In this document: positions 1 through 32,000 of the stretch, piece by piece
Position numbering within the stretch: the stretch's first letter is position 1
How the letters are laid out: each line of letters opens with the position of its first letter
Source of the DNA: Synechococcus elongatus PCC 6301
GTDB lineage: Bacteria; Cyanobacteriota; Cyanobacteriia; Synechococcales; Synechococcaceae
Assembly: GCF_000010065.1 (NCBI RefSeq)
Contig: NC_006576.1
Span: 1,770,001 to 1,802,000 of the forward strand
Direction of reading: 5' to 3'
Length of the DNA stretch: 32,000 nt
Notes under the pieces: model-generated
Database searches by the model: none
What the model was told of the DNA's origin: nothing
What the model saw: the letters and a program-made list of their open reading frames with translations, nothing else
Translations under genes and position numbers: made by a program

Positions 1-198
1 GCCTTTACGAGCGCGACTTCGAGCACCCGTTGTCTTCCTCGGAACCGCGATCGCGGTCGAAGCTGTCTATGATCGAAAAGTGATCTTTAACCTCTTCTTC
101 CAAATCTGAGCTGCTAACTTTTGGCAAGCTCAAGAAAAGATGAGAGGCCTGACCACGCAAGGTCCGATACTCTATCGACGGTGCAGGGGGGGAGCACA

Positions 199-450
199 AT
201 GTTGCAGGATACAGATACCGTTCGCCACTATCAGCGGCTGACCGACGCCATGGTGCAATTGTGGGAGCGTGGTTATCGGCCTGATGACATTCGCCTCTAC
301 ATCGAAGGCTACTTGGCCGCCCTGCGCCAAAACGGCAGCATTGAAGCCTTTTGGCTGCACCGCCTCGAAGAGCAGGTGATTCGTTTCCTTTACGATCCCT
401 CCAACTTTGAGGTCTATCCCTACCCGCAAGCCCAACGCGATCGCTACTAA
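199..450 (+). CDS. Small conserved hypothetical protein (83 aa), cyanobacterial type
   Basis: ATG at 199 sits 5 nt downstream of a G-rich SD-like run (GGGGGGGAG, 186-194). The ORF track's longer form starts at a TTG at 121 and has an implausible N-terminus. The sequence from MLQDTDTVRHYQRL onward looks like a real folded protein. I recognise no catalytic motif. Confidence 0.55.
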   Translation: MLQDTDTVRHYQRLTDAMVQLWERGYRPDDIRLYIEGYLAALRQNGSIEAFWLHRLEEQVIRFLYDPSNFEVYPYPQAQRDRY

Positions 451-618
451 ATTCAGCTGCGCTGATCGACACGAATGTTGCCCATCTTCTAGAGCTGGCT
501 TGAAGGCGGAAACAGTGCCTATTGCTATTCAGCTCGTGGGGGTCAGTCTTTGGTCACTGCTGCATCGGGACGAATTCCTATCGATAATGCAAGGGCAGGG
601 TCTGGATTTAGGTTGCGC

Positions 619-1317
619 ATGGATCGACAGCAACAGCTTCGTCGCCTTCAGGGAGGTCTGATTGTTTCCTGTCAGGCACCTGCGGATTCTCCCCTGCATC
701 AGCCAGAGATCATTGCCGCGATCGCAGTCGCAGCAGTTCAGCGTGGAGCTGTGGGCATTCGCTTGGATACGCCTGAACATGTGCGTGCCGTGCGCGATCG
801 CCTACCGGAAACACCAATTATTGGCCTCTGGAAACGTACCTTTCCCGATAGCTCGGTCTACATTACGCCCCGCTACGTCGAAGCAGAAGCGATCGCGGCG
901 GCCGGAGCCGACATTGTTGCCTTGGATTGCACCCTGCGCCCCCGCCCGGATGGCGAGGATTTTTGCCAAATCATTCCGCGCCTTCAGCAAGAACTCGGCT
1001 GTGCCGTGATGGCCGACATCGACACTCTAGAAGCAGCGATCGCGGCTGCCAAGGCAGGAGCTGATTTAGTCGGAACCACGCTCTACGGCTACACGGAAGC
1101 TACTCAGGGGCAAACCCCGCCGGGCTGGGATCTGTTAGAGACCGCCGCTCAACAATTGCCCAATACACCCGTGATCTGCGAAGGGGGAATTGCCAGTGCT
1201 CAAGCTGCCCGCCAAGCCTGCGATCGCGGCGCGTTTGCGGTTGTTGTCGGAACGGCGATTACAGGCATTGATCTGCAGGTCCAAGCCTACGTGACAGCTC
1301 TCAATGCAAGGCCCTAG
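619..1317 (+). CDS. nanE: Putative N-acetylmannosamine-6-phosphate 2-epimerase (NanE family, TIM barrel)
   Basis: Starts at the internal ATG at 619 (MDRQQQLRRLQGGLIVSCQA...). NanE-like signatures include GGLIVSCQA, GAVGIRL, IIGLWKR, DIVALDCT, ADLVGTTLYGYT, ICEGGI and VVVGTAIT. Confidence 0.78.
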   Translation: MDRQQQLRRLQGGLIVSCQAPADSPLHQPEIIAAIAVAAVQRGAVGIRLDTPEHVRAVRDRLPETPIIGLWKRTFPDSSVYITPRYVEAEAIAAAGADIVALDCTLRPRPDGEDFCQIIPRLQQELGCAVMADIDTLEAAIAAAKAGADLVGTTLYGYTEATQGQTPPGWDLLETAAQQLPNTPVICEGGIASAQAARQACDRGAFAVVVGTAITGIDLQVQAYVTALNARP

Positions 1318-1413
1318 ATTGTCACTCAGATTATCTTCAAGGGGGACCCCCCCGCGCTAGGATGCTTTAGCCCTTGGTTGTTGGGCAAGCTTTTTCGGTA
1401 AGAGGATCCGTCG

Positions 1414-3959
<2,546 letters not shown>

Positions 3960-3998
3960 ATACTCCTCTGAGTGAGCCCTCCTGCCTGCAAGCTGAAG

Positions 3999-4020
3999 TG
4001 AACAGTCTTGGCACTGTTCA
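3999..4020 (+). terminator. Stem-loop after the kinase gene (TGAACAG-8 nt-CTGTTCA)
   Basis: Perfect 7-bp stem 40 nt after the stop codon. There is no U-tract, so terminator function is uncertain. Confidence 0.3.
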
Positions 4021-4047
4021 GCCAAATTGAAGAGGCGATCGCGGCGC

Positions 4048-5481
4048 ATGAATCAGAAGCTGAGTCGGTACCCTAAATCCTCTTGGGCTTATGTGGTGAT
4101 CGCTTGTCCGATCGCGATCGCGCTAATTTTCAGCAGCCCTGTCAAAGCGAAGCTACCGCTGGGCGATCGCCTGACCTGGGGAAATGCCGTCACAGAAACT
4201 AGCCCTGCTTACCGACAGGCACTCAACCAAGCGAAGACCTTTCGGATGCCGGCTGAATTTGAACCGATCACCTCAATTTGGATGGCCTATCCAACCTACG
4301 AAAACCAGGCGGGTTATCCTTCTCAGACTGTTCAGAAGGCGATGGTAAAAGCGATCGCACCAACAGTCAAAATTGACTTTCTTCTGAATGAACCTGAAGA
4401 AAAAGTGATCATCAATGGTTGGCTCAAAACCGCAGGGATTCCAGCTAGTCAAGTCCGCTATCATTTGGTTCCCCATGAGGATCTCTGGATTCGAGATATG
4501 GGGCCAATCTTTGCGGTAAATGCTGATCAAACTCAAGTCGTTGATTTTGGTTTTAATGCTTGGAGTTATCTCGCAGCAACTGATCCAGCAGCAATGACAG
4601 ATGAACAGGTTGATCGCAAGGTCGCTGGTGATCTTGATCTTCCTATCTTGCGATCGAGCTTGATTAGTGAGGGTGGTAATCGGGAATTTAATGGTAAAGG
4701 CACATTGATGCTGACCGAAGCCGTTGAGCTACAGCGCAATCCAGGACTAACTAAGGAGAAGATTGAAACTGAACTCAAACGAGTCTTCAATCTCAAGAAA
4801 GTGATTTGGCTTCAGGAAGGTGTAATTGACGATGAACTGTCTTATCGTGGCAAGTTGCCAGATGGGAGCCTGACAGTGCTTGCAACGGGTGGTCATATTG
4901 ATGAGTATGCGCGGTTTGTTGATTCAAATACAATTTTATTGGCGGAAGTGACCGCAGAAGAAAGAGCTTCCGATCCGCTAGCAGCTATTAATTATCAACG
5001 GCTCGAGGAGAACTTAAAAATTCTGCAGGCTGCGACCGATCAGGATGGCAAGCCCTTCCGAATTGTTCGGATTCCTGCAGCTAAACCCATTTACGTGAAC
5101 ATGACTAAAGAGGATGCTGTCTTTCAAGCTCTGCAAGAACTCACCTTTGAAGATGGAACAGTCATTCAAGATGACGATCAGATCAAAACAATTTTGGCGG
5201 CTAGCTATCTCAACTTTGTGATCGCCAATGATGTTGTGATTGTCCCAAGATACTGGCAGCCCGATCGCAATTTGGAATATCAGCAAAAAGACCAAGCTGC
5301 CTTAGCTGCTTTTCAGTCGGTATTCCCCAACAAAAAGATCGTGGCGATCAATCCGGAAAATATCAATGCTGGGGGTGGGGGTATGCATTGCATCGTTCAG
5401 CAGCAAGCCGTGGTGGATGCAGTAGCTCGATCCCTCAGCACTGGGGCTGGCGATCGATCCAAGAGTAGAAGCAACCTATAA
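4048..5481 (+). CDS. Exported agmatine deiminase / Porphyromonas-type peptidyl-arginine deiminase family protein
   Basis: ATG at 4048 is preferred over TTG at 4027, with GAAGAGG upstream. The N-terminus has a signal-peptide-like segment (SSWAYVVIACPIAIALIFSSPVKA). Family motifs: MPAEFEP..IWMAYP, WIRDMGPIF, EGGNREFNGKGT, and the catalytic-Cys motif GGGGMHCIVQQQ. Confidence 0.8.
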   Translation: MNQKLSRYPKSSWAYVVIACPIAIALIFSSPVKAKLPLGDRLTWGNAVTETSPAYRQALNQAKTFRMPAEFEPITSIWMAYPTYENQAGYPSQTVQKAMVKAIAPTVKIDFLLNEPEEKVIINGWLKTAGIPASQVRYHLVPHEDLWIRDMGPIFAVNADQTQVVDFGFNAWSYLAATDPAAMTDEQVDRKVAGDLDLPILRSSLISEGGNREFNGKGTLMLTEAVELQRNPGLTKEKIETELKRVFNLKKVIWLQEGVIDDELSYRGKLPDGSLTVLATGGHIDEYARFVDSNTILLAEVTAEERASDPLAAINYQRLEENLKILQAATDQDGKPFRIVRIPAAKPIYVNMTKEDAVFQALQELTFEDGTVIQDDDQIKTILAASYLNFVIANDVVIVPRYWQPDRNLEYQQKDQAALAAFQSVFPNKKIVAINPENINAGGGGMHCIVQQQAVVDAVARSLSTGAGDRSKSRSNL

Positions 5482-5603
5482 GAACGCCCATCTAGCCCTC
5501 AGAAGCTTAAGCCGCAACAAGCTTTCGTCATAAACCTTACTCAATATGGGAAGATGACAGGCAGATATTGTGCTTTTTAGTCCCAGCGAAGCTGGATCTG
5601 TCA

Positions 5604-6878
5604 ATGAACCTAAACCTCAGCACTCCGAGTGACGTTATTGTGGCTGAGGCTCTCAAGCGCTTCTCTAAACGAGAACTAGCTAAGCACCTCGGGAAAGATC
5701 CCCGTATCATCACTGCTTTTCAGAGAGACGGAGTGGATGAGACTTACAAAATGGCTCTGCTTTACCTTCTGCAGAGCAACACTCCTCGTCCTAATCAAGG
5801 TAAAAAGCATGACTTTACTTTCATAGATCTGTTTGCTGGTATTGGCGGAACTCGGATGGGTTTCGAACGTGCCGGTGGAAAATGTGTATTCACGTCAGAG
5901 TGGGATACCTCTGCCCAAAAAACCTATCGAGCTAATTTCTCAGTTGATGAGCATCCCATCATCGGTGATATTCACGAGATTACAGTCGAAGGAAAATGGG
6001 ATCTCTTACCAGAGCATGACGTTCTTGTAGCTGGATTCCCTTGTCAGCCGTTTTCTATCGCCGGTGTCAGCAAGAAAAACTCGCTTGGAAGGGCTCATGG
6101 CTTTGCATGTGATGCTCAAGGCACACTCTTTTTTGATATCGCAACCATTATTGAAAGAAGACGACCCAAGGCCTTTTTGTTAGAAAATGTCAAAAACCTA
6201 ATGAGTCATGACAAGGGAAACACTTTTCGTGTTATCAAGAATGTTCTTGAGGATGAGCTTGGCTATAAGATTTACCCAAAAATAATTGATGCAAAAGGGT
6301 TTGTCCCTCAACATAGAGAACGTATCTATATTGTTGGCTTCCGAGAAGAGGTTGGCTTCAACTGGGATTCTTTCTCGCAGCCGCCTACTGATACAAAATG
6401 CATGGCCGACATCCTTCATCCTAATGATGGCAGCGAGGAAGTTGAGGAACCTTATACAGTTGGGATAGAGGCTAAAGTTAATGACAAATATACCCTAAGC
6501 GATAAGCTCTGGAATTACTTGCAAAACTATGCGAATAAACATCGAGCGGCTGGCAACGGCTTTGGTTTTGGTCTTGTCAACAAGGACAGTATTGCCCGGA
6601 CTCTTTCTGCTAGGTACTACAAGGATGGATCTGAGATCTTGGTTGATCAAGGCAAGGATAAGAATCCGCGACGCCTAACCCCTCGAGAATGCGCCCGTTT
6701 AATGGGCTTTGATAGTTCTGAGCATAAGTTCAACATCGTTGTTGCTGACACACCAGCCTACAAACAATTTGGAAACTCAGTTGTAGTACCGGTCATTACT
6801 GAAATTGCTCACACCATGAAGCCGAGCATAATACAACTAAAGGAGAGATATATTCGGCAAATTTCATTAGCCATCTAA
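5604..6878 (+). CDS. DNA (cytosine-5)-methyltransferase, Dcm/EcoRII-SsoII family, with N-terminal HTH-like extension
   Basis: All the m5C methyltransferase motifs are present: I FIDLFAGIGG, IV GFPCQPFS, VI ENVKNL, VIII QHRERIYIVGF, IX RRLTPRECARLMGF, X QFGNSVVVPV. The stretches GVSKKNSLGRAHGFACDAQGTLFFD and RTLSARYYKDGSEIL closely match E. coli Dcm as I recall it. ATG at 5604 is preferred over TTG at 5568. Confidence 0.95.
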   Translation: MNLNLSTPSDVIVAEALKRFSKRELAKHLGKDPRIITAFQRDGVDETYKMALLYLLQSNTPRPNQGKKHDFTFIDLFAGIGGTRMGFERAGGKCVFTSEWDTSAQKTYRANFSVDEHPIIGDIHEITVEGKWDLLPEHDVLVAGFPCQPFSIAGVSKKNSLGRAHGFACDAQGTLFFDIATIIERRRPKAFLLENVKNLMSHDKGNTFRVIKNVLEDELGYKIYPKIIDAKGFVPQHRERIYIVGFREEVGFNWDSFSQPPTDTKCMADILHPNDGSEEVEEPYTVGIEAKVNDKYTLSDKLWNYLQNYANKHRAAGNGFGFGLVNKDSIARTLSARYYKDGSEILVDQGKDKNPRRLTPRECARLMGFDSSEHKFNIVVADTPAYKQFGNSVVVPVITEIAHTMKPSIIQLKERYIRQISLAI

Positions 6879-7074
6879 AAGCTTGATTGTTTATGGCGTT
6901 TTGATATCTGTTGAGCCAAATACTACCATTCAGTTAGTGCGAAAGCATTTTACTGTATACAGACTTGAAAGCTATGTAAAGAAAGTGCCAAAATAAGCCC
7001 AGCAACAATCTAAACGAAATACAAATAACTTCATTGAATAATCATGACCAAAAAGCTTTTGGCAATTTAAACCT

Positions 7075-8163
7075 CTAATTCTCATGACGTTGTAGGTACC
7101 TAGGTAGATTTCCACTGCGAGAGAAGTTACACATGTCGTCAATGAATCTAGATAAAGGACGATAAAGCATATCTTGCCTCCGTGTTGTCTGTATTATGCT
7201 GTTAGCAGATAATGCTTCATAAGTTACATCTGGCATGTATATTGCCAGCGGACCAGCTGCTAGAAGTGTCTGTGTTCGATCTGGATTAAACTCATCGGGA
7301 TCCAAGAAAAAGCCGACTGCAACCTTATCTGGATGGGGAATGTCCTGAATACCTCTTAGCAGTCTTTCTCGAGCCGCATAACTTTTCACTTCGCAGTAAA
7401 GAATTTTTGTAGAATTTTGTGCTCGACATTCTACTTGGAGGTCACCTTCACTGTTATTTCCTGTCTTTTTGAAATTCTGACCCAGAACCATCCCAGCGTT
7501 TTCTAGACCGCGAATGAGTATTTTTTCGTTTATCCCTCCAGCTCTGGAGATAATGCCATTGTCAGACTCATGTACAAAGTCGACATAATTCTCGTAGAGG
7601 GAATTGATTAGTTGATTTTTGGAAACCCTAATCGTTTGCCCATCTTCTTCAAGATAACTCTGAAGAAGCCCCTCGATAAACTTATAGTGCTTCGGCTTCG
7701 TAATAGCATCTATAGTCCGCTTACAATGAGCATTGATTTCGAATAAGTTTTCTCCGGTCACCAAACCAATTTCTGTCTCTGCCAAAGCAACGACTGTCTC
7801 TGCTTTAGGATAAAAGCCAATTATCCTAGGAATATCATTAGGATATTGGTGAAGGTGTTCTCTTAGATAATTATCAACTGTTCCAGGCGTTACCTTGAAG
7901 AGGTTATAGATATCCTCGACATCTATTGCTCCAATATTTTCCGCTAAAAAGCTAGAAATTTCCTCAGAATAATTAACTGGATATACTCCAGTCACTTTGG
8001 CTTTTGCATTCGGATTCGCATCGAGATAGTTCTTTAGATGCTTCCTTACTGTTCCTTGGCTGACATTAAAAAGTTCATAGATATCCTTAGCATGAACAGG
8101 TTCATCATGTGTTCTTAGAAACGTGGCAATTTTTTGTGCATAGTCATAACGAGTTCTAGACAT
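7075..8163 (-). CDS. Putative restriction endonuclease: two tandem HTH-like modules plus a C-terminal PD-(D/E)xK nuclease core
   Basis: Convergent with the methyltransferase gene across a 196-bp AT-rich spacer. Candidate catalytic motif is E199/D241 ... E258-V-K260 (SEGDLQVECRAQNSTKILYCEVKS). Residues ~13-66 and ~68-122 are a clear internal duplication (DIYxLFxVxxGTVxxxLxxxLxxxPN...GxYP). The ORF itself is solid. The nuclease function is an inference. Confidence 0.6.
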   Translation of the reverse strand: MSRTRYDYAQKIATFLRTHDEPVHAKDIYELFNVSQGTVRKHLKNYLDANPNAKAKVTGVYPVNYSEEISSFLAENIGAIDVEDIYNLFKVTPGTVDNYLREHLHQYPNDIPRIIGFYPKAETVVALAETEIGLVTGENLFEINAHCKRTIDAITKPKHYKFIEGLLQSYLEEDGQTIRVSKNQLINSLYENYVDFVHESDNGIISRAGGINEKILIRGLENAGMVLGQNFKKTGNNSEGDLQVECRAQNSTKILYCEVKSYAARERLLRGIQDIPHPDKVAVGFFLDPDEFNPDRTQTLLAAGPLAIYMPDVTYEALSANSIIQTTRRQDMLYRPLSRFIDDMCNFSRSGNLPRYLQRHEN

Positions 8164-8302
8164 ATCTGAGCATTAAAACGTTTGGAAGAGTCTAGGCGCC
8201 AAAAACGGACTTGTCAATGGCTAAGCTAGAACTATTTGAATAGATATCGATTGTCCACTTCACACAACACGAAAGTGCTTGTGGCTTTATCCAATTTAAG
8301 AA

Positions 8303-8389
8303 CGGAGAGGGTGGGATTCGAACCCACGTCGGCTGTTACCCCGAACCTCATTTCGAGTGAGGCGCATTCGACCACTCTGCCACCTCTCC
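8303..8389 (-). tRNA. tRNA-Ser (anticodon CGA), 87 nt, CCA not encoded
   Basis: I folded the reverse complement by hand. It gives acceptor GGAGAGG/CCTCTCC, a 3-bp D stem GCA/TGC, an anticodon stem CCTCA/TGAGG with loop CTCGAAA, a long variable arm (class II), a T arm GTGGG-TTCGAAT-CCCAC, and discriminator G. Confidence 0.93.
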
Positions 8390-8426
8390 AGGTGCTTAGC
8401 CATCTTACAACCGAACCCCCTCAGAA

Positions 8427-10613
8427 TCAAAGCAGTCCGGGGCGAGCCTGTTGGGCGATCGCTGGTTGTAAGGATCCCCTAAGACTCCAACGCCAAGCTT
8501 GGTGGCGTGTGCGTCCATTGGGCTGCAGGGCTGGGGTGTCGCTTGTATGCATGCCGGTTGGAGCACTACTGCTGCTGATCCAGCCTTGAATCTGGCCGGA
8601 CTGTAACCAGCCCTGAGGGAGGCGATCGCTGGCTGACCAAAGCCAAGTTTGAGGCGGTAACGGCGGCAAATCCTGCGAACTCCAGCGATCGCTGCCGCGT
8701 TGAAATAGCCAGAGCCACTGCTCGCCCTGCCAGCTCAGTTGCCAGAGGTTGGGCGTGCGACTTAGCCACTCTAATTTCAGGTTGGGCCATTGGATCGTTT
8801 GCCCTGGTTGCAGGCTTTGGCTACTGAAAATCTGACGAATCGGCCATTGCTCCTGAACGGTACAGCGATCGCTCAGCTGCAAGACCCAGTCCAGTTGATT
8901 GATGCCCTGTTGTTCTAGGTAAGGCTGGAGATCCCAACGTAAGCTGCGATCGCTCGCTCCGCAGACTAAACCCACCTGACCGCGATCGCGCACGACAGCC
9001 AAGGGTCCATCACTGTTCAAAAACAGAATTTCCTGCTGGGTCGCTGCTTGCGCCAGTCCTGGCAGCAAGACGATCGCAATCAACGCCACGGCCAGCGATC
9101 GCCAGCGGCGGCGCAGTCGAGGCCAAGTCAGCAGCAGTGCATAACTGAGATAGCAGAGCAGCACAACAATCAGCGCAATCTGTCCAGTTGCCCAAGTTGC
9201 CCCAGGCAGATTGGCGATCGTACTGACTAGGCTAATCAGCAGCCAGAGTGGCGCGCTAAGCAGCCAAGCTGCGACACTCCCAAGTGGCAGCCAAATCAGC
9301 GAGAGCAGACCGGCCCATACGCCGCCCATCCCCAAACTTGCTAAGAGCGGTGTGACCAGCACATTCGCGGGAATCGCGTAGGGCGAGAGGGTGCCAAAGG
9401 CGTGCAGTTGTAGCGGTAGCGTCCAGAGTGTGGCGGCCAGTGGCACGGCAATCAGGATGGCCAGTCGAGGGGGTAGCCAGTCCAAGCGATCAGTAATAGG
9501 ACGAACACTGACGACCAGCCCCAAGGTCGCCAGAAAGCTGAACTGAAAGCCGAGATCCTCAATCCAGAGTGGTTGCCAGAGCAGCAGCGCGGTCGCGACC
9601 AGTAACAAGGTCGGTAAGGTCTGGGGCGATCGCTGACGCAACAGTGCCCAGAGCTGAATTTCGCCCATCAAGAACGCCCGCAACAGCGATGCAGAACTGC
9701 CTGCAATGCCGAGAAAACTGATCAGCGTGAGGGTACCGATCGCGGCTTGCCAACGGGGCGAGAGGCCCCGGCAACAGGCCAAGGTCAATCCCAGGAGCAA
9801 GGCTACCTGAAAGCCAGAAGCAGCCGTCGCATGAGCCAAACCACAACGCAGAAAATCCTCAGGAAGGTTGCCTGGTAGTCGTGCCAAGCCGTTGCCAAAG
9901 CTCAGGGCGGCCAGCGCTGAGCCTTGATCGGAACCTAAGCCTTGCTGAAAGGCAGCCAAAATACGGCGACGCACCGGCTCGAGGCTCCAGAGCGGCGGAT
10001 TGTCTTCCTTGAGCAGTTGCCCCCGAAATTCACTAAAAATCGACTGACGTTGGAGATAGCGTTGGCGATCGAAACCGGCAGGATTGCGCGGCGCTTGGAG
10101 CGATCGCAATTCCCCTTCCAACACCACGGTCTGACCGGGTTGTAATCCTGTGACAGCTTGGGTCAAGCGAACCGCAACCTGTCCTTGCAGCCCTTGGCTG
10201 GGGGGCAACCTCAGCTCAGTTTCGGCAGGATTGGGCGACCAGGTTTGCGCCGTCAGCGTGAAGGATTGGCCGTTGGTTTGTAGACGTGGGCGATCGCTGA
10301 TCGTTCCGACTAAAACACCTGACCCTTGATCAGCCCAGCGGCTAATGTCTGTGGCACTCGGTGTCGGTAAGCGTAGGTAAAACCAAAAGCCGGCGGCGTA
10401 AAGCGCGATCGCTGCCCAAAGCCAGAAGCGCAAGGGGATGCGGCGCTGACTTTTGCGGGGCAAGCAGGGATAGCCACCGATCGCGATCGCGGCCCAGAGG
10501 AGGCCAGCAAAGACCCAGCCGACGGGCAAAGGCGACTGGCTGGCGAGAAAGAAGCCCGCGATCGCAAAAGCACAGCAGAGATAGACTGCCGTGGGTGCCA
10601 TGGATCCATCCAC
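8427..10613 (-). CDS. comEC: DNA internalisation competence protein ComEC/Rec2
   Basis: Polytopic membrane protein with the competence-domain signature (FLRCGLAHATAASGFQVALLLG, compare GLxHLLAISGLH). The N-terminus has a DUF4131/OB-like region. The C-terminal ~200 aa resemble a metallo-beta-lactamase fold start (EILFLNSDG...) but lack HxHxDH. Confidence 0.88.
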   Translation of the reverse strand: MDGSMAPTAVYLCCAFAIAGFFLASQSPLPVGWVFAGLLWAAIAIGGYPCLPRKSQRRIPLRFWLWAAIALYAAGFWFYLRLPTPSATDISRWADQGSGVLVGTISDRPRLQTNGQSFTLTAQTWSPNPAETELRLPPSQGLQGQVAVRLTQAVTGLQPGQTVVLEGELRSLQAPRNPAGFDRQRYLQRQSIFSEFRGQLLKEDNPPLWSLEPVRRRILAAFQQGLGSDQGSALAALSFGNGLARLPGNLPEDFLRCGLAHATAASGFQVALLLGLTLACCRGLSPRWQAAIGTLTLISFLGIAGSSASLLRAFLMGEIQLWALLRQRSPQTLPTLLLVATALLLWQPLWIEDLGFQFSFLATLGLVVSVRPITDRLDWLPPRLAILIAVPLAATLWTLPLQLHAFGTLSPYAIPANVLVTPLLASLGMGGVWAGLLSLIWLPLGSVAAWLLSAPLWLLISLVSTIANLPGATWATGQIALIVVLLCYLSYALLLTWPRLRRRWRSLAVALIAIVLLPGLAQAATQQEILFLNSDGPLAVVRDRGQVGLVCGASDRSLRWDLQPYLEQQGINQLDWVLQLSDRCTVQEQWPIRQIFSSQSLQPGQTIQWPNLKLEWLSRTPNLWQLSWQGEQWLWLFQRGSDRWSSQDLPPLPPQTWLWSASDRLPQGWLQSGQIQGWISSSSAPTGMHTSDTPALQPNGRTRHQAWRWSLRGSLQPAIAQQARPGLL

Positions 10614-10666
10614 AAACGCTGTTGTTTAGGAAGCCCACGCCAGTGCAAAGAGTTGCGATCGCGAAT

Positions 10667-11545
10667 CTAGGCTGTCACTTTTTGCAGCAGTGGAAAGCCC
10701 AACTGCTCGCGCTGTTCCAGATAGAGCTTGGCAACTTGCCGCGCCATATTCCGAATCCGGCCGATGTAGCGCGTTCGCTCCGTCACCGAAATCAGACCGC
10801 GAGCATCTAGCAGGTTGAAGCTGTGGGAACACTTGAGCACGTAATCCAAGCTGGGATGCACCAGCCCCTTCTCAATTAGTTGGGTGGCTTCCTGCTCGTA
10901 AAGACCAAATAACTGGAAGAGCAACTCCGGCGTCGAAGCTTCGAAGTTGTAGGTGCATTGCTCAATCTCGCTTTGCAGATGCACGTCGCCATAGCTGAGG
11001 CGATCGGTCCACTTGATCTCGGTGAAGGCTTCGACGTTTTGCAAATACATCGCCAGCCGTTCCAGACCGTAGGTGATCTCAATCGACACAGGTCGACAGT
11101 CGATGCCGCCGCACTGCTGGAAGTAGGTGAACTGAGCCACCTCCATGCCATCCAGCCAAACTTCCCAGCCGACACCCCAGGCCCCAAGCGTTGGCGACTC
11201 CCAGTTATCTTCGACAAAGCGGATGTCATGTTCCTCGGGCTGAATCCCCAAGGCCCTCAGTGAGTCAAGATAGGTTTCCTGAATCCCTTCTGGTGAGGGC
11301 TTGATCAGCACTTGGTACTGGTAGTAGTGCTGATAGCGATTGGGATTTTCGCCGTAGCGACCATCAGTAGGACGACGACAAGGCTCCACATAAGCCACAG
11401 CCCAAGGCTCAGGCCCGATCGCCCGCAGAAAAGTGTGCGGATTCATGGTGCCGGCCCCTTTTTCGGTGTCGTAGGGCTGGGCAATCAGGCAACCGCGATC
11501 GGCCCAAAATTGGTTGAGCGTGGCAATGACGGATTGAAAGTTCAC
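10667..11545 (-). CDS. glyQ: Glycine--tRNA ligase alpha subunit
   Basis: [41 protein letters not shown]... is a near-universal GlyQ N-terminus. The 292-aa length is typical. Confidence 0.97.
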
Positions 11546-11659
11546 GCCGTCCTCGATTCGATGGGTGAAGTGCTACAGCTTTTCACCGTAGCAGGATTGC
11601 AGGGGCTTCCCTAGCGATCGCGAGTTGAGGCGATCATCGGTGTGCCAAAAGACCGAGAT

Positions 11660-12610
11660 CTAGCGCACGGAGCCCCAGCCGTCCCAAGGGCTGACCTCGA
11701 CTACGCCACTGGGCTGAAAGACGATGCGGAGATCCGCTAGGGGTTGGCGATCGCCTGCAGGCAATGGCTTCAAGAGTGAAGCGAGCGGTGTTTGCTGAAT
11801 GTCAGATTGGCTATCTTCGGCGCGATAACCCACAATTTGACCTGTGGCCGTTGCGCTGACGCGATATTGCTCAGCTTCCGCAGGTTCGTACTCGGGTTTG
11901 CGATCCCAAGCACTGCCGATCGCTGCTCGACTGGCCACCACAACAGCTTCCAGCGTTCCTGCATCCGCCAAACTTGGGCTACTGGCAGGAGGCTCTGTCG
12001 CAGGTGGATTGCTGTTCGCCCCTGAGGTCGTCTGCTCAGTCTGGGGTAGGTTCTCGCGCGGCGGCTTCACCTCAGGAATTGGCAGGGCAAAGAGAGCTGC
12101 AGCAGCGATCGCGAGTCCAGCTAGACCGACAGCGGGTGCGGCGGCCCGTTGTGGCAACGGCACCAGAGCTGGGACATGGCGACGCGGTAGGGGGGCCAAG
12201 CCAATCTGGAGATCGGGCAGCGTTAAGGGGTCTGCGATGAGTTGATCGATCGCATCGACCAGATCAAAGAGCTGCAGGCTGTTTAGTTCCAGTGCAACTT
12301 CGCTACCGTTATCGTTACTGGTCAGCTGATGGCGATCGCGATCGAGCGATCGCAACTGGATCAAGTCGCTACTGATGGCAGTCTGGGGGCGAGGCAAACC
12401 ACTGATCACCCCTTGGGCGTAGGCACTCGCGACTGTGGCAAGCTGAACCAGAAAATCTTTACCACCCCGTAGAGCCGGTTGTAGGCCGGGGAAGCCACAC
12501 TCCACCCGCGTCACAATTGTCAGGCATTGACTGTTATCCAAGCTGGCATCGGCAAGGCCTTGCACGAGCAAACTGCAATTGGGCAGCTGATAGAGCCGTT
12601 GAAGTTGCAT
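11660..12610 (-). CDS. Cyanobacterial conserved membrane-anchored protein (DUF4335-like)
   Basis: The N-terminus (LYQLPNCSLLVQGL) matches what I recall of the DUF4335 family. There is a central hydrophobic helix (VGLAGLAIAAAALFALPI), then a Pro/Thr/Ser-rich linker and a small C-terminal domain. Confidence 0.7.
   Translation of the reverse strand: MQLQRLYQLPNCSLLVQGLADASLDNSQCLTIVTRVECGFPGLQPALRGGKDFLVQLATVASAYAQGVISGLPRPQTAISSDLIQLRSLDRDRHQLTSNDNGSEVALELNSLQLFDLVDAIDQLIADPLTLPDLQIGLAPLPRRHVPALVPLPQRAAAPAVGLAGLAIAAAALFALPIPEVKPPRENLPQTEQTTSGANSNPPATEPPASSPSLADAGTLEAVVVASRAAIGSAWDRKPEYEPAEAEQYRVSATATGQIVGYRAEDSQSDIQQTPLASLLKPLPAGDRQPLADLRIVFQPSGVVEVSPWDGWGSVR
12332..12353. repeat. Example HIP1 cluster (GCGATCGC-GATCGA-GCGATCGC)
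   Basis: Two full HIP1 octamers sit within 22 nt. HIP1 occurs about 60 times in the window by my manual count. It is a hallmark of many cyanobacterial genomes. Confidence 0.9.
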
Positions 12611-12616
12611 CGCTGA

Positions 12617-13336
12617 CTAAACCTCACCATCAAACAGACTGGCCCAGAGGCGCTTGGCTCCAGCCACACCAGTACAGAACAGCAGTTGTTCCACGAGGGT
12701 CAACGCCAACTGGTCGAGGCTATCGCCTTCGGCCAAGCGAATGACCGCCGCCCGGCGCGGGTTCATGCGGGACTGGAAGTGCGATCGAAAGCGATCGAGA
12801 TAAAAGGCAATTAAGGCATCGCTGCGGTAGTCTGCCCCCTGCTGTTCCAGTTGGCTTCGAGTCAGCAGAATCTGCCGGATCGGCACGGTCAGTCGCTGGG
12901 CGAGGTTACTGATCAACACTGCGATCGCCTGGATTTCAGCCTGACTGAGGGGTTGGCGCTGGGTGAGGCGACGCAGGGGATTGGTGCTCCGTAGTCGCCA
13001 GACTTGGACGCGATCGCGCAAGACCGATTCAAGCCCCAACTCACGGCTGACCCAGAGAATGGCTTCTGGGGCTCCTAAGTCCAATGCTTCGAGAGCTAAA
13101 AGCAAAAGGTCGAGATGCTGTCGGGCGCGCCGTGGACAGTCTTCGGGAATCCCCGCTAGCTTGGGCAACTGCAGCAAGGCCGCCGGCAAGCTTGCTTCGG
13201 CTGGCATGGGAGTTGGAGAAATACTGGCAGAGGCGTTCATGCAATCCATCGAGCCCTGAGCGCCCGCACCGCGATCGCCCTTCGCTGCCGATGGTACCAG
13301 CGCCAGAAACGGGTTTGCGGGCAGACAGTGTTTCAA
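12617..13336 (-). CDS. Cyanobacterial conserved hypothetical protein (DUF3038-like)
   Basis: The stop lies 6 nt upstream of the next gene's ATG, so the two are tightly coupled. LDLLLLALEALDLG...ILWVSRELGL resembles DUF3038 as I recall it. The start is uncertain because several in-frame Met codons occur (MKHC.. or MDCMNAS..). Confidence 0.65.
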   Translation of the reverse strand: MKHCLPANPFLALVPSAAKGDRGAGAQGSMDCMNASASISPTPMPAEASLPAALLQLPKLAGIPEDCPRRARQHLDLLLLALEALDLGAPEAILWVSRELGLESVLRDRVQVWRLRSTNPLRRLTQRQPLSQAEIQAIAVLISNLAQRLTVPIRQILLTRSQLEQQGADYRSDALIAFYLDRFRSHFQSRMNPRRAAVIRLAEGDSLDQLALTLVEQLLFCTGVAGAKRLWASLFDGEV

Positions 13337-13410
13337 TTTAGCATTTCTGGGCTTGCCATCCCGCGAGTGGCAGATGCCACAATGCTGGGGAATGTTGGCG
13401 TCCCCTCTGC

Positions 13411-13926
13411 ATGGATCTCAAAACCCTGATTCGGGAAATTCCGGATTTTCCCAAACCCGGCATCCTGTTCCGAGACTACACAACGGTGTTGAAGGACCCC
13501 CAGGGTTGGCGCTACAGCATCGATCGTTTGACTGAGTTGATCAAGCCCTTGGAACCGACGGCGATCGTGGGGATTGAGTCGCGGGGTTTCATCCTAGGTG
13601 CGCCCTTGGCCTACCAACTCGGCTTGGGTTTTGTGCCGGTGCGGAAGCCGGGCAAACTGCCTGCTGACACCCACAGCGTCGAGTATGAGCTGGAATACGG
13701 TAGCGATCGCCTCGAAATCCACCAAGATGCTTTGGCTCCGGGCGATCGGGTTGTCGTTGTCGATGACTTAATTGCCACGGGCGGGACTGCCAGTGCTACC
13801 GCCACGTTGATCGATCGCTGCAGCGCGACCTTGGCCGGCTTTGCCTTTGTGATCGAGCTGGAAGGGCTGAATGGCCGCGATCGCCTGCCCGAGGTACCAA
13901 TCATCAGCCTCGTGAGCTACGACTAA
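13411..13926 (+). CDS. apt: Adenine phosphoribosyltransferase
   Basis: [13 protein letters not shown] and the PRPP-binding motif [14 protein letters not shown] are present. The 171-aa length is typical. Confidence 0.95.
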
Positions 13927-13932
13927 GTCGAC

Positions 13933-14928
13933 ATGAGTCGCCGTGCCACCACCCAGTTTTTGCTGCAACGGTTGCTCCAAGCCCTGTTGACGTTGCTGCT
14001 AGCTTCGTTCCTCAGCTTTTGTCTGATCCAGCTGGCACCCGGCGACTATCTCAGTAACCTGCAGCAAAACCCCCAACTGTCTGCTGAACGGATTCAAGAA
14101 CTACGGCAACAATTTGGCCTCGATCGTCCTTGGCTTGAGCAGTATGGACGCTGGCTCTGGCAAGTGGTTCGCTACGGCAACTTTGGCAGCAGTTTTGTCT
14201 ATCAACGACCTGTCGCCGATCTGCTCTGGGAGCGCGTGCCCAACACCTTGCTCTTGGCTATCTGTTCTCTGATCACGACTTGGGCGATCGCCTTGCCGCT
14301 GGGCATTCAGGCCGCCGTTGCTCAAAATCAGCGGAGCGATCGCATCCTGCAACTGATCAGCTATCTTGGGCAGGGAACTCCGAGTTTTATTACAGCGCTG
14401 CTGCTGCTCTTCCTCGCGCAGTTTCTGACGCCGCTGCTGCCGATCGGCGGCATGACTAGCCTCGATTTTGAAGACCTCACGCCCCTGCAACAAATGGCGG
14501 ATTTGGGTCGCCATCTCATCCTGCCGGTCTTAGCGCTTACTCTCTCGGGCTTTGCTAGCCTGCAGCGGATCAGCCGTGGTGAAATGCTCGAGGTGCTGCG
14601 CCAAGACTACATCCGCACCGCCCGTGCCAAAGGCTTGCCGGAGCAGCGCGTCATCTACGTCCACGCTCTACGCAATGCGATCAATCCCCTGATTACGCTC
14701 TTGGGCTTTGAGTTCGCGACCCTGCTCAGCGGCGCTTTTATTGCTGAATATTTCTTTAACTGGCCGGGGCTAGGCCGCTTAATTTTGCAAGCCGTTTTTG
14801 CGCAGGATCTCTACTTGGTAATGGCCAGCTTGATGATGGGTGCTGTGATGCTGATTCTGGGCAATCTGCTCGCAGATCTGCTGCTGCGCTGGGTCGATCC
14901 CCGCATTCGCCTGGATGATCTGAACTAA
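13933..14928 (+). CDS. ABC transporter permease, DppB/OppB (peptide/nickel) type
   Basis: The N-terminus (LLQRLLQALLTLLLASFLSFCLIQLAPGD) and the EAA-loop region (DYIRTARAKGLPEQRVIYVHALRNA) are typical of DppB/OppB permeases. Confidence 0.88.
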   Translation: MSRRATTQFLLQRLLQALLTLLLASFLSFCLIQLAPGDYLSNLQQNPQLSAERIQELRQQFGLDRPWLEQYGRWLWQVVRYGNFGSSFVYQRPVADLLWERVPNTLLLAICSLITTWAIALPLGIQAAVAQNQRSDRILQLISYLGQGTPSFITALLLLFLAQFLTPLLPIGGMTSLDFEDLTPLQQMADLGRHLILPVLALTLSGFASLQRISRGEMLEVLRQDYIRTARAKGLPEQRVIYVHALRNAINPLITLLGFEFATLLSGAFIAEYFFNWPGLGRLILQAVFAQDLYLVMASLMMGAVMLILGNLLADLLLRWVDPRIRLDDLN

Positions 14929-14966
14929 ATTGTTCACGCTTCTGGCTTGAGTCCTGTAGTGCGCTC

Positions 14967-15007
14967 AGGCAGTCTTGGGCTGCGATCGTGCAGACGCCTA
15001 GTTTTTT
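14967..15007 (+). terminator. Rho-independent terminator after the permease gene
   Basis: Imperfect hairpin AGGC(A)GTCT...AGACGCCT spans 14967-14999, followed by T6 at 15002-15007. Confidence 0.55.
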
Positions 15008-15036
15008 GGCAAACCATTGGCTAACATTCAGGTGCT

Positions 15037-16149
15037 TTGACTCTCTGTGCAAATAAAAAGGCGCTTCTCGTGGTCGGCATTTTTTCTAAGTTTCTTGGTG
15101 GCGATCAATCGCGCCTTGGGGTGGAAATTACCCCAGAGCGGATCAATCTTGCCCACATTGGCCGCAAGGGGAATCGCCTGCAGCTTCAGGATTTTGTTTC
15201 CGTGGAGCTACCGGATGGGTTGTTTCAAGACGGGCGCGTGCTAGATAGCTTCAGCCTGTCCGATCTGCTCCGCACCGCCATCAACGACAACCGCATCAGA
15301 ACCAAAAGAGTCTCCACTGCGGTGCCAGGACGAGAGGTGATCACCCGGCTGCTGCCCATGCCCGCGGAGCTCGATGATGCCGAATTGCGCGAGACACTGA
15401 TCAATCAAGAAGCTGCTCTGTTCCTGCCCTTCCCGCGTGAAGAGGCCGACATCGACTATCTGAAACTGGACTATTTTCTGGACGCGGATGAGGTCGAAAA
15501 GTTGCACGTCCTGCTCGTGGCGACTCGTCGGCAGGTGACCGATGTCTACCTTGATCTCTTTGCCCAAGCTGGCCTGACGCCTGACATTGTGGAAGTTGGG
15601 AGCTTTGCGCTAATCCGAACGATTCGCGAAGCGCTGCGCCAGTACGGATTGCAAGAAGCGGTCATTCTCCTCAACGTGGAATATGACCTCACAGAAATCG
15701 TGATTATCGTTGGGGGCGTGCCTCGGTTTAGCCGCACGATCGCCATGGGTACTCAGCAGTGGCAGCGGGCTGCAGCCCAAGCTGGTATCGACAATACAGG
15801 ACGGGGTATTGATTTCCTGCAGGGGCGATCGTTCACATTGCTCGAACCCCCGGCTGATCTCCTCTCTCAAGCTCTGGCACGATCGGTCACCGAGCTCTGT
15901 GATGAAGTACGGCGATCGGCTGACTTCTACCTCAGCCAAGAGACCGATATTGAAGTAGCCAAGCTCTACGTTGCAGGTCCAGGCTCAGCCTTGCCAACAC
16001 TACCCGAGTTTCTGGGGCAACGCCTAGGGCTCCCTGTAGAACTCGTCGATCCTGTCGAGGGGTTGGGGCTCGAGGTGGCGGAGAACCTTTATTTGCCAAA
16101 TCGCGCTGATGTGGGCGTGGTGTTGGGCTTAGCCACGCGAGGAGTATAG
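15037..16149 (+). CDS. pilM: Type IV pilus assembly ATPase-like protein PilM
   Basis: Actin-like PilM fold signature (GVEITPERINLAHIG..., ..LYVAGPGSALP). First gene of pilMNOQ. The start is ambiguous: TTG at 15037 or GTG at 15070. Confidence 0.88.
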   Translation: MTLCANKKALLVVGIFSKFLGGDQSRLGVEITPERINLAHIGRKGNRLQLQDFVSVELPDGLFQDGRVLDSFSLSDLLRTAINDNRIRTKRVSTAVPGREVITRLLPMPAELDDAELRETLINQEAALFLPFPREEADIDYLKLDYFLDADEVEKLHVLLVATRRQVTDVYLDLFAQAGLTPDIVEVGSFALIRTIREALRQYGLQEAVILLNVEYDLTEIVIIVGGVPRFSRTIAMGTQQWQRAAAQAGIDNTGRGIDFLQGRSFTLLEPPADLLSQALARSVTELCDEVRRSADFYLSQETDIEVAKLYVAGPGSALPTLPEFLGQRLGLPVELVDPVEGLGLEVAENLYLPNRADVGVVLGLATRGV

Positions 16150-16151
16150 CG

Positions 16152-16868
16152 GTGTACAGCTTAGACATTAACTTTCTCAAAGAACGGACAACCACAGCGC
16201 CGCCAGTTACCACCTTCGGGACTGCAGCCGTTGCCACTAATCCCTCGGAGCGGCTCCCGCTCTGGATTGGGGTGGGTATCGGCTTGCTTTTGCCTGGGCT
16301 GGCACTCGTGGTTACGGCCTTGGCTAACAATCGGGTTTCGACCCTGACTGCTGACAAGGCCGAACTCGAACAACAAATTCAGCTGGGGCAGCCAGCAGAA
16401 GCCCGCCTCAAGAGCATTCAGGCTGAGATTGAGCAAATCAATACCGACACCACGTCCTTAATTCAGGTCTTCCCGCAGGTCAAATCCTAGTCTGCTATCC
16501 TCACCGACCTGAGTCGACGGACCCCGGTGGCAGTTCAGATCAGCAAGATTGAGCAGGCGGGCAAGAAGGTCACCCTACAGGGCAGTTCTTCTAACTACGA
16601 CTCGGTCAATGACCTGCTGCTGACCTTGCAGCAGTCGCGTTTCTTTACAGCTAGCAGCCTGCGGATTGAAGAGGCGAAATTAGGCGCTACCCCTACTCAA
16701 AATACAGGGGAGAACAGTCCTAAGCTGTCGAATGTGAACTATCGCATTGTCGGTGAGCTCAGCGACGTTCCCACGACGGATCTCTTGCAAAATCTCCGTC
16801 AGCTCGATGCTCAAGGTCTTGCTGCTCGCCTGCAGGGATTAGTGAACCAAGGGGTACTGAAGCCATGA
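16152..16868 (+). pseudogene. pilN: pilN interrupted by an in-frame TAG (16488-16490); appears as two ORFs, 16152-16490 and 16527-16868
   Basis: Both ORFs are in the same frame (16152 and 16527 are both divisible by 3). The N-terminal part has the PilN signature (LDINFLKER plus a TM helix and coiled coil). The C-terminal part continues a PilN periplasmic domain. Reading through gives ...VFPQVKS*SAILTDLSRRTPVAVQISKIEQ, where orthologues have a Trp as I recall. Confidence 0.8.
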
Positions 16869-17659
16869 CTGTCTCGCTGAGTAAATTCCCGGATGATGAA
16901 CCCGAGGTTCTCGCATCCAATTACCCAACGGTTTTTGGGCTGACAATTACACCCCTCGTGGGTGGAATTCTAGCGGCGATCGCAGGGTTGGCAGGCGCTG
17001 GCTGGATTTTTCTCAATCTTGTTCAGCCAACTCAAGAGCAGGCTAATCAGCTGACCCAGGAAGTTAATGACCTCCGCGCTCGGGCTGAACAGCAAGCCGC
17101 TAGCCTGCGCCAAATTGGCGCTCAGCAGCAACAGTTAGCCAATGCTCGAGCCCAACAGCGTGTGGTGCAAAGCTTCTTTGCATCGCCCGCCACCTTAGAT
17201 ACGCTGTTGCTCGACATCGATGGCCAAGTAAGGCGGGTGGCTGGCTTGCAGCTGCAGTCCTACTTGCCGAAGGAGTCGGCGATTGTGACCGATGGGTCGC
17301 TCGGTGAAGGCGTCAACAACAAACTGAAGCAAACCCCCGTGTTTGTCGAGGTGAGTGGCAGTTTCAACCAAACTGTGTCCCTACTGCGGGGACTCGAACA
17401 GTTGCAACCGCTGTTATTGGTGCGAGACATTGTCGTGACGGCAGAGCCGGTGCCGGTCACGGTCACGCCGAGGGGGCAAATCTTGGCGCGGCCAGCCCCC
17501 AAGCTGACGACACAGTTCAATATTGTGGCGCTGAGTCCCTTGACGCCCGAAGAACAGAAGCAGGTTGAAGAGGCTGCTGCTGCCGCTGCGAAAAATAATC
17601 CAGGAGGAGGTGCGAACCCAGGAGGAGGAACGGGCAACGCAGGTCAGTCGGGTCAGTAA
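16865..17659 (+). CDS. pilO: Type IV pilus assembly protein PilO
   Basis: ATGA start/stop overlap with pilN at 16865-16868. It has a single N-terminal TM helix, a coiled coil (QEQANQLTQEVNDLRARAEQQ) and a PilO-like domain, plus a Gly/Pro/Ala-rich tail. Confidence 0.85.
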   Translation: MTVSLSKFPDDEPEVLASNYPTVFGLTITPLVGGILAAIAGLAGAGWIFLNLVQPTQEQANQLTQEVNDLRARAEQQAASLRQIGAQQQQLANARAQQRVVQSFFASPATLDTLLLDIDGQVRRVAGLQLQSYLPKESAIVTDGSLGEGVNNKLKQTPVFVEVSGSFNQTVSLLRGLEQLQPLLLVRDIVVTAEPVPVTVTPRGQILARPAPKLTTQFNIVALSPLTPEEQKQVEEAAAAAAKNNPGGGANPGGGTGNAGQSGQ

Positions 17660-17736
17660 CGAGGCAAGTGGTAGGAATCGCCCTTGAAGCGATCGCGAGT
17701 GAGTGAATTTACGGTGTGGGTGTGAGGTTTCGAACA

Positions 17737-20052
17737 ATGCAAGCTTGGAAAATTTTGGGGAGTGGATTGGTTCTTGGAACTGCCGCGATCGCGGGGCAGC
17801 CATCACCAGTCTGGGCCCAAGCCGCATCGACCATCGCGGCAAATCCGTCGGCAACGGAAGTCAATCGGGTTTTGGTGACGCCGACAACGAATGGCATTAG
17901 CCTGTCTTTGAGTACAACGGGTACTCAGGCACCACAAGCCTTTTCAACTAATCTCGATAAGGTCTGGGTGACGGATCTGATCGGCGCTCGCCTCAATCTG
18001 CCGGAGGGTAAGAGCTTTACTCAGCCGAACCCGGTACCTGGGATCGAGTCGATCGCAGTTTCCCAAGTGAGTGAAAACGGCGTTCGGATCGTTGTGACCG
18101 GTAGCGATCGCCCGCCGATTGTGACTAACAGCAGTCGGAATGGTGGGAGCTTGCAGTTTGAACTCAGTACTCAGACTGCGATCGCAGCCGCACCTAGCCC
18201 CAGTGCTCCACTAGTCGGTGCTGCTCCCCGACCCAACCTGCGTCCCCCTGCGGCCCCGGCCCCGCAGCGGACTGCCCAAGCGACGCCCCCGACGCCAATT
18301 CCAGTCAGCCCAGCACCACAGCCGCCGGTCCAACCCCTAGACCCTCGGCAAGTACTGCAACCGACGCCATCCCCTGCGCCAGGACAACTCCCTCCCCTCC
18401 AGCCTCGGGCCGTTGCACCGCCTTTGGGTGATATTGCGATCTCCAACACAGTGCCCCAAGGCACTGCTGTCACCTTCCCGAATGCGCGTCCCGTCCCTCG
18501 CATTGCCTTGCGTAATGCTTCCGCGCGGGAAGTACTCAGCATCATTGCAACGTCTGCTGGGTTAAACCTTGTCTATCTTGATAGCAACGGCCAGCCAACT
18601 GCTGCGGCCCCAGTGGTTAGTAATGAGCCGAAAGTGAGTGTTGATCTGCAAAATATTGATGCTCAGTCAGCCTTTAACTACGTTCTTCAGATTGCTGGGT
18701 TGCAGGCTAGCCGTCGCGATAATGTCATTCTGGTCGGGAGAAACCTGCCGCCCTCTGCTGGTGGGTTAGTTTCCCGGACTTTCCGCCTCAACCAAGCAGT
18801 CGCTCAAAACGTAGCGGGCTATCTCACGACTTTAGGGGCTAACTCAGTCGTTTCCTTTACTAAAAAAGTCTGTGTCTCGACTGGTGTGCAGGATACAACT
18901 GCAACAGGTGGCGGCGCGGGCACTGGCGCAGGACAAGGTCAGATTCAAACCCTCAGTCAGACTTCGGCTCAATGTTTTGATGAGCCGGAAGTCAAGGAGC
19001 TCAAAGTTCCTGGCACTCCAGCCGGCCCATTACCCCTCAAAAACATTTCAATCACCGCAGATATTCGAACGAACAGCCTCTCAATCGTGGGCGATCCCCA
19101 AGCAATCAACTTTGCGACAGGTTTAATTCAACAGCTTGACCTTCGAAAAAGACAAGCTTCAGTCAATGTTAAGGTTATTGACCTTGACTTGAATGACCTC
19201 AATGCGATCGCGACTAGTTTCTCCTTTGGAATTGGCAACACCCTATTCTCGGGAAGTGGCGGTCTGAGAACGACCGTAATTGATAATGCGGGCTCAGTGA
19301 TCCAGCCCCCAAATGACAGTGTCTTTAACCCCAGTAACTTACCAGCAGGGATTAACCCAGCGAATCCCTTGTTGGCCTTGCCGAATCAATTGACCAATAA
19401 TTTCCTTGGTGCTTTATCTGCATCAATTATCAACAACAAAACTAAGTTGCTGACTGACCCCACCTTAATCATTCAGGAAGGAGAAAGAAGCGAAGTCAAA
19501 CTGACTAGTCAGGTTGTTCAAAAGATTGAATCAGAGACTACAACCAACGGCAGTGGCCCGCCAACCGTTAGCCGAACCATTGACCTTGCAGATGTTGGTC
19601 TACAGTTAACCATCAACATTGAACGAATTGATGACAATGGCTTCATTACTCTCACAGTCTTGCCAGCCATTTCATCGCCACAAGATGTTGTGACTTTTGG
19701 TGATCCCAACACCAATGGTGTCTTGACAACCCTGATTAAGAAGCGGGAGGTTTCATCGGGCAAAATTCGCTTGAGAGACAGTCAAACGCTCATTCTGTCG
19801 GGGATCATCCAAGATGAAGAGCGGGAGCGAGTTGCTAAGATTCCTCTCCTGGGAGATTTGCCACTGATCGGTTCCCTCTTTCGCACCTCTTATACCGATC
19901 GCCAGCGGCGAGAAGTTGTGGTGGTGATTACACCGAAGATTTTGGCCGATACGGATGCCACGGTCTTCGGCTATGGCTATCAGCCCAGCCCCCCTGCTCA
20001 ATCAGTGCTGAACAACACGTTGCAAACTCCCACGGTCGCTCCGCTGCCCTAG
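17737..20052 (+). CDS. pilQ: Type IV pilus secretin PilQ
   Basis: ATG at 17737 gives a clean signal peptide (MQAWKILGSGLVLGTAAIAGQPSPVWAQ). An alternative GTG lies at 17716. The C-terminal secretin domain carries IPLLGDLPLIGSLFR. A Pro-rich linker follows the N-terminal AMIN-like domain. Confidence 0.93.
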   Translation: MQAWKILGSGLVLGTAAIAGQPSPVWAQAASTIAANPSATEVNRVLVTPTTNGISLSLSTTGTQAPQAFSTNLDKVWVTDLIGARLNLPEGKSFTQPNPVPGIESIAVSQVSENGVRIVVTGSDRPPIVTNSSRNGGSLQFELSTQTAIAAAPSPSAPLVGAAPRPNLRPPAAPAPQRTAQATPPTPIPVSPAPQPPVQPLDPRQVLQPTPSPAPGQLPPLQPRAVAPPLGDIAISNTVPQGTAVTFPNARPVPRIALRNASAREVLSIIATSAGLNLVYLDSNGQPTAAAPVVSNEPKVSVDLQNIDAQSAFNYVLQIAGLQASRRDNVILVGRNLPPSAGGLVSRTFRLNQAVAQNVAGYLTTLGANSVVSFTKKVCVSTGVQDTTATGGGAGTGAGQGQIQTLSQTSAQCFDEPEVKELKVPGTPAGPLPLKNISITADIRTNSLSIVGDPQAINFATGLIQQLDLRKRQASVNVKVIDLDLNDLNAIATSFSFGIGNTLFSGSGGLRTTVIDNAGSVIQPPNDSVFNPSNLPAGINPANPLLALPNQLTNNFLGALSASIINNKTKLLTDPTLIIQEGERSEVKLTSQVVQKIESETTTNGSGPPTVSRTIDLADVGLQLTINIERIDDNGFITLTVLPAISSPQDVVTFGDPNTNGVLTTLIKKREVSSGKIRLRDSQTLILSGIIQDEERERVAKIPLLGDLPLIGSLFRTSYTDRQRREVVVVITPKILADTDATVFGYGYQPSPPAQSVLNNTLQTPTVAPLP

Positions 20053-20149
20053 TTGTTGCACGCGATCGCTACCTGCATGACCTCTCCTTCTCGAGAGATG
20101 GATGTAGGTAGCGATCCTTCAGCACTGGCTACCCGATTCATTCGACACT

Positions 20150-20188
20150 AAAAATCCCTCCCACAGGAAACTCTGGCGAGGGATTTTT
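20150..20188. terminator. Bidirectional terminator between convergent pilQ and the peroxiredoxin gene
   Basis: AAAAATCCCTC ... GAGGGATTTTT. The stem TCCCTC/GAGGGA has further imperfect pairing (CCACAG/CTCTGG). It is flanked by an A-run on one side and a T-run on the other. Confidence 0.6.
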
Positions 20189-20223
20189 GATGCAGAAGAA
20201 GAGCCTATCAGGACTCTTGAAAT

Positions 20224-20859
20224 CTAGCGGTTGGGTTGCGGGGTCAAACGCAGGTAAGGCTTCACTTCCGTGACACCTTTGGGGAATTGCTCACGCGCTT
20301 GTTCCGTAGGAATCGACGGCACAACAACAACGTCATCGCCATCGTTCCAGTTAGCCGGCGTCGCAACGCTGTAGTTGTCGGTCAGTTGCAGCGAGTCGAT
20401 GACTCGCAGCAACTCATCGAAGTTACGGCCAGCGCTGGCAGGATAGGTCAGAGTCAACCGCAGCTTTTTGTTGGGGTCGATGATGAACACCGATCGCACT
20501 GTCAGGGTGTTATTTGCGTTGGGGTGGATCATGTCGTACAGATCCGACACCTTGCGATCGGGATCTGCCAAGATCGGGTAGTTGACTTGGGTGCCTTGGG
20601 TTTCGTTGATATCGCCAATCCAGCCTTTGTGCGATTCGACGTCATCGACGCTCAGTGCGATCGGCTTGACGTTGCGCTTGGCAAATTCCTCTTCGAGCTT
20701 AGCGACGGTGCCCAACTCAGTCGTGCAAACGGGAGTGTAGTCGGCAGGGTGCGAGAACAGGATGACCCAGCTATCTCCGGCCCAATCGTAGGAGTTGATT
20801 TCGCCTTCACTGGACTGCTGAGTAAAGTTGGGGACGGTATCGCCGAGACGAAGAGACAT
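20224..20859 (-). CDS. 1-Cys peroxiredoxin (Prx6 type)
   Basis: MSLRLGDTVPNFT..., WVILFSHPADYTPVCTTELG is the peroxidatic Cys motif. The 211-aa length is typical of 1-Cys Prx. Confidence 0.95.
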   Translation of the reverse strand: MSLRLGDTVPNFTQQSSEGEINSYDWAGDSWVILFSHPADYTPVCTTELGTVAKLEEEFAKRNVKPIALSVDDVESHKGWIGDINETQGTQVNYPILADPDRKVSDLYDMIHPNANNTLTVRSVFIIDPNKKLRLTLTYPASAGRNFDELLRVIDSLQLTDNYSVATPANWNDGDDVVVVPSIPTEQAREQFPKGVTEVKPYLRLTPQPNR

Positions 20860-20880
20860 AGAAGCTCCTGGCAGAACAAT

Positions 20881-20895
20881 CAGACAGTCTGTCTG
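20881..20895. promoter_or_regulatory. Perfect 15-nt palindrome CAGACAGTCTGTCTG in the peroxiredoxin leader / hflX 3' region
   Basis: Seen directly, 22-36 nt upstream of the prx start codon on the minus strand. It could be an operator, a leader hairpin or an hflX terminator stem. Confidence 0.3.
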
Positions 20896-20956
20896 TATCC
20901 AATTATGCCATCAATACTCCGGTAATTCCTGGGGGAATCTGAACATTCCTTAATGA

Positions 20957-22564
20957 TTAGTGAGTGCGGGCATAATGAACCAGTTGTCCTAATCGCTGTC
21001 GAAGGGTTTCGAGTCCCAAGCCCCGAGAAGCTGAGAGAAAAACGGCCTGCGGATATTCGGCTTGAGCGATTGCCAAGGTTTCACTGGTTGCTGCGTCGAT
21101 TTTATTAAAGGCCAACAAAATTGGGCCTGGCGTCACCGGCATTTCTCGCAAAATGCTCATGACTGACTGGATTTGGGCGTACCAAGCCGGGTGAGACAGA
21201 TCAACAAGGTGCAGCAGCGCATCCGCTTCTGTGACTTCTTCGAGGGTGGCACGGAAGGCGTCGACCAAGGGGGGCGGCAGCTCGTGAATAAAGCCCACCG
21301 TATCGGTCAGCAGGACCACGTCTGGTTCTGACCCTGGGTTGGCATTGAGTACCAGCCGTCGGGTGGTCGGGTCAAGGGTCGCAAACAGCTGGTCGGCTGC
21401 GTAGACCTCTGCTTGGGTGAGGATGTTGAGCAGCGTTGACTTGCCAGCATTGGTGTAGCCCACGATCGCGATCGAAGGTAGGGTCTGGCGATGTTGCCGC
21501 AGCCGCGATCGGTGCGCTTGCAGCTCTATGACTTGACGTTGCAGCCGCGTGATCCGGCGCTGAATCGCGCGGCGTTCCGTCTCCAGTTTGGTCTCGCCCG
21601 GCCCCCGGGTGCCGATGCCGCCGCCTAGGCGCGACAGCGCTTGGCCTTGCCCGGTCAGGCGTGGCAGTTTGTATTCCAACTGGGCTAGTTCGACCTGTAG
21701 TTTGCCTGCACCCGATTGGGCGCGCTGCGCAAAAATATCAAGAATCACCTCGGTACGATCGACGACCCGCAGGCCAATTTCCCGCTCAAGATTTCGAGCT
21801 TGGGCTGGGGAGAGATCGCGATCGAAAGCAACTAGATTGACCCCGAGGGTTTGAGCCGCCAGCGCCACTTCGGCGACTTTTCCCTCACCCACTACCGTTT
21901 GGGGATGGGGCCGCAGGCGTTTTTGCTGGAGGATGGAGGCAACTTCGCCACCCGCTGTTTCGACCAGTCGCTGCAGTTCCAACAACCCTTCTTGGAACCG
22001 GCAATCGCTAATGCCTTGCGTCTTGACACCAACGAGGAGAACGCGATCGCGTCCTTCGGCAACGGCTTGGCTAGTGAGTCCCCGCTGCAGCTCTCCCTCC
22101 AGCGCCTCGACAAATTCAACGCAGGGCTGCTGCGTGAGATCTTCTAAATCCAGCTCCGGCGACACCGTCCAGCGCTGGTCGGGGTGAGCCAGTAAATGAG
22201 CCAGATAGGTTTGAGCAACATAGCCAGTCGCTCCACCGCCTCGTCGGGTTTTGCCTTGGCGAGTCACGCAGAGCCAAATCAGGGCATCCAACCGCTGCAG
22301 CGCCATGGTGGTCAGTGCACCTTCATCCGGTGGCTCTGGACTGAGGCTCGTAGTTAGACAGCGTAACCCGCAGAGACGACCCGCCCCATAGCGCGGCAGT
22401 TCGACTGGCGGAATTCGGGTTTGGCGGACATTGCCGACGCCAACGCGGGTGACATGACCGCGGCGATCGAGGTAGACCGTGATGGGTTGTTCTATATCTG
22501 CACTGATCGCAGCCAGCCGTTCTGCAAATTCTGGAGTCGCCAAGCAATCGAGGCTGAGGCGCAC
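20957..22564 (-). CDS. hflX: GTPase HflX (start uncertain, may lie further upstream)
   Basis: G1 IAIVGYTNAGKSTLLN, G3 DTVGFI, G4 NKID, and the HflX N-domain (VGEGKVAEVA..., LVAFDRDLSPAQARNLE, DRTEVILDIFAQRA, GKLQVELAQL, GPGETKLETERR). There is also a long cyanobacterial-type N-terminal extension. Confidence 0.92.
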   Translation of the reverse strand: MRLSLDCLATPEFAERLAAISADIEQPITVYLDRRGHVTRVGVGNVRQTRIPPVELPRYGAGRLCGLRCLTTSLSPEPPDEGALTTMALQRLDALIWLCVTRQGKTRRGGGATGYVAQTYLAHLLAHPDQRWTVSPELDLEDLTQQPCVEFVEALEGELQRGLTSQAVAEGRDRVLLVGVKTQGISDCRFQEGLLELQRLVETAGGEVASILQQKRLRPHPQTVVGEGKVAEVALAAQTLGVNLVAFDRDLSPAQARNLEREIGLRVVDRTEVILDIFAQRAQSGAGKLQVELAQLEYKLPRLTGQGQALSRLGGGIGTRGPGETKLETERRAIQRRITRLQRQVIELQAHRSRLRQHRQTLPSIAIVGYTNAGKSTLLNILTQAEVYAADQLFATLDPTTRRLVLNANPGSEPDVVLLTDTVGFIHELPPPLVDAFRATLEEVTEADALLHLVDLSHPAWYAQIQSVMSILREMPVTPGPILLAFNKIDAATSETLAIAQAEYPQAVFLSASRGLGLETLRQRLGQLVHYARTH

Positions 22565-22712
22565 TTTGTACAGGCGATCGAGTTGCTTGAGCTGGCTGGG
22601 CTTGAGGCCTTTGAGGTTGCCGTAAATCGTCTCGATAGGACTGAAATCCGTTATAAAGCTACTCCAATTCTAGGAACTGGGGCGATCGCCTGTCGAATTC
22701 TTTTGCAAGAGA

Positions 22713-22934
22713 TTAAGCCGCCTCGGGGGTCGACTCATCGACAAACTCAAATTCGGCAAAGACTTCAGGGTCAACGTGACTCAGGCGACTTTGACCGGCA
22801 ACACGGTCTAATACAAACCCGCGATCGGCCATTTGTCGCAGCAGTTGCGCCGCTTCTTCCAAGCGCTCCGCCATTTGCACAATGCTTTGTGTATCTGCAG
22901 TTAGCGCCCGTTCTTCCCAGGTAAAGTACGGCAT
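22713..22934 (-). CDS. Small acidic hypothetical protein (73 aa)
   Basis: The internal ATG at 22934 (MPYFTWEERAL...) is preferred. The upstream part of the 116-aa ORF looks like translated intergenic sequence. It lies just upstream of hflX on the same strand and is divergent from map. Confidence 0.45.
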   Translation of the reverse strand: MPYFTWEERALTADTQSIVQMAERLEEAAQLLRQMADRGFVLDRVAGQSRLSHVDPEVFAEFEFVDESTPEAA

Positions 22935-23108
22935 GGCGATCGCCCTCTGGCAGGATTTGCCGTCAGTGTAGCGATTGGAATCTGAGTCTGCGGGCGATCG
23001 TGCAGATTCTGACCAAACTGCTCCGATCGCTCGGTTTTTCAATTCATGTTCCTGCGATCGCAAGAGTCAATCTGTTAGCGTTAGGGGAGTTTTCGCCCAG
23101 CCTGCGCA

Positions 23109-23942
23109 ATGAATCTCCTGACCAATTTGCTTGCGCCCGTTGAATCCCCCTCGGGGCCGCGCATCAAAAAACAGCGCCGGGGTGTTGAGATCAAGTCCAG
23201 CCGCGAAATTGACATCATGCGGCAGGCAGGCCGGATTGTGGCAACGGTGCTCAAGGAAGTGTCAGAGCGCGTTGAGCCGGGCATGACCACAGCAGACATT
23301 GATGCCTATGCCGAGCAACGCATTCGCGAGATGGGCGCAACGCCCAGTTTCAAGGGTTACCACGGGTTTCCCGCCTCGATCTGCGCCAGCGTCAACGACG
23401 AAGTGGTGCATGGCATTCCCAATTCGCGCAAAGTGATCCGCGAAGGCGATTTGCTGAAAGTGGATACAGGGGCCTTTTTCCAAGGCTTCCACGGAGACTC
23501 TTGCATCACGATCGCGGTGGGTAGAGTCTCGGCAGAAGCAGAAAAATTGCAGCGAGTGGCTGAAGAAGCGCTGTTCAAAGGGATTGAACAAGTCAAAGCA
23601 GGGGCGTATCTCCTCGATTTGGCCGGAGCCATTCAGGATCACGTCGAGGCGAATGGCTTCAGCATCGTCGAAGACTACACCGGCCATGGTGTCGGTCGGA
23701 ACCTTCACGAAGAACCGTCCGTCTTCAACTACCGGACCCGCAGCCTGCCGAATGTGAAATTGCGGGCTGGTATGACCCTCGCGATCGAGCCGATTCTCAA
23801 TGCGGGCTCCAAGCAGACTCGTACTCTACGCGATAAGTGGACGGTTGTTACCATCGACCGCTCATGGTCGGCTCAATGGGAACACACCGTGCTCGTAACC
23901 GAAGACGGCTACGAAATTCTTACCGATCGCACCAAAGTCTAA
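23109..23942 (+). CDS. map: Type I methionine aminopeptidase
   Basis: [22 protein letters not shown], the metal ligands in [13 protein letters not shown] and [17 protein letters not shown], and [12 protein letters not shown]. Confidence 0.96.
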
Positions 23943-23966
23943 CCCTCTATCTTCTGCGAATCTGCA

Positions 23967-23989
23967 GCCCCAGCCCTTTTGGCTGGGGC
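23967..23989 (+). terminator. Stem-loop after map (GCCCCAGCC-CTTTT-GGCTGGGGC)
   Basis: Perfect 9-bp GC-rich stem 25 nt after the map stop. It is followed by AAAAG rather than a T-run. Confidence 0.45.
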
Positions 23990-23996
23990 AAAAGAA

Positions 23997-24048
23997 ATTA
24001 ACCAGACCTTACACAGAGCTTAGGGTCGCCTTAATAGGCTGTTAAACT
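23997..24048 (+). promoter_or_regulatory. Pho-box array (putative SphR/PhoB binding site), five 8-mers with 11-bp phasing
   Basis: ATTAACCA (23997), CTTACACA (24008), CTTAGGGT (24019), CTTAATAG (24030) and GTTAAACT (24041). All are spaced exactly 11 bp apart and match the cyanobacterial Pho box PyTTAAPyPy(T/A). A -10-like TAGGAT lies at 24057-24062, upstream of sphX. Confidence 0.7.
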
Positions 24049-24094
24049 TGCCTGCCTAGGATAAGCGTTGTGCCTTCCTCAAAGTAAGTTTTTC

Positions 24095-25108
24095 ATGACG
24101 ACCCTCAAGCCTGCACTGCGTCGTGCTGCTGTACTCCTGCCGATCGCTGCTGTCGCTTCGTCCCTTTTCCCTATCCAAGAGGCAAGCGCTCAGCGTGCAC
24201 TAGTGACTGCTGACGGTTCTAGCACTGTTTTCCCAATCTCCGAAGCAGTGGCTGAAGAGTTCCAAAAACGCAATAAAAACATCAACGTCACTGTCGGCGT
24301 CTCTGGTACTGGTGGTGGCTTTAAGCGTTTCTGCAACGGTGAAATTGACATCGCCAACGCTTCTCGCCCCATCAAGAAAGAAGAAGTTGAAGCTTGCCGT
24401 AAAAAGGGCATTCGCTACATCGAGCTGCCCGTCGCTTTTGATGCGTTGACGGTTGTAGTCAACAAGTCCAATCCAGTCAACAGCATCACCACTGCTGAGT
24501 TGGCGAAGATCTTTGGCCGCGATGCCGAGAAAAAAACAACCAACTGGCGTCAAGTCAAATCCAGCTTCCCCAATCTGCCTTTGAGAGTCTACGCACCGGG
24601 TACTGACTCGGGCACTTACGATTACTTCAACGAGGCAATCCTCAATAAGAAAGGAACTCGGGGCGACCTAACTGCCAGTGAGGATGACAACATTCTGGTG
24701 CAAGGGGTGTCGCGCGATCGCGGTGGTATTGGCTTCTTTGGTTTCTCCTACTACGAAGAGAACAAAGGTAAGCTCAAAGCACTTGCTGTTGTTAACAGCA
24801 ACGGCAAGGCTGTGATGCCTTCTGTCCAAAACGTGCTGAATGGCACTTACGACCCGCTGGCTCGCCCTGTCTTCATCTATGTCAGCGAGCAGGCAGCCAA
24901 AAAAGCAAACGTCAGATCGTTTGTGAACTTCTACCTGCAGAATGCAGGCAAGTTGTCGCGGGAAGTAGGATTTGTGCCGTTGCCAGCCAAAGCTTACACC
25001 GCTGCCACCCAGCGCTTCAGAAGCAACAAAACTGGCACGGTTTTTGCAGGCAAGAGCCTTGTCGGTGGTTCGATCGAAGACCTACTCAAAGCTGAAGGCA
25101 TCAACTGA
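24095..25108 (+). CDS. sphX: Periplasmic phosphate-binding protein, PstS family (SphX-like paralogue)
   Basis: [18 protein letters not shown]...[12 protein letters not shown]...ANASRPIK is the PstS/PBP signature. The signal peptide contains an RR pair (ALRRAAVLL). It is the first of two tandem paralogues upstream of pstCAB, as in the sphX-pstS arrangement known from cyanobacteria. ATG at 24095 is preferred over TTG at 24068. Confidence 0.88.
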
Positions 25109-25135
25109 ATCTTGATGATTCCGATTTAGTTGTTG

Positions 25136-25173
25136 AGGCTAGTAGGTTGAGAAACTTCTCGATTTGCTAGCCT
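25136..25173 (+). terminator. Long imperfect hairpin after sphX
   Basis: AGGCTAG (25136-25142) pairs with CTAGCCT (25167-25173). Additional A-U/G-U pairs and an inner GAGA/TCTC stem are present. It is followed by TT CC TCT. Confidence 0.45.
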
Positions 25174-25263
25174 TTCCTCTGTCTAGAGAAGTGCTGTTCA
25201 ACTTATTATCGAAGCACTTTATTTCTAAAGTTAATGAGAAAATATTGAGGTAACAAGATTTAT

Positions 25264-25326
25264 TTAAAGAGTATTAGAGAGTATTAAAAGTGTTGAGTTC
25301 TTGACCTTAACCGGATCTTTACTTGG
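25264..25326 (+). promoter_or_regulatory. Candidate Pho boxes upstream of pstS
   Basis: The best match is CCTTAACC at 25305-25312. Further TTA-containing 8-mers occur at about 10-12 bp intervals (25264, 25274, 25284, 25319), including the direct repeat GAGTATTA x2 (25270-25277 and 25280-25287). The phasing is less regular than upstream of sphX. Confidence 0.4.
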
Positions 25327-25387
25327 GTAATGCGGAATCCAGCTATGCTTTCCTAGTGTGAGCTTTAGGTAATCAACGGTTAACGTC

Positions 25388-26401
25388 ATGGCTTCCCTAA
25401 AATTCCGACTGCTTGGCCTTGCAACGCTGGCAGTCTTGGCAACTACCGCTTGCAGCTCTGGTGAGCAACAATCAAGCGCTGGCGGTGGTTCTGCCCTCAG
25501 CGGAGACGTCAAAGTCGACGGCTCCAGCACCGTGTTTCCAATCGGGGAAGCTATGGCTGAAGAGTTCCAGAAAAGCAATGGTGATGTGCGTGTCACTGTA
25601 GGAGTTTCTGGTACTGGCGGCGGCTTCAAAAAGTTCTGTGCTGGCGAGACGGATATCTCCAATGCTTCTCGCCCCATCAAATCTTCCGAGATGGAGCTTT
25701 GCCAGAAAAATGGAATTGAATACGTCGAGTTGCCGGTTGCCTACGATGCTCTAAGTGTTGTTGTCAACAACGAAAATAACTTTGCGACCTGCTTGACCCC
25801 GGCTCAACTCAAGACGGCATGGGATGAGGCCGCAGAAGGGAAAATTTCGAATTGGAATCAGATCGATCCGAGCTTCCCTGATACGCCATTGGTTCTCTAT
25901 GGCCCTGGCACTGACTCTGGTACCTACGACTACTTCAAAGAAGCCGTCATCGGCGAAGATGGCACTCGCGGCGACTTCACTGCTTCTGAAGACGACAACA
26001 TCATCGTTCAAGGGGTCGAGCGGAGTCCCGGTGCCATGGGCTTCTTTGGTTTGGCTTACCTCGAAGAAAATGCTGGCAAGCTGAAAGCCCTCAATATCCA
26101 AAACTCGAAAGGCGACTGCGTTGCCCCCAGTGTTGAAACCACGCGGGATGGTAGCTACGAGCCCCTCTCGCGGCCGCTCTTTGTCTACATCGCCAAATCG
26201 GCTCTAGAGAAACCCCAAGTCCAAGCATTTGCCGAATACTTGGTGAACCCGGCCAACGGTAAGCTGGTAGCAGAAGCTGGCTACATTCAGTTGCCAGACG
26301 CTCTCTTACCCAAGGTGGTTGATCGTCTAAAGAATCAAACTACCGGTACCGTTTTTGGTGGCGGTAGCGATGTGGGTGTCAACCTTGCCGAAAAGCTCTA
26401 A
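25388..26401 (+). CDS. pstS: Phosphate-binding protein PstS (probable lipoprotein)
   Basis: [18 protein letters not shown]...[12 protein letters not shown]...SNASRPIK. The N-terminal signal ends in LATTAC-S, which is lipobox-like. It lies directly upstream of pstC. Confidence 0.92.
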
Positions 26402-26415
26402 ATAATGAGCCTTGA

Positions 26416-26448
26416 CGAGAAAGCTCGGGTTCCCGAGCTTTCTCGTTT
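26416..26448 (+). terminator. Strong intra-operon hairpin (attenuator/terminator) between pstS and pstC
   Basis: CGAGAAAGCTCGG-GTTC-CCGAGCTTTCTCG is a perfect 13-bp stem (26416-26445) followed by TTT. Confidence 0.7.
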
Positions 26449-26486
26449 GGATTGTGCGATCGCTAAATCCTTTGTTCCTCTGACTT

Positions 26487-27419
26487 ATGTCTGCTGCGGC
26501 CCCACCCTCAAGAGCCTCTTTGTTCAAGCCCAACCGTGAGCGCAACCGGCGCAACGAGTTGATCGTCAAGGCAATCTTTGGCATTTTCGCCTTTGTCTCA
26601 GTCTTGACGACATTGGGCATCGTTTTCACGCTGATCTTTGAAACCTACGAGTTTTTCAAAGAAATTCCGCTAATTCGTTTTCTGACAGAAACCCGCTGGA
26701 CGCCTCTTTTCCCAAGCGCTCAGTTTGGAATTGTAGTGCTCCTATCAGGAACCTTCTCGACTACTCTGATTGCTCTGCTGGTGGCAGTCCCCTTGGGGCT
26801 GCTGAGCGCTATCTGCCTAAGTGAGTACGCCACACCTCGGGCACGAAACCTGCTCAAGCCAGCCTTAGAAGTGATTGCTGGTGTCCCTAGCGTTGTCTTT
26901 GGCTACTTTGCTCTTCTCTTTGTGACGCCCTTGCTGCAATCCTTTATTCCTGGGTTGCAGGGGTTTAATACCCTCTCCGCTGGGATGGTTTTGGGGATTG
27001 CAATCACCCCGCTGGTCGCTTCACTCAGCGAGGACGCCATTTTTGCAGTGCCTAGCAGCATGCGCGAAGGGGCCTATGCCTTGGGTGCAACAAAGCGCGA
27101 AACCATTGTCTCCGTCGTTCTACCTGCTGCTTTGTCGGGAATTGTCGCCTCGATTGTCTTGGCGATCTCGCGCGCTGTCGGTGAGACGATGATTGTGGCG
27201 ATCGCGGCGGGCTTAACCCCAAATCTAACCCTCAACCCCCTAGAACCGGCCCAGACCATGACCTCCTTTATTGTGCAGGTCAGTTTGGGAGACACCCCAA
27301 CAGGTTCACTGGCCTACAAAACCATTTTTGCCGTGGGGATGACCCTGTTCTTGCTGACGCTCGTGCTCAACATCTTTAGCTACTGGTTCGTGCGTCGCTT
27401 CCAGGAGAAATACGAATAA
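26487..27419 (+). CDS. pstC: Phosphate ABC transporter permease PstC
   Basis: Polytopic permease with an EAA-like loop (MREGAYALGATKRETI). Its position and 310-aa size are typical. Confidence 0.95.
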   Translation: MSAAAPPSRASLFKPNRERNRRNELIVKAIFGIFAFVSVLTTLGIVFTLIFETYEFFKEIPLIRFLTETRWTPLFPSAQFGIVVLLSGTFSTTLIALLVAVPLGLLSAICLSEYATPRARNLLKPALEVIAGVPSVVFGYFALLFVTPLLQSFIPGLQGFNTLSAGMVLGIAITPLVASLSEDAIFAVPSSMREGAYALGATKRETIVSVVLPAALSGIVASIVLAISRAVGETMIVAIAAGLTPNLTLNPLEPAQTMTSFIVQVSLGDTPTGSLAYKTIFAVGMTLFLLTLVLNIFSYWFVRRFQEKYE

Positions 27420-28330
27420 TGGCTGCCACAGTTCCCAACCAACCCGCAGCAGCGCCGGCTCGTCCCTTTCGGCCTCGCCTCGCCCATCGTTATCGTCTCG
27501 ACGCAGTGATGATGACGGCTGCTTGGACGGGTGTTGCGATCGCGCTGCTCGTCTTGCTGGCGTTGATCAGCGATGTCTTCCGCAGCGGCATTCCCTACCT
27601 CAATTGGGATTTCTTGACCAGCTTCCCCTCGCGTCGCCCCAGTAGTGCTGGGATTCTTTCCGCTTGGGTCGGAACCGTCTACTCGATCTTTTTGGTTGGC
27701 TTGATTGGTTTCCCCTTGGGTGTGGGTGCAGGGATTTACCTCGAGGAGTTTGCGCCAGACAACTGGTTTACCCGTCTGGTAGAAATCAACGTCAACAATT
27801 TGGCTGGCGTTCCTGCCATCATCTACGGTCTGCTGGGTCTAGAGCTGTTTGTGCGGATTGCCTCGCCGGTTACAGGCGGTCGCAGCTTGCTATCGGGTTC
27901 TTTGACGCTGGCGCTGCTGATCCTTCCGATTGTGATCGTTTCGACTCGGGAGTCACTGCGGGCTGTTCCTGACAGTACCCGTCAGGCAGGCTTTGCCCTT
28001 GGTGCTACCCGTTGGCAAGTCGTTCGTACGATCATCGTCCCAGAAGCGGCTTCGGGGATCTTGACCGGTACGATTCTGGGCATTTCCCGTGCGATCGGTG
28101 AAGCAGCTCCCCTGATTACGATTGGGGCGTTGACCTTCATTTCCTTCCTGCCCGACAACCTCCAAAGTCCCTTTACCGTCCTGCCAATTCAAATCTTTAA
28201 CTGGGTCTCTCGTCCCCAGGCTGAGTTCCAGAATTTGGCGGCGGCCGCGATCATCGTGTTGCTAGCGATTTTGCTAACCATGAACTCGATCGCGATCGTG
28301 ATTCGCAACAAGTTGCAAGTCAAACGCTAA
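27419..28330 (+). CDS. pstA: Phosphate ABC transporter permease PstA
   Basis: TAATG stop/start overlap with pstC at 27417-27421. EAA loop is TRQAGFALGATRWQVV. Confidence 0.95.
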   Translation: MAATVPNQPAAAPARPFRPRLAHRYRLDAVMMTAAWTGVAIALLVLLALISDVFRSGIPYLNWDFLTSFPSRRPSSAGILSAWVGTVYSIFLVGLIGFPLGVGAGIYLEEFAPDNWFTRLVEINVNNLAGVPAIIYGLLGLELFVRIASPVTGGRSLLSGSLTLALLILPIVIVSTRESLRAVPDSTRQAGFALGATRWQVVRTIIVPEAASGILTGTILGISRAIGEAAPLITIGALTFISFLPDNLQSPFTVLPIQIFNWVSRPQAEFQNLAAAAIIVLLAILLTMNSIAIVIRNKLQVKR

Positions 28331-28377
28331 AGCTGTCTGTTCCACTGCCCCTAATTCTGTTGAATTCTTGCTGACTT

Positions 28378-29172
28378 ATGAGCCCCACTGCTGGTGAGAA
28401 CATTCTGCTAAAGGCCGAAGCCCTCTCGGTTTATTACGGCAATTCGCTTGCGGTCAAAGACGTCTACTTGGAAGTTCTCAAGAACAAGATCGTTGCCTTT
28501 ATCGGTCCATCGGGTTGCGGCAAGAGCACTATCCTTCGCTGCTTTAACCGGATGAACGACCTGATCAATGGCTGCCGTGTTCAGGGCCGAATCACCTTCC
28601 ACGATCAGGAAATCAACGACGGTCGTGTCGATGCTGTGGAACTGCGCAGCCGCATCGGCATGGTGTTCCAGAAACCCAACCCCTTCCCCAAGAGCATCTA
28701 CGAAAACATCGCTTATGGTGCCCGGATTAACGGCTACCAAGGCGATATGGATGAGCTGGTCGAAAAGTCGCTGCGTCAAGCGGCACTCTGGGATGAGGTC
28801 AAGGATAAGCTGAAAGATAGTGGTCTTGCCCTCTCGGGTGGTCAGCAGCAGCGGCTTTGCATTGCTCGTACCGTTGCTGTGCAGCCTGAGGTGATCTTGA
28901 TGGATGAGCCTTGCTCGGCACTCGACCCCATCTCGACCTTGGCGATCGAGGAGTTGATGCAGACTCTGAAAGAGCAGTACACGATCATCATCGTGACTCA
29001 CAACATGCAGCAGGCTTCTCGAACTTCGGACTACACCGCATTCTTCAATGCGCGGGCAACCGAAGGCGGCGGCAAGATGGGCTACCTGGTGGAATTCGAC
29101 ACCACCGAGAAAATCTTTGATAGCCCAGACCAAGAAGCGACGGCCGACTACGTCAGTGGCCGTTTCGGCTAA
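28378..29172 (+). CDS. pstB: Phosphate ABC transporter ATP-binding protein PstB
   Basis: Walker [10 protein letters not shown], signature LSGGQQQR, Walker B ILMDEP, H-loop VTHNM, and the PstB-typical C-terminus DYVSGRFG. Confidence 0.97.
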
Positions 29173-29198
29173 ACCCCTGAAGCCATCACCCTTTCTGT

Positions 29199-29231
29199 AA
29201 CCCGAGGCCAGTCCCAAGCGTCTCGGGTTTT
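29199..29231 (+). terminator. Rho-independent terminator after pstB
   Basis: AACCCGAG ... CTCGGGTT is an 8-bp stem, followed by TTGCTTTG. Confidence 0.65.
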
Positions 29232-29333
29232 GCTTTGCTGAGCTTGCATTTGGACTATCTGCGATCGCAATCAGTTGCCGTCTGCCGCTGCAGAGTGTCA
29301 GGATCGAAGACAGAAAAGACAAGGAAACACATA

Positions 29334-31484
29334 ATGCCACAACTCAGCAAGTCGTTGTCCTTTGATGGACGCGATATTCGGCTGGAGCTGGGCCTGTTCG
29401 CCCCACAGGCTGGAGGTTCCGTTCTGATTAGCTCAGGGGACACCGCCGTTTTGGTGGCTGCGACCCGTTCGACGGCACGGGAAGGGATTGATTTTCTGCC
29501 GTTGACTGTCGATTACGAAGAGCGGATGTATGCAGCCGGTCGCATTCCGGGCGGCTTTCTCCGCCGTGAAGGGCGTCCTCCTGAACGCGCAACCCTGACT
29601 AGCCGCTTGATCGATCGCCCGCTGCGTCCGCTGTTCCCCAGTTGGCTGCGGGATGATCTGCAGGTCGTGGCAACCACACTCTCGATGGACGAGACAGTTC
29701 CCCCCGACGTTCTGGCGGCGACTGGCGCTTCGATCGCTACCTTAGTTGCCAAAATTCCCTTCTACGGGCCAATGGCAGCGGTACGAGTAGGCTTAGTTGG
29801 CGATGATTTCATCATCAACCCCACCTACCGCGAGATTGAAAAAGGCGACCTTGACCTCGTAGTGGCTGGTACCCCCGCTGGGGTGATCATGGTCGAGGCT
29901 GGAGCTAACCAGCTGCCAGAAGCCGACGTGATCGAAGCGATCGACTTTGGCTATGAAGCCGTTCAAGAGTTGATTAAGGCTCAGCAGAGTCTGCTGGCGG
30001 AGTTGGGCATCGAGCAGATCCTGCCGGAAGCACCCAACGCCGACAATACCCTCGAGAACTTCGTCCGCGATCGCGCCAGTAGCGGTGTTCAGCAAGTGCT
30101 GCAGCACTTTAGCTTCACCAAGTCGGAGCGCGATGCAGCCTTAGATGAGGTTAAAGCCAGCGTCGTTGAAGCGATCGCTGCTCTGCCAGAAGAGGATCCG
30201 GTTCGTAGCGTCACTGCCGCAGAACCCAAAGCGCTGGGCAACACCTTCAAAGCCCTGACCAAAACCTTGATGCGTCAGCAAATCCTGCGCGATGGTGTTC
30301 GGGTCGATGGTCGGAAACTCGATCAGGTGCGGCCGATCTCCAGTCAGGTTGGCTTGCTGCCGCCGCGAGTCCATGGTTCTGGCCTGTTTCAGCGGGGTCT
30401 GACGCAGGTGCTGTCGATCGCGACTCTCGGCACGCCTGGGGATGCGCAAGAACTGGATGATCTGCATCCCGACACCCAGAAGCGCTACCTGCATCACTAC
30501 AACATGCCCCCCTATTCCGTTGGCGAAACGCGGCCGATGCGATCGCCCGGTCGGCGGGAAATTGGCCATGGCGCTTTGGCAGAGCGCGCGTTGCTTCCCG
30601 TGTTGCCGTCCAAGGAAGAATTCCCCTACGTGATTCGGGTGGTTTCCGAGGTGCTGTCCTCCAACGGCTCCACCTCGATGGGCTCCGTCTGCGGCTCGAC
30701 GCTGGCGCTGATGGATGCTGGCGTCCCCATCAAAAAGCCGGTCAGCGGCGCAGCCATGGGGCTGATCCGCGAAGGCGATGAGTACCGTGTCCTGACCGAC
30801 ATCCAAGGGATTGAAGACTTCTTGGGTGACATGGACTTTAAGGTAGCGGGCACCGATCAGGGCATTACGGCTCTGCAGATGGATATGAAAATCCATGGTC
30901 TGCCCTTAGAGATCATTGCGGATGCCATCAACCAGGCGAAGCCGGCGCGTTTGCACATCCTCAACAAGATGCTGGAAGCGATCGCCACGCCTCGGGCTGA
31001 CCTTTCGACCTATGCGCCCCGCCTGTTCCGGATTCAAATCAATCCTGAGCAAATTGGCTTGGTCATTGGTCCTGGTGGCAAAACAATCCGCTCTATCACT
31101 GAGCAAACTGGTGCCAAGATCGACATCGAAGATACGGGAGCCGTGACCATCTCGGCAGTCGATGCTGATTCGGCGCTGCGAGCGAAGTCGATCATCGAAG
31201 GCATGACCCGCACAATCACTGCCGGCGATGTCTACATCGGCAAAGTGACCCGCATCATCCCGATTGGAGCCTTTGTGGAGTTCCTGCCGGGCAAAGAAGG
31301 CATGATTCACATCTCGCAAATTGCCGATTATCGGGTGGCTCGTGTTGAAGATGAGCTGACGGTGGGCGATGAGGTCGTGGTCAAAGTCCGCGAGATTGAC
31401 CAAAAGGGTCGGGTTAACCTCACCCGTAAAGGGATTGATCCGGAGGAAGTCTCAGCAGCACGGGCGGCTGTCGAAGCGTCTTAG
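29334..31484 (+). CDS. pnp: Polyribonucleotide nucleotidyltransferase (PNPase)
   Basis: ATG at 29334 with AAGGA 9 nt upstream. The ORF-track start at 29235 adds an implausible leader. Two RNase PH domains are present ([45 protein letters not shown]), then a KH domain (GPGGKTIR) and an S1 domain ([18 protein letters not shown]). Confidence 0.97.
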
Positions 31485-31538
31485 GTCCCTGAGGGCCACT
31501 CAGACTCCTTGAGCTGAGGCTCTTTCAAGCTTTCAGAT

Positions 31539-31574
31539 AACAAGCGGTAGGGGATTCGTCTCGTACCGCTTGTT
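31539..31574 (+). terminator. Terminator after pnp
   Basis: AACAAGCGGTA-14 nt-TACCGCTTGTT is a perfect 11-bp stem. The downstream sequence is only moderately T-rich. Confidence 0.6.
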
Positions 31575-31698
31575 AGTTCGAATTTTCGTGAGCTTTGGCT
31601 GAATCTAAGTCACTCAACCTCTGTCGGCAAAGACAGTGAGACCTGCAAGTTGCCGCGATCGCCCGTGCTGGATTGACCTCAATTACTCAGACCTATAA

Positions 31699-31728
31699 GA
31701 AAAAACCCAGCCCTACCAGGACCGGGTT
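31699..31728 (-). terminator. Terminator of the minus-strand gene at the window's right edge
   Basis: Read on the minus strand, AACCCGGTCCTGGTAGGGCTGGGTT forms a hairpin (AACCC/GGGTT plus inner CCT/AGG) followed by TTTTTT. It lies about 29 nt after the stop at 31757. Confidence 0.55.
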
Positions 31729-31756
31729 GAACGAGTCATCAATTCGGAGCGGTCAG

Positions 31757-32000
31757 CTACTTCGTCAAGGCTGGCTCACGAGAGTCTTCTGTGGCAGACA
31801 TCGGAGCTTTTGCGAGAACGGCTGATTCACTCGACTTCGTTTCAGGAACGACGGAGCTCTGCGGCTCAGCCTCGTGCGATTGGTGAATGCGGATGCCGAT
31901 GAAAACGTCGTAGATAAAGTTCCAGAAATCTTTTTTGCTGGAGAGAATCCCGAGCGTTTGCGGCGACTGGCGTAGGTCCAACAACGGCTTGGTAGCGTGG
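31757..32000 (-). CDS. 3' part of an unidentified protein-coding gene (open to the window edge)
   Basis: The frame stays open from 31757 to position 31999 with no stop. A terminator lies downstream. I recognise no family from the C-terminal ~80 aa. Confidence 0.4.
   Translation of the reverse strand, partial: HATKPLLDLRQSPQTLGILSSKKDFWNFIYDVFIGIRIHQSHEAEPQSSVVPETKSSESAVLAKAPMSATEDSREPALTK

What the first reader, a model, noticed from the sequence alone, without database searches (positions are those of the whole stretch)
5482..8302. HIP1-free, low-GC islet at the 3' end of tRNA-Ser carrying a convergent m5C-methyltransferase / nuclease pair
HIP1 (GCGATCGC) occurs about once per 450 bp across the window, roughly 60 copies by eye. 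I find none between 4359 and 8454. On that density about 9 would be expected. Hand-counted GC on sample lines drops from 55-62% in the flanks to about 42% in the methyltransferase gene, about 37% in the nuclease gene, and lower in the 196-bp spacer. The right edge abuts the 3' end of tRNA-Ser(CGA), a classical genomic-island insertion point. The cargo is a complete Dcm-family methyltransferase and a PD-(D/E)xK protein in tail-to-tail orientation, which is typical of type II R-M and other defence modules. No integrase, transposase or tRNA-derived direct repeat is visible, so the element looks immobilised or acquired by recombination. The host encodes natural-competence machinery, and comEC and pilMNOQ lie in this same window. 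A foreign restriction barrier is therefore functionally relevant here.
Basis: partly seen in the sequence, partly recalled or inferred. Interest (0 to 1): 0.78.

Follow-up and report, generated by a model that had tools for sequence, protein, structure and literature searches.

The report
Foreign CCWGG-type restriction-modification cassette beside tRNA-Ser
A 2.9-kb piece of foreign DNA next to a tRNA gene in Synechococcus elongatus carries an ordinary two-gene restriction-modification defence system, whose nuclease belongs to an unstudied protein family shaped like the known CCWGG/CCNGG-cutting enzymes PspGI and Ecl18kI.

Summary
The window has 64 HIP1 sites and none between 4359 and 8454. GC falls from about 56% to 43% across that gap.

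The gap has two parts:
- **4359-5422:** the body of an agmatine-deiminase-family (PAD) gene. It is equally low in GC and syntenic in two related S. elongatus lineages, so it was acquired earlier.
- **5423-8293 (2871 bp):** a true insertion. Both relatives lack it and carry only 68 or 142 bp between PAD and tRNA-Ser(CGA).

The insert holds two convergent genes:
- **Methyltransferase:** Dcm-like m5C enzyme (370 bits to Shigella Dcm).
- **Nuclease:** 362 aa, annotated as hypothetical, with no Pfam, PADLOC or PDB sequence match.

The nuclease model is confident (pLDDT 92-93). It matches only PspGI (/CCWGG) and Ecl18kI (/CCNGG) in the PDB. It keeps the CCGG-family signature D…ExK-x4-R-E-R-x6-D. Homologues are rare and proteobacterial. 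In 17 of 19 contexts they sit beside a Dcm-like methyltransferase, often with Vsr and sometimes with an EcoRII-type or MvaI/BcnI-type nuclease.

A published table of Tn-seq essentiality calls lists the methyltransferase as essential, which fits a live cognate nuclease.

Verdict: a real, probably active type IIP R-M system with predicted target CCWGG. The kind is ordinary, and the methyltransferase was already flagged as foreign in 2011. Interest is modest.

The parts
4048..5481 (+). Agmatine-deiminase-family (PAD_porph) gene, Synpcc7942_2461. It is not part of the insert, but its last 20 codons (5423-5481) were rewritten at the left junction. The body from about 4300 onward is low in GC and lacks HIP1.
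   Evidence: Pfam PF04371 at E 1e-77. It is 91% and 86% identical to PAD of related S. elongatus lineages, and the next-best hits are 61% or lower and non-cyanobacterial where named. Relatives end ...VVD(E/S)AI(A/T)K*, whereas the window ends ...VVDAVARSLSTGAGDRSKSRSNL*. PAD GC is 46-47% in L009 and L010 as well.
5423..8293 (.). Inserted block of 2871 bp, absent from related lineages.
   Evidence: blastn shows window 619-5422 and 8294-18211 collinear with L009 6499-11324 and 11393-21318. L010 breaks at 5418 and 8293 (alignments). GC is 33-44% with no HIP1. Positions 5436-5480 may still be remnant native spacer, so the left edge is uncertain by about 60 bp.
5604..6878 (+). Dcm-like C5-cytosine DNA methyltransferase (Synpcc7942_2460) with an N-terminal ~70-aa HTH-like extension. 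The ORF opens at TTG 5568; ATG 5604 matches the homologues' N-termini.
   Evidence: PF00145 at E 8e-87, NCBIfam TIGR00675 at 316 bits, and PRK10458 at 447 bits, below its 710-bit cutoff. It scores 370 bits to Shigella Dcm 3lx6, including the target-recognition region. It is 54-59% identical to the MTases next to nuclease homologues. It is tabulated as essential.
6879..7074 (.). AT-rich convergent spacer (33% GC). The closest homologous cassette has vsr at this position.
   Evidence: for GC. No Vsr remnant by tblastn. No unusual RNA structure, z = -0.28. No terminator-like site in the spacer.
7075..8163 (-). Predicted restriction endonuclease (Synpcc7942_2459, UniProt name 'SynR', 362 aa). It consists of two N-terminal winged-HTH modules followed by a PspGI/Ecl18kI-like catalytic core.
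   Evidence: Identical to ABB58489.1 / Q31KD0. AF2 model pLDDT 92.4. Foldseek PDB search returns only PspGI.
7810..8163 (-). Tandem pair of winged-HTH modules (residues 1-60 and 61-118). Homologues have only one.
   Evidence: Pfam HTH_DeoR at E 7e-7 with two stretches. The two modules are 34% identical over 53 aa, E 2e-12. Homologues cover only about 81% of the query.
7075..7809 (-). Nuclease core (residues 119-362). Codon positions: invariant E213 at 7525-7527; D241 at 7441-7443; E258-x-K260 at 7384-7392; R265-E266-R267 at 7363-7371; near-invariant D274 at 7342-7344.
   Evidence: Invariant columns in 35- and 54-sequence alignments. Coordinates checked by translation. The core-only model (pLDDT 93.5) matches PspGI at E 4.8e-6 and Ecl18kI at E 4-7e-5, both with probability 1.00 and TM 0.5-0.58; every other hit has E of 0.08 or worse.
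8189..8217 (-). Promoter-like site upstream of the nuclease gene (TTGACA, 17 nt, TAGACT).
   Evidence: Best consensus match in the region, 10 of 12. This is a consensus match only.
8302..8390 (-). tRNA-Ser(CGA), native. Its 3' end faces the insert.
   Evidence: ARAGORN and Rfam RF00005 at 62.8 bits. L009 and L010 carry a tRNA-Ser(CGA) gene at the same position; the L009 copy is identical in sequence.
8427..10613 (-). comEC, the native right flank.
   Evidence: Pfam Competence plus DUF4131. Syntenic in L009.

Best explanation
Window 5423-8293 is a horizontally acquired, self-contained type IIP restriction-modification cassette. It was inserted into the short spacer between the PAD gene and tRNA-Ser(CGA) in the PCC 7942/6301 lineage.

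**Proposed mechanism**
- The Dcm-like enzyme methylates the inner cytosine of its target. The target is most likely CCWGG.
- The convergently transcribed 362-aa protein is the cognate endonuclease. It would act as a dimeric PD-(D/E)xK enzyme of the CCGG family, reading the CC:GG halves with an R-E-R motif at the start of a helix.
- By analogy with PspGI and Ecl18kI it would flip out the central base pair and cut before the first C.
- Unmethylated incoming double-stranded DNA is cut. Loss of the methyltransferase is lethal because the nuclease then attacks the chromosome.

**Shown here:** the insertion and its polarity, the methyltransferase family, the nuclease fold and conserved motif, and the gene linkage across genomes. 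The Tn-seq essentiality of the methyltransferase comes from the literature.

**Inferred:** the exact target sequence, the cleavage position, base flipping, dimer state, in-vivo activity, and the role of the N-terminal winged-HTH modules. My guess for those modules is autoregulation or effector-site binding.
For: **Insertion**
- The flanks are collinear with L009 and L010 at 81-82% identity, and the block is missing in both.
- Three relatives share the short PAD C-terminus, so the window state is derived.
- Composition is atypical.

**Methyltransferase**
- PF00145 and TIGR00675 hits.
- 370 bits to Dcm with the target-recognition region conserved.
- The closest plasmid MTases (55-64% identity) sit next to EcoRII-C nucleases, with or without Vsr.

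**Nuclease**
- High-confidence models.
- The only significant PDB matches are PspGI and Ecl18kI.
- Invariant residues are E213, D241, E258-x-K260 and R265-E266-R267, with D274 near-invariant. PspGI has active-site residues E105, D138, K160 and E173, and recognition residues R164-E165-R166 (PMC2577326). The spacing from R-E-R to the acidic residue is 7 in both.
- The CCGG-family hallmark is PD...K...D/E plus R-(D/E)-R (PMC6344858).

**Linkage**
- A Dcm-like MTase is adjacent in 17 of 19 distinct homologue contexts, usually convergent. Vsr is present in 11, EcoRII-C in 3 and MvaI/BcnI in 1.

**Activity**
- Synpcc7942_2460 is listed as 'essential' under the Rubin et al. 2015 calls in S8 Table of PMC5464585, although related lineages lack the gene altogether.
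Against: - No biochemical or methylome data for this locus were found.
- There is no sequence-level similarity to any characterised nuclease: profile against PDB, hhalign against EcoRII-C at probability 1.6%, and no Pfam or PADLOC hit.
- The K-to-R-E-R spacing is 5 residues here and 4 in PspGI. Residue equivalence was not checked by superposition.
- The MTase scores below the NCBIfam Dcm subfamily cutoff (447 against 710), so CCWGG is not proven. CCNGG or another CC-GG target remains possible.
- In four homologue contexts a second CCWGG-type nuclease is also present. That leaves room for a role other than sole restriction enzyme.
- The essentiality status of the nuclease gene itself could not be retrieved.
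- One homologue (L017) has no recognisable MTase within 5 kb.
Confidence: 0.8

Rival explanations
1. It is the same R-M cassette, but the target is not CCWGG. It could be CCNGG as for SsoII/Ecl18kI, CCSGG, or a longer CCGG-containing site.
For: The nuclease core matches Ecl18kI (CCNGG) almost as well as PspGI. The MTase falls below the Dcm subfamily cutoff. One homologue sits beside an MvaI/BcnI-family enzyme, a family that includes the CCSGG cutter BcnI. Members of the CCGG family cover 4-8 bp targets (PMC6344858).
Against: The MTase target-recognition region is highly similar to Dcm. Its closest plasmid relatives pair with EcoRII-C nucleases. EcoRII-C genes share a locus with nuclease homologues in three contexts.
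Confidence: 0.2
2. The methyltransferase is effectively an orphan. The 362-aa protein is not a working restriction enzyme: it could be a DNA-binding regulator with a degenerate nuclease-like domain, or an inactive relic.
For: The gene is annotated as hypothetical. No Pfam or PADLOC nuclease model hits it. It carries two HTH modules typical of transcription factors. Standard S. elongatus protocols do not report a restriction barrier; this last point rests on my own knowledge.
Against: All family-invariant catalytic and recognition residues are intact. The ORF is full length. The MTase is essential in Tn-seq despite being absent from sister lineages, which is hard to explain without a toxic partner. 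Common E. coli cloning hosts are dcm+ (own knowledge), which would hide a CCWGG barrier.
Confidence: 0.1
3. The block is ancestral to S. elongatus and was deleted in the L009 and L010 lineages, rather than inserted in the PCC 7942 lineage.
For: Only two or three comparison lineages were available, and their branching order was not established. PAD shows that low GC can persist for a long time. CCWGG is depleted in the lineage that lacks the system as well.
Against: Relatives share a short PAD C-terminus and an intact HIP1-bearing spacer, whereas the window has a rewritten C-terminus. The nuclease family was found in no other cyanobacterium among 185,579 species genomes. GC3 of 33-42% is more extreme than in PAD.
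Confidence: 0.08
4. It is a classical tRNA-targeting integrative island that has lost its integrase.
For: It lies next to the 3' end of tRNA-Ser(CGA). Homologous cassettes elsewhere lie near recombinases or phage-like genes.
Against: There is no integrase or fragment of one and no tRNA-derived direct repeat. The junction lies outside the tRNA, and the tRNA is identical to that of L009, which lacks the insert. The block holds only the two R-M genes.
Confidence: 0.05

Closest known systems
PspGI (/CCWGG) and Ecl18kI/SsoII (/CCNGG), nucleotide-flipping type IIP enzymes of the CCGG family
   Same: They are the only significant structural matches. The active-site pattern D...K...acid and the R-E-R recognition triplet at the start of the following helix are shared. 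Like them, the window nuclease is paired with a cytosine methyltransferase.
   Different: There is no detectable sequence similarity. The window family keeps a canonical E-x-K glutamate in addition to the downstream acid. It has one extra residue between K and R-E-R. It carries an N-terminal winged-HTH module, duplicated in S. elongatus, that PspGI and Ecl18kI lack. From my own knowledge, PspGI's cognate MTase is an N4-cytosine enzyme rather than m5C.
EcoRII / Dcm / Vsr (CCWGG) system of enterobacteria
   Same: The MTase is strongly similar to Dcm, including the target-recognition region. Homologous cassettes carry vsr, and some carry an EcoRII-C gene. EcoRII also joins a PspGI-like core to an N-terminal DNA-binding domain (PMC2770665 abstract).
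   Different: The nuclease is not an EcoRII-C family member (no Pfam hit; hhalign probability 1.6%). Its N-terminal domain is a winged HTH, and no Pfam EcoRII-N match was found. The S. elongatus cassette has no vsr.
PfoI, the 'most diverged' CCGG-family enzyme
   Same: It is a precedent for a family member recognisable only by structure, with shifted catalytic and recognition residues (PMC6344858).
   Different: PfoI did not appear among the significant structural hits. It has a different motif permutation and a 7-bp target.
SsoII-type methyltransferases with an N-terminal regulatory HTH
   Same: The MTase clade has a ~70-aa N-terminal extension. In one orthologue (L008) it scores as HTH_3/HTH_31, and it aligns with the window N-terminus.
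   Different: The window N-terminus itself gives no Pfam HTH hit. The genes are convergent rather than divergent, so there is no shared promoter region. A regulatory role was not tested.

Membership tests
Type II (IIP) restriction-modification system | Separate, adjacent methyltransferase and endonuclease genes | tested here: met
   Convergent ORFs at 5604-6878 (+) and 7075-8163 (-). The same pairing is seen in 17 of 19 homologue contexts.
Type II (IIP) restriction-modification system | Methyltransferase with a complete catalytic motif set | tested here: met
   PF00145 matched over profile positions 1-323 of 324. FxGxG, PCQ, ENV, QxRxR and GNSV motifs are visible in the alignments.
Type II (IIP) restriction-modification system | Endonuclease with an intact catalytic site | tested here: met
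   D241, E258 and K260 are invariant across 54 family members and present in the window protein. The fold is PD-(D/E)xK.
Type II (IIP) restriction-modification system | Both enzymes act on the same sequence, and cleavage is blocked by the methylation | not testable with these tools
   This needs methylome and cleavage assays.
Type II (IIP) restriction-modification system | Methyltransferase indispensable while the nuclease is present | tested here: inconclusive
   The MTase is listed as essential (Rubin 2015 calls in PMC5464585 S8 Table). The nuclease's own status and the double mutant are unknown.
Dcm / M.EcoRII (CCWGG) methyltransferase subfamily | Scores above the curated Dcm subfamily threshold (NCBIfam PRK10458) | tested here: not met
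   446.6 bits against a cutoff of 710.
Dcm / M.EcoRII (CCWGG) methyltransferase subfamily | Target-recognition region like Dcm, and association with CCWGG nucleases or Vsr | tested here: met
   The TRD aligns closely with Dcm 3lx6. The closest plasmid relatives pair with EcoRII-C with or without Vsr. Orthologous cassettes carry Vsr or EcoRII-C.
CCGG family of restriction endonucleases (PspGI, Ecl18kI, EcoRII-C, NgoMIV ...) | Shared PD-(D/E)xK core fold with family members | tested here: met
   Foldseek: PspGI at E 4.8e-6 and Ecl18kI at E 4-7e-5, probability 1.00, TM 0.5-0.58. No other significant hits.
CCGG family of restriction endonucleases (PspGI, Ecl18kI, EcoRII-C, NgoMIV ...) | Active-site pattern PD...K...(D/E) and an R-(D/E)-R recognition triplet after the catalytic Lys | tested here: inconclusive
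   D241, K260 and R265-E266-R267 are invariant, D274 is conserved in 90% or more, and the R-E-R-to-acid spacing of 7 equals that of PspGI. K-to-R-E-R is 5 rather than 4, and no 3D superposition of residues could be made.
CCGG family of restriction endonucleases (PspGI, Ecl18kI, EcoRII-C, NgoMIV ...) | Detectable sequence homology to a family member | tested here: not met
   No PDB hit with the family profile. hhalign against EcoRII-C gives probability 1.6%. No Pfam EcoRII-C hit. PfoI shows that this is not required for membership.
CCGG family of restriction endonucleases (PspGI, Ecl18kI, EcoRII-C, NgoMIV ...) | Cuts before the first C of a CCGG/CCNGG core; flips the central base pair in 5-bp sites | not testable with these tools
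   Needs biochemistry or a co-crystal structure.
tRNA-targeting integrative genomic island | Integrase or recombinase gene in the element | tested here: not met
   The block holds only the MTase and nuclease ORFs, and no such Pfam domain was found.
tRNA-targeting integrative genomic island | Direct repeat of the tRNA 3' end at the distal border | tested here: not met
   No repeat of 8302-8350 anywhere in 3600-8700.
tRNA-targeting integrative genomic island | Integration within the tRNA gene's 3' part | tested here: not met
   Homology with relatives resumes at 8293-8294, which is 8-9 bp outside the tRNA. The tRNA sequence is identical to that of insert-free L009.

The most novel reading that the evidence does not exclude
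The nuclease family would be a previously unrecognised architecture within the CCGG family: a PspGI-like catalytic core fused to an N-terminal winged-HTH DNA-binding module, present in two copies in S. elongatus. The module would act either as an allosteric effector-site binder, making the enzyme an EcoRII-like type IIE with an unrelated effector domain, or as a built-in controller that times nuclease expression after transfer. This could explain why the family recurs in the same loci as EcoRII-type or MvaI/BcnI-type enzymes that share one Dcm-like methyltransferase.
Probability: 0.25. Interest if true: 0.55.

Novelty: new member of a known kind. Interest (0 to 1): 0.35.

Why it matters
**For S. 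elongatus PCC 7942/UTEX 2973 as a model and chassis.** The result gives a concrete reason why a strain-specific methyltransferase is scored essential. It also predicts a CCWGG restriction barrier. From my own knowledge, common cloning hosts are dcm+, so routine use of their DNA would mask that barrier. PCR products, synthetic DNA and DNA from dcm-minus hosts would be the substrates at risk.

**For restriction-enzyme biology.** It adds a rare family, found in 17 of 185,579 species genomes, that current Pfam and PADLOC models miss. Automated defence-system surveys would therefore call the methyltransferase an orphan.

**As a method note.** The neighbouring PAD gene shows that lack of HIP1 and low GC can persist across about 18% sequence divergence. 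These signals mark foreign origin, but they do not show that the acquisition was recent.

Tried and rejected
- **comEC synteny scan.** A genome-contig scan with ComEC returned no relatives. Synteny was recovered through PAD homologues instead. S. elongatus itself never appeared in genome contigs, even for the nuclease pattern it contains, so its own genome seems to be absent or masked there.
- **Sequence-level links of the nuclease to known enzymes.** All were negative: phmmer and profile against PDB, hhalign against EcoRII-C, Pfam, NCBIfam and PADLOC, and tblastn against plasmids.
- **tRNA-derived or flanking repeats.** None beyond chance-level short matches.
- **Vsr remnant in the 196-bp spacer.** None.
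- **Structure or terminator in the spacer.** Nothing. Rfam finds only the tRNA.
- **Donor identification.** The closest nuclease homologue (66-68% identity, L031) has an MTase only 58% identical and about 66% DNA identity, so no donor could be named.
- **Literature.** The Rubin 2015 paper is not held. The Tn-seq supplements of PMC10653904 were truncated before genes 2459 and 2460. No methylome, EcoRII/BstNI or dcm data for PCC 7942 turned up. The meaning of the UniProt name 'SynR' could not be traced.
- **CCWGG avoidance as evidence for this system.** Rejected, because the depletion is as strong or stronger in L009, which lacks the cassette.


Full report
**1. The observation**

HIP1 (GCGATCGC) occurs 64 times in the 32-kb window, against about 1 expected by chance. 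No copy lies between 4351-4358 and 8455-8462. This is the largest gap, 4.1 kb against 2.6 kb for the next. About 8-9 sites are expected in it, giving Poisson P of about 1e-4 for the interval and 0.005-0.018 after correction for 64 gaps.

GC is 42.8% over 4359-8301 and 55.7% elsewhere. By segment: methyltransferase gene 44.2%, nuclease gene 39.9%, 196-bp spacer 33.2%, comEC 59.2%. tRNA-Ser(CGA) lies at 8302-8390 on the minus strand with its 3' end toward the islet.

**2. The anomalous stretch has two parts**

The compositional drop begins near 4300, inside an ORF of the Porphyromonas-type peptidyl-arginine/agmatine deiminase family (PAD; Pfam E 1e-77). This protein is 91% identical to proteins of S. 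elongatus PCC 11802 and of another S. elongatus genome, and 86% identical to a third lineage. The next-best hits drop to 61% or lower and, where named, are Desulfovibrio, Acidobacteria, Planctomycetota or Polyangium.

The genome carrying the 91% homologue (L009, CP168031.1) has this gene order: metK, FGGY kinase, PAD, tRNA-Ser(CGA), comEC, glyQ ... pilM, pilN, a 270-aa gene with no Pfam hit (the position of pilO), secretin. There is no methyltransferase or nuclease. blastn results:

| Window segment | L009 segment | Identity |
|---|---|---|
| 619-5422 | 6499-11324 | 82.5% |
| 8294-18211 | 11393-21318 | 80.6% |

Window 5423-8293 (2871 bp) is therefore replaced by 68 bp in L009. The third lineage (L010) breaks at the same points and carries 142 bp there.

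PAD is about 46-47% GC and HIP1-poor in all three lineages. It is thus an older, shared, foreign-looking gene. The R-M pair is a separate event.

PAD of PCC 11802, L009 and L010 all end ...VVD(E/S)AI(A/T)K. The window protein ends ...VVDAVARSLSTGAGDRSKSRSNL. The window state is therefore derived, which favours insertion in the PCC 7942/6301 lineage over loss elsewhere.

Native sequence resumes at 8293-8294, 8-9 bp beyond the tRNA 3' end. No integrase and no tRNA-derived repeat are present.

**3. The methyltransferase**

ORF 5604-6878 (the ORF opens at TTG 5568) is a complete C5-cytosine methyltransferase: PF00145 at E 8e-87 and TIGR00675 at 316 bits. It scores 447 bits on the Dcm subfamily model, below that model's 710-bit cutoff.

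Its best solved relative is Shigella Dcm at 370 bits, and the alignment runs through the target-recognition region. The closest plasmid-borne relatives are 55-64% identical. They sit next to EcoRII-C family nucleases with or without Vsr, or next to an HNH enzyme with a weak EcoRII-N match.

The roughly 70-residue N-terminal extension aligns with that of orthologues. In one of them it scores as a Cro/C1-type HTH.

**4. The nuclease**

ORF 7075-8163 (minus strand, 362 aa) is identical to ABB58489.1 / Q31KD0. It is annotated as a hypothetical protein and named 'SynR' in UniProt. Only N-terminal HTH Pfam models hit it. NCBIfam gives nothing, PADLOC gives no nuclease model, and no PDB sequence match is significant.

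It defines a small family of about 300-aa proteins, with 54 clusters among 5.8 billion. Invariant residues are E213, D241, E258, K260 and R265-E266-R267, with D274 near-invariant.

The S. elongatus protein has an extra copy of the N-terminal winged-HTH module. The two copies are 34% identical, E 2e-12.

AlphaFold models are confident: pLDDT 92.4 for the full length and 93.5 for the core. Foldseek against the PDB returns only PspGI for the full model. For the core it returns PspGI (E 4.8e-6) and Ecl18kI (E 4-7e-5), all at probability 1.00 and TM 0.5-0.58. Everything else has E of 0.08 or worse.

The PspGI structure paper gives active-site residues E105, D138, K160 and E173 and recognition residues Q94 and R164-E165-R166 (PMC2577326). 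The CCGG family is defined by PD...K...D/E plus an R-(D/E)-R triplet at the start of a helix (PMC6344858). The window family has the same order of elements:

| Feature | Window family | PspGI |
|---|---|---|
| R-E-R to downstream acidic residue | 7 | 7 |
| Catalytic K to R-E-R | 5 | 4 |

Profile comparisons with PDB sequences and with EcoRII-C find nothing. PfoI is a published precedent for a family member recognisable only by structure.

**5. Linkage across genomes**

The nuclease family was found in 17 of 185,579 species-representative genomes. All are Alpha-, Beta- or Gammaproteobacteria, mostly aquatic, and none is another cyanobacterium. Counts over 19 distinct contexts, including metagenome contigs:

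| Neighbour | Contexts |
|---|---|
| Dcm-like methyltransferase, 53-64% identical to the window enzyme, usually convergent | 17 |
| vsr | 11 |
| EcoRII-C gene in the same locus | 3 |
| MvaI/BcnI-family gene | 1 |

The closest homologue (L031) has the nuclease convergent with a vsr-methyltransferase pair. The S. elongatus cassette has only a 196-bp AT-rich spacer where vsr would be, with no remnant.

**6. Evidence of activity**

S8 Table of PMC5464585 lists Synpcc7942_2460 as 'essential' in its column of Rubin et al. 2015 essentiality calls. The gene is absent from sister lineages and compositionally foreign. Essentiality is then most simply explained by protection against a live cognate nuclease.

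No methylome or restriction data for this locus were found. [quoted passage not shown]

**7. Interpretation**

The block is a compact type IIP restriction-modification cassette with a probable CCWGG target. I put that specificity at roughly 0.65 and other CC-GG targets at about 0.2. It was inserted by an unknown route, with no mobility genes, into the PAD/tRNA-Ser spacer of the PCC 7942 lineage.

The nuclease is a structurally recognisable but sequence-orphan member of the CCGG family, with an added winged-HTH module of unknown role. Rival readings are scored separately in the rival-explanations section of this report: a different target, an inactive nuclease, an ancestral block lost elsewhere, and a decayed tRNA island.

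**8. Novelty and interest**

Delaye et al. 2011 already listed Synpcc7942_2460 as a xenolog belonging to an R-M system, using HIP1 scarcity, GC and phylogeny (PMC3025956). The following points were not found in the papers searched:
- the exact borders and polarity of the insert;
- the separation of the insert from the older PAD acquisition;
- the assignment of the 'hypothetical' partner to the PspGI/Ecl18kI structural class, with its conserved motif;
- the predicted specificity;
- the link to the essentiality call.

This is a new member of a known kind. It is useful to cyanobacterial geneticists and restriction-enzyme specialists, but it is not surprising. Interest: 0.35.

Noticed in passing
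window 4048-5481 (PAD gene); L009 10001-11338; L010 184-1572: The agmatine-deiminase-family gene has a HIP1-rich, ~54% GC leader (four HIP1 sites in its first 330 bp) and a HIP1-free, ~46% GC catalytic body. The same pattern is seen in two related lineages. Outside the S. elongatus clade its nearest relatives are non-cyanobacterial. It looks like an older horizontal acquisition that has not ameliorated over about 18% sequence divergence.
   Followed up: partly
window outside 4027-8301; L009 whole locus: CCWGG is the third most under-represented of 512 pentamer pairs in the native flanks (36 observed, 70.8 expected). It is even more depleted in L009, which lacks the R-M cassette (19 against 50.3). 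GGWCC is also low (18 against 34.9). The depletion therefore cannot be credited to this cassette, and its cause is unexplained.
   Followed up: partly
L004 4704-8635; L006 4641-8693; L024 1949-5867; L030 4890-8880: In four proteobacterial loci the nuclease homologue shares one C5-methyltransferase (Dcm-like in three, only 28% identical in L030) with a second CCWGG-type nuclease: EcoRII-C in three and MvaI/BcnI family in one. Why two nucleases accompany one methyltransferase is not explained.
   Followed up: partly
L017 4842-5801 and neighbours: A gammaproteobacterial MAG (38% GC) has a nuclease homologue with no recognisable C5-methyltransferase within 5 kb. The convergent 381-aa neighbour has no Pfam hit.
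   Followed up: partly
L031 1165-4076: In the closest homologous cassette the nuclease gene is 42% GC, while the adjacent vsr and methyltransferase genes are 57-60% GC. Its MTase is only 58% identical to the window MTase, although the nucleases are 66-68% identical. This suggests that the nuclease and methyltransferase modules have been shuffled.
   Followed up: no
window 19000-19999 and 24000-25999; HIP1 gaps 14336-16976 and 24714-26456: There are further patches of reduced GC (0.48-0.51) and long HIP1-free intervals elsewhere in the window. One lies in the 3' part of the pilQ-like ORF. They were not examined.
   Followed up: no
Genome-contig collection: Neither the ComEC query nor the nuclease pattern KSYAARERL, which the window protein contains, retrieved S. 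elongatus PCC 7942 itself. Its genome appears to be absent or masked in that collection, so absence of hits there says nothing about S. elongatus strains.
   Followed up: no

What the first reader, a model, noticed from the sequence alone, without database searches (positions are those of the whole stretch)
7075..8163. Nuclease candidate with an unusual architecture: duplicated HTH-like modules fused to a PD-(D/E)xK core
Residues ~13-66 (ATFLRTHDEPVHAKDIYELFNVSQGTVRKHLKNYLDANPN...GVYP) and ~68-122 (SSFLAENIGAIDVEDIYNLFKVTPGTVDNYLREHLHQYPN...GFYP) are an obvious internal duplication. It is even visible at DNA level (TCATAGATATCCT at ~8078 and TTATAGATATCCT at ~7903). Each copy has a helix-turn-helix-like pattern (LFxVSxGTVRxxL). 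The C-terminal half has a plausible PD-(D/E)xK site: E199, D241 and E258-V-K260 (codons 7384-7392, verified on the minus strand). I do not recognise this layout from the CCWGG/CCNGG enzymes I know (EcoRII, PspGI, SsoII/Ecl18kI, MvaI). It may therefore be a new restriction-enzyme family. Alternatively it could be a nuclease whose tandem wHTH modules serve as a sensor or controller, or a non-R-M defence effector paired with a methyltransferase.
Basis: partly seen in the sequence, partly recalled or inferred. Interest (0 to 1): 0.72.

Follow-up and report, generated by a model that had tools for sequence, protein, structure and literature searches.

The report
Divergent PspGI-like restriction enzyme with HTH add-on
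This gene of the cyanobacterium Synechococcus elongatus most likely encodes the DNA-cutting half of a restriction-modification system: a previously unclassified, distant relative of the CCWGG/CCNGG-cutting enzymes PspGI, Ecl18kI and EcoRII, with one extra (here duplicated) small DNA-binding-type domain at its front end.

Summary
ORF 7075-8163(-) encodes 362 aa with a real internal duplication (res 10-62 vs 67-119, z~18). D241, E258 and K260 are (near-)invariant in ~180 homologues. E199 is not conserved; the helix glutamate is E213.

The claim of an unrelated new family does not hold. AlphaFold models (pLDDT 92-94) hit PspGI and Ecl18kI as the only significant PDB matches (E 1e-5 to 6e-5; TM 0.5). 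All CCGG-family motifs align in register: S206-x2-G-x3-E213, G-D241, K260, R265-E266-R267 and D274. Profile-profile comparison gives E 1.2e-4. No Pfam, NCBIfam or PADLOC model detects the family.

Residues 121-362 correspond to a whole PspGI-like enzyme. Residues 1-120 are two wHTH-like modules; 92 of 94 module-bearing homologues have only one.

The convergent neighbour is a Dcm-type C5 methyltransferase. 15 of 16 related loci carry its orthologue, and the sixteenth carries an N4/N6 methyltransferase. Published RB-TnSeq tables call the methyltransferase (Synpcc7942_2460) essential, while SynR (2459) tolerates insertions. That pattern is expected if the nuclease is active.

Best reading: an active Type II restriction enzyme, probably CCWGG-specific. 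It is a new variant of a known kind. The role of the wHTH modules is unresolved.

The parts
7075..8163 (-). synR ORF (Synpcc7942_2459; 362 aa plus stop): putative Type II restriction endonuclease
   Evidence: ORF listing. Exact match to the S. elongatus protein named SynR in UniRef. The gene order 2458 comE / 2459 / 2461 in RB-TnSeq tables matches the window.
7978..8145 (-). wHTH-like module, copy 1 (res 7-62). This is the extra, lineage-restricted copy. It keeps the family's basic helix-3 residues R40, K41 and K44.
   Evidence: Pfam HTH_DeoR above its cut-off and HTH_11 just below. Module HMM E 1.8e-16. Homologues of about 300 aa lack this copy. Helix-3 comparison.
7798..7974 (-). wHTH-like module, copy 2 (res 64-122). 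This is the positional orthologue of the single module in other family members. Its helix 3 has D97, N98 and R101 where the family has K/R, K and K/R.
   Evidence: Alignment A1. Module HMM E 1.3e-22. pLDDT about 96. Column composition.
7498..7803 (-). Helical N-subdomain of the PspGI-like body (res 121-222; helices 121-132, 137-170, 182-222). It contains conserved P157, F162 and N202 and the S206-x2-G209-x3-E213 motif.
   Evidence: AF2 secondary structure. The domain-only model aligns over 270 columns to the 258-residue PspGI chain. hhalign register.
7525..7548 (-). Motif S206-R-A-G209-G-I-N-E213. It equals 'SRAGxxxE' of EcoRII (E271), Ecl18kI (E125) and PspGI (E105) and carries the catalytic helix glutamate.
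   Evidence: Known sequences. hhalign. G209 is 100% and E213 94% conserved.
7441..7446 (-). G240-D241: the '(P)D' catalytic aspartate
   Evidence: Aligns to PD299 of EcoRII. D in 167 of 168 homologues.
7342..7392 (-). E258-V-K260-SYAA-R265-E266-R267-LLRGIQ-D274. This block holds the catalytic Lys, the R-(D/E)-R CC:GG-recognition motif and the downstream acidic residue.
   Evidence: Aligns to EcoRII K324 / K328-D329-R330 / E337, to Ecl18kI K182 / R186-E187-R188 / E195 and to PspGI K160 / R164-E165-R166 / E173. K260, E266 and R267 are 99% conserved. The motif is defined in PMC6344858.
5568..6878 (+). Cognate Dcm-type C5 cytosine methyltransferase (Synpcc7942_2460), convergent with synR. The likely real start is the ATG at 5604. 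Its N-terminal region aligns with the Xre-like HTH region of M.Ecl18kI.
   Evidence: PF00145 8e-87. PRK10458 446 bits. 51% identity to E. coli Dcm and 50.5% to M.Ecl18kI, with a shared TRD. Called essential in S. elongatus. The ATG at 5604 is inferred from the translation.
8189..8217 (-). Best sigma-70-like promoter match upstream of synR (TTGACA-17-TAGACT)
   Evidence: Consensus scan, 10 of 12 matches. Function not shown.
8302..8390 (-). tRNA-Ser(CGA), at the high-coordinate edge of the low-GC island that carries the R-M genes
   Evidence: ARAGORN. GC 0.39-0.50 across about 4000-8300 against 0.55-0.60 in the flanks.

Best explanation
SynR is the restriction endonuclease of a Type II restriction-modification system. 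The system was acquired horizontally on a low-GC islet next to tRNA-Ser.

Residues 121-362 form a complete, very divergent member of the 'CCGG family' of PD-(D/E)xK enzymes (PspGI / Ecl18kI-SsoII / EcoRII-C). The parts are:
- a helical N-subdomain carrying the catalytic helix glutamate (E213);
- a catalytic core with D241 and K260, with E258 and/or D274 as the further acidic residue;
- an R265-E266-R267 motif at the start of the helix after K260, which in this family reads the CC:GG halves of the site from the major groove.

The convergent Dcm-type C5 methyltransferase protects the host genome. Unmethylated incoming DNA is cut. The most probable target is CCWGG (CCNGG or a longer site containing it is possible). 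By family analogy the cut would fall before the first C.

The N-terminal wHTH-like module is an add-on to the PspGI-like body, comparable in position to the N-terminal effector domain of EcoRII. It is present once in most of the family and twice here. Its job is not shown; effector or second-site DNA binding, or extra specificity, are possible.

Shown here: the fold, the motifs, the methyltransferase linkage, and the essential-M / dispensable-R pattern. Inferred: the target sequence, the cut position, dimeric action, base flipping and the role of the wHTH.
For: Fold. The full-length AF2 model (pLDDT 92.1, pTM 0.82) gives PspGI 3bm3 (E 1e-5, prob 1.0) and Ecl18kI 2gb7 (E 5.9e-5, prob 1.0) as the only PDB hits below E 0.1. 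The 121-362 model (pLDDT 93.6) again gives PspGI first: E 1.9e-5, TM 0.53/0.50, 270 columns on a 258-residue chain.

Motifs. Extended hhalign alignments place E213, D241, K260, RER and D274 on EcoRII E271, D299, K324, K328-D329-R330 and E337. With a 150-sequence profile the comparison gives E 1.2e-4 over 162 columns. N202 (N or Q in 89% of homologues) falls on EcoRII N260, Ecl18kI Q114 and PspGI Q94, the minor-groove G-contact position.

Conservation. G209 is 100% conserved. D241, K260, E266 and R267 are 99% conserved in about 180 homologues.

Genomic context. 15 of 16 related loci from Alpha-, Beta-, Gamma- and Zetaproteobacteria carry an orthologous Dcm-type methyltransferase (53-64% identity), and 11 also carry Vsr. 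The Bacillota locus instead has an N4/N6 methyltransferase next to a homologue with intact motifs.

Methyltransferase type. The methyltransferase shares the Dcm/M.Ecl18kI TRD and has the Dcm-type 8-aa insertion after the PCQ motif. Close plasmid relatives of it pair with EcoRII-like, MvaI/BcnI-family or HNH nucleases.

In vivo genetics (literature). Synpcc7942_2460 is 'essential' in the Rubin et al. dataset as tabulated in PMC5464585. Genes 2459 and 2461 have RB-TnSeq fitness values, while 2460 is absent from the tables.

Site frequency. CCWGG is at 0.50 of its Markov expectation in the host part of the window, against 0.74 for CCSGG.
Against: - No biochemical datum exists for this protein or any homologue.
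- Sequence-level support is modest. There is no hit to Pfam EcoRII-C (PF09019) even at E<=1. PDB sequence searches found nothing. hhalign with the 30-sequence profile gave only P = 0.024.
- The rmsd to PspGI is high (about 8 A) although TM is about 0.5.
- The arginine that displaces the flipped central base in Ecl18kI (R116), PspGI (R96) and EcoRII (R262) aligns with I204 (L/V in the family). The central-base mechanism may therefore differ.
- There is a one-residue insertion between K260 and the RER motif.
- Overall methyltransferase identity does not separate CCWGG from CCNGG (51.4% vs 50.5%).
- GGWCC is as depleted as CCWGG (0.52), so the site-avoidance signal is not specific.
- Essentiality of the methyltransferase could have another cause.
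Confidence: 0.8

Rival explanations
1. SynR has the same nuclease core but works as a two-site (Type IIE/IIF-like) or extended-specificity enzyme. On this reading the N-terminal wHTH module binds DNA, either a second copy of the site as an allosteric effector or flanking bases. This would be analogous to the N-domain of EcoRII or the CAP-like domain of NaeI. In S. elongatus the duplicated module would have subfunctionalised.
For: Residues 121-362 already account for a whole PspGI-like enzyme, so residues 1-120 are an add-on in the position that the effector domain occupies in EcoRII. The module has a wHTH fold. Its third helix has a conserved basic pattern, TV[KR]K[HY]L[KR]. Copy 1 keeps R40, K41 and K44, whereas copy 2 has D97 and N98. 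Many CCGG-family enzymes need two sites (PMC6344858).
Against: DNA binding by the module has not been shown. About 200-aa relatives with the core only exist. Roughly half of the detected relatives lack the module, so it is dispensable for the core function. No coordinates were available to see how the module sits relative to the DNA-binding cleft.
Confidence: 0.3
2. The wHTH modules make SynR its own transcriptional controller, that is, a C-protein-like function fused to the nuclease that delays or limits nuclease expression.
For: Copy 1 passes the Pfam thresholds for repressor-type HTH families (HTH_DeoR, HTH_5). A strong promoter-like site lies just upstream.
Against: The methyltransferases of this clade already carry an N-terminal Xre-like HTH region that aligns with that of M.Ecl18kI/SsoII. 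From established knowledge, that region is the transcriptional regulator of those systems. No operator-like repeat was identified upstream of synR. The module is missing in many relatives.
Confidence: 0.12
3. SynR is a decayed or non-restriction protein, for example an inactive remnant, a repair nickase replacing the missing Vsr, or a plain DNA-binding protein. On this reading the methyltransferase is effectively an orphan.
For: No activity data exist. The S. elongatus locus lacks the vsr gene found in 11 of 16 related loci. Two related loci (L010, L012) already contain an intact EcoRII-like nuclease next to the same methyltransferase, so the SynR homologue could there be an accessory.
Against: All catalytic and recognition residues are intact in SynR and about 99% conserved across distant taxa. 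A horizontally acquired methyltransferase that is essential while its neighbour is dispensable is what an active nuclease predicts. Most loci have a SynR homologue as the only nuclease next to the methyltransferase, and most also keep Vsr, so SynR is not a Vsr substitute.
Confidence: 0.07

Closest known systems
PspGI (Pyrococcus; cuts before the first C of CCWGG; PDB 3BM3)
   Same: It is the best structural match for both models (E 1e-5 and 1.9e-5; TM about 0.5), covering nearly the whole PspGI chain. The motif order is shared: SRxGxxxE, (P)D, K, RER, then E/D seven residues after the RER.
   Different: Sequence identity is about 14%. SynR has one or two extra N-terminal wHTH modules. It has a canonical E at K-2 (E258), where PspGI has T. 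There is a one-residue insertion between K and RER. I204-I205 stand where PspGI has R96-F97. PspGI pairs with an N4 methyltransferase (PMC2532716 abstract), whereas SynR pairs with a C5 Dcm-type enzyme.
Ecl18kI / SsoII (cuts before the first C of CCNGG; PDB 2FQZ, 2GB7)
   Same: It is the second significant structural hit (E 5.9e-5, 290 columns). It has the identical R-E-R triplet. Its methyltransferase partner belongs to the same C5 family, shares the TRD and has an N-terminal HTH region.
   Different: Ecl18kI has S at K-2 and relies on E195. It has the R116-R117 pusher residues and W61 in the flipped-base pocket (PMC6344858). It has no wHTH add-on. M.Ecl18kI lacks the Dcm-type 8-aa insertion that the S. 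elongatus methyltransferase has.
EcoRII (Type IIE, CCWGG; PDB 1NA6, 3HQG)
   Same: The overall logic is the same: a PspGI-like catalytic domain preceded by an extra N-terminal domain, paired with a Dcm-type methyltransferase (often with Vsr). EcoRII-like genes sit next to orthologues of the same methyltransferase clade (L010, L012, L017, L019). The catalytic and recognition motifs align.
   Different: From established knowledge (marked as such), the EcoRII N-domain is a B3-like pseudobarrel, not a wHTH. SynR gives no Pfam PF09019 hit. Whether SynR is autoinhibited or effector-dependent is unknown.
NgoMIV / Cfr10I / SgrAI / PfoI and other CCGG-family enzymes
   Same: They share the permuted PD...K...D/E active site and the R-(D/E)R recognition helix, as defined in PMC6344858. 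PfoI shows that family members can be undetectable by sequence.
   Different: Those enzymes read uninterrupted CCGG with flanking bases (PfoI reads TCCNGGA) and have other methyltransferase partners. None appeared among the significant Foldseek hits.

Membership tests
CCGG-family Type II restriction endonucleases (PspGI / Ecl18kI-SsoII / EcoRII-C; Pfam PF09019 group) | Restriction-endonuclease-like alpha/beta core plus helical N-subdomain, superposable on PspGI/Ecl18kI | tested here: met
   Foldseek against the PDB finds only PspGI and Ecl18kI as significant hits (E 1e-5 and 5.9e-5, prob 1.0). The domain-only model gives TM 0.53/0.50 to PspGI.
CCGG-family Type II restriction endonucleases (PspGI / Ecl18kI-SsoII / EcoRII-C; Pfam PF09019 group) | Active site E(helix)...(P)D...K...(D/E) (PMC6344858) | tested here: met
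   E213, D241, K260 and D274 align to EcoRII E271, D299, K324 and E337. Conservation is 94-99% for E213, D241 and K260. D274 is D in 91 of 165 homologues. SynR also has the canonical E258 at K-2 (E in 122, S in 56).
CCGG-family Type II restriction endonucleases (PspGI / Ecl18kI-SsoII / EcoRII-C; Pfam PF09019 group) | R-(D/E)-R motif at the start of the helix following the catalytic Lys (reads CC:GG) | tested here: met
   R265-E266-R267 is present. R/K265, E266 and R267 are conserved in 179 of 180 homologues. The motif is in register with RER of Ecl18kI and PspGI and KDR of EcoRII, with one extra residue after K260.
CCGG-family Type II restriction endonucleases (PspGI / Ecl18kI-SsoII / EcoRII-C; Pfam PF09019 group) | N/Q residue contacting the guanines from the minor groove | tested here: inconclusive
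   N202 (N in 91, Q in 35 of 142 homologues) falls on EcoRII N260, Ecl18kI Q114 and PspGI Q94 by sequence register. No DNA complex is available to confirm the contact.
CCGG-family Type II restriction endonucleases (PspGI / Ecl18kI-SsoII / EcoRII-C; Pfam PF09019 group) | Arg that displaces the flipped central base (Ecl18kI R116, PspGI R96, EcoRII R262) in the pentanucleotide-reading subgroup | tested here: not met
   The aligned positions are I204-I205, and the family consensus there is L-V.
CCGG-family Type II restriction endonucleases (PspGI / Ecl18kI-SsoII / EcoRII-C; Pfam PF09019 group) | Aromatic residue forming the flipped-base pocket (W61 / F64 / Y226) | tested here: inconclusive
   Conserved F162 (with Y160 nearby) lies close to the position aligned with EcoRII Y226. 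That part of the hhalign alignment is low-confidence.
CCGG-family Type II restriction endonucleases (PspGI / Ecl18kI-SsoII / EcoRII-C; Pfam PF09019 group) | Detectable by the family's sequence model (Pfam EcoRII-C, PF09019) | tested here: not met
   No PF09019 hit at E<=1 for SynR. No Pfam or NCBIfam hit for 10 distant relatives. Profile-profile comparison reaches only E 1.2e-4.
CCGG-family Type II restriction endonucleases (PspGI / Ecl18kI-SsoII / EcoRII-C; Pfam PF09019 group) | Cleaves CCGG/CCNGG-core sites before the first C | not testable with these tools
   Needs in vitro cleavage and run-off sequencing.
Type II restriction-modification system | Nuclease gene adjacent to a DNA methyltransferase, with the linkage conserved across unrelated hosts | tested here: met
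   In the window, M (5568-6878, +) is convergent with R (7075-8163, -). All 16 related loci have a methyltransferase next to, or within 6 kb of, the homologue: 15 Dcm-type and 1 N4/N6-type.
Type II restriction-modification system | Methyltransferase indispensable while the nuclease is dispensable | tested here: met
   From published tables: 2460 is 'essential'. Gene 2459 has transposon-mutant fitness values and 2460 is absent from the same tables. The double-mutant test has not been done.
Type IIE enzymes (EcoRII, NaeI): separate effector-DNA-binding domain | Extra DNA-binding domain, and cleavage that depends on a second site | not testable with these tools
   An extra wHTH-type domain is present. 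Dependence on a second site is untested.
HTH transcription regulators (DeoR/ArsR/HTH_11 type) or C-protein controllers | HTH DNA-binding domain together with the family's effector/dimerisation domain and operator sites | tested here: not met
   Only the about 40-aa HTH segment of copy 1 matches. The rest of the protein is a nuclease. No operator-like repeats were found.

The most novel reading that the evidence does not exclude
The SynR family is a third, independent way of bolting a DNA-binding effector or specificity domain onto a PspGI-like CCWGG cutter: a wHTH module, where EcoRII uses a B3-like barrel. On this reading the module binds a second site or flanking bases and gates cleavage. 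In S. elongatus a recent tandem duplication would have split the roles, with copy 1 keeping the basic DNA-reading helix and copy 2 keeping the scaffold contact to the core. In addition, the family would handle the central W base pair without the arginine 'pusher' used by all known flipping relatives. Its mixture of ExK and SxK...D members would capture the active-site permutation of the CCGG family in transition.
Probability: 0.25. Interest if true: 0.6.

Novelty: new variant of a known kind. Interest (0 to 1): 0.45.

Why it matters
First, it assigns a mechanism-level identity to an unannotated 'hypothetical protein' in a major model cyanobacterium. S. elongatus PCC 7942 would carry an active restriction system, probably CCWGG-specific. 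Routine work would not see it because DNA from dcm+ E. coli is already protected. DNA from dcm- donors, PCR products used in conjugation or electroporation, and phage DNA would be targets. It also explains why a horizontally acquired methyltransferase scores as essential.

Second, it adds a sequence-undetectable branch to the best-studied model family for how related nucleases evolve new specificities. About 170 cluster representatives were found in 1.84 billion proteins. The branch has three features of interest to enzymologists:
- an N-terminal wHTH add-on;
- aliphatic residues in place of the base-displacing arginine;
- both canonical (ExK) and permuted (SxK...D/E) active-site versions within one family.

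Third, loci where a SynR-like and an EcoRII-like nuclease flank the same Dcm-Vsr pair illustrate nuclease swapping or stacking around one methyltransferase 'hub'.

Tried and rejected
- Sequence-family searches gave nothing for the nuclease part. Pfam, NCBIfam and PADLOC found only HTH hits on copy 1. Ten distant relatives also had no Pfam or NCBIfam family.
- PDB sequence searches with the protein and with the 30-sequence profile gave only chance-level hits.
- tblastn of SynR against 72,556 plasmids found no match.
- hhalign in global mode was meaningless. A single sequence, or the 30-sequence profile, against EcoRII-C gave weak statistics. Only the 150-sequence profile reached E 1.2e-4.
- I looked for an att-like direct repeat of the tRNA-Ser 3' end at the other island border and for operator-like repeats upstream of synR. 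Nothing convincing appeared.
- Literature searches for SynR, for Synpcc7942_2459 and for a CCWGG or Anacystis restriction activity found no characterisation. The original Rubin et al. 2015 paper is not held, so essentiality was taken from secondary tabulations.
- I recalled from memory that SecI (CCNNGG) comes from Synechococcus cedrorum and considered it as an alternative specificity. I set it aside because the methyltransferase TRD is the Dcm/M.Ecl18kI pentanucleotide type and its clade pairs with EcoRII and MvaI/BcnI nucleases. It was not tested further.
- P0176, a 6679-aa protein with 11 'matches' to the N-module, is an acidic low-complexity repeat protein and was discarded as spurious.
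- CCWGG under-representation (0.50) is consistent with the proposal but not specific, because GGWCC is equally depleted.
Full report
**1. The observation**

The ORF at 7075-8163 (minus strand) is real. It has an ATG start and encodes 362 aa. It is identical to a Synechococcus elongatus protein: Q31KD0_SYNE7, ABB58489 in PCC 7942, BAD79835 in PCC 6301. NCBI annotates it as 'hypothetical protein' and UniRef names it 'SynR'.

The internal duplication is far beyond chance. Residues 10-62 align without gaps to residues 67-119 at 19/53 identity. The BLOSUM62 score is 99 against 22.4 +/- 4.3 in 2000 shuffles.

Copy 1 passes the Pfam gathering scores for HTH_DeoR and HTH_5, and also matches HTH_11 just below its cut-off. 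Local Foldseek matches of the model are to the wHTH domains of NiaR, TM1602 and BirA.

D241 and K260 are conserved in about 99% of roughly 180 homologues. E258 is E in 122 and S in 56. The conserved helix glutamate is E213 (147 of 156).

**2. What the protein is**

Sequence libraries do not recognise the nuclease part (Pfam, NCBIfam, PADLOC, PDB sequences). Structure does.

An AlphaFold2 model built on 30 homologues is confident (pLDDT 92.1, pTM 0.82). In a Foldseek search of 350,542 PDB chains, the only two hits below E = 0.1 are PspGI (3bm3, E 1e-5) and Ecl18kI (2gb7, E 5.9e-5), both with probability 1.0.

A second model of residues 121-362 alone (pLDDT 93.6) again finds PspGI first: E 1.9e-5, TM 0.53/0.50, 270 alignment columns on a 258-residue chain. 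So residues 121-362 correspond to an entire PspGI-like enzyme, and residues 1-120 are an N-terminal addition.

The sequence motifs agree with the fold. I obtained the relevant stretches of EcoRII, Ecl18kI and PspGI from a PDB search with an EcoRII-like protein found next to a SynR homologue. The family hallmarks are described in PMC6344858. They line up as follows:

| Feature | SynR | EcoRII | Ecl18kI | PspGI |
|---|---|---|---|---|
| 'SRAGxxxE' helix glutamate | S206-R-A-G209-x3-E213 | E271 | E125 | E105 |
| (P)D | G240-D241 | PD299 | - | - |
| Catalytic Lys | K260 | K324 | K182 | K160 |
| R-(D/E)-R | R265-E266-R267 | K328-D329-R330 | R186-E187-R188 | R164-E165-R166 |
| Acid 7 residues after the motif | D274 | E337 | E195 | E173 |
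| N/Q 2 residues before the pusher position | N202 (N/Q in 89%) | N260 | Q114 | Q94 |

hhalign reproduces this register. Statistics were weak with the 30-sequence profile (P = 0.024). They improved to E 1.2e-4 over 162 columns with a 150-sequence profile.

I therefore regard SynR as a very divergent member of the CCGG family of PD-(D/E)xK restriction enzymes.

**3. Differences from the known members**

- There is a one-residue insertion between K260 and the RER motif.
- SynR keeps a canonical glutamate at K-2 (E258), where known members have S, T or A. A third of the family has S there. The family thus contains both the canonical ExK and the permuted SxK...D/E arrangement.
- The arginine that pushes out the central base in Ecl18kI (R116), PspGI (R96) and EcoRII (R262) is replaced by I204-I205, with L-V as the family consensus.
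- SynR has the N-terminal wHTH module.

**4. The N-terminal modules**

A module HMM finds the module in 94 of about 198 relatives. Only SynR and one 35%-identical protein (P0080) have two copies.

The roughly 300-aa homologues align to copy 2. About 200-aa relatives consist of the core only.

In the family, helix 3 of the module has a basic consensus, TV[KR]K[HY]L[KR]. In SynR, copy 1 keeps it (R40, K41, K44), whereas copy 2 has D97, N98 and R101. This suggests, but does not prove, a division of labour after the duplication.

The function of the module is not established. By position it parallels the EcoRII effector domain.

**5. Genomic context and partner**

The convergent neighbour at 5568-6878 is a C5 methyltransferase of the Dcm type:
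- PF00145 at 8e-87 and PRK10458 at 446 bits;
- 51.4% identity to E. coli Dcm and 50.5% to M.Ecl18kI;
- the same target-recognition region as those enzymes;
- the Dcm-type 8-aa insertion after the PCQ motif;
- an N-terminal Xre-like HTH region like that of M.Ecl18kI.

In 16 related genomic loci, 15 carry an orthologue of this methyltransferase (53-64% identity) beside the SynR homologue, and 11 also carry vsr. The hosts are Alpha-, Beta-, Gamma- and Zetaproteobacteria plus one Bacillota. The Bacillota locus instead has an N4/N6 methyltransferase directly upstream of a homologue with intact motifs. That kind of partner exchange is typical of restriction genes.

On plasmids the same methyltransferase clade is paired with EcoRII-like, MvaI/BcnI-family or HNH nucleases. 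This points to CCWGG as the shared target.

Two loci (L010 from Pseudomonas, L012 from Brevundimonas) have both an EcoRII-like nuclease and a SynR-like nuclease around one Dcm-Vsr pair.

**6. In vivo evidence from the literature**

The window's gene order identifies SynR as Synpcc7942_2459: ComEC = 2458, SynR = 2459, methyltransferase = 2460, PAD-type deiminase = 2461.

The methyltransferase 2460 is classed 'essential' in the RB-TnSeq essentiality set of Rubin et al., as tabulated in PMC5464585 S8. In genome-wide fitness tables, 2459 and 2461 have values and 2460 is missing.

A horizontally acquired methyltransferase that cannot be disrupted, next to a nuclease that can, is the expected signature of an active restriction enzyme. 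This evidence is indirect; the double mutant has not been reported.

**7. Specificity**

CCWGG is the most likely target, for these reasons:
- the methyltransferase has Dcm-type features;
- related loci carry Vsr;
- EcoRII and MvaI-family enzymes partner with the same methyltransferase clade;
- CCWGG stands at 0.50 of expectation in host DNA against 0.74 for CCSGG.

CCNGG, or a longer site containing CCWGG, cannot be excluded. Methyltransferase identity does not discriminate between the two, GGWCC is equally depleted, and the base-displacing residues differ from known enzymes.

**8. Verdict**

The protein is a restriction-type PD-(D/E)xK nuclease with HTH-type modules, paired with a Dcm-type methyltransferase. 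It is not an unrelated new family. It is a remote branch of the PspGI / Ecl18kI / EcoRII-C family that sequence-family libraries fail to detect, carrying a new N-terminal add-on that happens to be duplicated in S. elongatus.

Novelty: new variant of a known kind. Interest is moderate.

Noticed in passing
L010:2718-6873 and L012:4539-8585: In Pseudomonas paraversuta and Brevundimonas vesicularis, one Dcm-type methyltransferase plus Vsr is flanked by two different nucleases. One is an intact EcoRII-like enzyme (PF09019 at 4e-66 in L010). The other is a SynR homologue. This could be stacking or ongoing replacement of nucleases around one methyltransferase.
   Followed up: partly
window 6879-7074; loci L002-L004, L006, L010-L015: 11 of 16 related loci have a vsr gene directly after the methyltransferase. 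The S. elongatus locus has none: only 196 bp separate M and R. Without Vsr, deamination of m5C in CCWGG would go unrepaired. This could contribute to the 0.50 observed/expected ratio of CCWGG in the host DNA of the window.
   Followed up: partly
window ~4000-8300: A low-GC islet (0.39-0.50 against 0.55-0.60 in the flanks) abuts the 3' side of tRNA-Ser(CGA) at 8302-8390. It contains the PAD-type deiminase gene (4027-5481), the methyltransferase and synR. No integrase and no direct repeat of the tRNA end were found.
   Followed up: partly
window 5568-5810 (methyltransferase N-terminus): The first ~80 aa of the methyltransferase align with the Xre-like HTH region of M.Ecl18kI and the other clade members. 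The usual 'TIRRWE.GE' is degenerate here ('IITAFQRDG'). The ORF as listed starts at a TTG, and that exact sequence is not in the protein collection. An ATG at 5604 (MNLNLS...) is the more likely start.
   Followed up: no
homologue set (e.g. P0122, P0124, P0133, P0148): Distant relatives of about 200-330 aa have S instead of E at the K-2 position (SVKSxxARER). The shortest lack both the wHTH module and most of the helical N-subdomain. None has any Pfam or NCBIfam annotation.
   Followed up: partly
window 7761-7802: An imperfect 21-nt tandem repeat (81% identity) lies inside synR and encodes AETVVAL / AETEIGL (res 121-134), right after wHTH copy 2. The peptide pattern AETVIxLAExxxG is shared by homologues, so the repeat is probably old.
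   Followed up: no
window, host part (1-4000 and 8400-32000): GGWCC (the AvaII/SinI-type site) is at 0.52 of its Markov expectation, as depleted as CCWGG. This may hint at another present or past restriction system in this genome.
   Followed up: no
window 3445-3458 and 4163-4176: An identical 14-mer, GCGATCGCCTGACC, containing the cyanobacterial HIP1 palindrome GCGATCGC, occurs twice at the low-coordinate edge of the islet.
   Followed up: no
P0176: A 6679-aa acidic, highly repetitive helical protein gave 11 weak matches to the N-terminal part of the profile. This looks like a composition artefact rather than homology.
   Followed up: yes

Follow-up and report, generated by a model that had tools for sequence, protein, structure and literature searches.

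In other PilN proteins, PilM is bound by the N-terminal peptide, and in other systems the periplasmic ferredoxin-like domain of the protein pairs with PilO. In Synechococcus elongatus, pilN is also the site of a described lesion. UTEX 2973 was isolated from the stock PCC 6301 (UTEX 625), as reported by Adomako 2022 (PMC9239245), and its pilN SNP is listed by Yu 2015 with the entry ‘STOP 113 Q’ (PMC5389031). According to reviews that describe the work of Li 2018, expression of PCC 7942 pilN in UTEX 2973 brings natural transformation back at low efficiency (PMC7690421, PMC6567925), and in a paper from 2026, editing of the pilN locus is reported to have made a strain (WTR-pilNm) naturally competent again (PMC13398943). 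Adomako 2022 also describes an inactivating pilN mutation that is common to PCC 6301, PCC 6311 and UTEX 2973, terms this lesion a ‘frameshift’ and cites early papers in which some transformation of PCC 6301 was obtained (PMC9239245).

The window, meaning the whole stretch of 32,000 nucleotides of PCC 6301 DNA that was analysed, contains a pilMNOQ cluster in which pilN is present in two pieces. The features of the cluster are the following.

15070–16149, plus strand: pilM, annotated as 359 aa in sister genomes, with the longest open reading frame starting from TTG 15037; Pfam PilM_2, E = 1.2e-41.
16152–16490, plus strand: 5′ fragment of pilN, 112 codons and TAG, covering the conserved N-terminus, a hydrophobic helix and a long helical stalk.
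16488–16490, plus strand: premature amber codon TAG (W113*), in which the derived base is the A at 16489.
16491–16868, plus strand: 3′ remainder of pilN, containing the annotated open reading frame 16527–16868 (113 aa) and the periplasmic ferredoxin-like core domain.
16865–17659, plus strand: pilO, 264 aa; its Pfam matches (T2SSM_b and PilO) are weak and lie below threshold.
17737–20052, plus strand: pilQ secretin, annotated as 771 aa in sister genomes, with the longest open reading frame starting from GTG 17716; Pfam AMIN, STN, Secretin_N and Secretin.

The two pilN open reading frames, 16152–16490 and 16527–16868, lie on the plus strand in the same frame and are divided by the TAG at 16488–16490. 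The first starts with GTG at 16152 and is terminated by this TAG after 112 codons, 12 sense codons (16491–16526) follow before the next GTG, and the second runs from that GTG at 16527 over 113 codons to the TGA at 16866–16868; in the window, a frame of about 238 codons is therefore interrupted at codon 113. The pilM stop codon (16147–16149) is located 2 nt upstream of the pilN start, and the pilO ATG at 16865 shares an ATGA with the pilN TGA. The coordinates, the shared frame, the TAG with its 12 sense codons, the 2-nt gap and the ATGA overlap all agree with the original prediction, which had been made from the letters of the sequence. The length and position of pilM equal those in UTEX 3055, UTEX 2973 and PCC 7942-type loci, the pilQ gene call is identical in sister loci, and the PilO of the window is exactly BAD79845.1 (syc1655_d of PCC 6301) and carries a window-private D119. 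A scan for promoters and terminators across the cluster gave counts that were not above those in shuffled sequence.

The read-through product of the two pilN pieces scores 48.2 bits against Pfam PilN (PF05137), for which the cut-off is 22.8 bits, and the 3′ open reading frame alone (113 aa) scores 36.1 bits (E = 6.5e-9), which argues that the pair of reading frames has not arisen by chance. The gene order on the one strand, PilM_2, PilN, a gene that is PilO-like by sub-threshold Pfam matches only, and a Secretin gene, is the genomic context of a PilN. An intact comEC-type gene (8427–10613, minus strand; Pfam Competence and DUF4131; 724–728 aa), equal in length to its counterparts in sister strains, lies 5.5 kb upstream of pilN. 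The region thus brings together two components of the machinery for DNA uptake, and of the two only pilN is broken.

A protein search retrieved 209 relatives of PilN, the closest being the 238-aa S. elongatus PilN, and once one residue is restored, the read-through product and the PilN of other S. elongatus strains agree at all 238 aa. In a scan of one genome per species, the read-through protein had full-length matches of 30–38% identity at 80 cyanobacterial loci; S. elongatus itself was not among these 80, probably because the region is masked in the representative genome. Residues M1–R12 are invariant or near-invariant among homologues. Over the 121 full-length cyanobacterial homologues retrieved, the column aligned with residue 113 holds Trp in 120, and Ser114 and Ala115 that follow are invariant, with the PilN of PCC 7942 (Gln) the sole protein without Trp. 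The original prediction had placed a conserved Trp at the position of the stop, and had allowed that orthologues might also be organised as two genes; the Trp is there as it had proposed, and none of the 121 homologues is split.

Comparison with individual strains identifies the base changes at this codon. The wild isolate UTEX 3055 has the same protein as the read-through product, with Trp at residue 113 (WP_126147403.1). Its pilN (CP033061), together with that of five further contigs, differs from the pilN of the window at 8 of 717 nt, of which seven are synonymous and the eighth is a G in place of the A at 16489 (TGG vs TAG); the surrounding DNA of UTEX 3055 is about 97.3% identical to the window and its pilN is intact. 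The functional PilN of PCC 7942 (ABB58482.1, 238 aa) is the same protein except at codon 113, where CAG (Gln) stands in place of the TAG of the window, and CAG is likewise found in the PCC 7942-type loci (L100, L101). The flanking 20.7 kb of PCC 7942 equals the window except at the window-private sites and a 243-bp indel, so that the only non-private differences between the window and PCC 7942-type loci are T vs C at 16488 and this indel. The pilN allele of UTEX 2973 (CP006471, position 733938; AJD58864.1 and AJD58865.1) has the identical TAG and the identical 112-aa and 113-aa products. The 112-aa product exactly matches BAD79843.1, AJD58864.1 and UOW74999.1 and is also recorded as MBD2587203.1, and the 113-aa product is the same as BAD79844.1 and AJD58865.1, with one of the neighbouring accessions labelled PCC6311_2544. 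The TAG at codon 113, combined with a locus identity above 99.9%, places the window in the PCC 6301/PCC 6311/UTEX 2973 allele group.

These comparisons support, with a probability of roughly 93%, the reading that the split pilN results from one nonsense mutation, Trp113 (TGG) to amber (TAG), within an otherwise complete pilMNOQ type IV pilus cluster, that the allele is common to the PCC 6301/PCC 6311/UTEX 2973 group and that pilN is inactivated by it. The G-to-A change at 16489 that the original prediction had proposed describes the difference from UTEX 3055 (TGG), but not that from PCC 7942, whose codon at 16488–16490, the comparison it had pointed to, is CAG (Gln) and differs by T vs C at 16488. 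The lesion is a single-base nonsense substitution without an indel, and the published term ‘frameshift’ is read as loose wording. The entry ‘STOP 113 Q’ of Yu 2015 is explained by the CAG/Gln at codon 113 of PCC 7942; it is correct relative to that strain, but hides the wild-type residue, Trp.

The lesion is real and biologically meaningful, yet the mutation had already been published and is rediscovered here. That the loss of competence in UTEX 2973 is due to a pilN point mutation had been put forward in the original prediction, and the literature agrees, since competence comes back with an intact pilN or with native repair (PMC5389031, PMC7690421, PMC6567925, PMC13398943). The split gene accounts for the failure of naked DNA to transform PCC 6301 or UTEX 2973, a fast-growing production strain. 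This obstacle to transformation is a practical one that has already been diagnosed and repaired by the field, so the split pilN itself adds nothing new.

Three alleles are found at codon 113, and their distribution among strains bears on the origin of the functional pilN in PCC 7942.

TGG (Trp): wild isolate UTEX 3055; Trp, encoded by TGG alone, is shared by a further 119 homologues.
TAG (stop): this window, UTEX 2973 and resequenced PCC 6301.
CAG (Gln): PCC 7942-type loci.

The A at 16489 is present in all laboratory strains and absent from the outgroup UTEX 3055, which argues that it arose on the common stem of the laboratory strains. The C at 16488 is confined to PCC 7942, with T in the other laboratory strains and in UTEX 3055, which argues that it arose in the PCC 7942 lineage. 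On this base-by-base comparison with the outgroup, the ancestor of the laboratory strains would have carried T-A-G. The functional pilN of PCC 7942 (Gln113, CAG) is therefore likely to be a pseudo-revertant of the amber allele, following the path TGG to TAG to CAG, in which the ancestor of the legacy strains would already have been without pilN and a T-to-C change, one of the two transitions that turn TAG into a sense codon, would have occurred in the PCC 7942/7943 lineage. This path takes two changes, while histories in which that ancestor had CAG or TGG take three changes in the one codon; according to Adomako 2022, the total of differing sites among the genomes of the laboratory strains is only about 120 (PMC9239245). 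Transformation experiments recover competent cells only, which makes selection for such a reversion easy to imagine, and the selection of transformants may itself have singled out the T-to-C change; a similar selection is argued for rpaA-Q121 clones in the Adomako 2022 mBio paper (PMC9239245).

The opposite direction, in which CAG (Gln113) was the codon of the laboratory-strain ancestor, the PCC 6301 lineage gained the stop by C-to-T at 16488 (Q113*) and PCC 7942 is not a revertant, is unlikely, although the published table, with PCC 7942 as reference, gives the SNP in this direction (PMC5389031) and CAG to TAG is a single transition. It takes three changes in one codon rather than two, because TGG to CAG alone takes two before CAG changes to TAG, and it requires that Gln had displaced the Trp found in 120 of 121 homologues and that one of the approximately 120 differences reported among laboratory strains (PMC9239245) then hit this same codon by coincidence. 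The individual bases also speak against Q113*: T at 16488 is common to the window, UTEX 2973, PCC 6301 and the outgroup UTEX 3055, marking the C of PCC 7942 as derived, and A at 16489 occurs in all laboratory strains and is missing from the outgroup.

If PCC 7942 is indeed a pseudo-revertant, the laboratory lineage lost competence a single time and PCC 7942 recovered it; the transformability of this strain would be owed to a secondary repair that places Gln at an otherwise invariant Trp position. The PilN of PCC 7942 may then be only partly functional, and repair to Trp113 might outperform, in pilus function or transformation, the Gln allele with which complementation has been done. No statement of a pseudo-reversion in PCC 7942 was found in the searchable literature; the primary papers on pilN repair lie outside that scope, and a prior mention is possible. 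The data hint at this origin of the PCC 7942 allele as the one new point at the locus, and it is the sole part that is worth following up.

What the stop would remove can be judged from an AlphaFold2 model of PilN, built from a 50-sequence alignment with a modest mean pLDDT of 64.8. In the model, residues 1–34 have no regular structure, a long helix extends over residues 35–123 and opens with the hydrophobic stretch LPLWIGVGIGLLLPGLALVVTALA (residues 35–58 are hydrophobic), and a β-β-α-β-β core follows after residue 128, with block-mean pLDDT values of 80–95 over approximately residues 111–180. The best Foldseek matches to the core are the periplasmic ferredoxin-like domains of EpsL, PulL, XcpY, PulM and PilO (E ~1e-3, target TM 0.54–0.75), while PDB chains searched by sequence, whether the query was the single protein or the 50-sequence profile, gave coiled-coil noise only. 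PilN thus has a bitopic architecture, consisting of a conserved N-terminal peptide, one membrane helix, a stalk and a ferredoxin-like periplasmic domain. In the model, codon 113 lies directly ahead of the periplasmic domain, which is modelled with confidence; the stop would thus remove this domain entirely and leave the N-terminal peptide and the membrane helix together with most of the stalk.

A mechanism for the defect can be proposed by analogy with PilM/N/O systems, in which case the N-terminus of the PilN encoded here would bind PilM and its periplasmic domain would form a heterodimer with PilO. The 112-residue N-terminal fragment would keep its conserved cytoplasmic end, its one membrane helix and the greater part of the helical stalk, and would lose everything from the W-S-A motif onward, including the periplasmic ferredoxin-like domain. 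Such a fragment may still bind PilM but would not pair with PilO, and the PilMNO alignment complex, which links the inner-membrane platform to PilQ, would fail to form. Pilus assembly and pilus-dependent DNA uptake would be expected to fail as a consequence, and the strain would not be naturally transformable. We infer the exact molecular defect along these lines. In addition, ribosomes that halt 375 nt before the pilO start may reduce the translation of pilO, a polar effect that is suspected because the ATGA overlap suggests translational coupling. The low efficiency of the rescue by pilN in trans suggests that pilN may not be the only lesion, or that expression level or polarity may matter, and a polar effect on pilO could contribute to it.

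Residual function, either from a split PilN with both halves cooperating or from low-level read-through of the UAG, is very improbable. Both open reading frames are intact and annotated as separate proteins, and the early reports of PCC 6301 transformation, as cited in PMC9239245, are not obviously explained by a fully null allele. However, the product of the 3′ open reading frame has neither a membrane helix nor a signal peptide and should stay in the cytoplasm; it could thus not reach the periplasm, and the two halves would be unable to reconstitute PilN. By inspection there is also no obvious ribosome-binding site before GTG 16527, homologues are unsplit throughout the 121, and UTEX 2973 is not naturally transformable until it is given an intact pilN. 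That the TAG is a sequencing or assembly error, a possibility the original prediction had left room for, is scarcely credible: the record is error-rich, with seven private substitutions in 20.3 kb (six of them nonsynonymous) that fit the error load reported for PCC 6301 in PMC9239245, but the TAG is not private to the window, recurs in CP006471 (UTEX 2973), CP085785 (resequenced PCC 6301) and the assembled contigs of seven or more different runs (SRR63347xx), independent assemblies by which such an error is refuted, and has a published, complemented phenotype.

With the nonsense mutation standing as the preferred reading of the split gene, the rest of the locus shows how the window relates to other records. 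Against UTEX 2973 (CP006471), the window has seven substitutions and one single-base indel, a G in apt that the window is without, over 20.3 kb (99.96% identity); against resequenced PCC 6301 (CP085785), it differs at those 8 sites and in a 243-bp segment (99.94–99.96% identity). The sequence of the window is therefore not that of CP006471. The suggestion in the original prediction that the window derives from the UTEX 2973 lineage is right as to the shared mutation and the parental lineage, PCC 6301, but the DNA is not UTEX 2973 itself, given these differences, which are private to the window. With its PilO an exact match to BAD79845.1, including the private D119, the window most likely represents the original record of the PCC 6301 genome.

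The seven private substitutions, defined as differing from the UTEX 2973, resequenced PCC 6301, PCC 7942-type and UTEX 3055 sequences, are transitions at 11137, 17219, 17531, 20694, 20792, 21528 and 22095. Six of the seven are nonsynonymous: GlyQ T137A, which sits in the motif LDGMEVTQFTYFQ, PilO N119D, peroxiredoxin K56E and F23S, and T346I and E157G in an HflX-like GTPase. GlyQ T137A and peroxiredoxin F23S fall in what we take to be conserved motifs. According to PMC9239245, the original PCC 6301 sequence contains more than 1,000 apparent SNPs and indels, mostly sequencing errors. The density and character of the private substitutions fit this published error load, and they look like sequencing errors of the original PCC 6301 record rather than biology.

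Strains also differ elsewhere in the window. A 243-bp segment (13878–14120), which runs from the last part of apt into the beginning of an ABC-transporter permease gene, is present in the window, UTEX 2973 and UTEX 3055 and deleted in PCC 7942-type loci and resequenced PCC 6301; in PCC 7942-type loci the deletion creates an in-frame apt-permease fusion of 424 aa. The ends of the deletion, GGCCG/CGATCGCC and GGCCT/CGATCGTC, are a HIP1 octamer (GCGATCGC) and a HIP1-like core, and HIP1-flanked deletions have previously been described in PCC 6301. An extra G at 13770/13771 (ACTTAGATTGCC vs ACTTAATTGCC) frameshifts apt (13411–13926) and is carried by UTEX 2973, resequenced PCC 6301 and one read assembly (L093), being absent from the window, UTEX 3055 and PCC 7942-type loci. 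All four combinations of the extra G and the 243-bp deletion exist, which implies that one of the two events has recurred, or that the error-prone record is wrong at the apt site. The repeated changes in apt could reflect selection against apt in culture.

A further segment of about 2.9 kb (5419–8294), where UTEX 3055 has only about 73 bp, is present in every laboratory-strain locus examined and contains two genes.

5568–6878, plus strand: C-5 cytosine DNA methylase gene.
7075–8163, minus strand: gene of 362 aa with an N-terminal HTH.

This segment may be a small mobile or restriction-modification-type island that is specific to the laboratory lineage.

In relation to described systems, the read-through PilN of the window has the same bitopic layout as PilN/GspL-type proteins, including PilN/PilO of P. 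aeruginosa, EpsL of Vibrio and PulL/PulM of Klebsiella, and its gene stands in the order pilM-pilN-pilO-pilQ. The solved structures of PilN/GspL-type proteins have no detectable sequence similarity to cyanobacterial PilN and match it by fold only, and cyanobacterial PilN differs from these proteins in having an extra helical extension at its C-terminus.
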